A stretch of DNA of 61,752 bases, counting the filler, from Jimgerdemannia flammicorona (taxonomy: Eukaryota), in assembly GCA_003990765.1 (NCBI GenBank). It is 2 parts of 2 records of this genome, joined end to end, with 100 filler letters (N's around TTAATTAATTAA, not from the genome) between each part and the next. Parts side by side here need not be neighbours in the genome. Positions count along the whole stretch, not along the records: positions 1 to 30,836 come from RBNJ01000422.1; 1 more part is not named here. One strand, written 5' to 3'. Made by a program: the position numbers and the translations under genes. The notes under the pieces were generated by a model that searched no databases, had not been told where the DNA came from, and worked only from the letters and a program-made list of their open reading frames with translations. Positions 1 through 61,752 of the stretch are shown piece after piece (positions within the stretch are counted from its first letter, which is position 1; each line of letters starts with the position of its first letter).

Positions 1-35
<35 letters not shown>

Positions 36-36
<1 letters not shown>

Positions 37-311
37 CAGGACATGAGTGTGTCTGCAGGACACAGGTAAACAATCCTAATCTGGTGTCTTGGCTAATTAT
101 AAGTGTGGCAGGCATGAGTAACTATGATACACTGGAAGTCACATCATGCTGAGTAAGTATGCTAATTGTTTACGTCATCTGACTAAGTTATAATTTGGGT
201 GGTACATTTTGGTCTGTTACATCAGCCCCCACTGAAGGGTAGTCTATCCCAGACTATTCTTCAGTCATCATCCCAATAGGCATAAGCAGCTTCTGCATCT
301 ATACCTGTTCC
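36..311 (-). mobile_element. Ty3/Gypsy remnant related to element C: part of the 3' LTR (36-221), PPT, and the C-terminus of the accessory ORF
   Basis: 165-311 aligns by eye with 44425-44570 (TGTTACA-tcagccccc-actgaagggtagtctatcccagactattcttcagtcatcatcccaa). The minus strand encodes GIDAEAAYAYWDDD*, matching element C's DIDAEAVYAYWDDD*. Confidence 0.8.
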
Positions 312-329
312 TAGTGCTCCAAATGAATG

Positions 330-535
330 GAGTTGATCCGGATGAGATTCGATTCAGATTCGTCATGTAATAGATTCGAATCAACTCAGATTGGTCTTGT
401 AATCTGATCCGGATTGATCCGGATTGATCCAGATTGATCCATCTGGATTGATCCATCTGGATTGATCCATCCAGATGATCCATCCAGATGATCCATCCAG
501 ATTGACCCATTCAGATTGATCCATTCAGATTGAAA
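330..535. repeat. Left subterminal repeat array of the hAT element
   Basis: Many tandem GATTGATCC / GATCCATCCAGAT units just inside the TIR. Confidence 0.85.
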
Positions 536-714
536 TCTTTGGTGATTTCATCCTTTCTTTTGTTCATTTCACTTTTGTTTTTTTTTTCTGCCACACTTTG
601 GTGATATCACCCTTTCCTTTATTCCCTCTCTTTTCTTTGTTCTTTTTCTTTATTCTTTCCTGCTGCATCACAAGCAAACAAAACAGCAGCCCTTAATTTA
701 TACATTGGTCCAGT

Positions 715-2728
715 CTACTCATTTTTCACCTTGCAATAATCATCAAAAGAGGGAGTATTCGAGGTGGAAACATACTCTCTGCTGACAATGTTAGATTCTT
801 TCTCATATGGACAGCACACAAGCTGCTCATCGAGAGCCAAAGGGGTGATAGCAGTGGTGGTGGTGATGGCGATGGCAGGGATGAGGGAGAATTTTGGTAA
901 CAACTCACAGTGGCCCTTTGGACCTCGGAATTCACAGACTTCACAGCTATGTATATAGCAGCCTTTTTGGAGTAGCCGATAGTAGATGTAGGTTACTCAC
1001 TCGGCCGCCACTTGTTTACTTGTGTTTATTTATTTAAACTTCCCCAGCATGACCCAATTCACCTCATGCTTTTCTTAGGGTCCACAGCTCTACAGCGAGA
1101 ATCTGCTGACTTTATTCACAATATCTGGTCAAGATGAAGAAAGGCTGGTGGATGTTGCGGAGCATGCCTTTGGTGGCTGAGCTGTTGAGTCAATGCATCA
1201 CATGGCAGAGGTCTCAAAAGGAATAGAAGCAAGCCTTCATGAGCAATTCTTGTACAACTCATGCAACTTGTCGGCATGCAACTCATCAGCATACAGCTCA
1301 CTCACTTATGCTCTTTTTCTGAAATACCCCCTAAAAAACACCCACACCCGCATGCAACCTGCACACAACCCATCTGCACACAACCTGCCTGCCCGCATGC
1401 AACCCGCCCACATGCAACCCGCCCACAACCCACCTGCACACAACCCGCCCACATGCAACCCATCCACATACTTATCTCGGTCCCTCAGATCAGGGCTCAG
1501 TTCCATTGGAAAGGAGAGTTCAAAGTTACCTGAGTTTAACCATGTCCGGTATCTGATCAAATAGAGAAATTCGAGGGCAAGATGTTCAGCATGAGTAGTA
1601 CCAGCATTGTCATCAAGGCTTGGGGGTCTACATTTGAATCAGAGCCAATCGTACTCAACCAAGGGGTCCATTGGCCAGCAGGAGTAACCAACGATGAAGA
1701 GAACTATATCTTTATTAACGAATGCGGAGAGATGGTTGCGATGGTGGTAAGAAACCTCTATGGTGACGAGCTTCACCACCACATCAACGAGATTTATGAG
1801 GATTGTGTCAAATACTGGGTAGCAGGGAAGAGGGAGTGAAAAAAGCAAGGAGGGGGGGTTTGGATGGAAATTGGGTATACTGCAATACTGGTGAAGGGTG
1901 GGTTCCGAAATCCCCCACACTCATCTCCCTTTTTTTTTAACCCCTCTCCAGATAAATCACACTCTTCGCCGACATACTCTTTTTGATACAATTCCAGGAA
2001 TGCACAAGATTCTGTACCCCTACCAGAACTTTAGAAGTGCCGTCGAAGAGCAAACTGCATGCGAGCATGACACAGCCTGTGCGGCGATGGCGGCTATGAT
2101 CTGGAGTTCTTTGAGCAGATTGATAGAGTGTACAGCAGGCCAGCTTGGTGGTGATCTTGGCACAGCTGTATATACATTCTTGGCGCAATTTAGCATGCCA
2201 TATGAGGTGAGGAGCTCCGCTTTTTCGGGGTGCTACAGCCTGGGGGTTTCTGCAGCCCGGGGGGTTTCTGCCCCCTGAATGCAAAAAGGACTGACTGGTT
2301 GCCGTCCGTTTTGGCAGATTTCCAAGCTGGGGCTCCCGGGGCTAGACCAAGGGCAGACATCCACCAGCACAGCCTGGCAGTATGAGGTCCTGGACCAAGG
2401 GTTCACCCAACCATATACTCACATCACATCAGGATATGTTGGGCGCAACCTTTCTCTGCCCACACACACAGACAACAATGTCACCCCGGTAATGTTTTAT
2501 GTCCCAGAAAGGAAGGGCCCAACCTGGGAGAATAGTGGTGGAGTCTGATACGACCTCACCTATGGTTTCAGGGTCCTGTTTGCAGCCAACATGGCTGTCC
2601 TATTCCAACCACATGACCACTACGGTACTGTTGCCTTTGAGGAGAGCTCGGACACAACAGTCGTCACACTCACAACGGATGACAGGCTCATCAAGGCCTG
2701 GGACCAGCGGATGGAGCAGTTTTTGTGA
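715..2728 (+). pseudogene. Multi-exon TET/JBP-like 2OG-Fe(II) dioxygenase cargo gene (nonsense mutations; 5' end approximate)
   Basis: Intron 2207-2317 (GT..CTGAC..CAG) joins in frame to a last exon reading ...SGYVGRNLSLPTHTDNNVTPVMFYVPERKGPTWENSGGV*YDLTYGFRVLFAANMAVLFQPHDHYGT...TDDRLIKAW. HxD is at 2465-2473; the distal H/YGT is at 2618-2629 (YHGI in copy 2). Upstream exons are bounded by GT-AG introns. Confidence 0.7.
1345..1465. repeat. 15-bp tandem repeats (CATGCAACCCGCCCA-like) in an intron of the cargo gene
   Basis: Repeated caacc(c/t)gc(c/a)ca units; a decayed version lies at about 28785-28925. Confidence 0.75.
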
Positions 2729-3009
2729 GGGTTAGGCAATCTTTCATGAGGGTTAGGCAGCAATTTTGTGCGGGTTGGGCAGTCTTATGTGGGGGGGTTG
2801 GGCCAGACACCTCTTATGTAGCACTAGCTTAGCCATTATGCAGGGCCCTATCGGCCCCTCGGCTCTGCTCTGTAGTGCCACTAGTGCAGCGCTATGGCGC
2901 AGGGCCGGGGTGCCCATGGGACCCGAACTGGCGACTTCGACTACCGAAAACGCCCTCCAACCACCAGAAGCACCCTCCAACCGCCAGAAGCACCCTCTAC
3001 CCTAGACTC

Positions 3010-3365
3010 CTTGGTGGCTTGGGGCTGCCCCTATGCCGCTGGCAGAGGGCCGCAAATTTTGCACGCTCTCTCCGCCTACTCTGCCCACCAACCGACCCCA
3101 CCCACTGACCCAGGCACTGACAGCTTGGGGCTACCCCTTGCTGCTGGCGGAGGGCCGCAAATTTTACATGCTCCCTCCACCTCCCCCCCGACCCGGACAC
3201 TTGTGGCTTGGGGCTGCCTCTTGCTGCCGGTGGAGGGCCGCAAATTTTGCGCGCTCCCTCCACCGACCCGCCCACCGACCCGCCCACTGACCCAGGTACT
3301 GGCAGCTTGGGGCTGCCCCTTACTGCTGGCTGAGGGCCACAAATATTGCATGCTCCCTCCGCCGC
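3010..3365. repeat. Four ~85-105 bp GC-rich direct repeats between the convergent cargo and transposase genes
   Basis: GCTTGGGGCTGCCC...GCTGGCGGAGGGCCGCAAATTTTGCACGCTCCCTCC recurs four times; decayed copies lie at 30535-30790. Confidence 0.8.
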
Positions 3366-3498
3366 TGCCACTGCCAACTCTGCCCCACTTTGGCTGCAAA
3401 CTCTGGGCCGAGTCCTCAGGTTTTTTTCCTTTTTATTAATTTGAAAGGTATTAAATATTCCACAAGGCCAACCAACTTATTCGCGGACCTGCCGAATT

Positions 3499-6060
3499 TT
3501 AGCGGCCTGAGCCCCACCAAGACTTCAGATACATACATGCCTGGATTGTCTCAGCATTCAGCACACACCTCTTTGGAGCAATGAGGTCTACCCCACCTAA
3601 GAACACCTACTCGACGGGAGCGCTGGAGGCAAGAATCGCCAGGTAGTCCCGAGCTATACCACACAGACTGGGGAAGTCCGTTTGATGCAGCTGCATGCCC
3701 CAGTGGATAGAGCGGTGGTTAGATTGGTGGGTTAAATTGGCCCAACACCCGCCTGACAACCCACCTTCCACCAGTTGAGTACCTCCATGCCCTCCAGCAG
3801 GACCACGTGGTCACTGGCAAGGTAAATGGTAAGTTCATCTATTGACAGTAGCTCTTCCACTGACAGCTCCCTCTTCCTCTTTCTGCCGAAGTAAATGTGG
3901 GACAGGAGGGATCCCTCAGCATATTCGTCCGGACTTTGGCCAGAACCTTGCAGTGGTGCATAGTTTTTCCGGTACACTTCAATTACAGCCTGTTTGGTTC
4001 TCTCAATGAAGTGCTGCTCCCAGCCCTAATCTTTATAGTATTGTAGCTTTAAGTGTGGGTCCAGTACTGTTCGAAGAAAAGGAGAGTGAGTTTTTGCAGG
4101 GTTTCCTCTGTTTTGGAAGGGGCAACGGCCATATGCCGACATCGACATACCTGTACTGATTGAGTATATGGCGGTATCTGTTTGGGTGTAGTATTTTCTA
4201 AGTTTGCTTAGAGCAACCTTCATAGCGTCTCTCTGATCTGGGCTCAACCATAAATCACTGCAACCCTCCAGCCTGTCCTTGAGCTTGTCCTCTAGCAAGT
4301 CAATCAGAAGGTTGTATACCGGTATCGCAGAGCTTATTGTTGGGGTCGTTTGTTTGACTATATCCTTCATACAATCGTCGAAACACTGGCAGTTATATGT
4401 GGTGAGGTGTTGCACTGTGTGGAGGCAGACAAAATGAGTGTGGAGCCAGGGCAACCACTACTTACTTCCAAAACTCTGACAACATTCCTAAGTACATTCC
4501 ACTTGCTTTCACCTAGAGCCTCAGCCCATATTTCCTTGTTGGCAGCCATCATTGAATCTATTGGCTTTTTTTTTTTTTTTAAAAATAAATCTTCCATCAT
4601 CTGAAACAGTTGCTTCAGCTGACCGAAGAAAAAAAGGATGCATACCACAGCAAACTCCAGTGCGTGCTGGATCATTGCAAATGTTGAGTTCCAATGCATA
4701 CAGACATCCAATATAAGCTCTTTCGGGGCTAAACTGATTGCCCTACACTGTGCAGCAAATTTATCTCGTCATTGTGGGGATGATCGGACTGACACAACCA
4801 GTTTGTGCAGCTTGGAAATTATACTCAGAGCCCCTCCTCTCTCAGATGTTTTGTCTATATGTGTAAGATAGTCCTGAACAGTGAGGTTCAGTACATGGGC
4901 CTGGCATTGCACACAGCAGCTTTTTGCACTGAAGGCCACATTTTTCTGTTTGAGGCTGACCACTAAAACTTGGAAAAATGTTGAGTTGTTTGTAGCATTG
5001 TCTATCATAATGTCCAAAATCTGTACTTGAAATATTTGGTTGACAAATTTATGTGAAAATAAGTAACCAATAAAATCTGGTTTGGTTTAGGACCTCTCTC
5101 AAAATGCCAACCTGATGGCAAGCCCCCCTTTTTTACCTTAGTGGTATTCCCAAGCTCCTGGATATAACTAATAAAAGCATTTGCGATGTTGTCTCCAGAA
5201 TGAGGGCCAGCAAGTTTGATGAAGTCAAGAGTGAGAGATTTAAGCTGCCAATCGAGGTCAATCCAATGACCGGTAATGCCCAGAAATGAAATTGCATTAG
5301 AGGATGTCCATGTGTCGATCATAAATGAAATTTTGCCTGCCAAATTCTGCTTATTGAATGTGAGGTTAAATTGGTGAGCTCTTTTATATAATTCAGCTTG
5401 TAAAGATCATGGTGCTGCCCTTATTTTATCTGAAGTGTCTGGCAGAGATTATTGTGCTCCTTCCTATAGACCTCCAGGACATCTTTGTGAATAGTATCAG
5501 TACTTGGCAAATATAAATCATACTTGAGGAGGCCAAAGATGCTATGCAATTGATCACTCTCAATAGTTGTGAATGGCTGGTCTGTGTACACAATCCAGCA
5601 AATGAGCTGATTTTGAAATTCTGCTAAAGAGTATAGCTAAATATTTTTGATTAAATGGCATTATTGGTACAGAAATGGTCAGGCAATTGAATAAATGTAC
5701 CCACCACAGCTTGGATGTCGATTTTATTTGTCTCCATATTCTTTTTGATTTTGTCAGAGTGCTTGTCTTTTATGTGTTGATTTATGTTCAAAGTCGTACC
5801 CCCAAGCATTTTGAACTTCTGGCTGATGCAGTTCATGGGGGTGGATGAAACAATATCATATATGTGTCAAAACAATATCATGTGTGTGTCAAAACAAAGT
5901 GTCAATAGGTGTGTCTTAATTTTTTACCTACAATAATTACAAACAACATCATCTCCTATCTTAGCACAATGTTGCCAGATTTCAGAGTGAGGATTGCATG
6001 GAAGGTGTGGAACTATCAGAGATGTTTGACTTGAAGCATCATCAGTACTGTGAACTGTTG
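3499..6060 (-). pseudogene. hAT transposase, intron-containing, with stop codons
   Basis: BED-like SEIWQHC..VVCNYC; ISFMIDTWTSSNAISFLGITGHWID; IDNATNN; CQAHVLNL; HWNST; LDPHLK; C-terminal dimerisation region VLNWWK/..FPSLCGIARDYLAILASSAPVE*VF...CMYLKSW. Confidence 0.92.
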
Positions 6061-6174
6061 AAGACTGATCTGTCGATATGTGTATTTGCATGTTTGTGTG
6101 TGCATGTGTATGCATATATATGTATGCGTGTGTGTGTATTGTGTTGTAGACACGTCCAGCATATGAGTCATGTG

Positions 6175-6595
6175 GAGGATTGGATTGGAGGATTCGGTTG
6201 AAGGATTCAGATGAGGATTCAGATTGAAGGATTCAAATTGGAGGATTTGAATTAGAGGATTCCAATTGGAGGATTCAAATTGGAGAATTCGAATTAAGTG
6301 ATTCAGATTGAATGATTCAGATTGAGTGATTCAAATTGAGTGATTCGGATTAGAGTGGTTTGGATGGGTGATTCGGATGGGTGATTCGGATGGGGTGATT
6401 TGGATGGGGCGATTCAGATTGAGTGATTTGGATTGAGTGATTTGGATTAGAGTGGTTCAGATGGGTGATTTGGATGGGGTGATTCAGATGGGGCAATTTG
6501 GATTAAATCCAAGTTGATTCGGATAGCTTCGGATTTGAGATTTGAATCAAACCATCATGTAATGAATTGAATCTGGATTTGATTCGAATTGACTC
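6175..6595. repeat. Right subterminal repeat array of the hAT element
   Basis: Tandem GGATTC(A/G)(A/G)ATTG / GGTGATTCGGATG units next to the right TIR. Confidence 0.85.
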
Positions 6596-6608
6596 ATTCG
6601 GAGCACTA

Positions 6609-6900
6609 CTCTTTGCTTTGAACTATTTCAATCTGAGGTTTATTCACTTAAAGATACTGGGTTATTTATACAAGTTTGCTGACTATGAGATGGTTACTGG
6701 ATTATGTGGCTAAGTTATGAGTCATTTAATACTTTGTGAAATATTTTGCCAGTTGTGAAATGCTATACTAAATCAAGAAGCTCAATCTTGCACTTTGCAA
6801 AATATTTCGCAAATGGCAGAATCGAGAACTGCTAACTATGTGGCTATACTACTTTGGAACTAGGTGTGATCAAGTATCTGTTCCCTATTTCCTTCTTCCA
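6609..6900. mobile_element. LTR fragment related to the element C LTR family
   Basis: ctttgctttgaactatttcaatctgaggtttattcact...atttatacaagtt resembles 44150-44215 and 59520-59585. Confidence 0.5.
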
Positions 6901-6949
6901 AATCTGGCTATACCATTATACTATATAAGAATCTGACAGATTATTAAAC

Positions 6950-9600
6950 TGTAAGTATATTGTTATAAGTCTTTTAAATAATAAATCAAGACAAGATAAC
7001 AACAATGATATTAATAAAGATTATAAAAAAAAAAATATTCTATAGAGTATATATATAGGCAAACTAAAGATAAGTATATAAGACTAATAAATACTTCTAC
7101 TATAATAAGCCTAGATATCATATACAAGATTATAACTTTAAAAAGAAGAATAAGAGTAATCAATAAGAACAATATAGATAAATAAATATTATAAATACTA
7201 ATAACAATAAAGATAGTAGAGATCTGTTCTTTATAGAAGTAATAACCTATCTATATAGAAGGAGATATGTATAAAAGAAATTTTAGAAAATACTTTTATA
7301 CTGATAAAAAATATTTCAGATAAAACTATATTTAGTATTAGTACTAGTATTAATATATATAAGCTATATCTAATAGTATTAATAAATAATAAAGAAGTCT
7401 GACTTATGAATTCTGATATAATACAATATATAATAATATACTATAAGTAATTCTCTATATATAAGTAGTTTAAGTATCTTATATTTATCAAATTAAGTAA
7501 TAATAATATTATCTATACTTAAGACAAAGGTAATATTAGTTGATAAACCCTCAAGCATCTTTGTAGATATACTATATATTCTAGATATAGGTAAGAATCT
7601 CTTCTCAATAGACTAGATGATGACTTGAAGAGATAAAAGAGTAAATATATATATAACTAGTGTGATGATAATTAATCTGAAAAATAATAAGAAGTTAATA
7701 TATATAATAAAAAGAAGGAATCTATATATAATTAATGATATACTAAATAGTATATTATTAATATATTTTGCAATAGTAACTGATACCTAATATATAGTAT
7801 GAATACTTAGGACACATTAGTAAGATATACTTAGAACAGATAATAAAGAGTAGTTTGATAAGAAAATTATTAGACTATTTATCTCTGAACTTCTTTTATA
7901 ATAATTATATAGCAAATAAGACTTTTTAGTAACCTTTTTATAAATAGACAAAGTGTATGAATAGTATTCTCAACTTTATATATATAGATATCTACAACTA
8001 TATATATATATTAATATATTCTAAAAAGAGATATTTTATTAACTTTATTGATAATTATACTTGTAAGACTTATATATACTTTTTTAGAGCAAAATGTGAG
8101 ATATTTGAGAAGTTTAAAGAGTTTAAGACAAGTATAGAGAATGTGACTAGATATCAAATATAGATACTATACTCAGATAATAGTATAGAGTATATGAATA
8201 AGATTTTAAATACTTTTTAAAGAAGTATGAGATATAGTATCATATGATAATACTTTATACTCTCTAGCAGAATGGTATGATAGAGTGTTTCAACTAAATA
8301 ATAATAGAGATAGTATATACTACATATACTCAATGTGGTTAGCTTACTATACTTATTTTGGAATAAATATATATATATAGTAGTATATCTATAATTATTA
8401 AATTTTTTGATCTCTAAGTAAGAGATATAGAATTCTATAGAAATAGTGATGAAATTAGTAATTAATAATCTAGAAATAATAACCTTACTCTTGAAAAATT
8501 ATAGAGTAGATCTAAGTCTGATATTTTATATAAAAATATTTAGAAGTAAGACTTACATCCTAGATAAGAGTAGTAATAGAGATAAATTAGAGTCTAAAAT
8601 AGATAAGTATATATTCCTTAAATATAATAGAGTAATATATAGACTATAAAATCTATAGAAATGATATATAGTTATTTCTTATAATATTTAATTTAAAGAA
8701 AAGACTGAAGAGTAGAAAATTTATATAGGAATTCTTATATCTAGTTTAATAATGGGTTTGCTAGTATTATTTATACTAAAGATAAGTATAATACTCTACA
8801 CCTAATCTAATAGTCAAGATTCTGATAGTATAACTCATACTTATATATATCTATAAGATTCTCTGAATGAAGAATTATAGAAATTATAGATGAGAACAAT
8901 AATAAAGAAGAGGATATCTCTCCAAAGAGTAAAAAAAAGTACAAATCTAGAGAATAAAATGAAACTTAAGCAGATTTAGAAAGTTATTGGAATCAATTAA
9001 GATATCTCATTATAAATATTATATGAACTATATCTGTAAGTATACTTATATAACAATAACCAATAAGTTAGTAAACTATAATAAAGCTATATATTTAGAT
9101 AATAAAAAAGAGTGAAAAAATACTATATATGAGAAGTATAGTTTACTCATTAAGAATAATATCTGGAATTTAATCTTTCTCTTAGTAAATTGATAATAAT
9201 AAAATCTTACTAAGTATATAAAATCAAGTATAAAGTAATAGTAGTATAGAGTAATATAAGATCTAATTTATAGCAAAGAGATATTTATAAGATTTTAATA
9301 TAGACAATAATAAGACTTTCTCTCTAATATTTAAGCTTACTTTACTTAGAATACTTCTTATAATTATAGTTAAATATAACTATAAAATCTACTAAATAGA
9401 TATAAAGATAGTATTTCTGAATAGAGATATAGAGATCAAACTATATATCTATATAATAATAAGCAAAAAGAGCTAATATATAAACTATGTAAAGATCTCT
9501 ATAGTATTAAATAAGTAGTAAGGCTATAGAACTAAAAAATTAATAAATATCTTATAGAAGATAATAAATTTAAGTATTATAAAACAGATATATATATACT
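6950..9600 (+). mobile_element. Ty1/Copia pol relic, heavily decayed by transitions
   Basis: Order is protease, integrase, RT. Motifs: LMNSD (DSG), GKNLFS, LGH, KRYFINFIDNYTCKTYIYFF..K.EIFEKFKEF, YSDNSIEY, QNG..E, and IDIKIVFLNRDI (= MDVKTAFLNGDI). Confidence 0.85.
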
Positions 9601-10525
9601 TAGTATATATTCTTAGAAATAATATAGTTAAGTTACTGGACAATAGCTAACTTAAATTCATGAAGATATAGTACTCAGTGAGAGAGTAGAAGAGGGGTTT
9701 GACCTATATAGTCTAAGTTTTCTTTTAATAAAAATTCATAGAGAGAATATTTCTATTATATATATATATATATAAAGTAATAATCAATAAATAAATAAAA
9801 TAAATAATATTAAAAGAAATACATATTAAGTTAGAAATAATTAAGAAATAAAAGAACAAGAGAAATAGCTTTTATAAATATATATTTAACTATATTTAAA
9901 ATATGTAAGAGAAAATTAAATTATATATTATAATAGATATTAAAATATAATAATAAATTATTTAAGTATTTATAAAGATTTTTTATTTTATTTTTAAATT
10001 CTTAAATAAACTTTTAATATAATATAAAAATAATAATTAATATCTAAATGCTTAGTTTTTTTATTTTAAAAAAAAATAATAAAAAGAAAATAATTTAATA
10101 AATATATTTAAATTTAAAATATAAATAAAATTTCAGAAAAAGTATATTAAAATAAATTGATCATAGTTTCTAGATATATATATCATTTAAAGAATATGCA
10201 ACTTGAATAATAATTGCCCTTTGTTTTTTACAATCAAATAGACATATGTAGGATATGTGGATTTCCCTAAAGCTCGGTAGGCCACATGACGTGCCGCGCC
10301 ACATGTTGTTTTAACTCGATGTGGACTTTTCCGGTTTGAGCACAAACAGATATACTGCGGCGGAGTCATCGGCACAGTAGTTTTTGCTTATGCTGTATCA
10401 CAACTAAAACAATGTCACCATTTTTTTTGAGGTGAGGCGACCACCAAACCCCAAATACGTACACCGAGACATGTTTTTCTCTCGTTCGTTTTCGAATTAC
10501 TTTGTGATAACTCAAACCCCTCCCC

Positions 10526-12679
10526 ATGGATCCACCAGAGCTCTCCGTTCAGCAGCTATCGCTTTCACAACAACCCTCTCATCAAACCTCCACCGAGAGT
10601 ACACCCAGCTCGTCCGAAACCCCTTTCAACTCCCTCAAACGCATCACCCTTTCCGAACTCAGTCAGGGCACTGTCCAACATGGCTGCGTCCTCGTCTGCC
10701 GCACTATCGGCACAGCCACGACCAGTGTTGCCGTCAATGTGGAGATTGAGGACCCGATCGTGGACGAGGGACCACCTGCTGCACAGGAGACGAAAGTCGC
10801 GAGGGCCCAGCTGTCGCTCTACAACTTTGCAAGCGTCCTCTCTGATGGAGCTGACGTGATGCCTCCCGGGATCCGCCTTTTCATCAGGGAACCAAACTAC
10901 GAGATTGACGCGTCGAACGGCCTCCCGATGCTTCGGAGCGATTCGCCGGACGATGTGATCCTGGTGCCGAACGAGCAGGTGGACGGACCGTTGTTGGCCG
11001 GATTGCGGTGGTCCGACGCGGTGTCAATAACATATGGCAAGCCGCAAATCAAAAACGCCGCCGTCCTGCAACGGAGAGGCAACGAACAATTCGTCGCCAA
11101 GGACTATGCATCAGCTATCGAAAGCTATACTCAAGCCTTGGAAGTGGAGCCGAACGACGTCGTACTGCTATCCAACCGAGCTCAGGCATATCTGAATCTC
11201 CAGCAGTTCTGGCACGCGCTGCAGGATGCCGAGGCGGCTGTCAAGATCGATGGCGCGAATACGAAGGCGTTGTTTCGTCACGCTAAGGCGCTATATGGCA
11301 TGCGATTGTACAAAGAGGCGTCGAATAGCTTGCAAAAGCTGAGTACACCGACTCCAGAGACGCGAGAATTAACTCGACGCACGCAACAGCGGCTCGAAGA
11401 ACAAGAGCATGGTCGGTACGACGTCTTTGGCATTTTGAAAGATGCCCAGTCGATGCGGATGCCCTACTTGGACAATGCCAATTACGTCGGGCCCGTGCGC
11501 ATCACCGAGATCCCCGGGAAAGGCCGTGGAATGGTGGCGACGAAGGAAATCGCGGAAGGAACATTGCTCATGTGCTCCAAGGCCTATTCAATAATTTACG
11601 AGGGCGAGCTGGCCGAAATGAATTGGTCCGACTCGCTGCCACCCCCCATCATCATCAAGGTCGTTGAGAAATTGCAGGCAGAGCCGTGGACGGCCGCCGA
11701 ACTCTACAACCTTTACGCCGGCCCCACCATGGCACCCATAGCTGTCGATGTCACAAACACAGCAGAGGAAATTCAAATCGATTTTTTACGCATCAACAAT
11801 ATTGTTTGCGAAAACTGCTTTAGGGTCGACGGCGATCCCTGGCCGCAGCTTTCTTCCCAGCCAACAACACTGCAGGCAAAAAATCGTACCTCCGCCGCCG
11901 CTGCGTTCGATGAGGAAGTCGGCAAGGGTTCTGGGCTCTGGGTCCTCCCCTCATACCTCAACCATTCCTGCCTCGCCAACGCAAGCTACCTCAATATCGG
12001 CGACCTCATGTTCATTCGTGCGATTCGCGGCATCAAGGAGGGCGAGGAGATCTCCGTGGCGTACGTACCAGCCTTGGATACTTTTGCAGAGCGCACGAAA
12101 AAGCTCCAACGACGCAACTTCGATTGCATGTGCCAGCTCTGCGAGTTTGGGCGGGCACAACCAGAGGCGGCGCGTCGCCGCAAGGAGCTGCTCGACGAGT
12201 TCCACGTGATACAGCCGGCTATTCGAAAAGGCGAACTGTCCATGTTGGCGCCCCTGACCAACATCATTGACAAGATTCGCAAGACGTACGCAGTCGCTGA
12301 CAAGACGGCATCCACCGGCCCGCGCAAGAAGGGAAAAAAGAAGGTTGTCGCAGTCGATGGCGAGCTTCAGCCTCATCAGCTCCATCTCGAGCTTTTCCGG
12401 CCGCTATCCGCCTACTCCCACATGAAGGCTTGCCGTGGGGACTTCAGCAAGGCAGCCGAGGCGCTCCTCGAGGCGTTCGACACGCTACCGCGCATCGCCG
12501 GCATTGCGCTCGCCCGCGCCGACGTCGCCATACAGATCGGAAAGATGTACTCGATGCAGCGGAAGATGGATGAGGCGAGGCGGTGGCTCAAGGTGGCGAA
12601 GAAGGAGTTTGAGTTGATTTATGGTGAAAATCATGGGATTTGGCAGGAATATGTCGGTGATTTCACGTCCAATATGTAA
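10526..12679 (+). CDS. TPR + SET domain protein (SMYD-like lysine methyltransferase), intronless, 717 aa
   Basis: TPRs (RGNEQFVAKDYASAIESYTQAL; LLSNRAQAYL; KALFRHAKAL), SET motifs GKGRGMVATKEI, LNHSC and EEISVAY, post-SET FDCMCQLC, and a C-terminal TPR-like helical region. Confidence 0.92.
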   Translation: MDPPELSVQQLSLSQQPSHQTSTESTPSSSETPFNSLKRITLSELSQGTVQHGCVLVCRTIGTATTSVAVNVEIEDPIVDEGPPAAQETKVARAQLSLYNFASVLSDGADVMPPGIRLFIREPNYEIDASNGLPMLRSDSPDDVILVPNEQVDGPLLAGLRWSDAVSITYGKPQIKNAAVLQRRGNEQFVAKDYASAIESYTQALEVEPNDVVLLSNRAQAYLNLQQFWHALQDAEAAVKIDGANTKALFRHAKALYGMRLYKEASNSLQKLSTPTPETRELTRRTQQRLEEQEHGRYDVFGILKDAQSMRMPYLDNANYVGPVRITEIPGKGRGMVATKEIAEGTLLMCSKAYSIIYEGELAEMNWSDSLPPPIIIKVVEKLQAEPWTAAELYNLYAGPTMAPIAVDVTNTAEEIQIDFLRINNIVCENCFRVDGDPWPQLSSQPTTLQAKNRTSAAAAFDEEVGKGSGLWVLPSYLNHSCLANASYLNIGDLMFIRAIRGIKEGEEISVAYVPALDTFAERTKKLQRRNFDCMCQLCEFGRAQPEAARRRKELLDEFHVIQPAIRKGELSMLAPLTNIIDKIRKTYAVADKTASTGPRKKGKKKVVAVDGELQPHQLHLELFRPLSAYSHMKACRGDFSKAAEALLEAFDTLPRIAGIALARADVAIQIGKMYSMQRKMDEARRWLKVAKKEFELIYGENHGIWQEYVGDFTSNM

Positions 12680-15600
12680 TGATTCGAGCTGACGAATGGG
12701 TAACTCGAAGGGAACGTATGTGAAGAAAAGAAAGAAATAAAGAGATAATTACTGATCCCGTGAAAATCCCCGTGACGCGTGACGCGCGATAAACCAACAT
12801 CGCGCTACCTCTCCCCACACCTCCTTCTCGCTCTGTTTCTCACCTCAAGTATGTACCCCCTCCCTGTCTTTCGTTCCCTCGTCTTCTTTATCTTTTATAT
12901 ATATATATCACACCCGCTATCCACCGTCAATCCTTCAAGCTAATGAATGGTACAACACCTTTGGGCAACAGTTTCTCCTCTCACGTCTCACCAGCTGTAC
13001 CCAGGCTACCGGCATTCGCGACGAATATGCGTTTTATACTCAATGGAAGGCTATTGAATGGAGGTCTTGAAGGGTAAGTGTACTTGTCCGCAGGGATTCT
13101 TACAGTGCTTGAATCGCGCGCGACACGCGTTGAGATCTACTGAGCGGAGGGAGAAGATCAATGAGCTGCGAGAATTGCTGGTGCTTTCGGAATCGCCATG
13201 AGATGCTTGCTGCTTTTGTGATACTGGTTAACTCATTCGACTCGGTTTATTTGTCCTTTATTTTAATTTTTTTTTATTTTATATTTTATTTTTTTTTATT
13301 TTTTTTCGCAGGTTTGGTTGAACACCAATAATTATGGTGCGTATATCGCAGACGCGTTTGTATATCAGTCGTTATGTGTCGTGTGAGTTAATGCAAGTCT
13401 AAGCATCGTGTTTGTGTGGTTTGTGTGAAACCATTGTAACAGTCAAGGCGTGTGTTCATCGATGCATTACTATTCACGTAAACTGTGGACTCTAGCTGAT
13501 GGTTTTTATATTTGACAGATTCCCTACAAATTCACACACTTCTCATCACTATCTTCCAACCATACGGCTACCGTATGGGCGGCGCACATTCTAGTGCGAG
13601 GGAGGCGTGTCTCAATTTTTAAGATAAAGGTATGCGGGGGACTTTGCGGAAGGGGGGATAGGGATCGGGAGACTGAGGAGATGTAATAAGTAATTTGTCT
13701 CATATTTTACACGATTGTTGTCATTATGTCCGAGTACGCTTTATCCCAGCTCACGTTCTCAGGCCCTTCTCCGCTTTCTCTCCCCCCCCTTTTTTTTTCT
13801 TCTTCTCCCTGCACACAACACAGCGCCTCTCAATCCTTTCTCCAGCCCACCGATGCTCGCAAAGGTCACCCCGCACATGCGTCAGTAACATCGGCAACAG
13901 TATGTCTACCCTTCAACAAATTCCCCATAGCGAATTCTGACAACGACGCAGCCCTCCTGATCATTGTCTCTTTGGCCGGTAACAAGACCTACCGCCCTTG
14001 CTGCATCCATGTCCCGCGACTCTCTTCGCCACGCAGATCATCGTCACGTGTTAACCGTCACAGTTTGCCCGAGACCCTCACTAACACATCGAGAAGGGCG
14101 CCAAAGAGGAAGAGGTGCCGGGGAAAATTGAGTGAGTTTGTATTGCAAAAAGCCGGGTGTAGAAAGGTGCATATACTTCCTCTTTTCTTTTTATTTTATT
14201 TGAAGATTCTGATTTTTCCAATGGAGAGTACGTGGGAGGGAGAGGGAGAACACGGTGGTAAGATTCCATTTTCCCATTCACTTAGGCCATTCACATTGTT
14301 TTTCGATAATTGCATTTTTTGTACAGGCAGCTCCTGATCAACTGGGCTCAGAAATTCGCGTCTATTACTACAACCTATTGACACAGAGGACGGCTAGGAC
14401 GTTCACCCATAGCTGTTTGTCCATTTACGTCAAGAGTGATTATTTTCATTCTTTTGCAGTCGCCACCTACCCGTTACCATTCCTCTACCCTCTTCCACTC
14501 TTCTGCATATTGAGGGTATTAATTATTTTAGATCCGTCCTGAGCACTGACGTTAAACTGCTCATTCGAATTTATACTCCTTCCTTTTTTTAATATTTAAT
14601 CGTTAAACTGTTCATTCGAAGTTACTGCCCGTTCCGTTTATATTATTTAAATATAGTGTAGGATTCTATTCCTCTTTTTATAGTGGCCATCTTTCACCTG
14701 CTCGTTTCCGTCTTTCTTTTGCATTGGTAACTTGTACTGCCATCTGCTTGCTTCCACTATCTGGCCGTCTGTTCGCTTGTTTCCGTTCCCATAATTGTTT
14801 CGATGATCAAATTGAAATTAAGGAAGATAATTCATCAAATGCGTGTTGACATGGTTTGGCGATTGTGAGGATGAATGTGTGTGGGGTCCGCAAACTGGAA
14901 GGCCCCAAATCAAAAGGAAATTGGAAGACGGACCATAGAGCACTTTTTATCGTCTTGAACTGAAGGGTGAGCGCGTAGTCCGAGTACTTCTTGCACTCGT
15001 ACTTGCCGTTTTCAAGCGAAATAGGAATGGGTTAACACCAGAATCCGAGTCACCGAAAGCTGGACATGATGCGTCGTCGTTGGTTGACACTCCTGTAACT
15101 GGCGACGGATGTGGTAGTGTGATGTGCAACGAATTAGCGTTGTGCGGAATGTGATTTTTTATTGGAATTGTGAATCGTTTGCGAGCGTTGCGTGATTCTT
15201 TAATCGGTATTGTGCGAATCCGAACGTCTGCATAATGCGATCGAGTTCGGAGACACACACATCGGCTCCCAATGCATTCTCGGTGGTAGCCCAGCATCGG
15301 GTCTCAGTAGTCGGCGAGGATGCACACAGAGATTTGATGGCACACGAAAATCTACCGCGTGCAGCATGGAAAACATTACGCTTCGCCTTGGAAAACCCTC
15401 GCGATCTAGAAACCCAACGTCGTCGCGATTGGGGTGGCTGGAATGGTTCTTCAATGGCATTCCGAGAGAGCTCGCATCCAAGTCGTCAAAACCGAACTTG
15501 TACTCGTGGGGTTCTACGAATTGGTGTGCTGCAACCAGGCGAATGACATGAAAGGACCAACCAAATATGAAGATTGTAATTACCGTTCGCAATTTGAAAA

Positions 15601-15762
15601 ATAACTTTATTATCGTCGGTTTCATTTCCATGGACCCATCACGCCAAAAATAACAAAGAACTAATCTATATCAACTGGCACTGCCCATCACAATTATTTG
15701 AACCTCTGCTACCTCAGTCGTAAAACGACTGAGCTCTACAAATTGGATTGATGGCATTCCAT

Positions 15763-17424
15763 CTAAATTTTCCTAGATTTGGACGTCTTGGAGCTGGTGC
15801 CAATTGGCCCCAACAACCTCTCACCAATTGCCAGAGCCCGTTTGTGCAGCAGCTCCGCCTTGTCGTGCCGGCCTTGCCTGCTGTAGAGATCGGTCAGACC
15901 TTTGAGAGATGACGCCGGGTCGCGGTGCCCTGGTCCAAACACCTTCTCGCGGATCGCCAGCGCCCGTTCGTAAAGCAGCTCTACCTCCTCGTACTTGCCC
16001 TGGCTGTTGTAGAGGGCTGCCAAATTGTTTAAAGACGACGCCGTGTCGGGGTGCTCTGGCCCCAACACCTTTTCGCGGGTTGCCAACGCCTATTGGTGGA
16101 GCGACTCCGCCTGATTGTCCAAAGTTGAAGCTGTGCTCGGGAGCTCCAGTCCCAACGCCTTCTTGCGGATCATCAGTGCCCGTTCGTACAGCGGCTTTCC
16201 CTCGTCGTACTTGCCTTGGGGTTCGTAAAGCCAAGCCAGATTGTTAAGACACATTGCTGTGTTCGGGTGCTCTGGTCCCAACACCTTCTCGTTGATCGCG
16301 AGCGCCCATTGGTACAGCAGCTCCGCCTCATCGTATTTTCCTCTGCTATTGTAGATCCCGGCCAGATTGTATAGGGATAACGCCGTGGCGTGATGCTCTG
16401 ATCCGAACACCTTTTCATTAATTGTCAGTGCTCGTTTGCATAATTCCTCCACCTCGTCATACTTGTCCCGGTGTCCGTAGAGCAGAGCTAGATTGTTCAG
16501 AGTTGTTGCTGTGTTCGGGTGCTCTGGCCCCAACAACTTCTCTTCGATTGCCAGCGCCTGTTTGTACAGCGGCTCTCCCTCGTCGTACTTGCTTTGAGCT
16601 CCGTAAGCCCAGCCAAGATAAATTGTGGTATTCGGGTGCTCTGGCCCCAACAACTTCTCTTCGATTGCCAGCGCCTGTTTGAACAGCGGCTCTCCCTCGT
16701 CGTACTTGCCTTGAGCTCCGTAAGCCCAGCCAAGATAAATTGTGGTATTCGGGTGCTCTGGCCCCAACACCTTCTTCTCGTTGATTGCCAGCGCCCGTTT
16801 GAACATTGGCTCAGCTTTGTCGTAGTTGCCCTGTCTTTGGTAGAGCCCAGCCTGATTGTTCAGAGTTGTTGCTGTGTCTGGGTGCTCTGGTCCTAACACC
16901 TTCATGTAGATCGCCAGTGCCCGTTGGAACAGCATCTCTGCCTTGTCATACTTGTCTTGGCTTTGCTAGAGACAAGCCAAAAATATCGCTGTGTCTGGGT
17001 GCTCTGGTCCTAAAACCTCTTCGTGGATTACCAGAGCCCGTGGTACAGCGGCTCCGCCTCGTCGTACTTGCTCTGTCTTTCGTAGAATATAGCCAAATTG
17101 TTTAGAGTTTCTGCTGTGTCCAGGTTCCCTGTTTTATGTGTAGCTTCTGGACACAGCCACCCGCGCAAGTCCTTTGGCGTGGTGAATAGTACCATTATTC
17201 ATCAAATACCGAACTGTTCATCCAAGCAAACGCAAGAGAAGATCTTGGAACTCTACAGCCATTTTATCCTGATCTTTGAGTTGCGCAACAATATGTCGGA
17301 TGTGAGGAAGATATCCCTCGCTTATCTTTCGGGTCTGAGAAACATGATACTCATCAGAGACTACTTTCATGCTTAGTGTAGCAATGTTGTACTGTATCTG
17401 CTGCAGATACTCATCGTTGTCCAT
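15763..17424 (-). pseudogene. TPR-repeat protein (kinesin-light-chain-type 42-aa TPRs, as in fungal NLR-like proteins), disrupted and 5'-truncated
   Basis: About ten LGPEHPDTATTLNNLA..Y..QGKYDEAE.LY.RAL repeats. In-frame TAG at 16090-16092, further stops and frameshifts near 16970-17130, and the upstream part runs into AT-rich repeat DNA. Confidence 0.85.
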
Positions 17425-17738
17425 TGTACCATAAATAACAATTTGAAGTTATCTTTTGATAGATTCTCTTTATAAAGGTTGTCTCAGCTACTTGGTCTTG
17501 AATAGTATCTGCATAGTCTGTAAAAACTATTTGGTATCAGATTTATATATAGAAAGTATTTGGATTCTTTTTCATTTCTTAGAAAATTATGTTAAGTTGA
17601 TTCTTTAAAACTTATTTGATTTTATCAGTATAGTAGATATTTTACAGCCAAGTTTTCTATATCTACAAGATTGTAGTATTATTATTTTCAATATAATTTA
17701 TAACTATAAGTATAGTTCTTACTGAGCCTCAGAGGTAT

Positions 17739-19321
17739 TGTCATGTAGTGGTCACTGAGTTTTTCAAATACACCAGTTTCTCTTCAAGGTGTATCTCTTA
17801 GACTAACTCAAGTTTGTTATAAGCAAGTTCTTATTGGAGTGCCTTCCCAAGGTCTTATAGTCCTCAAACTTCTTATCTTTAACTATCTTGTTATCTCTTA
17901 GATTGCTTGCAAGAAAGTATGTATATTGTACTGAGAAGACTGACTTTATTTCAGAGGAAATAAGAGGGGTATTTATACAAAATATAATTCAATGGTTGCT
18001 AAGATATAAAGCTAAATATAAATTCCAATAACTAAAACTACTAAGTTCCAGGGTCAGTACTGATAGTTGTATAGGTTCAGGATGCTGGTATAATTCAGTA
18101 TCACATCAGAATACCGGTGCTGGTATTATTTAGTATTACATCAAAATACCAGTACTGGAACAATTCTGCATCACCTCAGAATGCCAGTGCTAGCATTATC
18201 CAGTGTAACAAGGGACTTAGAGCAGAAAGTTCAGGACTATTGGGGCTTCATTCTCATCATCAGAGGTCAGGATATCTTCAAAGGAGATGAGATCTATGAA
18301 TTTATCATATAGGTCACACATTTCATATACTTTGCATACTTCATCGCATATTTTGTATATGTCAAAGTTACATGGAATGATGTCATCACCAATGATGTCA
18401 TCACATTCAGCAGTAGGGAAATTGAGAACAAGGAGATCTGGAGCTCTCCAGTCTATGAGGTTCTCTTCCACAAAATAGGGGACAAATATGGGGTCTTGGG
18501 GAGGTCTAATCTGGATGCTTGGGCCTTGGAATACTGAGATCAATCCTTGTAGAAATTGGTCTGAGTTGTCCTGGAGGATTGGATGCCAGAAGTCTTCTAC
18601 TTCATCACTGTTGAGGGTGATAGTGGACTGGTTCTCTGTAGCCACCCTGGCTTCTAGTGCATTGATACAGCAGGATGACAGATCTCTGAAATCTGAGACT
18701 CTAACATACTCCAAGTTGGGGATCAACTATGGTGCATGTCTGAAGATCTGATGGATCTTCTTAGCTATTCTTGTTTCATATATATCTATAGGAGTGACAT
18801 CTTATAGCTCTTGAGTACTGGTCTGTGGGAACTCCCGGCAGAGGAGGTTTCCTATTTTGTACTCCTGTCACATTTGGAGGTATTCAGTGGCAATGGTGAT
18901 TCTTGTTTCCATTTCATGGTGGTAGAGAATATAATGATAAGGGTCACCAGTACCCAGGTTGACACTAGGAGTCCTTCTTGAGTGGGTCCTCATAGCTCTT
19001 TTGATGTCTTGGAATATCCTTTCTTCAACTGAGGTACCTTGGTAATTCCTTGACCTTGAGGTTTGGTGGGCAGTAGGCATTTTGTTTATAGTAAGTCTTT
19101 GAGCTATTTTGGGATTAGTGGGTCTTGTTGGTTACTACTACTGCAGTTTCTTGATCCTTCTTTTATATTTCTCAAGATACTTATATTGTGGTCACAATGA
19201 CTCACAGTTGGTCATCATTGCTCATCTCATATGCCGTATAATCTTTTGTGCTCCAATCTGGTGGCTTGTAAGGAAAGACTGTCTCCTGTACTGATGTTAT
19301 CATTCTGGGGTCACTGTTACA
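17739..19321 (-). repeat. 3' LTR of element A
   Basis: TG...CA termini; direct repeat of 25020-26601. Confidence 0.95.
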
Positions 19322-19395
19322 TCTTCCTCCTAAATAAGAATCTTTCTGAGCATCCTTATTCATTAGTCCAGTCCTGAAAAATTTGCTGATCCCAT
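18217..19395 (-). pseudogene. Accessory ORF of element A (~390 codons), starting upstream of the PPT and running into the 3' LTR
   Basis: ATG 19395, ORF 18868..19080 and ORF 18217..18726 share one frame. The interrupting stops are all TAA/TAG/TGA reachable by single transitions, and the other LTR has TGG at the 18868 stop. Confidence 0.65.
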
Positions 19396-19699
19396 AACCT
19401 CTGAAAAGGGGTCAAAAAGTGGTATTTATAGGCTGGCATCTTCTCTTTATATTTTGGTGTAATAGTGAAGGGTCACTCCCTTCATATAGAGCAAGGGCCT
19501 GATTCTGATCTTGATCAATCAGTTGATAGTTTGAACTCCTCTGACTTTGAAAGTCTTACAGATGAATAGTTGTCAGTACTGTATCCCTTAGAGAATGGTC
19601 CAGACAGATAGCCTACTGGTTATGAGACATGCTGTTATGATTCATGAACTAGTACCTCACAGGCAGTCATCACATTTTGCTTCTCTTGTATAAGTTCAT

Positions 19700-22600
19700 G
19701 GTACTTCTTGAGTCTGTTCCTATGTACCATGGTAGGCAGTATGGTCTCTGAGATTTTTCTAAGCCAGAAGGTGGTTCTTTTGATATCTTGCACATAGAAG
19801 GGTTCTTCTCATTTGGGCTCCAGTTTTCATGACCATAAGGCTTCTACTATATTTTGATACAGTAGAACCTTTTCTCTGATTCAGATGGGTTCTAGGGTCT
19901 TATGATTCTTTTCCACATTCTTCTTTGTCAGCACTTGTAACTTGGTGATATAATCTTCAGCCTTCTTCCTGATTTGGTATAGTCTCCAGATTTCTGCATC
20001 AATCTGTCTCCAAGTTAGGTCTATATTTGTGACTGAGATTCCATCAGAATCTTCTTCTCTGAAGAGCAACTCTCTTGGGGTAAAGTGTGTGCTCTGTAAC
20101 TGTATGTCTTGTAGAACAGAGAGGGTAGTTGGGAGATAGTTATCCCAATTCTCATATATCTCTGAGATTTTCACTAAGATGTTCTTAAGGGTCTTATTGG
20201 TTCTCTCTGTCTGTCCATTTCCTTGAGGGTGGTACACAGTGGTCTTGATGTGCTGGATCTTATATTTCTGATACATTATCTCATGGAATCCATTGACAAA
20301 TTCTGTGCCATAGTCTGTTGTGATTTGCTTCAGTATCTTGTAGTGACATATGATTTCTCAGTATAGAAAGTCAGCTATAGAGAGAGCATTGGTCTCTTGT
20401 AATACTCCTGCCTCTATCCATTTAGTGAAGAGATCTACAATAACTATAATATAGTAGTTTCCTGATAGTGTTACTGGTAGTGGCCCAATGATATCTATTG
20501 CAATGTAGTGAAAGAGGATAGGCTCAATTCTTGATGACCTGGGTGCCTGGTCTTGCTGATCTTGTTTCTGTTTTTGGTACTTGTCATACCCTTTGATAAA
20601 TTGGCATGGTCCTCTTCCATCTTGGGCCACTATATGGTTCTTCTTGCTTTGTTGTATGTGTTGATTCCTCCTAAGTATCCTTGCTCATATACTTTATTCA
20701 TTACTTGATACTTCTTGTATTTGGGTATTACTAGCTTTCCTCCTTTTCTGAGAGTAGTGTTATCTAGTTCAAACTGTTTCCAAGTCCGGTTGATGATGGT
20801 GATTGTCCAGGATTTGAGGTGGTTGGGCATCTTCTACTGCCCAAGGTAGCTGATTAATCAATAGTATAGCTTCTTATTCATATTAAATAGTCTTGATGGG
20901 AGTGTTTTGGGGCATCCTTGAGAGTGCATCAGCATTGGTGTTGGTCTTTTCTGAGTAGTGCTTGACAGTACAGTCATACTCTTGCAGCCTGTAGATCTAT
21001 CTAGCATATATTCCTTTGGGGTTCAGAGTGTGGAATAGCCAGACAAGAGCAGAATGGTCTGTTTGAATGGTGAAGTATTTCTCAGCTAGGTAGTAGTGGA
21101 ACTTGTCTACTGCCCAAACTACTGCTAAGCATTCAAGCTTGCATGACTTGTAGTTCTGTTCTGCTCCATGGGTACCTTGGCTTGCATAGGAGATGACATA
21201 TTCATGTCCATCTTTCTTCTGAGCTAGGACTGCTCCAAGTCCTATAGCACTCGCATCTGTCTGCAGGATGAATTCTAGGTTCCAGTCTGGTCTTCTGAGG
21301 ATAGGTGCTTGGGTCAACCTAGTCTTGAGTTCATTGAAGGTTTTTTGGTACTCCTTAGTCCATTCGAATTGGGTTTCCTTCTTCAGTAGCTTGTAGATAG
21401 GTGCTGCAATATTGGAATATCTTTTGATGAATCTTCTGTAGTAGCTGGCCAGTCTAAGGAAGGCATGGACTTCTGTGGTTATTCTGGGTCTTGGGTAGGC
21501 TGCAACAGCCTTGATCTTCATGGAGTCTGTGTGGATTCCAGTCTGGTTGATGAGGTGTCCTAGATAGGTGATTTCTTGAGTTACAAACTTGTATTTCTTG
21601 GGCTTGATATAGAGGCCATGCTTCTTGAGCTTCTTGAGGGCTAGCTGTATGTGATTGATATGTTCCCATACAGTATTGCTGAAGATGATCACATCATCAA
21701 TATAGACAAAGAGACATTTTCCAATCTTGTTGCTGAAGACTCTGTTCATCATTTACTGGAAACTTGCTGGGGCATTGCACATTCCAAATAACATTCATAG
21801 GTAGATATAGGTGGTATCAGGTGTGATAAAGACTGATTTCTCACTGGTATCTTGAGTGAGACCAATCTGATAGAAGCCTGAGAACAGATCCAAGATGGTG
21901 TAGTATTTGGCTTCACTTCTGAGAGTGGTAAGGATTTCTTGAATATTTGGCAAGGGCTGCCTATCCTTCTTGGTGATGGCATTGAGCTTCCTGTAGTCAA
22001 TGTAGAGTCTTAGTATGAACTCTCCAGGTTTGCTTCCTTTCTTTGGGGCAAGGACAATGGGTAAAGTCCAGGGGCTGATAGCTTGCTTGATGATTTCAAC
22101 TTCTTCCATTTCCTTGAGTTCTGCTCACAGCCACTCTCTGTAGGCAGGTGGTATTGGTCTGGCTTTCTGATAGATAGGCTTGGTATCACCAGTGTCAACT
22201 TCGTGATAGTACTTGGGTTCTTAATTGTAGATATCCCTAAAGTCTGTAGTAAGTACTCCTTCATTCTGGTGCAGGATCTTGAGATGTTGTTCCTCCAGGG
22301 GAAAGTTTTCTCCAATGGTATATGTGTGCTTGTTCTGGTCTTTGTCTTTCTTGTGCTCAAGTTCAGTAATCTTGGTAGCAGCATAGGCTCCTCTTCCAGT
22401 AGATCCAAAGCCTTGTTCTCCTCTCTTCATCTTGATGAGTTCGATGGCTTCTATGATCTTGGGCTTCTTGACTTCGTGGATCAGCATCTGGCCAATCCTG
22501 TCATGCTTCTTGACTTCAAATAGGGTAGTGGGTTGTGATTTCTGACTATAAGGAAGATCTCACTGGTGTAATCAGGGTCAATTACTCCTCCTTCAACTGA

Positions 22601-24990
22601 GATTTTGCTTTTGGCCAGACTGCTCCTGGTCTTGATAATTCCAGTATGGTTCTCTGGTAACTTGACTCCAATTCTAGTACCAAGTAGGGTGGTGGTCTGT
22701 GGTTCAAGGGTAGTATCTTGAATGCTGGCAAGGTCCATTTCTATGGCTCCTTTAGTCTTATATTCTGGGATCTTGGCTTTGGGGTGAAACTTCTTGACCT
22801 TGAGGGTGATGTCTGATTCTTGTTCCTCTTCATTATTACTGTCAGCCTGAAGTTCTAGGAGCTGGTCATCTTCTTCAGCTTTCCTTTTTGCTTCAGTGGC
22901 TTCTTGTTCATATTTCTGTTGGCAGATTTTCCTGACTTCACTGATACAGAACCAGCAGTCATTCAGGTGTTCAGAGCAGTACATCCTAGTACTATGAGGG
23001 CATCTTCCTTGAGGGGCATAGCTATCGATGATCTTATTGTACCACTGCTCATCTATGAGCTTGGGTGTCTTGTTCTTGTTCTTGTTCACTGAGTGTATAA
23101 AGACCTCTATGTTCTCTTCATCTCCTTCCTCTATGTCTGGTAGAACTCCTTTGTAGACATTGATAGAGACTCATACCTTTCTTCCTCTGTAGTTGATCTG
23201 CATATTCTAGGCATTAAGGTCAATGATGGCCTTGGTCTTATGAAGCCATTGATTGCCAATGAGGATGTCATAGTTGGTGGTGCTTGTGACAATCACATCT
23301 ACTGAGATGGTAGCTCCTTCTATCTTAATGGGGACTTCTTGAATTTTGCCAAGAGGGGTAGCTTGTATACCATCTGCTGTGACATAGACCATCTTGGTGA
23401 ACTCTTCAATGTCCCAGCCTAGGCAGTCGATTGTCTTCTTGCTCATGAGGTATCCTCCAGCACCAGTATCAATGATAGCATCAAAGATACAGTCTTCAAT
23501 CTGATATGGGGTATAGGCTGATGTCTTGCACTGATCTTTGGATTCTTCACCTGAGTTCTCAGATTCTTTCTGTATATTGTGAGCTTCTACAATCTTGTAC
23601 TCTTGATTCTTGGTGGTAGTTGCAAGTCCTACTCTCAACTGCTGTCTAAAGGCAGAGACTTTGGCTAGTTGTCCAAAAGTAGTATTGATCTTCTGTTCCT
23701 TGAGGTCCTTGTAGATATCATACTGGTGGATCTTAGTCTTGTACAGCTTCTGTTTCTTCTTGCTTTCACTTTCTCCTAAGACTGGAGTAGTATCTTTAAT
23801 GATTTGGCAGGCAGCTTCATCTAACTCCATGTCTTGATCAATCTCCTCAGGTTGGGTCTTGCTTTGAATAGTGATAGCTGGGGTCTTCTTTGGTCTTCCA
23901 ACTGGCTTGCTATTGCTCTTCTTGTCATAGGGCTTGGACCAGGTTCTGGTACCTTCAGTAGCAGGGTAGAATTCAAGCTCCTCATAGTATTCTTCATCAT
24001 CAGTATCACCAATCTCCTCAATGACTACTGTATTGATTTGTTCTCTGGTTCTGCTAGTATTGCTTAGTTGGGCTTTACATCTTGTTTTGGTCATGCAACT
24101 CTTTGCATAGTGGCCTTCTTCTCTATATCTGAAACATATGATATCGTATTCTTCTGTAGCAGCTGCAAATCTCTGCACTGGTCTCCTGTTGGCACTTCAG
24201 ACTTCTCTAACAACATCACCAAGATATGTAGTCATCTCAGCAAACTACTTGGCAAGTTCCTCAACTGGGTCAGCTTTGGCTGTCTTGGGGGTAGGTGGGG
24301 TTGGTTGTCTGTTTACAACTGTAATGGATATGATACTAGTTAGCTTTGATGGTTCTATCTTAATACCAGTTATTTTCTCCATTGAGTGTTTGGCAGGGTG
24401 TCTGGCAGTCCAATATCTCTGTGCAAAGACCACTTTCTGATCAAGGGGTCAGTGCAGCTGGGGTAGACCAGATTGCTAGGGCAATTTCAGGGTGAACTCC
24501 TTTGAGGAAGGTTGAATCCGCTATTTGTTCCTTGAGGCAGTCATCATAGCCAGCCAAGACAATCTGGTGGCAAATTCAGGTATAGAATAAGTTGGGATCT
24601 TCACTAAGTCCCTGGCAGATAGTATTTAGTTGATCCTTGAGAGCTTGCTTAATCTCTTTAGTATAGTATGTTGTTCTGAGGAAGGCCTTTATGTTGGCAA
24701 GTTTGGCTGCACCAGCATCAGCAATGGTGGCTGTATTGACCTTGTCTCTGGCAGATCCTCTGAGGCTGACTGGTAGAAGGGCCAATTGTGCATCCACACC
24801 AAGGGCTCATATGGTGGTGAATTGTTCAAAGTCTTCAATGAAGGTCAGGATTGACTCTTCAGTAGTATATCCATAGAATGTAGGGAGATGTATTTCTATT
24901 TTGTCTTGAATTCTTGCAGGGGTGACTCTTGTAGTCAGGGTAGTTGTTGTGGGGGTTGTTTATTTTTCAGCTTGAAAGTGAGGGATTCAT
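19700..24990 (-). pseudogene. gag-pol of element A
   Basis: ORF fragments 24576..24797 (gag), 23207..24178 (CCHC + PR), 20997..22109 (RT/RNase H) and 19881..20830 (IN). Confidence 0.92.
22390..22810 (-). pseudogene. dUTPase domain between protease and RT in element A
   Basis: KVKKFHPKAKIP..GAIEMDL, RSSLA, GGVIDPDYTSEI, RIGQML, RGEQGFGSTG (motifs 1-5, one frameshift). Confidence 0.92.
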
Positions 24991-25019
24991 CTTGAATCAC
25001 CAGCCAATGGGCACCAAGT

Positions 25020-26601
25020 TGTCACATAGTGGTCACTGAGTTTTTCAAATATTTCAGTTTCTCTTCAAGGTGTATCTCTTAGACTAACTCAAGTTTGTTA
25101 TAAGCAAGTTCTTATTGGAGTACCTTCCCAAGGTCTTATAGTTCTCAAACTTCTTATCTTTAACTATCTTGTTATCTCTTAGATTGCTTGCAAGAAAGTG
25201 TGTATATTGCACTGAGAAGACTGACTTTATTTCAAAGGAAATAAGAGAGATATTTATACAAAATATATTTCAATGGTTGCTAAGATATAAAGCTAAATAT
25301 AAATTCTAATAACTAAAACTACTAAGTTTCAGGGTTGGTACTGATGGTTGTACAGGTTCAGGATACTGGTATAATTCAGTATCATATCAGAATACTGGTG
25401 CTGGTATTATTTAGTGTTATATCAAAATACCAGTACTAGAACAATTCTGTGTCATCTCAGAATGCCAGTGCTGGCATTATCCAGTATAACAAGGGACTTA
25501 GAGCAGAAAGTTCAGGACCATGGGGGCTTCATCCTCATCATCAGAGGTCAGAATATCTTCGAAGGAGATGAGGTCTGCAAATTCATCATATAGGTTGTAT
25601 GTTTCGCATACTTTGCATGCTTCATCATGTGTTTCAGTATGTTAAGTTGCATGAGATGATGTCATTGCCGATGATGTCATCACATTCAGCAGCAGGGAAA
25701 TTGAGAACAAGGAGATCTGGAGCTCTCCAGTCTATAAGGTTCTCTTTCACAAAATAGAGGACAAATGTGGGGTCTTGGAGAGGTCTAACCTGTATGCTTG
25801 GGCCTTAGAATACTGAGATCAATCCTTGCAGGAATTGGTCTGGGTTGTTCTGGAGGATGGGGTGCCAGAAGTCTTCTACTTCATCACTGTTGAGAGTGAT
25901 AGTGGACTGGGCCTTTAGAGCCACCCTGGCTTCTAGTGCATTGATATGGTGGGATGACAGATCTCTGAAATCTGAGACTCTAACATACTCTAAGTTGGGG
26001 ATCGACCATGGTGCATGCCTGAAGATCTGATGGATCTTCTTAGCTGTCCTTATTTAGCATATATCCATGGAAGTAGTATCTTGTAGCTCTTGAGTGCTGG
26101 CCTGTGGGAACTCCTGGCAGAGAAGGTTTCCTATTTTATACTTCTGCCACATTTGGAGACATTCGGTGGTAATGGTGATCCTTGTTTCCATTTCATAGTA
26201 GTAGAGAATATAATGATAAGGGTCACCAGTACTCAGGTTGACACTAGGAGTCCTTCTTGAGTGGGTCCTCATAGCTCTTCTGATGTCTTGGAACATCCTT
26301 TCTTCAACTGAGATGCCTTAGTGGTTCCTTGACCTTGAGGTTTGGCAGGCAGCAGGCATTTCATTTGTAGTAAGTCTTTAAGCTATTTTGGGATTGGTGG
26401 GTCTTATTGGTTGCTACTATTGTAGTTCCTTGATCTTTCTTTTATATTCCTCAAGATACTCATACTGTGGTCACAATGACTTACAGTTGGTCATCATTGC
26501 ACATCTCATATGCTGTATAATCTTCTTGTGCTCCAATCTAGTGGCTTGTAAGGAAAGGCTGTCTCCTGTACTGATATCATCATTCTGGGGTCACCATTAT
26601 A
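25020..26601 (-). repeat. 5' LTR of element A (contains most of the accessory ORF)
   Basis: Direct repeat of 17739-19321; the terminal CA has mutated to TA. Confidence 0.95.
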
Positions 26602-27762
26602 GTATATAGATATATGAAGTATTTGTTATACTAAAGTGAGAGTTCTTATAGTGGTATATATATTAATCAAAAGTATTAATAAAGATAATGATTGATTTAC
26701 TAAAGATATAACAATAAAATACTATTGATCTTATATTTATCTTATTTAAATATCTTAGTTTAGTTTAAGTGATATACATATAGTTCAGATAGTAGTTTAA
26801 GTGATAGTTATTTATTATTCAGCTTAAAAGTCAGATATTTATCTTAAATTACTAGTTAATAGATATATATTAAGTTATAATTAATAGATATTTAACTTAA
26901 GAAGTATACTAGATTTCTTTATTTTCTCTTGACTTTCAGAGTTAGTAGTAATTTCTTAATCTTCTTAACTTTTCAGAATTAGTTATAGATGAACTCAAAA
27001 ATGATATCTATCTAAAGATCTCATTATTAAATTACTAAAGTGAGACTAAAATATAAAATAGTATATTTGAAGATTTTATTATCTCAAGAAGTATCATAAC
27101 TAGCTATATAATGAAGTAATACTATAGCTCTCAAGATCACCAGTGCTATATAATGAGTTATAGAAAGATAGTGATATTCTATTGAGCTACTAATAATAGA
27201 GAAATTCTTTGATAGTATTCAAAGTATAGTACAGATATGCTTATTATAAATTTCATATTTTAAGATCTACCAGAATCAGACTGAGTTTCAAGAATACTTC
27301 AAGTTGAGATAGCCACTAAATTCAAAGTCAGAAATAGAAAAAGAAGATTGAATTAGAGAGTATCAGTAATCACTATCACTAAGAGAATATATAAGTTATT
27401 TAAGAAGAATGAGCTAGTTTTAGCTTATATCTAAAGAGTAGCTCTAGGAGACTTTAGTATATTAGGAGATAATATAATAATACAAATCATATAGTATAAG
27501 GAGATTCAACTGATCAAAGCTTGAGAGTTTGTATAGAATATTTCAGAGATAAATCATCTATTTAGAAGAAAGTTGTAACAGTTGATTTGAATTAGTAATA
27601 TAAATTAGAAGAATAGATATTTGATCATAGTACCTAAATCTAATTTTCAAATATAGTATAGTCTTATAAATAGCTATTATTTCACAACTATAAAAACTTT
27701 AACAATTACTAAGATTTTGCAGATATTGAAATTCTTTTAATTATTAAAATCTTAGTAGATAT
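26602..27762. other. AT-rich degenerate repeat relic (with 17430-17738), target of the element A and hAT copy 2 insertions
   Basis: Very CpG-poor and TA-rich; continuous with 17430-17738 across the GTAT TSD; family not recognisable. Confidence 0.45.
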
Positions 27763-30700
27763 TAGTGCTCTGAATAGATGTTATATGATGGATTCAAATC
27801 AACTTAGATTGGTCTTGTGATCTGATCTGGATTGATCTGGATTGATTTGCATTGATCTATCTAGATTAAAATCTTTGGTGACATCACTCTTTCTTTTGTT
27901 CATTTTACTCTTGTTTTTTTTTTTCTGCCACACTTGGGTAACATCACCTTTTCCTTTTGTTCTCTCTCTTTTTTTGTTCTTTTCTTTGTTTTTTTTTTCT
28001 TTGTTTTTTTCTGCTACATCATGAGCAAACTAAACAGTAGCCCTTAATTCATACATTGGTCCAAGTCTACTCATTTTTCACCCTGCAATAATCATCAAAA
28101 GAGAGAGTATTCAAGGTAGAAATGCACTTACGGCTGATAATGTTAGATTCTTTCTCATATGGGCAGCACACAAGCTGCTTATCAAGAGCCAAAGAAGCAA
28201 TGGTGGTGGCAATAGCAATGGCAATGGTGATGGCAATAATAGTGATAATAGCAGTGGCAATAGTAGTAGTGATAGTGGGAATGAGGGAGAATTCTAGCAA
28301 CAACTCATGGCAGACCTCGGAATTCACAGACCTCATAGCTATATATGCAGCAGCCTTTTTGGAGCAGCTGATAGTAGATGTTGGTTGCTCACTTGGCTGT
28401 CACTTATTTACTTGTATTTATTTAAATTTCCCCAGCATGATCCAATTCACCTCATGCTTTTCTTAGAGTCCACAGCTCTATGGTGAGATCTGCTGACTTT
28501 ATTTATAACATCTGATCAAGATAAAGAAAGACTGGTGGATGTTGTAGGGTATGCCTTTGGTGGCTGAGCTATTGAGTCAATGTATTGTGTAGCAGAGGTC
28601 TCAAAAGGAACAGAAGCAAGCCTTCATGAGTAATCTTATACAACTTATGCAACTCATTGGTATGCAACTTGTCAGTATGTAGCTCACTTACTTACTTACT
28701 CACTCATACTCTTTTTCTGAAATACCCATCTCTGTGTTTTATTTAATTTCATTTTTTATGTAGTCTCCTCCTAAAAAACACCCACACCTACATACAACCC
28801 ATCTGTATATAACCTACCCACACACAACCTGTCTGCATACAACCCATCTGCATGTAATCTGTTTGCATACAATCTGTCTACATGCAACCTATCTGCACAC
28901 AACCCATCCACACATAGCCCATCTACATACTTATCTCAGTCCCTCAGATCAGGGCTTAGTTTTATTGAAAAGGAGAGTTCAAAGTTACTAGAGTTTAACC
29001 ACATCTAGTATCTGATCAAATAGAGAAATTCAAGGGCAAGATGTTTAGCATGAGCAGTATCAGTATCATCATCAAGACTTATGAGTCAACATTTGAATCA
29101 GAGCTAATCATTCTTAACCAAGGGGTCTATTGGCCAGTAAGAGAAACCAATGATAAAGAGAACTATATCATTATTAACAAATATGGAGAGGTGGTTGTGA
29201 TAGTGGTAAGGAATCTCTATAGTGATGAGCTTTGCTGCCACATCAATGAGATTTGTGAGGATTGTATCAAATACCAAATGGCAGGAAAGAGGGGGCAAAA
29301 AAAGCAAGGAGGGGGGGTTTGGACAGAAATTGGGTAACTGCAATACTGGCAAAGGGTGAGTTCTGGAGTTCCAAAATCCCCTGCACTTGTCTCCCTTTTT
29401 TTTTTACTCCTCTCCAGATAAATCACACTCTTCGCTAAAATACTCTTTTTGATACAATTCTAGGGATGTACAAGATTCTGTACCTCTATTGGAAGTTTAG
29501 AAGTATCATTGAAGAGCAAACTGCACACAAGCATGACACAGCCTGTGTGGTAATAGTGGCTATGATCTGGAGTTCTTTGAGCAGATTGGTAGAGTATATA
29601 GCAGACCAGCTTGGTGGTGATCTCAGCATAGCTGTATGTATATTCTTGGTACAATTTAGCATACCATATAAGGTGAGAAGCTCTACTTTTTTGGGGTGCT
29701 GCAGCTCAGGGGGTTTCTGTATTTCTGCCCCCCTGCATACAAAAAGGACTGACTGGTTGCTATCTGTTTTGGCAGATTTCTAAGCCAGGGCTCCTGGGAC
29801 TGGACCAAGAGCAGGCATCCACCAGCACAGCCTGGCAGTATGAGGTCCTGGGCCAAGGGTTCACCCAACTGTATGCTTGTATCACATCAGAATATATTGG
29901 GTACAATATTTCTCTGTCTACACACACAGATAACAATATCACTCTGGTAATATTTTATATCCTAGAAAGGAAGGGCCCAACCTGGAAGGATAGTGGTGGA
30001 TTCTGATATGACCTCACCTATAGTTTTGGAGTCCTGTTTGTAGGCAATATGGCCATTCTATTCTAACCACATGACTACCATGGTATCATCACCTTTAAGG
30101 AGAGCTTGAACACAATAGTTATTATACTCACAATGGATGATAGGCTCATCAAGGCCTGGGACTGGCAGGTGGAGCAGTTTTTGTAAGGGTTAGGCATTTA
30201 TTTATAAGGGTTAGGCAATCTTTCATAAGGGTTAGGCAGTCATTTTGTGTGAGTTGGGCAGTCTTATGTAGGGGGTTGGGCTGGGTGTATCTTCTGTAGC
30301 ACTAGCTTAGCTATTATGCCAGGTCCTACCAGCCCCTTGGCTCTACTCTGTAGTGCTGCCAGTACAGTGCTGCAGCACAGGACCAGGATACCTATGGGAC
30401 CTGAACTGGCAACAGGGCCTGAATCTGTAGTGGACTTTGACCACCAGAAGTATTCTCCAACTACTGGAAATGCCCTCCAACTACCAGAAGTACTCTTCAA
30501 CCACCAGAAGCACCCTCCACCCTGGACTCCTTGGTGGCTTAAGGCTGCCTCATTCTGCTGATGGAGAGCCACAAATTTTGTGTACTCCCTCCACCTGTCC
30601 TGTCTGTCTCAGACACTTGTGGCTTAGGGCTGCCCCTTACTACTAATGGAGGGCTACAAATTTTGTGCACTCCCTTTGCCAACCCCAACCCCACCAACTG

Positions 30701-30836
30701 ATCCTGCTCACTGATCCAGGCACTGACAGCTTGGGCCTGCCCCTTACTACTGGTAAAGGGCTGCAAATTTTGAATGCTCCCACTGCCTACCCTCTCTCCA
30801 CCTTTCCCCCCCTCTGCCTACCCCCTCCTTCACCCC
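27763..30836 (+). mobile_element. Second, more decayed copy of the hAT element (left TIR and TET/JBP-like cargo), cut off by the contig end
   Basis: Starts TAGTGCTCTGAAT and is colinear with 312-3360. HTD is at 29923-29931 and PHDYHG at 30067-30084. Confidence 0.92.
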
Positions 30837-30936
30837 NNNNNNNNNNNNNNNNNNNNNNNNNNNNNNNNNNNNNNNNNNNNTTAATTAATTAANNNNNNNN
30901 NNNNNNNNNNNNNNNNNNNNNNNNNNNNNNNNNNNN
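30837..30936. other. Artificial contig spacer N44-TTAATTAATTAA-N44
   Basis: Exactly 100 bp and symmetric, with stops in all frames; the two sides need not be adjacent in the genome. Confidence 0.95.
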
Positions 30937-31196
30937 AAAAAAAAAAAAAAAAGGAAAGCCTTGGAAATCTGTGATCGGTTGATGTCCGATAGGCTGACAG
31001 CGCGAGCGCTGTTCTTGGATGGACGTTTTAGATCCCCTCACCCCCTCTATGGTGCGCACCTCGTCCTCATCGCACGTACCTAGACACTAGACATAAACCA
31101 CGTGCAGAGAATGTCACCACACCAACCCAATGCTTCATTCGAAGCCCCTATCACCCTCGGCCCCCTACGCAGAAAACCAAGAAAAAATACACCTAC

Positions 31197-31372
31197 GTTG
31201 CATCGATCTTCTTCACCTACGGCGCGTCAAACCTTACTTTGATCCTGTACATTGGCTGATTGTCGTGCCGTATGGGATTACCCTCGAGATAGACGGTGGA
31301 GTGGTAACGTTTGTCGACCTGCTGCTGCTCGAGTTCCTCAAAGGAAGAGAGGAGGTAGAGGGGATTTTTGAC
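31197..31372 (-). pseudogene. Orphan exon resembling the Sds22/PPP1R7 C-terminal LRR cap
   Basis: LLSSFEELEQQ..TVYLEGNPI....YRIKVR...P*VKKIDAT, flanked by a tttcag acceptor and a GTAGGT donor; contains an internal TAG. Confidence 0.65.
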
Positions 31373-31689
31373 CTGAAAAAATAAAATAAAAATAACAAGG
31401 GATCGTAAAGAGAACGAGAGATGCGGTCATGAAATAATGAAAGAGCGGGAGATGGGAGATATTCAATGACATGTATTTCGGATCTGCATACATTCATCAT
31501 GTTGACCAATGAAATGCAAAAAATTTTCATTTCAGTGGGCTATTCCATAAAAGCTGGAAACTAGTAGAGATAAGCTGGTATCTTCCCTTTAATATTGTAA
31601 TTTTTAGGGTTGGGTAAAGTTGAGAGGCTGAGCTTGGATAGCGGCATGCCTTGGGACTGGGCGCTCTAAATAACCAGCGGGCCATGGAC

Positions 31690-31742
<53 letters not shown>

Positions 31743-31873
31743 CTTTTTTCTATATGTTTTTTATTTATTTTATTTTATTGTTTTATAAAATACAGTCATC
31801 CTCCTATATGCGCCGCGAGCGAATTACACGCAACTAGGGTATTCACGTATTTAGGATAAAGAGGCCGGCGTGT

Positions 31874-31997
31874 GCGAATGAGGGGGACGAATGAAAGGGG
31901 GGGGGACGCGAATGAGGAGGCCGAATGAGGGGACCGAATGATGAGGCCGAATGAGGGGGCCGAATGATGAGGCCGAATGAGGGTGGGACGAATGAGC
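31874..31997. repeat. Minisatellite of ~13-bp CGAATGA(G/T)GAGGC units
   Basis: About nine imperfect tandem copies. Confidence 0.85.
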
Positions 31998-33279
31998 AAA
32001 GATAAAAATAGAACAAGGGTAGGACCCGAACTGTTGCTTATCGGCCCGCTTGCTGCGAGACACTTTTTGCGATCTCCCGTAACGGGGGAATAGCGCGAAA
32101 TCGTGAACCGGGTTCTGTCGTAAACGGATCCCGCATCTGGCTAGCAAAACATCCCCTCCCCCCCGTAGCCAGGAGAGGGTAGTCGACTCGTATACATGAT
32201 GTGTGTATGTAGGTCGAAATACGAGGCCTGATGTCGCATTGCGCTACCATTTCCACCTTCCCCCGCGGCCGTCTTGCCAAAAATAAATACTTCAGCGAAG
32301 AATCGTGGAACTGGACTTGCTGCACACGGTCCTCCTTTCCGTTGCTAGCTTAATGACACGCGAGTCCCCACTGTGACATGAAAGACAACACCCGCGTTTG
32401 GAGCACTACGTTCCGGTATGAAACATAGCCGACCAGGCCGGGATCCCTCCCCGCAATTTGCAAATATTCAGAAGCCATGTCGCGGTGTCCAGGTCGGGTC
32501 ACTAAGTGCCTAGGGAAGAGAATGAGAGCTGCAATGGGAAGAGAAGAAAACGTATATTCCGAAGTGCATGTTGAGAGTTCGTAGTGGTTACGCTCTGCAG
32601 GTGGCTTGACGTCATCGCCACAAGTTGAAGCATTTTTAAGTAATGAAATATGTGTCGATGGAGGTATATATTATTAGATAAGAACAATACCATTTTAGAT
32701 TCTCCTATCATCGGAAAAGATATTCCGGAATACAAGCTTTTGGGTTCTCCCACTTGCGCCACCGTGGCTCTCGGAGCTAAACTGGCAATGATAATCGCAA
32801 CTTTAATTTCTTCCAATATATGTATGGATATGTATGGTTGGAACGAAAATGATGTGAAGTACTCGGCAACAAGAAGGTTGAGGGAGATTTGGCGTAGAAT
32901 CGCTGATTATAAACGACCGCGTGCGGGATTCAGGAAGCATCGCGAAAGAAGTGGAATACAAACCTATAACAAAAAATGAACTGGAAAATGGAAAGGATGC
33001 TATGACGATGATCACACAGATCGAGTCTGCTCGCCTGCTTGATACCATCCCAGGAATTTAGTCAGTAGTGTCACTGCGAAGGATCAGGAGATTTGTCCGT
33101 AACACTTAGGCTAAAGGGGTTTTGGCCTTCCGAACGAGGTTCGATAGGCTAACCGAGACGGTGAGTCAACTCGTCATGACACGTCGGTCGATGTGACATC
33201 ATACAGGCTCAGTCACACACACATATAAGAAACTTCATGAAGCAGAACGATTTTGATACATCCTTACTCGAAAGAAAAA

Positions 33280-34007
33280 ATGCAAGCCACCCCTCTCATC
33301 CCCCCTTTCACGCAAGAGACCGCCCACGCCAAAGTCAAGAGGGCGCAGGACATGTGGAACACGCGTAATCCTGAGATGGTTGCCAAGGGGTACACCCAAG
33401 ACTGCCTGTGAGTTGGCCTGTTTTCTAAGGACGTTGAATGCGCCGATTCGACTGACCCGCTTATGTCGTTTGTGTGCATGTATCGAGCAGCTGGCGCAAC
33501 AGGGATAGTTTTTTTTCCGGCCACGACAATATCATCAAGTTTCTCACCGACAAGTGGTCCAAGGAGCTGGGATACCGCCTTAGGAAGGAACTATTCTCGT
33601 TTACGGGCAACAAGATCGCCGTAAATTTCTGGTACGAGTTCCACGACGAGCAAGGACAGGTACGGATCAATTTTATCTTTCTGTGAAAGGCTTTGGGGTT
33701 TGGAATTTTTATGATTTCTAATCCTTCGTACATTTTTCTCCGACCCAACGGACTCGTTTTTGACGGTGAATAGTGGTGCCGAGGTAAAGTTCAGTCCACA
33801 TTCAACGTGACCAGCGACATCGACCTTTCAAATCTAACTATTCCCCTTTCGTCCCGCACAGCCTACGGCCTTGAGCACTGGACCTTCAACGAGGAAGGTA
33901 TCATGTCGCACCGACAGATGAGTGCCAACAACATCCCCATCGCCGACGAGCAGCGTTGGTTCAAGGACGTTGAAAACGTAAACGATGCTCAAATTGTTGA
34001 CGAGTAG
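33280..34007 (+). CDS. DUF1348 (NTF2/SnoaL-like) protein; exons 33280-33407, 33491-33659, 33774-33783, 33862-34007
   Basis: PPFTQETAHAKVKRAQDMWNTRNPE..WRNRDSF..KWSKELGYRLRKELF..KIAVNFWYE..W.RAYGLEHWTF..G.M..RQMSANN; all introns are GT-AG and restore the frame. Confidence 0.92.
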
Positions 34008-34403
34008 GGAGAATTTTTGGCACAGGTGTTATTAGTTAGCGCCTGCGGAGAAGGGGTGATAATTGTGCGACTGGAGATGTATCAGCTCGATCATTTTCGG
34101 CTCGTATTGTAAGCAATAAAAGCTTCAAGGGGCTGCTTTGCCGAAACTAAACAGTAATATAATACTTTGCGTTACAAAATTAATGACCATAAACAAACCT
34201 AATTTTACAATAGATATATGTGGTGACCCTGGTTTTGTTGATGCATAGTAGTGTACTCATGGAAACAGGAATACGGGATGGGCGTAATGCCTTAATAAGA
34301 TATTTGCTTGCTTAAACTGTTGGAAAGGTCCGAAAACATAAGTTGCATTTGAGTAATCTGCGGATAAGTCACGTGACTTCCAGCACGTTTATGGCGTAGT
34401 CGC

Positions 34404-35150
34404 GTGAGGACTACCTTCAGCCCGAAAAAGAACATCCGAAATAAAATATTCCAACAGACCAGCCGCTGTTATCTCGAAATCAGCCGCAGCCGCCCAATCT
34501 ACACCACTCTCCACGCGACCCGGCCGACTTTCTCGCTGATCTGCGACTCTTTCTATTTGTTGGCGCCCGAACAATCCAGGAAAGTTATTGTGACCGACCA
34601 AAGGGACCCTGTTCACCTACCAAATTGGACGGCCTATATAGCCAAGGATCATTACCTCACTGTTACCGTCAAGCTCCGCTCCCACGTCGCCCTGGCCTGC
34701 AGGCCCGTTTCCATCATCGAGCCCCATACACACTTGGTGGCCGCCTGTGATTGCGATATCAACGATGCTTATTCCAACCAACAACCGAAGTTCGCTTAGA
34801 TCCACAAGAAAAAGATCGGCGGCAAGCACGCCACCGACACGGACACCAACGCGGTGCGCGAGGACGCGGATCAACGTCTCCGACGTGGCGTGTGTATCTG
34901 ACAGGAAAGGATCGTCTGCGCCACTGGGCCTAGCGCGAAATTCAAGCCGAAGTTGTTCAATCACCACCAACTCATACCCGGCGACCAAGCGGGGGGTGCC
35001 GCGCGCAATCAGATTGTGAGGGTACAGAAACGTTGTGTCGGCAACTTTTGGGGGCAAGCGGTGGGCGACGAAACGTTGACGGAGATATGGCGCTACGCGC
35101 AAATCCTGGTACGGGAGGCTAAGACGTACGCGGAGTTGGCGGGGTACTAG
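34404..35150 (+). pseudogene. Probable decayed gene of unknown function
   Basis: ORFs 34404..34799 and 34953..35150 share a frame broken by TAG/TGA; GC-rich, coding-like composition. Confidence 0.4.
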
Positions 35151-35929
35151 AGAAGTTTGAACGTGGTGTAAAGTTTCGGGTGTTTGACGGCGGAAGTGTA
35201 TGACTTTGGCATTTCGGCGCGCATACTGTATTTTGAATGTTGCGCGTAGTCTGTAGTTCACAGTCACCACATTTTGATCGAATAAAATGAAAGGATATTG
35301 TTATGTTGGCAAAACTGTCGATCAAGTTCTCACGAGACCTGTCCAAGATTTGACAGGTTCGCTGTTTCACTTTCGAACGAACCAGTTCATGCATGCGAAT
35401 CCGCCACCCGTCGCCACAAACGGAGCGAGACAACATGAACACACTCAAAACACGTCGGTCCCGTTTCGGGACACTCGATCCGAGGCATTTCGGCCCAACA
35501 AACGGACGCATAACGCGGAAGGCGAGGAAAGCATAACTGAGCAGGAACTCAGACTGTCAGATTTTGACAAGATCACCGCAAATGCTTACTCCATATGGAA
35601 GGTGGGCGTTGCCCGATACAGCTGATTCGGGTGCACAAAGTCGTCATTGGACATTCGGAAGACCAGGAAAGGTCGTTCGGGACTGGCAACCACGCATGGA
35701 CGAACGGAATCTCCGGACATCCGCTGTGCGCCATCTCAAAAAAGCAACTGCTGAAATTATCGGATATGTTTCTCAGACATTCCGAGAAAAAAAAAGAAAA
35801 AAAAAAAGGAGACTGCTTTGACTAAGCAGCTCTATATAAATCATCACGACACGACTCTCAACTCTCCCAGAAATTTATTAACACCAACCAACAGCTCTAC
35901 TTCTGACAAACAGATCTTTATATAGGAGA

Positions 35930-36844
35930 ATGCACAACAATTCCCGCATTCACAATCAAACCGCCCGCAGCCCGATCATGTCTCCTCTGCACTCAACCCT
36001 CGTCGTCCGCCGCGATATCCCGGACTCAAAGCGACTCTCTACTTCCTCGATGCTCAGCCCATCGATTGCCTTTGTGCTCCCGCATAATGGCACCGTCTAC
36101 CGCAAGTACAGCGACGGCGGTTTGACGAACGACGAAGACTTCCTCGTGGAGGCTTCGACGGGCCACATCGTCGCCAAGGCCACGCGCGGCAGCGGCTCGA
36201 ACCAGCTCGCCGCCATCGCGCTCTATGACACGGCAAGGCCGACCAAGACCCCGCGCGTCATTCAGGTCACTCGCCCCTCGGTGTTCCAGTCGAAGTACAC
36301 TTTCGAGTACGAGGGAATGATCTATCGATGGGGTTATGATGCTAACGCTGGGTTCGTGCCCAAGCGAAACCGTGACCTCTATCTCGACGTCATCGAGGAC
36401 GCGTCCATGGATATGATGGCCGACGACCGCAGCCCTGGGCTGCGCAGGAACATGGAGCATACTAGCCGTCCCGTTGCGAAGTTCACGAGGTCGAGGAACA
36501 CGCCGCAGGAGACCGAGGTTGCGGAGAGGCGCGGGTCCGTGTCCGCCTTCGTGACGGAGGAGATGGGGAAGATCGAGGTTAACTTCGGGGCGTTTGGCAG
36601 CAGGACGTTGTTTGACCCCAAGGGTTTGGAGATCCTGCTGGTGATGACGCTGGCGTTGGTGGACGAGGCCGTGTGCGAGAGCATATTCAAGAAGAGGAGC
36701 AGCTCCGAGACGAAGGTTGCGGCCGAGGCGGTTGTGACGGTTATGAAGAGCCTGAGCACGCCCAGGGTGGTAGTTTCGAAGAGTACGTCGAAGAAGGTGT
36801 TTGGCGGTTTCTTGGACACTAGGGGTAAGACGGTGGCGGTATGA
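35930..36844 (+). CDS. Hypothetical fungal protein, 304 aa (possibly DUF6593/LURP-one-like beta fold)
   Basis: Long intronless ORF with strong GC3 bias, an upstream TATATAAA near 35833, motifs YTFEYEGMIYRW and PVAKF, and a hydrophobic helix LEILLVMTL. Confidence 0.75.
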   Translation: MHNNSRIHNQTARSPIMSPLHSTLVVRRDIPDSKRLSTSSMLSPSIAFVLPHNGTVYRKYSDGGLTNDEDFLVEASTGHIVAKATRGSGSNQLAAIALYDTARPTKTPRVIQVTRPSVFQSKYTFEYEGMIYRWGYDANAGFVPKRNRDLYLDVIEDASMDMMADDRSPGLRRNMEHTSRPVAKFTRSRNTPQETEVAERRGSVSAFVTEEMGKIEVNFGAFGSRTLFDPKGLEILLVMTLALVDEAVCESIFKKRSSSETKVAAEAVVTVMKSLSTPRVVVSKSTSKKVFGGFLDTRGKTVAV

Positions 36845-38080
36845 GGGGTGGTCAATTTTGACACAAACACTTATATACACTCTTTGAACAATTCCGAAAT
36901 GACAATCACACTCTTTGAAATATAATATTTCCAACCCTTTGAACATTATTAATACTCGCATCCGCCAGACCGGATCACTCTTGTAAAAACAACAAAAAAG
37001 TTTGATGTAATATTACAAATGTACAATACTACTTACATATTTTCCTATGCTTTTAATCTCTGTTTTCTCTGTAGTTTTTCGTCTTCTGTTTTGACTCGAT
37101 ACATCACTTTCCTTCAATGGCAATTTATGTCGTGTAGTTCAAAAAGGATGTATTTGATCATCCCGTAACAATTTTCATATATATATATATATATATATAT
37201 AGTGAGAAAGAAAAAAAAAAAAAAAAAAAAAGGTTATTATATTTATATCACCAACCGATTAAATATATATATATATTATGAAAATTCGAACGCACTCTAT
37301 GATGTTGCTCATCTTATCTGTATCAATGTCGGGAAAGGAAAAGGGCCATTGAGGAATTACAATGTGCATGTATCAGAGAAACATACACAGATGCGCCCAG
37401 CTCAGAAAGCCATGCCGTTCGAGGCCGCCGAGGCGTTCGTCGCGGATTTCGAGGTCGTCGCCGCCGCGGCCAGGTGGACCGCCGAGGTGAGTTGCGTATA
37501 AGCGCTGCTTTCAGGTCGATCTCAAGTAGCCTGGCCCGAAGTGGAAAGGAATGTGAGGGTGATGGAGCTGCCCGATGTGAGCTGTGCCCCTCAACATGGG
37601 GGTTTCTGGCTAGCGCGACGGCGACCCCTGCAAGCCTTCTGGTCGATGACGTCAGGCCAATCCAAAACTCGCTGCCAGGTGACGTAAAACCCGCTCCCAT
37701 GGAGCAACTTGAACCTGACGAGTTCTCGCTAACGATGTACCGTGCATGATCTGCAGTGTAACAAGCAGGCTTGTGGTCACGGTGGAAAGTGATTCAAAGA
37801 TTGGGCCAGTCTCTTCTACCAAGAATCATGCAAATCAGTAATAGCTGGTTAACGGACGACATTTTAACTCTAGAAAGCATATCTCGCTCTCAACCCTTAT
37901 TTCAACATTCAATGAGGAAAATAAAATAAAAAAAAAAGCGATTACGAAAACGAAGAATAGCTTAAATGAGCTCACGAAGGAGTTTACCATAAACGAATAA
38001 TCATGATCATAAGTCTGCTGATTTCAAACGCCTTAAGACCCCTGCTGCTCTTCTAACAGCAACTCAACCCACATCAAACC

Positions 38081-39166
38081 ATGCTCCAACAACAATCCGA
38101 CCCGCATCAAACCATGCATACCTTCTCCCCTTCCATCAATTGCGACATGTTCTTCCGCCAAAAACTCTCGCAATTCTTGAAAAACCCATCGGACGCCAGT
38201 TTGCGCTTCGGAGCATTCCACGTCCAATGGTCCCATTATCTCCGCACACGCGATACCGCAGCCTCGTCACTTCCAAAGCTCGAGCCGCCCACCAAGGCCT
38301 CTGTTGCCGCCTGCTATCGCGAAACTCTCCCGCACCAATTCTACATTGACCAGTACCCATGGAATTCATGCCGTCTCGCTTCGACGCTCGTCGCCATCCT
38401 CTGCAGTGAGCAAAACCCTTCCCGGCTCGAGAAAGTCTTGCGCCTCAACATACACCTTCTCGGGGCCCCGACCCTGCACAACATGCACTTCACGCCCTCG
38501 CAAAACTTCCGTCCGGCCTTCGAGCGGGCGCGTGACGCCGCGCGGTCGTCACACGATCCGCGTTCGACCTGCCTCGCCGTGACGATTAATGACGTGGGGT
38601 GGAAGGAACTGCGCGAGACGGACGAACGGTCCGCGATGGAGTACGACTCGTTTTCGCACTCCTTTGCCATGCTCGTGTCACCCGCCGGCGTGAGCATGTT
38701 CCAGGGGTACGGCCCACCGAGGGGGTACCCGCTCCACGAGCAGATACGGACCTACCCGGACCCGATGCCGTTCGAAAGCGCCGAGAGGCTTATGCGCGAT
38801 TTCGAGCAAGTCGTTGCCGCGAGGGAGTGGACGTCTGAGGTCAACGCCGCGAGCATGCGGTGCTTCCGGGTCGATCTGCTTGACCGGCAGCAGGGGTGGA
38901 GGGGTTTGTGTCCGCGGATCAGGCTGTGGGTCCAGTTCGTCGAGCTGCCGGACGTCACGGAGAAAGGGATAGAGGCCATGGCGGGGTGGTTCAATAGGGA
39001 TGACGAAGGGTTTGAGGAGAGCGTGGGCGGAAAGATGCAGACGCACTTTATGGGCCTCATGCCGGAGGGACCGGCGTCGAAGATGGCCAATGATTTGATC
39101 GAGGCGGGGTTGCCGGGGGTACTGGCAATAGCAATGGCATTTGGTGGGTCGCCGAATGTAGAGTAG
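38081..39166 (+). CDS. Hypothetical protein, 361 aa, with a candidate Cys-His-Gln papain-like triad
   Basis: Intronless GC-rich ORF; WNSC97, FSH193SF and MFQ208GYG. Confidence 0.75.
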   Translation: MLQQQSDPHQTMHTFSPSINCDMFFRQKLSQFLKNPSDASLRFGAFHVQWSHYLRTRDTAASSLPKLEPPTKASVAACYRETLPHQFYIDQYPWNSCRLASTLVAILCSEQNPSRLEKVLRLNIHLLGAPTLHNMHFTPSQNFRPAFERARDAARSSHDPRSTCLAVTINDVGWKELRETDERSAMEYDSFSHSFAMLVSPAGVSMFQGYGPPRGYPLHEQIRTYPDPMPFESAERLMRDFEQVVAAREWTSEVNAASMRCFRVDLLDRQQGWRGLCPRIRLWVQFVELPDVTEKGIEAMAGWFNRDDEGFEESVGGKMQTHFMGLMPEGPASKMANDLIEAGLPGVLAIAMAFGGSPNVE

Positions 39167-39349
39167 CCAAATGACACGACATAGGTGAGATTTTTGGTTA
39201 GAGGTGATTGCGTCTGGCATTATACTTAGCGAGAAAGGCACCTCAATGTATACACGCCCATGCATTATGGCATATTAAAGCACAATACATATTGTAACAA
39301 TCAGAATCATTTCGCTTGTCGATTCATAAAAGTTATTCTTGTTGTGAGT

Positions 39350-42300
39350 ACAATGGTGTTTCAAAGATACTAGTATAACTGTTAGTATTTCTTGTTACTA
39401 ATTTGGACTATTGTATTTACTTGTTTGTTTATTTATATACTGAACTAAACTGTCATTTACTTATATAAATAGTTGGGTATTGTGTTATTTAAGTTTAGCC
39501 TAAATATGTTACTGTTTATATTATTATTAATTTTGAAGTAGAAATTGCAGGTCATTTAAAGTATAGAGAATATAATAATCCTCTATATTTTATTTTTCTT
39601 TTTGCTGAATTATCATCTTTTCATTAGGAAAAAAAACTTCAGTTTACATTTACTAGTTTGTGTTTTATAGCTGTTCAAGTTTGTATTATTTAATATAGTT
39701 CAAGTTTATAGCTATTTAGTTCATATTATTATATATTTCTATCTATATACTTACTATTTAGTTCATATAGCTGTATCATCAAGAAAACAAATCTGTTAGC
39801 ATCTACTAGTTTATGTTTATAGTTATTCAAGTTTATATCATAAAATTATAGTTTATATATTGTACTTTCTGTTCATATTCTTAACAATTTAGTTTACAAA
39901 ATATACAGAAATTTGAGACTTAGATTGGGACTGATAAGCATAACTATCTAAATAAGAAAAATAATAAACAAATAGTATTTATTATCAAGATGAATCTGTG
40001 ACTCAACTGTTCTAATTTTCTAAATAATATTCTTAATACTATCAATAAAATCCAGATATTTATTACTTTTTTTTTTTTTAGATTAAATCTTTCATTTAGT
40101 ATTAAGTTGGACCAATACACCTATACACTTCACAATTATATATATTTATACTATATTACACCTCTGCTTTTCATAATCCTATATACCTGCAATCTCACAC
40201 CCACTCTCACAACCTGGTGCTATATTCTCACTCTTTACAACCCTATATGACCTACACTACCTACCCACCCTTTGCATTTTTTTCATTAGGTTTAAAAATA
40301 GAGGTGATAGCAAACACCTCACATGTACCAGCATAGCACATGTATTCCCAATAACATGTATTCAGAAAACTCAGAGAGATACTCCAAGGCCATCAGAAAG
40401 CAGTGAGTTGAGACTCTTAATGAGTAGAACCCATAAATATTTCTGTATCCCTAAAGTAGAGCTCTTATCATTACCTTTATCTGTCAGTCTTCTAAGACTT
40501 CACAAGACCCAAATAATACTGATGACCTTTGGTCTGTTTTTATATTCAAAACTAGACTGCAAAATACAAATACTTAGAGTTGAAGAATCAAGAAGCACTT
40601 CAGTACCCAACCAAACAAAGTACTACTCCCCTTTTTCTCAACCATTGTAGGCTCCAATATGAGAAGATGCCAGTTCAACTTGACCTCCACATACCCCAAT
40701 TTCACAGAATCACATTTTTGCAAGGCCATAATAACTATATCTAAGACTCTTGCTCCATATCTTCCTTTTTAACTCTTCTTTTTTTCAGCCCCCTCTGGCT
40801 ATACATGACTATGGATATATATATCTAAGCCCAGATAACACTACTGGGCAGAGTTGAGATAAGAGACAGGCCAAGGAAAGTAAAGAGTAGAATATAGAAA
40901 TCAGAAATAGATATGAGTGCCTGGGATCTTGCTCAATGGCCCAATAAGATTGGTTTGTATAAAGTGAGAGATTTGATGTCTAAGCAGACTGAACTGCTTG
41001 ATGATGACCAAGTGTGAGTGAAATGCACAAGAGCAGTACCAAAGGGTATTATTTATCAAAATAAAGGGTTCTCTCAGGGTATTCTAAATTATATAATAAA
41101 ATAGGGTTAATAGCATTTGGTTTAGAAGATATCATTTGGAACTCACTAATCTTAGTCAGGTATAAAGGTGAGAGGTGTTCATATTCTCATGATGACCTCT
41201 CTATTGTTGGAAATATCACTGAGGTATTTATTACTATATAGACAAAATGGAAAGAAATATAAATTATAGCCAATAAAGGATTATTTTGTGAGAATAATAC
41301 TATTACTACCTCTAGCTAGTAATGAAGCATCCTCCAATGATAAAGAATGAATCTTAATAAAATAAAAAGCTACTGTTAGTGCCAAAAAAAATATTAAGTA
41401 TCAAAAGTAATAGTAACTTCTAAAGAAAGTTAAATAGACTAATAAAGTCAATAAAATACTTTAATAAATTGATACTACTCTTAGATGAGCTCAAGATACA
41501 GTTTCTGGATAAAACTTAGAGTTAATAAACTTAATCAGAATATACTCTGAATTGTATGAATATATTATCAATACTACTTTTAAGGATATTATTGTGGAAA
41601 ATCATCTATTTAGTAAAAATTATAATATAATAAATAAATTCAGCACAATAAGACTAAGAAAAAATAAGAAATAGTAATTGCTCATTTGGTTAAAAAAAGT
41701 ACTACTTTATCTTACTAGAAGAGAAGAAGACTAATAGCAAAACAATATAGTCAAAAAAGTATATCAGATTTATGATATAACTTTTCATCTAAATGGAATT
41801 TAACTTAAATATAAAAAGGTGAGATATATTTACTATGCAAAATATATCTATAATGAATCTGCAAACTATATTATAAATACTACTATACTATAAAAACTAT
41901 GAATAATAAATACCATAAATACTATATATAAAAATCTCAACTTATATCAATAAAGATTTTATTTCAATAATAATATATAGATTCTTATATGTATTATATA
42001 TAATTCATTATTAAATATATGTATACTCCTAATACTACTATATACTTCTTAAATAAAAACTATTCATAATTACAAGTAATACTAAGTTTGTATAACTATA
42101 TTTTTGTTTTATATACTTGACTATTTAGTCCAACTATATGTTTATAAATAAAATATATATTTAAAAAAGTTTCTCTCATTATATACTATCTATACTTATT
42201 TATTAAATATGAATAAAAAAAATATGTATTCAATTTATCCACTAAGTTTTTTTTTACTGAATTATATTCCTCAAACAAGAGTTATATATATATTATATAA

Positions 42301-43262
42301 ATAATTATATCTACAAATATAATATTGAACTGCCCAGTCTATATAGTGATAGCTATTCCTGTCTCATAATTATAAGAGACTATATTTTTAGTACTAAAAT
42401 CCTCAATATTTACTATATTATACTACTTCAAGTATATGAGTTAATAGACTTATCAATCTTACTTGATTTTGAAGAGAAGGCAAACTTAAGCAAAAAGATA
42501 TTTATCTATATCTTATCTTATCTCAAACTACTTGTCTGTAAGATCATATAATACTATTTAGTTATATTATGAACTTTTGTAAAACTGTTGTTTATAGTGG
42601 ACAAGTTGGTGAAATATAGCTAAACCTAATTTTATATCTACAAATAAATTATGAACTCTAATTGATAAAGTGATAAAGATATTAATCTATAGAAATCAAG
42701 AAGAGATATTGGAAATATTATAAAAAAGTTTACAGATCAGCTTAGTATAAATAACTTACTATTGAATTTAAAAGTTTGAGAAAATTCTTTTTATTTACTT
42801 AATAATAATATCTATTTCTAGATATAAACTAAAAATTATAAAAAAAAATATCTAAGTAGTAAGTTCAAAATTACATAGTTCAAATAATTTTGAAACTCAT
42901 TAATATAGAGTATTACTAGTACTCAGATTCCAGTATTTTATAGTTATTAATAAGCTTGAGATATCTATAAGCTTACTAATTATAATATAATTAAGCTTGT
43001 TCTTAAGTACTATTTGGTACTCTACAAACTTAATAACTTAGGGAAAAGGATCATATTTATTTGTTTATTAATATAGTAACTTAACTTTTATATAATATTA
43101 ATATTCAATTATCTCTATATCAGTATTATCTAGTATATATATTAAATGTTTAAGTTAACTCAGAAATATACTGCAGAGAGTAGAGTTTTTCAAAGTTTAG
43201 CAAACTTGGTAAAATCTCTGCAAATTACTCTTTTAGTTCATTGAATTGAAATAATAGTAAAT
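39350..43262. other. AT-rich, CpG-depleted degenerate repeat region (family unresolved)
   Basis: Abrupt compositional switch after the 38081 gene; no intact ORFs. Confidence 0.5.
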
Positions 43263-44520
43263 TATAACATGCCAACTCAATGGAGGCAAATTACAAAGTT
43301 GGAGATTGATGTAGTTTAGCTTGAGTCCTCAGTTACTTTGTTAAAAAGTAACAAGATGTTCTAAGATTCCTAAAGTCCTTAGTGTTTAGTGGTATAATAG
43401 TCAAAGCTAGATATCTGCAAGTAATTTATGTGTCAATTTCCTAATTGGGATGGTTCTCTAGATATAGTGGTGATTTGTATATATGAACAGGTTTCCTTCT
43501 TAGGTCAATTAGGAATGTTGCAATTTTGTATAGTGAGGTAATCTCCAAAAGTATATGATTTCTAGTATATCAATCTCTTGTATAGCATGACAATCTTCCA
43601 AGCATAATGGTCTAGCAATTTAGAGGTTCTTCTTTTTGGATGGCAGGTAATCTCTGTATAGCATGGTAGGTTTCTTATGCAGAATGTTCTGATAATTTGA
43701 CAGGTAGCTTGATTTGGCTCACTGGGAATTATACTGGCATGATTTCTTCTGTACTAGGCTTACTGAGAACAATGGATAGCTTAGATGGCATGAATTAGGC
43801 TCTTCTGAGAATATGGATGACTAGAAAATGGCAAATGACACAGATTCTCCTGAATCAGTAGACTTCAACTGAGAATGCAGGTAACTTGGAAATAGTAGCT
43901 TATTTTTTAAGTGGCAGATTACTCAAAAGATGGTAAAGTTCTTCTTTGAACTTGGGTGACAAATCTTCAGGCTTATCTGGCAAGTGAACCAATAATAATA
44001 ATTCCAAAAGTGGCAAAGTTCTTTACTCAAACTTGGTAGCAAAATCTTCAAGCTTTATATTGGAAAGTAGACTGGAGTGGAGAAATATGCTCACAATCTC
44101 CTAGCAGTGACTGTAGAGTTCCTCTCGAAGTGTAGTAGGCAGACTTGTCTTTTGCTTCAATTTTGGACTGAGGTTTATTCACTCTTATCTCTGGGGTAAT
44201 TTATATAAGTTGGTTGCTATCTGGTTGCTATGTAACTAACTATAGATCTGCTACTTATGGCAGATGTACAGAGTCTGTATGGTGTACAGGTCTTGTATAG
44301 TATACAGAGTCTGTATGGTGTACAGAGTCTGTACAGATAAACAGACCCTATCTGGTATGTCTGGCTAATTATATAGTTTCTACAGCAATGGTTGCTAGTT
44401 ACTATACTGTGTGCTTACATCATCATTGTTTATGTTATCTGGCTAAGATATGATTCAGGTGATATGTCTTGGTTTGTTATATCAGCTCCTACTGAAGGAT
44501 AGTCTGTCCCAGACTATTCT

Positions 44521-45041
44521 TCAGTCATCATCCCAATAAGCATAGACTGCTTCTGCATCTATATCTATTCCATCATCTTTGTTGTCTGTACTAGAGTTGC
44601 TCCATTCTAAAGGTTCTTCTTCTTCTTCAGGGAATAGGACTTCAACAGCATTGATGAGACTCAAATAGGTAGTAGGGTTCATTCCTTGAATATCATTCAG
44701 AGAGAACTATACCTATATCTGAGCTGTGACATTTTGTTTGTAAATAGTGTATAGTCTGTCTGTGGTAGTAGTGTCTCTTCTGGTCAGACCAGTGGTATTC
44801 CTGATATAGGTCTGTTCTGGAGCCAGGAGGTTCTGCAATTGTTTGCCAATTGTATAATAGGCCTGCAGTTGGTGGATTTGTAGTAGACATCTGGCCAAGG
44901 TGAGATTTTCTTGGTGGACTTGGATCTTCTGAAGAGAGTTTCCATTAGCTTGGCTTGGCCAAATTGAGGTAGAGGAACTGGTAGGGCCTGGAAGGAGCTG
45001 AGGACCAATGTCTGGAGATGCTGATCAATCTTTTGGCTCAT
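44521..45041 (-). pseudogene. Accessory ORF of element C between integrase and the 3' LTR (start uncertain)
   Basis: QLQAYYTIGKQLQ...TTDRLYTIYKQ...FSLNDIQGMNPTTYLSLINAVEVLFPEEEEE...AYWDDD*. Confidence 0.6.
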
Positions 45042-45149
45042 GGTGTAGAGGAAAGATATAGTTTGAGATGATTGGTATGTACTGGTATTCTCAGGATTTG
45101 TCCATCCATGCTTCTTAAATAGATGCTGGTTCCTCTGATGTTGTATATA

Positions 45150-47560
45150 AGATAAGGTCTTTCTTATTTGGGTTCCAATTTGGCAGCAAAATTCATTTCA
45201 ATCATATTTCTCCAAACTAGTACTTGATCTCCAATCTTGATCTTCTGATCCTTCTGTTTTTGGTTATAGTACTTCTTTTATCTTTCTTGGGCTTTAATAA
45301 TCTGACCTTGGGCTTGATTATATAGCTATTCTGCCTTCTTGAGGAGGTCTCCAAGATTCTCATAGTCAGTAGTTCTGGTTTTCTTGGCAAACATCATTTT
45401 GAATGACTTTTGTTTAGTAGAGGTAACAGGGGTGTTCTGAATTTCCCATAGGATCTTGGGTAAGCAGAGGTCCCAATTAGTAGGATTGACTTGGGCAAGT
45501 CCTCTCTTGATGGTCTGGTTCATTCTTTCTGTTATGCCATTGGTCTGAGAGTAGTATGATATGGTCTGCTTGAGGTAGATCTTATGAATTTGAGTATAAC
45601 TTGTGATTATGTTATTGATGAATTCTGTGCCTTAGTCAGAGATGAGTTCTTCTGGGAGTCCATATCTGAGTGTGAGTCCATAAAGGAGGCCTACAATAGT
45701 TAAGGCATCTGCAATTTCTATTGAAAAGGCCTTGGACCACTTGGTCAGATGTTCTACAAGTATAAGGATATATTTGTTTCTTCTTGGTATAATTGATAGA
45801 GGTCTAATTATATCTACTCCTCATCTTTGAAAGATGTGAGTGGGTGGAGGAATTGGTTGCAGAGGGGCCTGATAGTTCTTTTTTCCTTAGTATTTCTGGC
45901 AGGTATCACATTTTTGAATGATATCTCAGACTTATACTCTGAGGTGGGGCCAATGTTGATATTGTTTTTGAATCTTGTCTTCTGTACTTGTCTGTCTTTG
46001 GTAGGCTTTCTGGTGTTCTTGTCAGATGAGATCTTCTTATTCCTTGATAGTCACAGGGACTTCCTTTAGGGTGTAGTTCCTTGGGACACCCTTCTTCTGG
46101 TTCATTGAGACTGGTGGGAAAGTGTATCAACATTGTTGTGAGCTTTCTCTGCTTTGTAGATGATGGTGATTTTGTAATCCTGAAGGATAAGAATCCAGTG
46201 GGCTAGAATTCTGGTGAGTTCCTTGTGGTTGAATAGCTATTTGAGAGCTGCATGGTCTGTGATCAGGGTGAACCTTTTTCCAATGAGGTAATGTTTAAAC
46301 AGGGTGACCACCCATATGACTGTAAGATATTCTAGTTTGGTACTACCATAGTTCATCTGCTGCTGATTGGTAGCTCTGCTTGTATAAGCTATTACATAGT
46401 ACTATTGATTGGGTCCTTCTTGGGCTAGAACTACCCCAAGGCCATCTTTAGAAGTATCTGTATATAAGATAAATGGCTTCTGTATATTGGGGTGCACAAG
46501 GATTGGTGCTGTAGTTATGTGGTTCTTGAGTTCTCTGAAGGCTTTTTCTTGTGTTTCTGTCTATTTGAATGGCACTTCTTTCTTGAGAAGAATTCAGATT
46601 GGGGCAGCAATTTGGGCAAAGTCTTTGATAAACCTTCTGTAGTAGGATACTAGTATCAGAAATAATAGTGTTTCCTTTGGGGTTTTGGGTACTGGCCAAT
46701 TGTTGATCTTCTCAGTTTTCTTTAGGTCTGTATGGGTTCCTTCTTTCAAGACTATGAATTCAAGGAATTCGAGTTTCTGTTTTCCAAAGTAGTATTTCTT
46801 TGCATTCAGCCTCAAGTGGTTCTTGCAGGTGAGCTTGAAGAATTCCTCTAGATGGTACAGGTGTTCTTCAAAATTTGCTGAATAGATATTGGAATCATCC
46901 ATGTATACAATCAGACAGTGGTGGATCAAGGGGGCATAGACTGAATTCATCATCCTCTGGAAGGTGGGGGGTGCATTGCAAAGTCCAAAGGCCATTCAGA
47001 GGTACTCAAACAGTTTTTCTAGAACAAGGAAGGCTGTCTTTTGAATGTCCTTGGGGTCCATGGAGATCTCATGGAATCCTGCAAAGAGGTCCATACTGCT
47101 GAAGTATCTGGCATCTTGTAACTGATCCAAGAGGTCATCAATTCTGGGCAGAGGATAGGTATCCTTTTTGATGACTGAATTGAGTTTCCTGTAATCCATG
47201 CAGAGTCTTCATCCTCCTTTCTTTGGTACAATAAGTATAGGGCTGGCCCAGGAGCTAATAGAGGGTCAGATGACCCCATTGTCTAAGAGTTCTTGAATGT
47301 GCTCTTTTTCAAATGTTTTCAAGTAATGGGGTATTCTATAGGATTTCTGTCAGATGGGTGTTGCATTTCCTATATTTATGCTGTAGTGATATAATGGATT
47401 GTATGACAGATTACCATAATCAATAGTGAAGATATCTTGATATTTGTTGAGAAGTTCTACTAGTTGTTGCTGTTGTTGAGATGTTAATTCTTCTCCAATA
47501 TTGGTGGAAGGCTTCACTGTCTCCTGGGTCACAGAGGGGCCTTTCCTTTCTTCTGAGATC
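45150..47560 (-). pseudogene. RT, RNase H and integrase of element C
   Basis: MDYRKLN..YPLPRIDDLL, MAFGLCNAP.TFQR, YMDD, YTDTS, ISD*GTEF. Confidence 0.92.
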
Positions 47561-50214
47561 TTTTGCCATTTTCCAATAGGTTTAGTTCATAAACTTCTCT
47601 ATGAGTTCAGTTGAGAAAAGGTATCAGATGTCCTATGATGGTTCCTTTTAGCAGGATGATGGTCTCCCAACTTTGGTTGGTTACTCAGGAGTGTACTGAA
47701 TCCATCTTGTCAGAGAATGTGTATCCTTCTATGTCCAGATGTGGGATATCTTCCTTGGGTTCAAAGAAAAGGTTCCTGGAGTTGGGTGGTGCAAAGATTT
47801 CAAAGGTAGTTTGTTCTTCAGGCTTCAGGATAAGATTCTTGTGCAGTCTGACTGATTGCTGGTATACTTGCTGGAGAATATTCCTCTTGAGGTGGTTGAC
47901 TTGAAGATGTACTTCCTTTCTATCTGAACTTTCAAATCTCTTGGTATAAGAGGGTTGCTTTTTAGGATAACCATTACATAGTTCTGGGAGAGTTTTCTAG
48001 AAGTTCTGGATATTCTGGAAGACCATTTTCTTATAGTTAGGATCAATTTCATATGGAGTACGTCCTCTATGCTTATTGATTTCAAGATTGGATTGACATC
48101 TCAACCAAAGTCCCTTTCTGGACTAGTTCTGGATGTTCAGGATTTTCTGTATTTCAGAAAGTTCAAGAGACTAAGACCAGCTTAGTTAAATTGGTGTATC
48201 GCTGCAGACAATACCCAATTAGGAAATTTCGTGATGGGGTTAGGAGTGGGACCTAATGGGGAGTGGATTTACTTAAGAGGGGTTTGTGGGTTATTATATA
48301 GATTTATTCACTATTCATGATATTGCTATTCTAGGAATAGTTGTGTGAAGGGGTATTGTGGGGAAGTGTTCAGGAATGTTCTTGTGTATTCGAGTCTGTT
48401 CAAGTCTGAGATTCTGAGGTCTGGGGGAGGGGGTATTTATACTAGTGAGGGGCTATCTGGACTATGCTAAATATGGATGTAGCACTAAGTACCTTGCTGA
48501 GTTGGAATGCAGTCACATAGTACAAGAGTGATCTGATATATTAAGAGATCATCTGACTGCTGAGTCAGTTTACAGTCACATCATACAAGGCTAATCTAAC
48601 TATGCTATAACTGCTAAGCTATTTATAGTTTTAGGCACTGTCTGGGTAGTCTTTGATGATATCACCATCAATTGCATTATCTCTGATGAAGTAGTCATCT
48701 AGGAAGAGTGGTTCGCAGATTACTTCTCCTTGTTCACTGAGGTAGTAATATATTGGGACTTTGTCTCTATCCCACAAGATGTCATTGTCTGTCTTGTATG
48801 CTGGATAGAGTGTTGGTGAGTGAAAGAGGGGTGTATCATCTTCACTTTTATCAGATTCACTATCTACATACCTTCTGTAGGTTACAATACTATGAGTCAT
48901 GGGATTGTAGTAAGCTGGTGGCTGTGGTTCATATTACTCATATTCAGGTGGTGGAGTGGTTGGTTTCATGTCAAGGGTTGTCTGAAGATACAGATTGTGT
49001 TCTCTGGTCTCTTCATTGTAGTTGAAGTAGTCAGGAGTAAATATAGGTTGGTATTCATGCCAGTGGTCATTGTCCTAATAAGTCTCATAGATGGTTATGA
49101 ACTGTTGTAAGTCCATCGGCAAGGTTGGCAGTGTGATCAGAGTTGGTAGAGATCCTTGGCTAGAGTCATGTTGATGTCAGAGGGATCATTGTCTTCTGCT
49201 TCATCTTCATCAAAGTGGATTATATCATAGACATTCTTCATAGTATAACCAACTTGAGATATTTGCAGAATATGGTCATCAGAGTGCAGGAAGGTTCTGT
49301 CTGTAGTTTCAACATACTCAAGGTACTTGTGGTTGAGTTCTTGTATCATGTCATTGATTTAGCCATAGGACAGAGTAGCAACTATTTTGGCGGTAGTAAC
49401 TCAGAGGTAGAGAATAAAGGTACTGTACTCATAGAAGAGTTCTTAGTGTTTATTGGCAATGAGCTTCTGGTATTGAGACATCTGGATAATGTCTGTATCA
49501 TGGTGGTATTTGACCATATCTTCTAGGAGGTGGCCAATCTGATAGTAGCTTGAGATTTATCTGATTCAGTGGGCCTCATTAAGCATGTTCAGGGCATTCC
49601 ATCGGGCTTCCACAAAGTAGAGGGATGCTAGGCTATGGATATTTATGAGGAGTGGAGGGGATGTCACTCAGTTGACAATGGCATTCCAAATGTTAGCGTA
49701 GATATAGTTGTAGATCTCTGTGGTCATATTTGTATATTTAGAAGTTGTGATTGTTATTTGTTTTGGTTCTCTGTTTCGATACATCTCAGAGCTCAGTATA
49801 TATATATTTGATCCTGATTGGTAAGATTCCATTTGTGTGAATCTTGTGTTCCATGACTTCATATTGACTTAGCTTTGTAATCAAGCAGGTGATTTCCAGA
49901 TTTGTTTGACAGTCATGTGTGATTTCGGTGGCTTGTTCAGAGAGTGACATGTGATTTCAGTGGCTTGGAGGTTGTGCGCTTACAACTCTCCCCTTCTTAG
50001 CTTTCAACATCCTCATCGGGGCCTTCTAATTTTGCTCAGTGGTATGGAGAGAATAGGCTTGCTTTCAGTTTGCTATTTTTTTAGAGAGTCAGTATTCTTG
50101 TCTTGTTTTGCTGAGTTCTTGATTAGATTCATGATAATTATAATATTCAGGAGAGTAATATATAGTATGTACTGATAGGTGTTGGAGTATTCAGATTTCA
50201 GTTATTCAAGGAAT

Positions 50215-52250
50215 CATATTCCTGAACTAAGTCAGTAGCATTCTGGAGATTGGTCTTGGGTTCCCATATTGCATCATGGATTGGGTAACCTTTCTATTTG
50301 ACAAGGTACTCAGGGTGCTTCTTGTTGCCATGTTTGTTGAGGATTTGTTCAACTTCATATTCTTCTTGGTCATTAATTATGATAGGTACAGGTGGTTTGG
50401 TAGTCTGGTTGTTGAGGTGGTGCAGAGTGGTAACAGTTGCTCATGTTGCTGTTCAGGGTTTTCAGTTAGGGCAGGCACTAGCCATGTGTCCTGTCTTTTG
50501 GCAATAGAAGTATGCTCCACTTCTTTGAAGTTCATTCCTTTCTCCTTCAGTGAGTTTCTTGAAGATACTCGGCTGAGTAGGTTCATGATTTCTAGGTATC
50601 CATGAGGTGGATGTGGAGGGAGCTTGGGATGCTTCATGCTTGGGTTCTTCTTTCTTGGTCCAAGTCTTTTTCTTATTGTTGAATTGTCTTCAGGGCAGAA
50701 TTGGTCCAGCTGTTAGGATTTGCTTGACCATTGTCTTAATTCTTGCCAGGCACTATTGTTGGTGATCATAACCCACTGAGCGGCCTTGTTCTCGGATTTT
50801 TCTAGTAAGCCATTCAGGCAGTACATCAAATAAATGGTCTGCTCTTATACTATTTCATGCTTCATCATTGGCAATATATCCTAGACCAATAGTATTCAGG
50901 AGTGACTCGAGTTTGGTACTGAAGGTTTCAAATTCTTCTTTGCCATATACATCAAATTTGAGGTTGTAGAGTTTTACTTGAAATTCAGCAATCATGGTTT
51001 CACTGCTGTATTGAGCAATCATAAGTTGTTTAAGTCCAGGGGCTGCAGGATGGGCTCCATATCCTGGGGCATTGTTTGCTACATTCTGAGCAACTACTAC
51101 AGGTCAGGTGTCCCATGTGAGGGGTTTTTCAGGAAGGGTTTGCCACCTTTCTTTGGCAGGTCCTCAGAATAATGTAACAACTTGACAGACATAGGCTGTG
51201 GTGGTAGCAAAGAGTTGTTCCAGAGTGTGGTCTTGATTGTTTGTCAGAATGCAGTCAGCAACTCACTCATTTGTCCATTGATTGGCTTTGAAGTTGGTAT
51301 AAACTATACTAATGAAGCTTTGGACTTTTTGTGCAGTACTATTGAAGGTAGATAGGCTCAGATTTTTGGTAGGTCAGATCTGTTCAGCTAGGGCAGTAAT
51401 GGTTGCTACCATTATAGCTATCTGTACTGTGAGGTCTAGAATCTGTTGGTTTGCTATGTTGTTTACTGGAGGTGGTTGGACTGCTGGTAGTGGTGTTACT
51501 GGTACTACTTGAGGTACTGGTGCAAAGTGTGATGGAGTTCTTTGGGTCTGTGTAAGTTGCTGGAGTAATAGTTGTGGGTCTGGAGTGAGGGCTCGATAGA
51601 TAGCTGTTTGTTGCTATATAGGTGTATTCTGTCCTGATAGAGATGCTTCTCCTTCAGTAGTGTATCTGGGATCGAACTCACTGAGATACTCCTCCTCTTC
51701 TTTGGTTTGGTCCCTGTGTAATTGGGTTTGCTTGGCATCAAAGTAGACAGAATCAGTTGTGTATCTGATTTCAGATGGACTTAATTCAAAGTCAAGTTCT
51801 GGTTCAGTATTGGTTTCAGATTCAGGTAGAGCTGTAGCAGAGCCTACTTCTGGTTCTGGATCAAGTAGTTGATGAAGGGTTTCTCTTGCTTCTTCTTTAA
51901 GAATATGGTGGGCCTTGCTGTTCTGGAATCGATAGTATAATGCAGTCTTGGTCCTGGTATGGTGAAAGTCAGTAGAGTTGAGCCACTTGGCTACAGAGGC
52001 TTGGACTTCATGAGAAACTAAGGCTAGAAAGACTGCTGCTGGTTGTCCTAGGTTGCTCGGATTTGTGGAGCTGACAAAACTCTTGTTGAGAAAAGTAAAG
52101 AAGACTTCTATAAGACCTTCTTCATCTTGACTTGCTGGGTGTAGAGCAAGGAGTTCGGTAAATAGGGTTTCACCTATTTGCTGATTTAACTAGAGTATTT
52201 CTTTCTTCGAATGAAGTTTGTCTCACTTGTTGCAGGTGTGGAGGTCAAAT
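50215..52250 (-). pseudogene. gag with zinc knuckle fused in frame to a chromodomain
   Basis: (C>Y)FYCQKTGHMASACP continues in the same frame to PPVPIIINDQEEYEVEQILNKHGNKKHPEYLVK*KGYPIHDAIWEPKTNL. Confidence 0.85.
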
Positions 52251-53105
52251 TGTCCTTGTACATTAGGTTCAATTCTCTCCAGATTGTCAGATGGTTCAGG
52301 ATAAATTCCAGTTTAGAGGTTGGGCTTTATACCAACTTATAGGAATTCGCAGAGGGGTTTGTAGTGGGGTGAGGAAGTATCTTGAAGTAGAATTGGATTG
52401 TAAATCACTGCTACTAAGTTGTAAGAGAGTTGCTTTTTAGGGTAACTATTACATAGTTCTGAGAGAGTTTTCTAGAAGTTCTGGATATTCTAGAAGACTG
52501 TTTTCTTATAGTCAGGATCAATTTCATATAGAGTACATCCTCTACACTTATTGATTTCAAGATCAGGTTGATGTCTCAACCAAAGTCCCTTTCTGGACTA
52601 GTTCTGGATGTTCAGGATTTTCCATATTTCAGGAAGTTCAAAAGACTAAGACCAGTTTAGTTAAATTGGCATATCACTGCAGACAATACTCAATTAGGAA
52701 ATTTCGTAATGGGGTTAGGAGTGGGACCTAACAGAGAGTGGATTTACTTAAGAGGGATTTGTGGGTTATTATATAGGTTTATTCACTATTTATGATATTA
52801 CTATACTAGAAGTAGTTGTATAAAGAGGTATTGTGGGAAAGTGTTCAGGAATGTTCTTGTGTATTCAAGTCTGTTCAAGTCTAAGATTCTGAGGTTTGGG
52901 GGAGGGGGTATTTATACTAGTGAGGGGCTATCTGGACTATGCTAAATATGAATGTAACACTAAGTGCCTTGCTGAGTTGGAATGCAGTCATGTAGTACAA
53001 GAGTGATCTGACATATCAAGAGATTGTCTAACTGCTGAGTCAGTTCACAGTCACATTGTATAAGGCTAATCTAACTATGCTATGACTGCTAAGCTATTTA
53101 TAGTT

Positions 53106-54300
53106 TTAGGTACTATCTGGGTAGTCTTCGATGACATTACCATCAATTGTATCATCTCTGATAAAGTAGTCATCTAGGAAGAGTAGTTCATGGATTACTT
53201 CTTCTTGTTTACTGAGATAGTAATACATTGGGACTTTGTCTCCATCCCACAAGATGGTATCATCTGTCTTGTATGCTGGATAGGGTGTTGGTGGGCAAAG
53301 GAGGGGTGCATTATCTTCGCTTTTATCAGATTTACTGTCTGTATACCTTCTGTAGGTTACAGTACTATGAGTTGTGGGATTGTAGTAAGCTGGTGGCTGT
53401 GGTTCATATCGCTCATATTCAGGTAGTGGAGTGGTTGGTTCCATGTCAAGGGTTGTCTGAAGATATAGGTTGTGTTCTCTGGTCTCTTCATTATAGTTGA
53501 AGTAGTCAGGGGTGAATATGGGTTGGTATTCATGCTAGTGGTCATTGTCCCAATAAGTCTCATAGACAGTTATAAACTGTTGTAAGTTCATTGACAAGGT
53601 TGGCAGTATGATCAGGGTTGGTAGAGATCCTTAGCTAGAAGTTATGTCAGCATCAGAGGGATCATTGTCTTCTGCTTCATCTTCATCAAAGTGGATTATA
53701 TCATAGATGTCCTTTATAGAATAACCAACTTGAGGCATTTGCAGAATATGGTCATCAGGGTGCAGGAAGGTTCTGTCTGTGGTTTCAACATACTCAAGGT
53801 ACTTGTGGTTGAGTTCTTGTATCATGTCATTGATTTGGCCATAGGACAGGGTAGCAACCATTTTGGCAGTAGTAACTCAGAGGCAGGGAATAAAGGTACT
53901 GTACTCATAGAAGAGTTCTTAGTATTTGTGGGCAATGAGCTTCTGGTGTTGAGACATCTGGGTAATATCTATATCATAGTGGTGTTCGACCATGTCTTCC
54001 AGGAGGTAGCCAATTTGATAGTAGCTTGAGATTTGTCTGATTTGGTGGGCCTTATTAAGCATGTTCAGGGCATTCCATTAGGCTTTCACAAAGTAGAAGG
54101 ATGCTAGGCTATGGATATTCATGAGGGGTGAAGGGGGTGTCGCTCAGTTGACAATAGCATTCCAAATGTCAGCGTGGATGCAATTGTAGATCTCTGTGGT
54201 CATATTTGTATGTTTGGAAGTTATGGTTGTTATTTGTTTTGGTTCTCTGTTTCGATGTGTTTCGGAGCTCAGTATATATACATTTGATCCTGATTGGTAA
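53106..54300 (-). pseudogene. LTR-embedded accessory ORF of element B (second copy at ~48631-49860)
   Basis: ORFs 53106..53444 and 53631..53861 and the upstream sequence share one frame, with only transition-type stops; acidic C-terminus. Confidence 0.65.
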
Positions 54301-54479
54301 GATTCCATTTGTGTGAATCTTATATTCCATGACTTTGTATTGACTCAGCTTTGTGATTGAGCAGGTGATTTCCAGATTTGTTCAAAGGTTGTATATGATT
54401 TCAGTGGCTTGTTCAGAGGGTGATGTGTAATTTCAGTAGCTTGGAGGTTGTGCACTTACACTTGGCTTATCTTGTTCCT

Positions 54480-54850
54480 TTAGTTAGTTCAGAGACTTCT
54501 TGTAACTATGGGATCTTGACCTTCATGAAGACTGCTTGGGCAATCTTCTGTCCTCTAATGATTCAGTACTATTCTGTACTACTGTTGTATAAGATAACCT
54601 TGATTTCGCCTGTATATCCTGGGTCAATAGTTCCTCCTTCCACAGTTATTCCTTGTCTGGTAAGTCCAGACCTTGAGGTCAGTTGAATGTAAGATCCTTT
54701 GGGTGGCTGCATGACTAATCTGGTTCTGATTATGAAGGTTTTCCCAGATTTGATAGATTCATCCTCCAGACTGTAAAGATTATATCCTACATCTTCTGGG
54801 TGGGCTTTGGTTGGGGGTTTGGCCTTAGGGTGCAGCAGGGCATACTGGGC
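54480..54850 (-). pseudogene. dUTPase domain of element C
   Basis: LLHPKAKPPTKAHPEDVGYNL, SRSGL, GGTIDPGYTGEIKV, KIAQAV. Confidence 0.9.
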
Positions 54851-56149
54851 AATATCCTTACTGAGTTCGGGCTTTCTTAAGGCTGAAGCTCCACTAGCAG
54901 AGAGCCTCCAAGCTCTGAGGTTGAGGTGTGGCCATCTGGCTCCAGTGAAAAGGTCTCGGAGGTAGTTAATTCTCCTTCTTCCTATAGGGTCTAGGGCTTC
55001 CATGAAGTTAATGGCATCTTCTGTCCATCCTTGATAGATTGTATGTCTGATGAGAGCTAGGATGTCTTCTCTCAAATTATAGATCTTGAGGATTATTTTT
55101 CCTGGCTTCTTGGTCTGGCTTTTTCAGATCTAGCTTTGGTTATCTCTTCTCTTCAAGGTGTAGACTACAACATCATGGCTGAGATGGATCTTCTGACACC
55201 TGCAATCTCAGCAGTCTGAGTGTCTTTCATGGTTATAATATCCCATTGCTCAGAAATGATGTTCCTGGCTATTGATCTCTTGTTGCCTTGAGAATTGGTA
55301 CCCATCTTGATCATAAGTGGGTGGAAGAGTAGATAAGGGATATATTTCTGTCCAGGTGAAGAAGTCTTATCCCCTGAATCAGCTTTGCAATTTGATGGTA
55401 ACTTCTTGAAAGGTGGTTGACTATGCAAGTGTGTTCAGGGGTTCTGGTCTCTGGGGTCTCTGTCTCTTCTATTGGTCTAGTAAATGGCACTGATAGCAGT
55501 AGTCTCAGGGAGAGTGGAAGACCATTTGGTATGGACATCTTCCTAGCTGAAAAGCTTTTTCTTGGTGAGTCTCTTTCTTGGGGATAATGGTAATTATACT
55601 GGATCCTTCTTCTATGTTCCAAGGGTCATTGTCCTCAGATGGTGTCTATCAAGGATCATCTCAGAGAATGAGTTCAGAGACTTCTTCCTCCTTGGGTACT
55701 TCTTGTTCAGAAACTTCTTGGTTAGAAGTTTCTTCTTCCTCAGATGATTCTTGATCCCAAATCACTTGTACTTCTGTAGCTTCAGTTGCAGGTATTTCTG
55801 GAATATGTCTGCATTTCTTCTTCTTCTTTCTGTACTCTGGGCAGGCTGTATTGGGAAATTTCCTTATTCCCATAATCTTAGAGAAGTGCTTGGGACACTT
55901 GTGTCTCTTGAGACATATAGAGCATCCTTTGGCTTCTTCTGCAATGGCTCTAATGATGATAGGGATAGTGTTTTTGGCTCACACATTGTCTTCTGGTCTG
56001 TCATCCACCAGGTTAATTCGGGAATTAAGTCTAGGATCATTTCTATCTTCAGATTCTTCTTTCTCTTCTATAGTAGACTCCTCACTACTGACATATTCTT
56101 CCTGAATAGTGACCTTCTTTTTCTTTTTTGATTGTTCATAACTAGTTAT

Positions 56150-58220
56150 CTTAACTCTATACTTCTTGCCTCAGTAGTCAAACTTGAGTACCTGTTGACT
56201 GATGTCAACAACTGTATTCATTTCCTTCATCTAGTTAGTGCCAAGAATCATGTCTTAGGTAACAGCTTTGGTGATAACAGCTTTTGGGATAGAGAACTGA
56301 ATGTGTCCCAGAGAGATGGTAATATTTTGTACTTCTCCAAGGGGTTGAGTTCAGACTCTATCTGCCACTATGATGCTGAGGTTGGATGGTCCATCAATGG
56401 GCCATTGGAGGGTGTCCAGGAACTATTTGGTAATAATACAGATAGCTGCTCCTGTATCTATGAGAATCTTCGCCTTTTGTCCTCCAATATCTCCATATAA
56501 GTAGGTGCTGACATGTCTTTCTGTGGCCTGAATAGGAATAGAAGCTGGTTCTTGCTGTGGGATGGGAACTCGGCCAGTGCTAGATCTGGTGGTTCTCAGC
56601 AATTTAGTTTGGACTCCAGCTGGTGTCAGTTGCAGGAACTGCAGGAGGGGAACTTCTATCTTGACCTTTTGAATCTTCTGCCAGGCTTTGTTGTAGATAT
56701 CTCTAGGCATGGTCTTTGGAGTATATTTCTTCTTGGGCTTTGGAGCAGCAGGTTCTCATTCTTCTTGTTCCATTTCTTCATCTTCTGGTAGTAGCTTATT
56801 TGTCTTGGGAACAAAAGGAGAGGGGTTTGGGGAGGTGTTTCTATCTGCTCCTCTTCATGTTCTTCATTCTCCTCTTGGATAATTCTTCTGCTAATATTCC
56901 TGGAGGGCCTTCCTATAGGTCTCTTCCTCTTTTCTACTGAGTAGACTGTTTTCCAGGTGATAACTTTGGTAGGGTATAAGTCTAGGTCACTATAGTCTTC
57001 ACTATTGCTGGCTTCCTTGAAATCTTCAACAGAATGGGCTTCAGTCTTCTTGTACTGAGTGTCATTCCTTCAGTTTGATGGTTCTGAGTCCCTTCTGTCA
57101 CTTCTTTTATTATCATATTCAGTGGCATAATGTCCAAATTATCTACAGTAGAAGCATTGGACTTGGGTTCTGTCTCAGACAGAGTACCTTATTTCTTTCT
57201 GTTGGTAATTCCTATTATCTCTTGGTGGATAGCCTTGGCTTCTCTGTGGTAGGTATCCCTTGTTGTCTTAGTAGCCCCGATTTTTGCATATGGTGAGTTT
57301 TTCAATCTGTCCAACCAATTGGTCCAACTTGGAGGTGAGGTCTTGGATTTTGCTTCTGTCCTTCTTTCCTTCCTTGGCTGGCCTTCTTTCTTTGGATCTT
57401 TCTTGTCCTTGAAGGAGTCCTTGTAGAGCTTTGACCAAGATATCTTCCTTATCTTCTTTCTTGTTATGATCACTCCAGGTAGTTCCTTGTCTGACATCAA
57501 AGAATCCTTGGGCTATATCTACTTGCTCTTCAGACCTTCTGATGCTTAGGGTGCAAATATGCTGGGCAATGTTTGGAGGAATTCCATTCATGAAGGTCAT
57601 TGAACCTATGATGTCCTGGTTGGTGGCATTGAACCTAGTAGCATACATTCTCTTCTGGATTCTTGTGAAGAAAGCTCTAGGTGATTCTCCAAGATTTATC
57701 TTCATCTCTATGATGGATTCTTGAGCCTTGTAGTGGGTTTCATTTCCTGTATACTTTTCAATGAGCCAGTGGACTATGGCCTCATATTCTAGCTCATAAG
57801 ACATTGCTGCTTGTATCTGTCTTACCAGTTCTGAATCTGAGTTGTTTACTATTCGATAGAAAATTCCTCTGGCTGGTTCTCTGAGCTGGGCTTTGTAGAT
57901 GGCAATTTTTCTTTTATCTGAGAGATTCCTCAAGGCTGCAATTCCTTCAATTCTATCAAGGAATTCTCTGGGGTCTTTCTCTGGGTATCCTGTAAAGGTT
58001 GGCAATGAGGTGGCCATTTCATCATCACTTTCTTCTGATTCTGGTTTGGGTTCAGATTCCAATTCTGATTTACTTTCTGAACTGTCACTGGGGATGTGAG
58101 TGCTTGGGTATCTTGAGGATGGTGTTCTGGACCTTGGGTGAAGTGGAATAAGCCTAGGTATTCTTGTAGAAGCTACTTCCAATTCTGCAAGAGATTGTGA
58201 TAAAGGTTCTATTGGCAAGA
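56150..58220 (-). pseudogene. gag and protease of element C
   Basis: ORF 57268..58218 (capsid-like), a decayed CCHC near 57110-57160, and KILIDTGAAICII. Confidence 0.88.
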
Positions 58221-60404
58221 TTGATGGAACTGATATGGGGTGTCTGGCTGTAAGGTCTTGGGTTCATGTGATAAGATCTTCTAGTTCCTGTACAAGTTCT
58301 CCAAAATCTCTAGCAGGGCTGCCTATATTCTCTAGTTGATCTGATTGGGGATTTTGGGCTATACTGCCTCTTGCTTCTGATTGAGATCCTTCTGATGCTG
58401 GGTAGTTGGCAAGTCTTGATATAATTACTTCTCTTCCTATCCAAATACTGGTAATAACTAGTTCTTCTGTAGTAGCAGAGATTGGTGTCATGTCAAATAT
58501 ATCTAGTTTGACTGTGGGTTCTTGTGAGCTAAAAAGTCACATTGATTTGAAATCTTCCCAGTTGAGCCCCCAAATATAATATGCCAACTCAATGGAGGTA
58601 AATTACAAGGTTGGGGGTTGATGTAGTTTGGCTTAAGCCCCTAGTTACTTTGTCAAAAAGCAACAAAATGTTCTAAGATTCCTGAGATTCTTGATATTTA
58701 GTGGTATAATAGTCAAAACTAGATATCTGTAAGCAATTTGTATGTTGATTTCTTAATTGGGACAGTTCTCTGAGTATAGTGGTGATTTGTATGTATGAAT
58801 GGGTTTCCTTCTTAGGTCAACTGGGAATGCTGCAATTTTGTATAGCAAGGCAATCTCTAAAAATATATGATTTCTGACATATCAATCTCTTGTATAGCAT
58901 GATGATCTCTCAAGCATGATAGTCTAGCAATTTAGAGGTTCTTCTTCTTGGGTGGCAGGTGATCTCTGTGTAGTGCGGTGGGTTCCTTATGTAGAATGTT
59001 CTGATAATTTGACAGGTAGCTTGATTTGGCTCACTGGAAATTATACTGGCATAGTTTCTTCTGTACTGAGCTTACTGGGAACAACAGATAGCTCAGATGG
59101 CACGAATCAGGCTCTTCTGGGGATATAGATGACTAGAAAACAGCAAATGACACAGATTCTCCTGAATCAGTGAGCTTTAATTGAGAATGCAGATAACTTG
59201 GAAATAGTAGCTTATTCCTTAAGTGGCAGATTACTCAAAAGGCAGTGAAGTTCTTTCTTGAACTTGGACAGTAAATTTTCAGGCTTATCTGGTAAGCAAA
59301 CCAACAATGGTGGCTATTCCTTAGTGGCAGACTTTTCTTCAGACTTATCTAGTAAGCAACCCAATAATAATAATTCCAAAAGTGGCAAAGTTCTTCACTT
59401 GAACTTGGTGGCAAAATCTTCAAGCTTTATATTGGAAAGTGGACCAGAGTGGGGAAATAAGCTTGCAATCTCCTAGTAGTGACTATAGAGTTCCTCTCAA
59501 AGTGTGGTAGGCAGACTTATCTTTTGCTTCAATTTTGGACTGAGGTTTATTCACTCTTGTCTCTGGAGTAATTTATACAAGTTGGTTGCTATCTGGTTGC
59601 TATGTAGCTAACTATAGATCTGCTACTTATGGCAGGTATATAGAGTCTGTATGGTGTACAGAGTCTGTATAGATAAACAGACCCTATCTGGTATATCTGG
59701 CTAATTATATAGTTTCCACAACAATGGTTGCTAATTACTATGCTGTATGCTCATGTCATCATTGTTCGCATTATCTGGCTAAGATATGATTTGGGTGGTA
59801 TATCTTGGTTTGTTACAATTTCTTGATCTATAAGTGTTTTCAGTCTAGACTGATGATGAGGTATAGAAGTACTACTTAATAAATATTATTAATACTAAGT
59901 AATTTAAAAATCTCTTTTATATATAGGAGAAATATCTTTTAAAAGAATTTTTTTTTTTTAGTTAAAGAGTTTACAAATAGTTTACAAACTCACTATAATA
60001 TATATAATACTCATATACATTAGTTATTGATATTTAGCTATAGTTATTTAACTAAAATTTGAAATTCTAGTAGAGAATTTTTTGTGTCTAAGATATTGAG
60101 GAATAAACTGAATATAGAGATCTAGCTCTAGTATAAGTAGATTTACCATATATATATTAAATAAACTCTTAATAAGATTAAGAGTTAGATTGACAGATAT
60201 TCCCAGATATCTTTTTTTACTTAATGAAGCATATTAAGTATAATTATTAAATAAATATTTATAAGAGATAGTTCCTATAGTATATTCTGAAGTTTAGTTA
60301 ATAAATGATGTGATTGTTAGTAAAAAATATTCATTTAAAAATAAGTAAAATTAATATGTATCCCTTAGATCATTATGCAGAAAAATTTGCCTATAAGTAA
60401 GCTA

Positions 60405-60475
60405 CTATAATCTATAAGCTGTAAGCTATAAGCTGCAAGCTGCAAGCTACAAGCCACAAGCCACAAAGCTATAAA
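60405..60475. repeat. 7-bp tandem repeat (CTGCAAG-like)
   Basis: ctataag ctgtaag ctataag ctgcaag ctgcaag ctacaag ccacaag. Confidence 0.75.
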
Positions 60476-60609
60476 GAGCAGTATGACATTCTTAGAAAAT
60501 AGTAAATAAGTAAAGAATCTATGAGAATTAAGTTATCTAAGGAATCTGTATATAATCAAGTTCTTTTAGTAGCTCTAAAATACTTTACTTAGTAAAATCC
60601 TTAATTTTA

Positions 60610-61752
60610 TTCAGCTCCTTTCTCCGCTACCTTACTGGTCACAAGGTTTGGTAGGTGATCTTCTGAGTCCCCTTTCCCCTATTATTACCCCCTCTACCTT
60701 GGGTTGGTTTGCTGTGCCTGCAGGGGCATGGTGGGAGGAGGGCAATGGTGATGAGTTATCTCTTTATTGGTGTCAGATCGGTACTTCCTCCACTTTTTTG
60801 CAGTTTCTGGTGCCTTCAGCTGTGTCTGGAGTGTACCCATTTTGGTGTGGCACCTTCTTCCTTTTGCCGTCACCAACAAGGTATTGTCTTAGTGTGTCTT
60901 GGACTATGTAGGGAGTTGGCCGACCTTGGGCGTCAAGTGCTCAGTATAGGTTACCTGCAGGTCCTCAGTGCCTGTGGTGGGGCCCTCTGGCTTTGGCGAG
61001 CTTCCCGGTAAGCATGGTTCTGGTATAGGTAACTGCTTTTTGGGTGTTGTCAGGATGGGAGGGGAGATGGCCATCACAGATAGGCAGAAGGGCGATTATG
61101 GTGAACCAGTAGAGTGCCAGGCTGAGAGTGGTCATCGGGGCTGGGGCAGGTGCTGCTTTGGTGGAGCCTTTTGATTGGTGTGGCATGGTTAGGTGGTCAG
61201 CAGGGTTGGGCCTCAGTCATCAGGGGGGGTCAGGAGGCCCAAGGCTACCCATTTCAGGTATCTTGGCTGCACTCAACTGGAACCAGAAGCTGACATAGTA
61301 ACATGATCGAGGCCCACAGGCTTGAGTAGTGGGGTATTGGGGGTTTCCTCCCGCCTCATGTGTAAGTCCTTTACTCACCTCAACTGGGAGAACCAGGTCC
61401 TACCCACTGTATTGTGCTTTGAGGAGGGTTTTTTATTTGCCTGTCATTCTTTTTGAGGTGGCAGGGGCTATTCTATTCAGCTCGGGCATGGTCTTGTACA
61501 TATGTTGGGTTCTCAGGTGTGCACTTTCAGTCGTTGGTGTATGGTTGGGATTTCCCTGGTGGTAGGGAGAGCATAGAGCACAGAATGAGATATGGGCCTA
61601 TCAGCCCTGCTGTGCCTAGCATGATCGAGCTGCTGGACAATAGCTAGCCTAGATTAATGGGGGGGCAGTGCTTGGTGGGTAGTGGGGGAGGGTTTTGGCC
61701 TATATAGTCTAGGTTCCCTTCTAATAAAAATCTGCAGGACATGAGTCTGTAA
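60610..61752. mobile_element. Unclassified CpG-depleted repeat; its end is shared with 9620-9745
   Basis: 61620-61740 aligns by eye with 9620-9745 (ctggacaatagcta...cctatatagtcta.gtt...taataaaaat); decayed reading frames on the minus strand. Confidence 0.45.

Follow-up and report, generated by a model that had tools for sequence, protein, structure and literature searches.

Three retrotransposons with extra open reading frames

The window, i.e. the whole stretch of 61,752 nucleotides of the Jimgerdemannia flammicorona assembly GCA_003990765.1 which was analysed, holds three LTR elements, here called A, B and C, and each of them carries an extra open reading frame (Table 1). The original prediction regarded these frames as accessory genes of retrotransposons, encoded at the 3' end or inside the LTRs, and this placing holds: the frames are sense-strand extra genes, two of them (A and B) inside the LTRs and the third (C) between the integrase and the 3' LTR. 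On the minus strand all seven of the peptides which it quoted can be read, stops standing in place of the W, Q or R of the quotation.

Table 1. Positions of the elements, open reading frames and LTR signals in the window
Feature	Position	Strand	Remarks
Element A, 3' LTR	17738..19322	-	1585 bp; begins TGTAACAG right after purine tract AGGAGGAAGA
AATAAA poly(A) signal	17945-17950	-	15 nt after TATAAATACCCC; LTR position 1373
LTR core promoter word TATAAATACCCC	17966..17977	-	LTR position 1346; common to B and C LTRs
35-bp tandem repeat, 3.1 copies	18083..18191	.	between ORF-A stop and LTR core promoter
ORF-A, 3' LTR copy	18217..19080	-	287 codons and stop; LTR positions 243-1106 of 1585
Quoted A peptides	18655-18876, again 25934-26155	-	
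TATA box TATAAAA	19161..19167	-	86 nt upstream of ORF-A ATG
Element A, interior	19323..25018	-	gag with decayed CCHC, protease, dUTPase, RT, RNase H, integrase
Element A, 5' LTR	25019..26602	-	second ORF-A copy at 25501-26359
Element B, 3' LTR	47947..49984	-	ORF-B copy at 48634-49835
Element B, interior	49985..52421	-	2.4 kb; gag-like frame, CCHC knuckle, running into chromodomain
Element B, 5' LTR	52422..54460	-	2039 bp
ORF-B, 5' LTR copy	53106..54308	-	400 codons, reading through 6 stops
Quoted B peptides	53823-54035, 49524-49559	-	
Element C, 3' LTR	43259..44485	-	lies after ORF-C
Element C, 3' LTR core promoter	TATAAATTACCCC 44193-44205; GTGAATAAACCT 44171-44182		
Element C, 3' LTR repeats, 18/36-bp	44261-44345		
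ORF-C	44524..45041	-	~171 codons; between integrase and 3' LTR; two TAG stops
Quoted C peptides	44653-44871	-	
Element C, 5' LTR	58572-59821	-	partner of 3' LTR
ORF-C relic, last 16 codons of another copy	264..311	-	at window start

The interval originally given for ORF-A, 18217-19395, is too long. The frame begins at 19080, the Met where the homologues from the databases begin, and the 5' remainder, 19081-19395, is non-coding, with 11 of its 105 codons being stops. The 3' LTR copy contains three RIP-type stops, TGA, TAA and TAG, at positions where the homologues have W, Q and W; the 5' LTR copy has one frameshift and three stops which differ from those of the 3' copy. No stop is common to the two copies, and ORF-A was therefore open at insertion. 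The LTR pair (17738-19314 / 25019-26594) is 90.4% identical over 1579 positions in self-BLAST. Within ORF-A 70 of the 79 differences between the copies are transitions, distributed 29/20/30 by codon position; because this divergence is post-insertion RIP, dN/dS between the two copies is uninformative. ORF-A is placed in U3 because the core promoter word and the AATAAA signal come downstream of it within the LTR; lying wholly inside U3, as does a gene of the MMTV Sag type, it is duplicated in both LTRs. The 35-bp repeat may be an enhancer array. A PBS-like TGGTGCCCA stands directly after the 5' LTR of element A.

Element B is nested in element C and has the TSD CCAAG at both flanks; its LTR pair (47947-49984 / 52422-54460) is 90.0% identical over 2040 positions in self-BLAST. 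ORF-B is also within U3 (it occupies LTR positions 153/258-1352, and the core TATA follows at 1545), and its true start is likely Met36 at 54203, 79 nt past the TATATATAC box. The 3' LTR copy has one frameshift near 49165-49176. Three of the six ORF-B stops, at residues 55, 130 and 144, are common to both LTR copies: the N-domain may already have been dead at insertion, or the same CpA sites may have been RIPped twice. The homologue P0009 covers ORF-B only after residue 149.

ORF-C is not inside an LTR. Its ATG (45039-45041) overlaps the stop of pol as ATGA at 45038-45041, in a frame which differs from that of pol, and there is one frameshift near 44950-45000. All three database homologues have a Met start. 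The start lies further upstream, and in another frame, than where it had been placed originally. The relic at the window start matches the homologue P0010 in tblastn with 87.5% over 16 aa (E=1.7e-4; HMM iE 3.3e-4), and a DNA repeat, 165-311 / 44425-44571, spans both the relic and the end of ORF-C.

The carrier elements

The ends of A, B and C are of the Ty3/Gypsy kind: LTR pairs 88-90% identical, TGTAA starts, purine tracts and a TGG-type PBS. In element A Pfam finds gag-asp protease, dUTPase, RVT_1, RT_RNaseH_2 and a weak rve, in that order, and in element C dUTPase and RVT_1. The two are related by tblastx at 33-45% identity in the RT-to-IN half (the bulk 42.7% over 241 aa) and at 26-40% in the gag-to-dUTPase half. 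Chromoviruses have their chromodomain at the C-terminus of integrase; when this part was read through in elements A and C, no Pfam family came up at E<=0.01, and RIP damage could mask a weak domain there.

The statement that all three are Gypsy elements was too wide as regards element B, which is without pol. Its interior gives a chromodomain (Chromo, E=1.4e-11) and a zinc knuckle (zf-CCHC, E=0.004) in Pfam, and neither Pfam, translation nor tblastx against the A and C interiors gave any PR, RT or IN; the pol order PR-RT-RNase H-IN is consequently missing there. The chromodomain is fused after the gag-CCHC part because pol has been deleted.

The LTRs had been described as unrelated at the nucleotide level. 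No nucleotide or tblastx similarity was found between them, which agrees with this, but they have TGTAA termini in common and also the promoter word TATAAAT(N)ACCCC, with 4 matches in the LTRs of A, B and C vs 0.03 expected. The likeness to proteins of Glomeromycotina was not borne out: a host gene coding for SET and TPR domains is nearest to Ascomycota clusters, the elements have decayed in the manner of RIP, and the homologues are all metagenome proteins.

Evidence that the frames were genes

ORF-A has 3 stops in 287 codons, where 16.1 +/- 3.7 are expected, and none of 2000 base shuffles came as low. For ORF-B the figures are 6 stops in 365 codons against 19.5 expected (1/2000 shuffles as low), and for ORF-C 2 stops in 166 codons against 9.2 (8/2000), while the other five frames at the ORFs contain 7-42 stops.

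Intact homologues of each ORF occur in metagenome contigs at 28-80% identity, so the frames of A, B and C have been kept in independent database copies, as the original prediction demanded; here a bias of ascertainment applies, since only frames that are open are reported by gene callers and so enter the databases. Family A is represented by 5 proteins among 230 candidates, and an exhaustive HMMER search of 1.84 billion representatives gave 6 proteins at E<=0.001. One of the six, P0017, was judged to be spurious, which leaves five. Family B has 1 protein among 490 candidates, P0009, which is 60% identical over the C-terminal 250 aa of ORF-B, and family C has 3 among 57. The ten proteins looked up (P0004-P0006, P0009-P0012 and P0014-P0016) are all metagenome proteins without a name, from contigs of 900 to 4848 bp.

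Pattern searches of metagenome contigs gave 52 matches, of which one was confirmed. This contig, L001, has an intact 291-codon ORF and is 1535 bp, too short to place the ORF inside or outside an LTR. Among viral contigs none of 13 pattern matches to the A profile and none of 251 to the C profile were confirmed.

ORF-A and the ORF in L001 are 43% identical; over 248 codons their differences are distributed 115/79/154 by codon position. In-frame pN/pS is 0.51 vs 0.87 and 1.25 in the shifted frames, a measurement made on this one pair only and with synonymous divergence saturated (pS 0.75). The purifying selection which had been anticipated has thus left a signature in family A, and on this one pair ORF-A appears to have evolved under it. 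Judged from their sequences, ORF-A, ORF-B and ORF-C were real genes.

The predicted protein

The proteins have a helical N-domain of ~110-130 residues with Y-x-I-G-x-x-L followed by A-x-K/R-h-H/Y-x-h-F/Y (h is a hydrophobic residue), and a C-terminal tail which is acidic and rich in aromatic residues. The Asp/Glu-rich tails noticed at the outset are real, with 17-32 D+E vs 1-10 K+R, and the pI of the proteins is 4.1-4.9. So is the absence of a membrane segment: in 8 proteins from the three families the maximal 19-residue Kyte-Doolittle mean is 0.64-1.14. The proteins do not resemble Env or ENV-like products, having neither a hydrophobic anchor nor an env-type Pfam family. ORF-A is predicted to encode a soluble acidic protein outside known families.

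That the protein is undescribed also stands, as there was no Pfam family at or above the curated cut-off, nothing credible among PDB sequences and no fold match. Even at E<=10 Pfam gave for the 8 proteins only two sub-threshold chance rows, LST1 (0.062) and Peptidase_C21 (0.2), on the C homologues P0010 and P0011. Profiles of A and B had no matches among PDB sequences. Tissue factor came up with C in 18 PDB rows at E 0.044-1.1 and was rejected as chance. In the ESM Atlas the best feature score for P0005 was 0.83, where 0.9 is the lead level; the Atlas model has a pLDDT of 0.35 and TM <=0.33.

The AF2 models are all-helical and both of low confidence, with mean pLDDT of 54 and 60; the core of the C-family model reaches 69-83. 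Foldseek against the PDB gave nothing at E<=0.001 for either model, and a wide fold search (VIA) with the C-family model gave 0 chains at Z>=5, the best being Z 4.9. The motif spacing in the N-domain hints at a possible HTH or Myb-SANT-like domain. No such Pfam family was found even at E<=10, and no DNA-binding fold was recovered with models of pLDDT 54-60; the HTH proteins RamR, WhiA and DnaA domain IV appear in VIA with the C-family model only at Z 3.8-4.3, which is the noise level for helical models.

Models for expression and function

In our view 18217-19080 (-) once held a genuine additional gene ('LTR-ORF') of a Ty3/Gypsy retrotransposon from an ascomycete-like fungus, in a copy since inactivated by RIP. 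We give the whole explanation of which this is the core a probability of roughly 0.6. A TATA box stands 77-86 nt upstream of the ATG: 86 nt in both LTRs of element A, which have the same TATAAAA word, 79 nt in both LTRs of element B and 80 nt in L001, where the word is again TATAAAA. A and L001 also share the leader ...AAAGACTTAC.A.AAACAAA.ATGCCT. We give an even chance to the model that the genes of A and B would be transcribed from this promoter of their own and use the poly(A) signal of the LTR, so that every LTR, solo LTRs included, would be a self-contained transcription unit. For ORF-C to be expressed, either a subgenomic RNA would be required or termination and reinitiation where its ATGA overlaps pol.

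As for function, the original prediction had put forward a transactivator, a silencing suppressor and a DNA mimic as candidates. The largest single share of our guesses goes to a nuclear regulator which would raise transcription from its own LTR, a tentative proposal at well below an even chance. Binding of DNA or of a partner would fall to the N-domain, and the acidic and aromatic tail would be an activation domain, in the manner of foamy-virus Tas. Loose indications of a regulator come only from this tail and from the helical N-domain.

The same gene family could also work by another mechanism, taken together a possible outcome although below an even chance: export or packaging of gRNA (like Cer1 CERV or retroviral Rev), countering of RIP, quelling, MSUD or heterochromatin, or Gag traffic via the DLIxF/LNF motifs of the acidic tail. 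The host genome clearly attacks the elements by RIP, and a Ty3/Gypsy accessory protein required for gRNA export has been reported, according to the available text of PMC10309623. The N-terminus of family A is rich in Arg (MPAARQTSRSRN..RTRTRR), but conservation of this basic stretch does not extend to B or C, and neither Pfam nor the fold search found a domain for RNA binding or one of a known adaptor. The acidic tails repeatedly contain DLI-x-F-[ES] words, although such short motifs are below the length needed for statistics.

One family or three

The original prediction took the three ORFs as one family. The support for this is weak: pairwise BLASTP similarity is not significant, an outcome which the prediction itself had named as refuting it, whereas profile comparisons (E 0.0025 to 0.034) agree on one register and the ranking by HMM agrees with them. 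BLASTP gave A-B at E=0.033 and nothing in the motif register for A-C and B-C. With hhalign the values are 0.0025 for A-B, 0.0078 for B-C and 0.034 for A-C, with the same two motifs aligned in all; the probabilities are 12%, 5% and 1.5%, from shallow profiles of Neff 1.3-2.0. Column shuffles matched the observed score in 0/93 cases for A-B, 1/93 for B-C and 3/93 for A-C, where one of the three (score 134.6) was possibly a parsing error of the script. MAFFT arrived unaided at the same register with 15 sequences. When the six-frame window was searched with HMMs, the best non-self match of the A model was ORF-B (iE 0.0029), that of the C model also ORF-B (0.25) and that of the B model ORF-A (1.3).

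We think it quite probable, on these comparisons of predicted sequences, that ORF-B and ORF-C carry an N-domain homologous to that of ORF-A. A single family of accessory genes would then be found now on one side of the PPT/LTR boundary and now on the other, depending on the lineage. The alternative is that three unrelated, lineage-specific extra ORFs have come to look alike, Y.IG..L, A.K.H..F and the acidic tails being convergence or chance in A+C-rich sequence. The insignificant BLASTP, the low hhalign probabilities and the shuffles that reach the B-C and A-C scores would fit with this, as would the lack of similarity, in nucleotides or by tblastx, among the LTRs and among the ORFs and the differences between the three proteins in length and C-terminal half. 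It is nevertheless an unlikely explanation: the register is the same in all three independent comparisons, the hhalign values improved (from 0.41 and 0.45) once the A profile was deepened, each HMM ranks another family's ORF first among ~123,000 six-frame residues on the right strand and in the right frame, and the ORFs are equivalently placed with respect to pol and to the promoter of the LTR.

Retroviruses are known to have transduced oncogenes. The ORFs could likewise be transduced fragments of host genes without any role in the element; gene capture by LTR retrotransposons is documented in the available text of PMC7264820, and Pfam found no known retroelement domain in the ORFs. The captured ORFs described there exist, however, in one or few copies, whereas the present ORF has been kept down to 28-47% identity together with TATA box and leader, which fits a long-lived element gene better than a single capture event. 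With so few matches in 1.84 billion proteins and none of the ten homologues looked up belonging to a cellular family, we regard host fragments as very improbable. Hardly any credence is left for there being no gene at all, i.e. chance open frames in a T-poor strand (the coding strand has only 24-25% T and 15-18% G, which lowers the stop frequency) or a misread C-terminal extension of integrase (ORF-C adjoins pol), as same-composition shuffles give 9-20 stops vs 2-6 observed, the other frames are closed, the codon-position pattern and pN/pS single out the ORF-A frame, PPT and ~150-240 nt of LTR separate A and B from pol, and ORF-C has its own frame and a Met start in its homologues.

Relation to known systems

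A gene inside an LTR is best known from one mouse retrovirus, MMTV. Its superantigen gene, sag, has the whole ORF in U3 and hence in both LTRs, and its product is a type II membrane glycoprotein. ORF-A and ORF-B are likewise complete ORFs in U3, duplicated in both LTRs; the likeness is positional only and not homology, as the present proteins are soluble and acidic, lack a hydrophobic anchor and have no Pfam family at the cut-off. Foamy-virus Tas (Bel1) is a 3'-terminal transactivator gene with its own internal promoter, located in env. The working model for the present gene would share with Tas a promoter of its own and a binding domain plus acidic activation region acting on the LTR, but the candidate promoter here is in the LTR, and no similarity in sequence or fold to Tas was found.

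Plant LTR retrotransposons have aORF-3S between pol and the 3' LTR, described as ENV-like in the available text of PMC7264820. These are sense extra ORFs downstream of pol which are kept across family copies, and the position of ORF-C matches them exactly; the frames of A, B and C are sense ORFs downstream of pol, at or near the 3' LTR, with independent intact homologues. Unlike the ENV-like plant products described there the present proteins have no membrane segment, their host is fungal and they are unrelated in sequence, and the location inside the LTR (ORF-A, ORF-B) is not mentioned for the plant cases in that text.

In C. elegans the Ty3/Gypsy element Cer1 has the protein CERV, which is translated from a spliced mRNA and is active in the export of gRNA, according to the available text of PMC10309623. 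It too is an element-specific Ty3/Gypsy accessory protein without a family, and it shows that dependence on a third protein is possible for elements of this kind. The present ORFs are known from sequence, and no similarity to CERV showed, short of a direct comparison. In Botrytis cinerea, Boty-like Gypsy elements carry an additional antisense gene, brtn (Zhao et al., 2011, as cited in the available text of PMC8365987). Here, too, a filamentous ascomycete has Gypsy elements with a gene beyond the usual set, but brtn is antisense and the ORFs of the window are on the sense strand, a distinction made from the published description. Retroelements of bdelloid rotifers have captured additional ORFs which are shared among diverse elements, as stated in the available text of PMC5408684. 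One extra ORF family across differing elements, here with and without a chromodomain, would be similar, but hosts and proteins are others, and element B, which has lost pol, may or may not be of a different Gypsy lineage.

The present ORFs are a variant of the known "additional ORFs" of retrotransposons, with the ORF inside the LTR. In the openly searchable papers we found no description of a protein ORF inside the LTRs of fungal retrotransposons.

Meaning for LTR retrotransposons

LTRs are usually treated as non-coding control regions, and repeat masking strips them before gene calling. Proteins encoded in LTRs go unseen because of this masking.

In its most far-reaching form the LTR-ORF model postulates that each LTR is an autonomous gene, with TATA promoter, an ORF of 170-370 codons and poly(A) signal, for a trans-acting factor which would switch on the element family or shield it from silencing. 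The supply of the factor would be kept up by solo LTRs and by derivatives without pol, of which element B is one, and the PPT/LTR boundary would have moved across the gene, which is outside the LTR in C and inside it in A and B. Outside retroviruses no family of regulatory proteins encoded in LTRs would precede it. This extended model is speculative, and we think it unlikely that all of it is correct.

If a conserved and selected U3 gene is true, solo LTRs might have to be counted among protein-coding sequences and non-autonomous elements among the possible carriers of a trans-acting factor, and accessory regulation like that of retroviruses would be possible in fungal Gypsy elements. The LTR-ORF gives a handle on how elements persist in genomes which destroy repeats by RIP. 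Even if its function is trivial or lost, it is a new orphan family for TE annotation pipelines to recognise.

The elements and their setting

The window comprises 61.7 kb of fungal DNA rich in transposons, with three LTR elements, A, B and C, on the minus strand. The pol genes of A and C are 33-45% identical over the RT-to-IN half in tblastx (bulk 42.7% over 241 aa), and the gag-to-dUTPase halves 26-40%. Both of these autonomous Gypsy elements encode a dUTPase domain that follows the protease and precedes RT. Element B has inserted into the pol of element C, where it is flanked by a 5-bp target duplication, CCAAG. Its interior shows no similarity to the interiors of A and C and has no PR, RT or IN. 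Element B is a pol-less, non-autonomous derivative and not a full Gypsy element, which corrects the original prediction of three Gypsy elements.

Features in the window, in coordinates of the joined records
Feature	Position	Strand	Remarks
Host SET+TPR gene	10511-12676	+	ESM Atlas: nearest are Ascomycota clusters, feature scores 0.98
Element A LTRs	17738-19322 and 25019-26602	-	90.4% identity
ORF-A	18217-19080	-	LTR positions 243-1106 of 1585, 3' LTR of element A
ORF-A copy in 5' LTR	25501-26359	-	three different stops and one frameshift
Element A interior		-	decayed CCHC gag, protease, dUTPase, RT, RNase H, integrase
dUTPase, element A	22224-23170	-	Pfam E=3e-14
Element C LTRs	43259-44485 and 58572-59821	-	
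dUTPase, element C	54572-55123	-	Pfam E=1.6e-15
Element B LTRs (2 kb)	47947-49984 and 52422-54460	-	90.0% identity
Element B interior (2.4 kb)	49985-52421	-	gag-like, CCHC knuckle and chromodomain in a single frame; Chromo E=1.4e-11
Core promoter word	17966 (A), 44193 (C), 48430 and 52905 (B)	-	

The LTR pairs differ by 144 transitions and 10 transversions in element A, 198 and 5 in B, and 142 and 4 in C. Transitions make up 93-97% of the differences, and 63-67% of them affect CpA dinucleotides, as is characteristic of repeat-induced point mutation (RIP). The observed/expected ratio of CpG is 0.05 in element A versus 1.14 in the host SET+TPR gene. Because of this transition bias it was sound to read the ORFs with transition stops reverted; in the homologues available, the three stops of ORF-A are replaced by W, Q and W, and the two of ORF-C by Q and Q.

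AT-rich blocks are found at about 6000-10000, 26000-28000 and 40000-43000, with GC down to 19-30%; in 7000-10000 the CpG ratio is 0.0 and that of TpA 1.31. A host-like gene at 15766-16985 (minus strand) codes for 42-residue TPR_10/TPR_12 units (Pfam E=4e-80), seen in the DNA as 126-bp tandem repeats and typical of fungal NLR-type repeat proteins. A 2.4-kb repeat has two copies, 515-2932 and 27851-30410, which are 82-84% identical and 27.4 kb apart; its tested ORFs gave no Pfam family except a weak extensin-like row. These copies may be the two LTRs of one very large element, or else remnants of a further repeat family. Two runs of 44 N (30837-30880 and 30893-30936), first taken for assembly gaps or masked stretches, have the coordinates of the joining filler.

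The accessory ORFs are genes

All seven peptides quoted in the original prediction were located in the window, and the extra ORFs of the three elements are open far beyond chance. Over 287 codons the ORF-A frame has 3 stops, where 16.1 would be expected (0 of 2000 shuffles as low); ORF-B has 6 in 365 against 19.5 (1 of 2000) and ORF-C 2 in 166 against 9.2 (8 of 2000); the remaining five frames of these regions have 7-42 stops. The proposed start of ORF-A at 19395 was ruled out: the 105 codons of 19081-19395 include 11 stops, and the first residue of the homologues corresponds to the Met at 19080.

Since ORF-A lies inside the LTR it is present a second time in the 5' LTR. No stop is common to the two copies, and the ORF was therefore open when the element inserted. 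The copies differ at 29, 20 and 30 sites by codon position, 70 of the 79 differences being transitions, and this divergence is neutral RIP decay. In ORF-B, three of the six stops (residues 55, 130 and 144) are common to both LTR copies; these arose before the insertion, or RIP struck identical positions independently in each copy.

Intact relatives exist for each ORF. All are unnamed metagenome proteins and, as database ORFs, open by ascertainment. ORF-A has five at 60-75% identity among 230 candidates; an exhaustive HMMER search of 1.84 billion representatives gave six at E<=0.001, including the distant relatives P0014-P0016 (28-47% identity). One of the six, the repetitive protein P0017, was regarded as spurious. 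ORF-B has one among 490 candidates (60% identity over the C-terminal 250 residues), and ORF-C three among 57 (67-77% identity, all three with a Met start).

The metagenome contig L001 (1535 bp) has an intact ORF of 291 codons which is 43% identical to ORF-A. Over 248 codons the two differ at 115, 79 and 154 sites in codon positions 1, 2 and 3. In frame, pN/pS (Nei-Gojobori) is 0.51, at a saturated pS of 0.75; the two shifted frames give 0.87 and 1.25. In this single pair the ORF-A frame shows purifying selection. From intact relatives, open frames and this ratio we conclude that the accessory genes are real, as had been proposed. On L001 the ORF-A homologue is flanked by a 33-nt direct repeat (170-202 and 1481-1513; 82% identity, 1311 bp apart).

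One family or three

The proposal of one family gains nothing from BLASTP: A-B is not significant (E=0.033, 22% over 137 residues), and A-C and B-C gave no match in the register of the motif. Profile comparison with hhalign is more favourable. Shallow profiles gave 0.41 (A-B), 0.45 (A-C) and 0.0078 (B-C), and with distant A relatives added the values fell to 0.0025 for A-B and 0.034 for A-C. In all three alignments Y-x-I-G-x-x-L is matched to itself and A-x-K/R-h-H/Y-x-h-F/Y to its counterpart. Of 93 column shuffles per pair, none scored as high as the real alignment for A-B, 1 did for B-C and 3 did for A-C, where one of the three values looks like a parsing error. MAFFT found the identical register unaided in 15 sequences (excluding P0007, P0008, P0009 and P0013, homologues with no N-domain), in which the Y, I and L and an S further along never vary.

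The family HMMs were also searched against the whole six-frame window (~123,000 residues). The best non-self match was ORF-B for the A HMM (iE 0.0029; second ORF-B copy 0.37) and for the C HMM (0.25), and ORF-A for the B HMM (1.3), all in the right strand and frame. The N-domains (in ORF-A a helical N-terminal part of roughly 110-130 residues) are probably homologous; we put this at about 0.8 and not higher, because the hhalign probabilities are 1.5-12% and the profiles have Neff 1.3-2.0.

Properties and possible role of the protein

Pfam gave no family at or above the curated cut-off for the ORFs and their homologues; only two rows lay below it (E 0.062 and 0.2), on two ORF-C homologues. A PDB sequence search gave no credible match for the ORF proteins, and the ESM Atlas no useful neighbour for P0005, a homologue and the sole ORF-family query. 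The AF2 models contain only helices and have low confidence, with mean pLDDT 54 for family A and 60 for family C (merged alignment; residues 31-110 at 69-83). Foldseek gave no match to them at E<=0.001, and the wide VIA fold search, with the family C model, none at Z>=5.

As had been remarked, the proteins lack a membrane segment and have an acidic tail. Their pI is 4.1-4.9, and the C-terminal parts have 17-32 acidic versus 1-10 basic residues and many aromatics; the family A tail contains DLI-x-F-[ES] several times and finishes in a conserved (V/I)LNF. This layout recalls regulators that have an acidic activation domain, and for that reason a transactivator of the LTR is ranked first, as a tentative and rather improbable assignment. 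Close behind it, the protein might act in RNA export or packaging, a role described for Cer1 CERV (PMC10309623), or in counter-defence.

LTR anatomy and expression

A core promoter word, TATAAAT(N)ACCCC, is common to the three LTR families (4 matches versus 0.03 expected), with AATAAA 3' of it in each LTR. It lies at LTR position 281 in C, 1346 in A and 1545 in B, preceded by a 35-bp repeat (3.1 copies) in A and by 18/36-bp repeats in C. Since it is downstream of ORF-A and ORF-B, both are in U3; ORF-C lies directly before the PPT. The predicted position, at the 3' end or inside the LTRs, is thus correct: depending on the element, the accessory gene is found inside or outside the LTR, but in every case upstream of the LTR promoter. 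The 12-mer GTGAATAAACCT is exact in both B and C LTRs, where it marks the poly(A) region; a further exact copy at 6636-6647 (minus strand), within AT-rich DNA that has been heavily RIPped, may be what is left of another LTR.

A second TATA box is found in both LTRs of A and of B, 86 nt upstream of the ORF-A ATG and 79 nt upstream of ORF-B Met36, and one lies 80 nt upstream of the ATG in L001. The leader AAAGACTTAC.A.AAACAAA.ATG is conserved between ORF-A and L001. Judged from these signals the LTR would be a self-contained transcription unit using the LTR poly(A) signal. At 45038-45041 (minus strand) the ORF-C start codon overlaps the pol stop codon (ATGA), an arrangement used for termination-reinitiation in some viruses. 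With this overlap, ORF-C would be expressed by reinitiation or from a subgenomic RNA.

Relation to known systems

In plant elements, extra ORFs in sense orientation are known downstream of pol and before the 3' LTR, and are described as ENV-like (PMC7264820); brtn, cited in PMC8365987, is an antisense extra gene in the Botrytis Boty elements. The available text of the 2011 survey of fungal LTR elements (PMC3248453) has no "additional ORF", "third ORF" or "dUTPase", and its "additional domain" refers to chromodomains and composite nested insertions. Our literature search, which did not extend to Repbase, Dfam and subscription journals, found no published description of a sense protein gene inside fungal retrotransposon LTRs. 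Of the original interpretation, the link to Glomeromycotina is unsupported: the host SET+TPR gene is nearest to Ascomycota clusters, and the relatives of the ORFs are metagenome proteins only. The accessory genes themselves stand, and a single family is probable.

MMTV sag is a complete ORF inside U3, and ORF-A is arranged in a similar way. We regard the accessory genes as a new orphan family, unusual in its U3 location and apparently with a promoter of its own.
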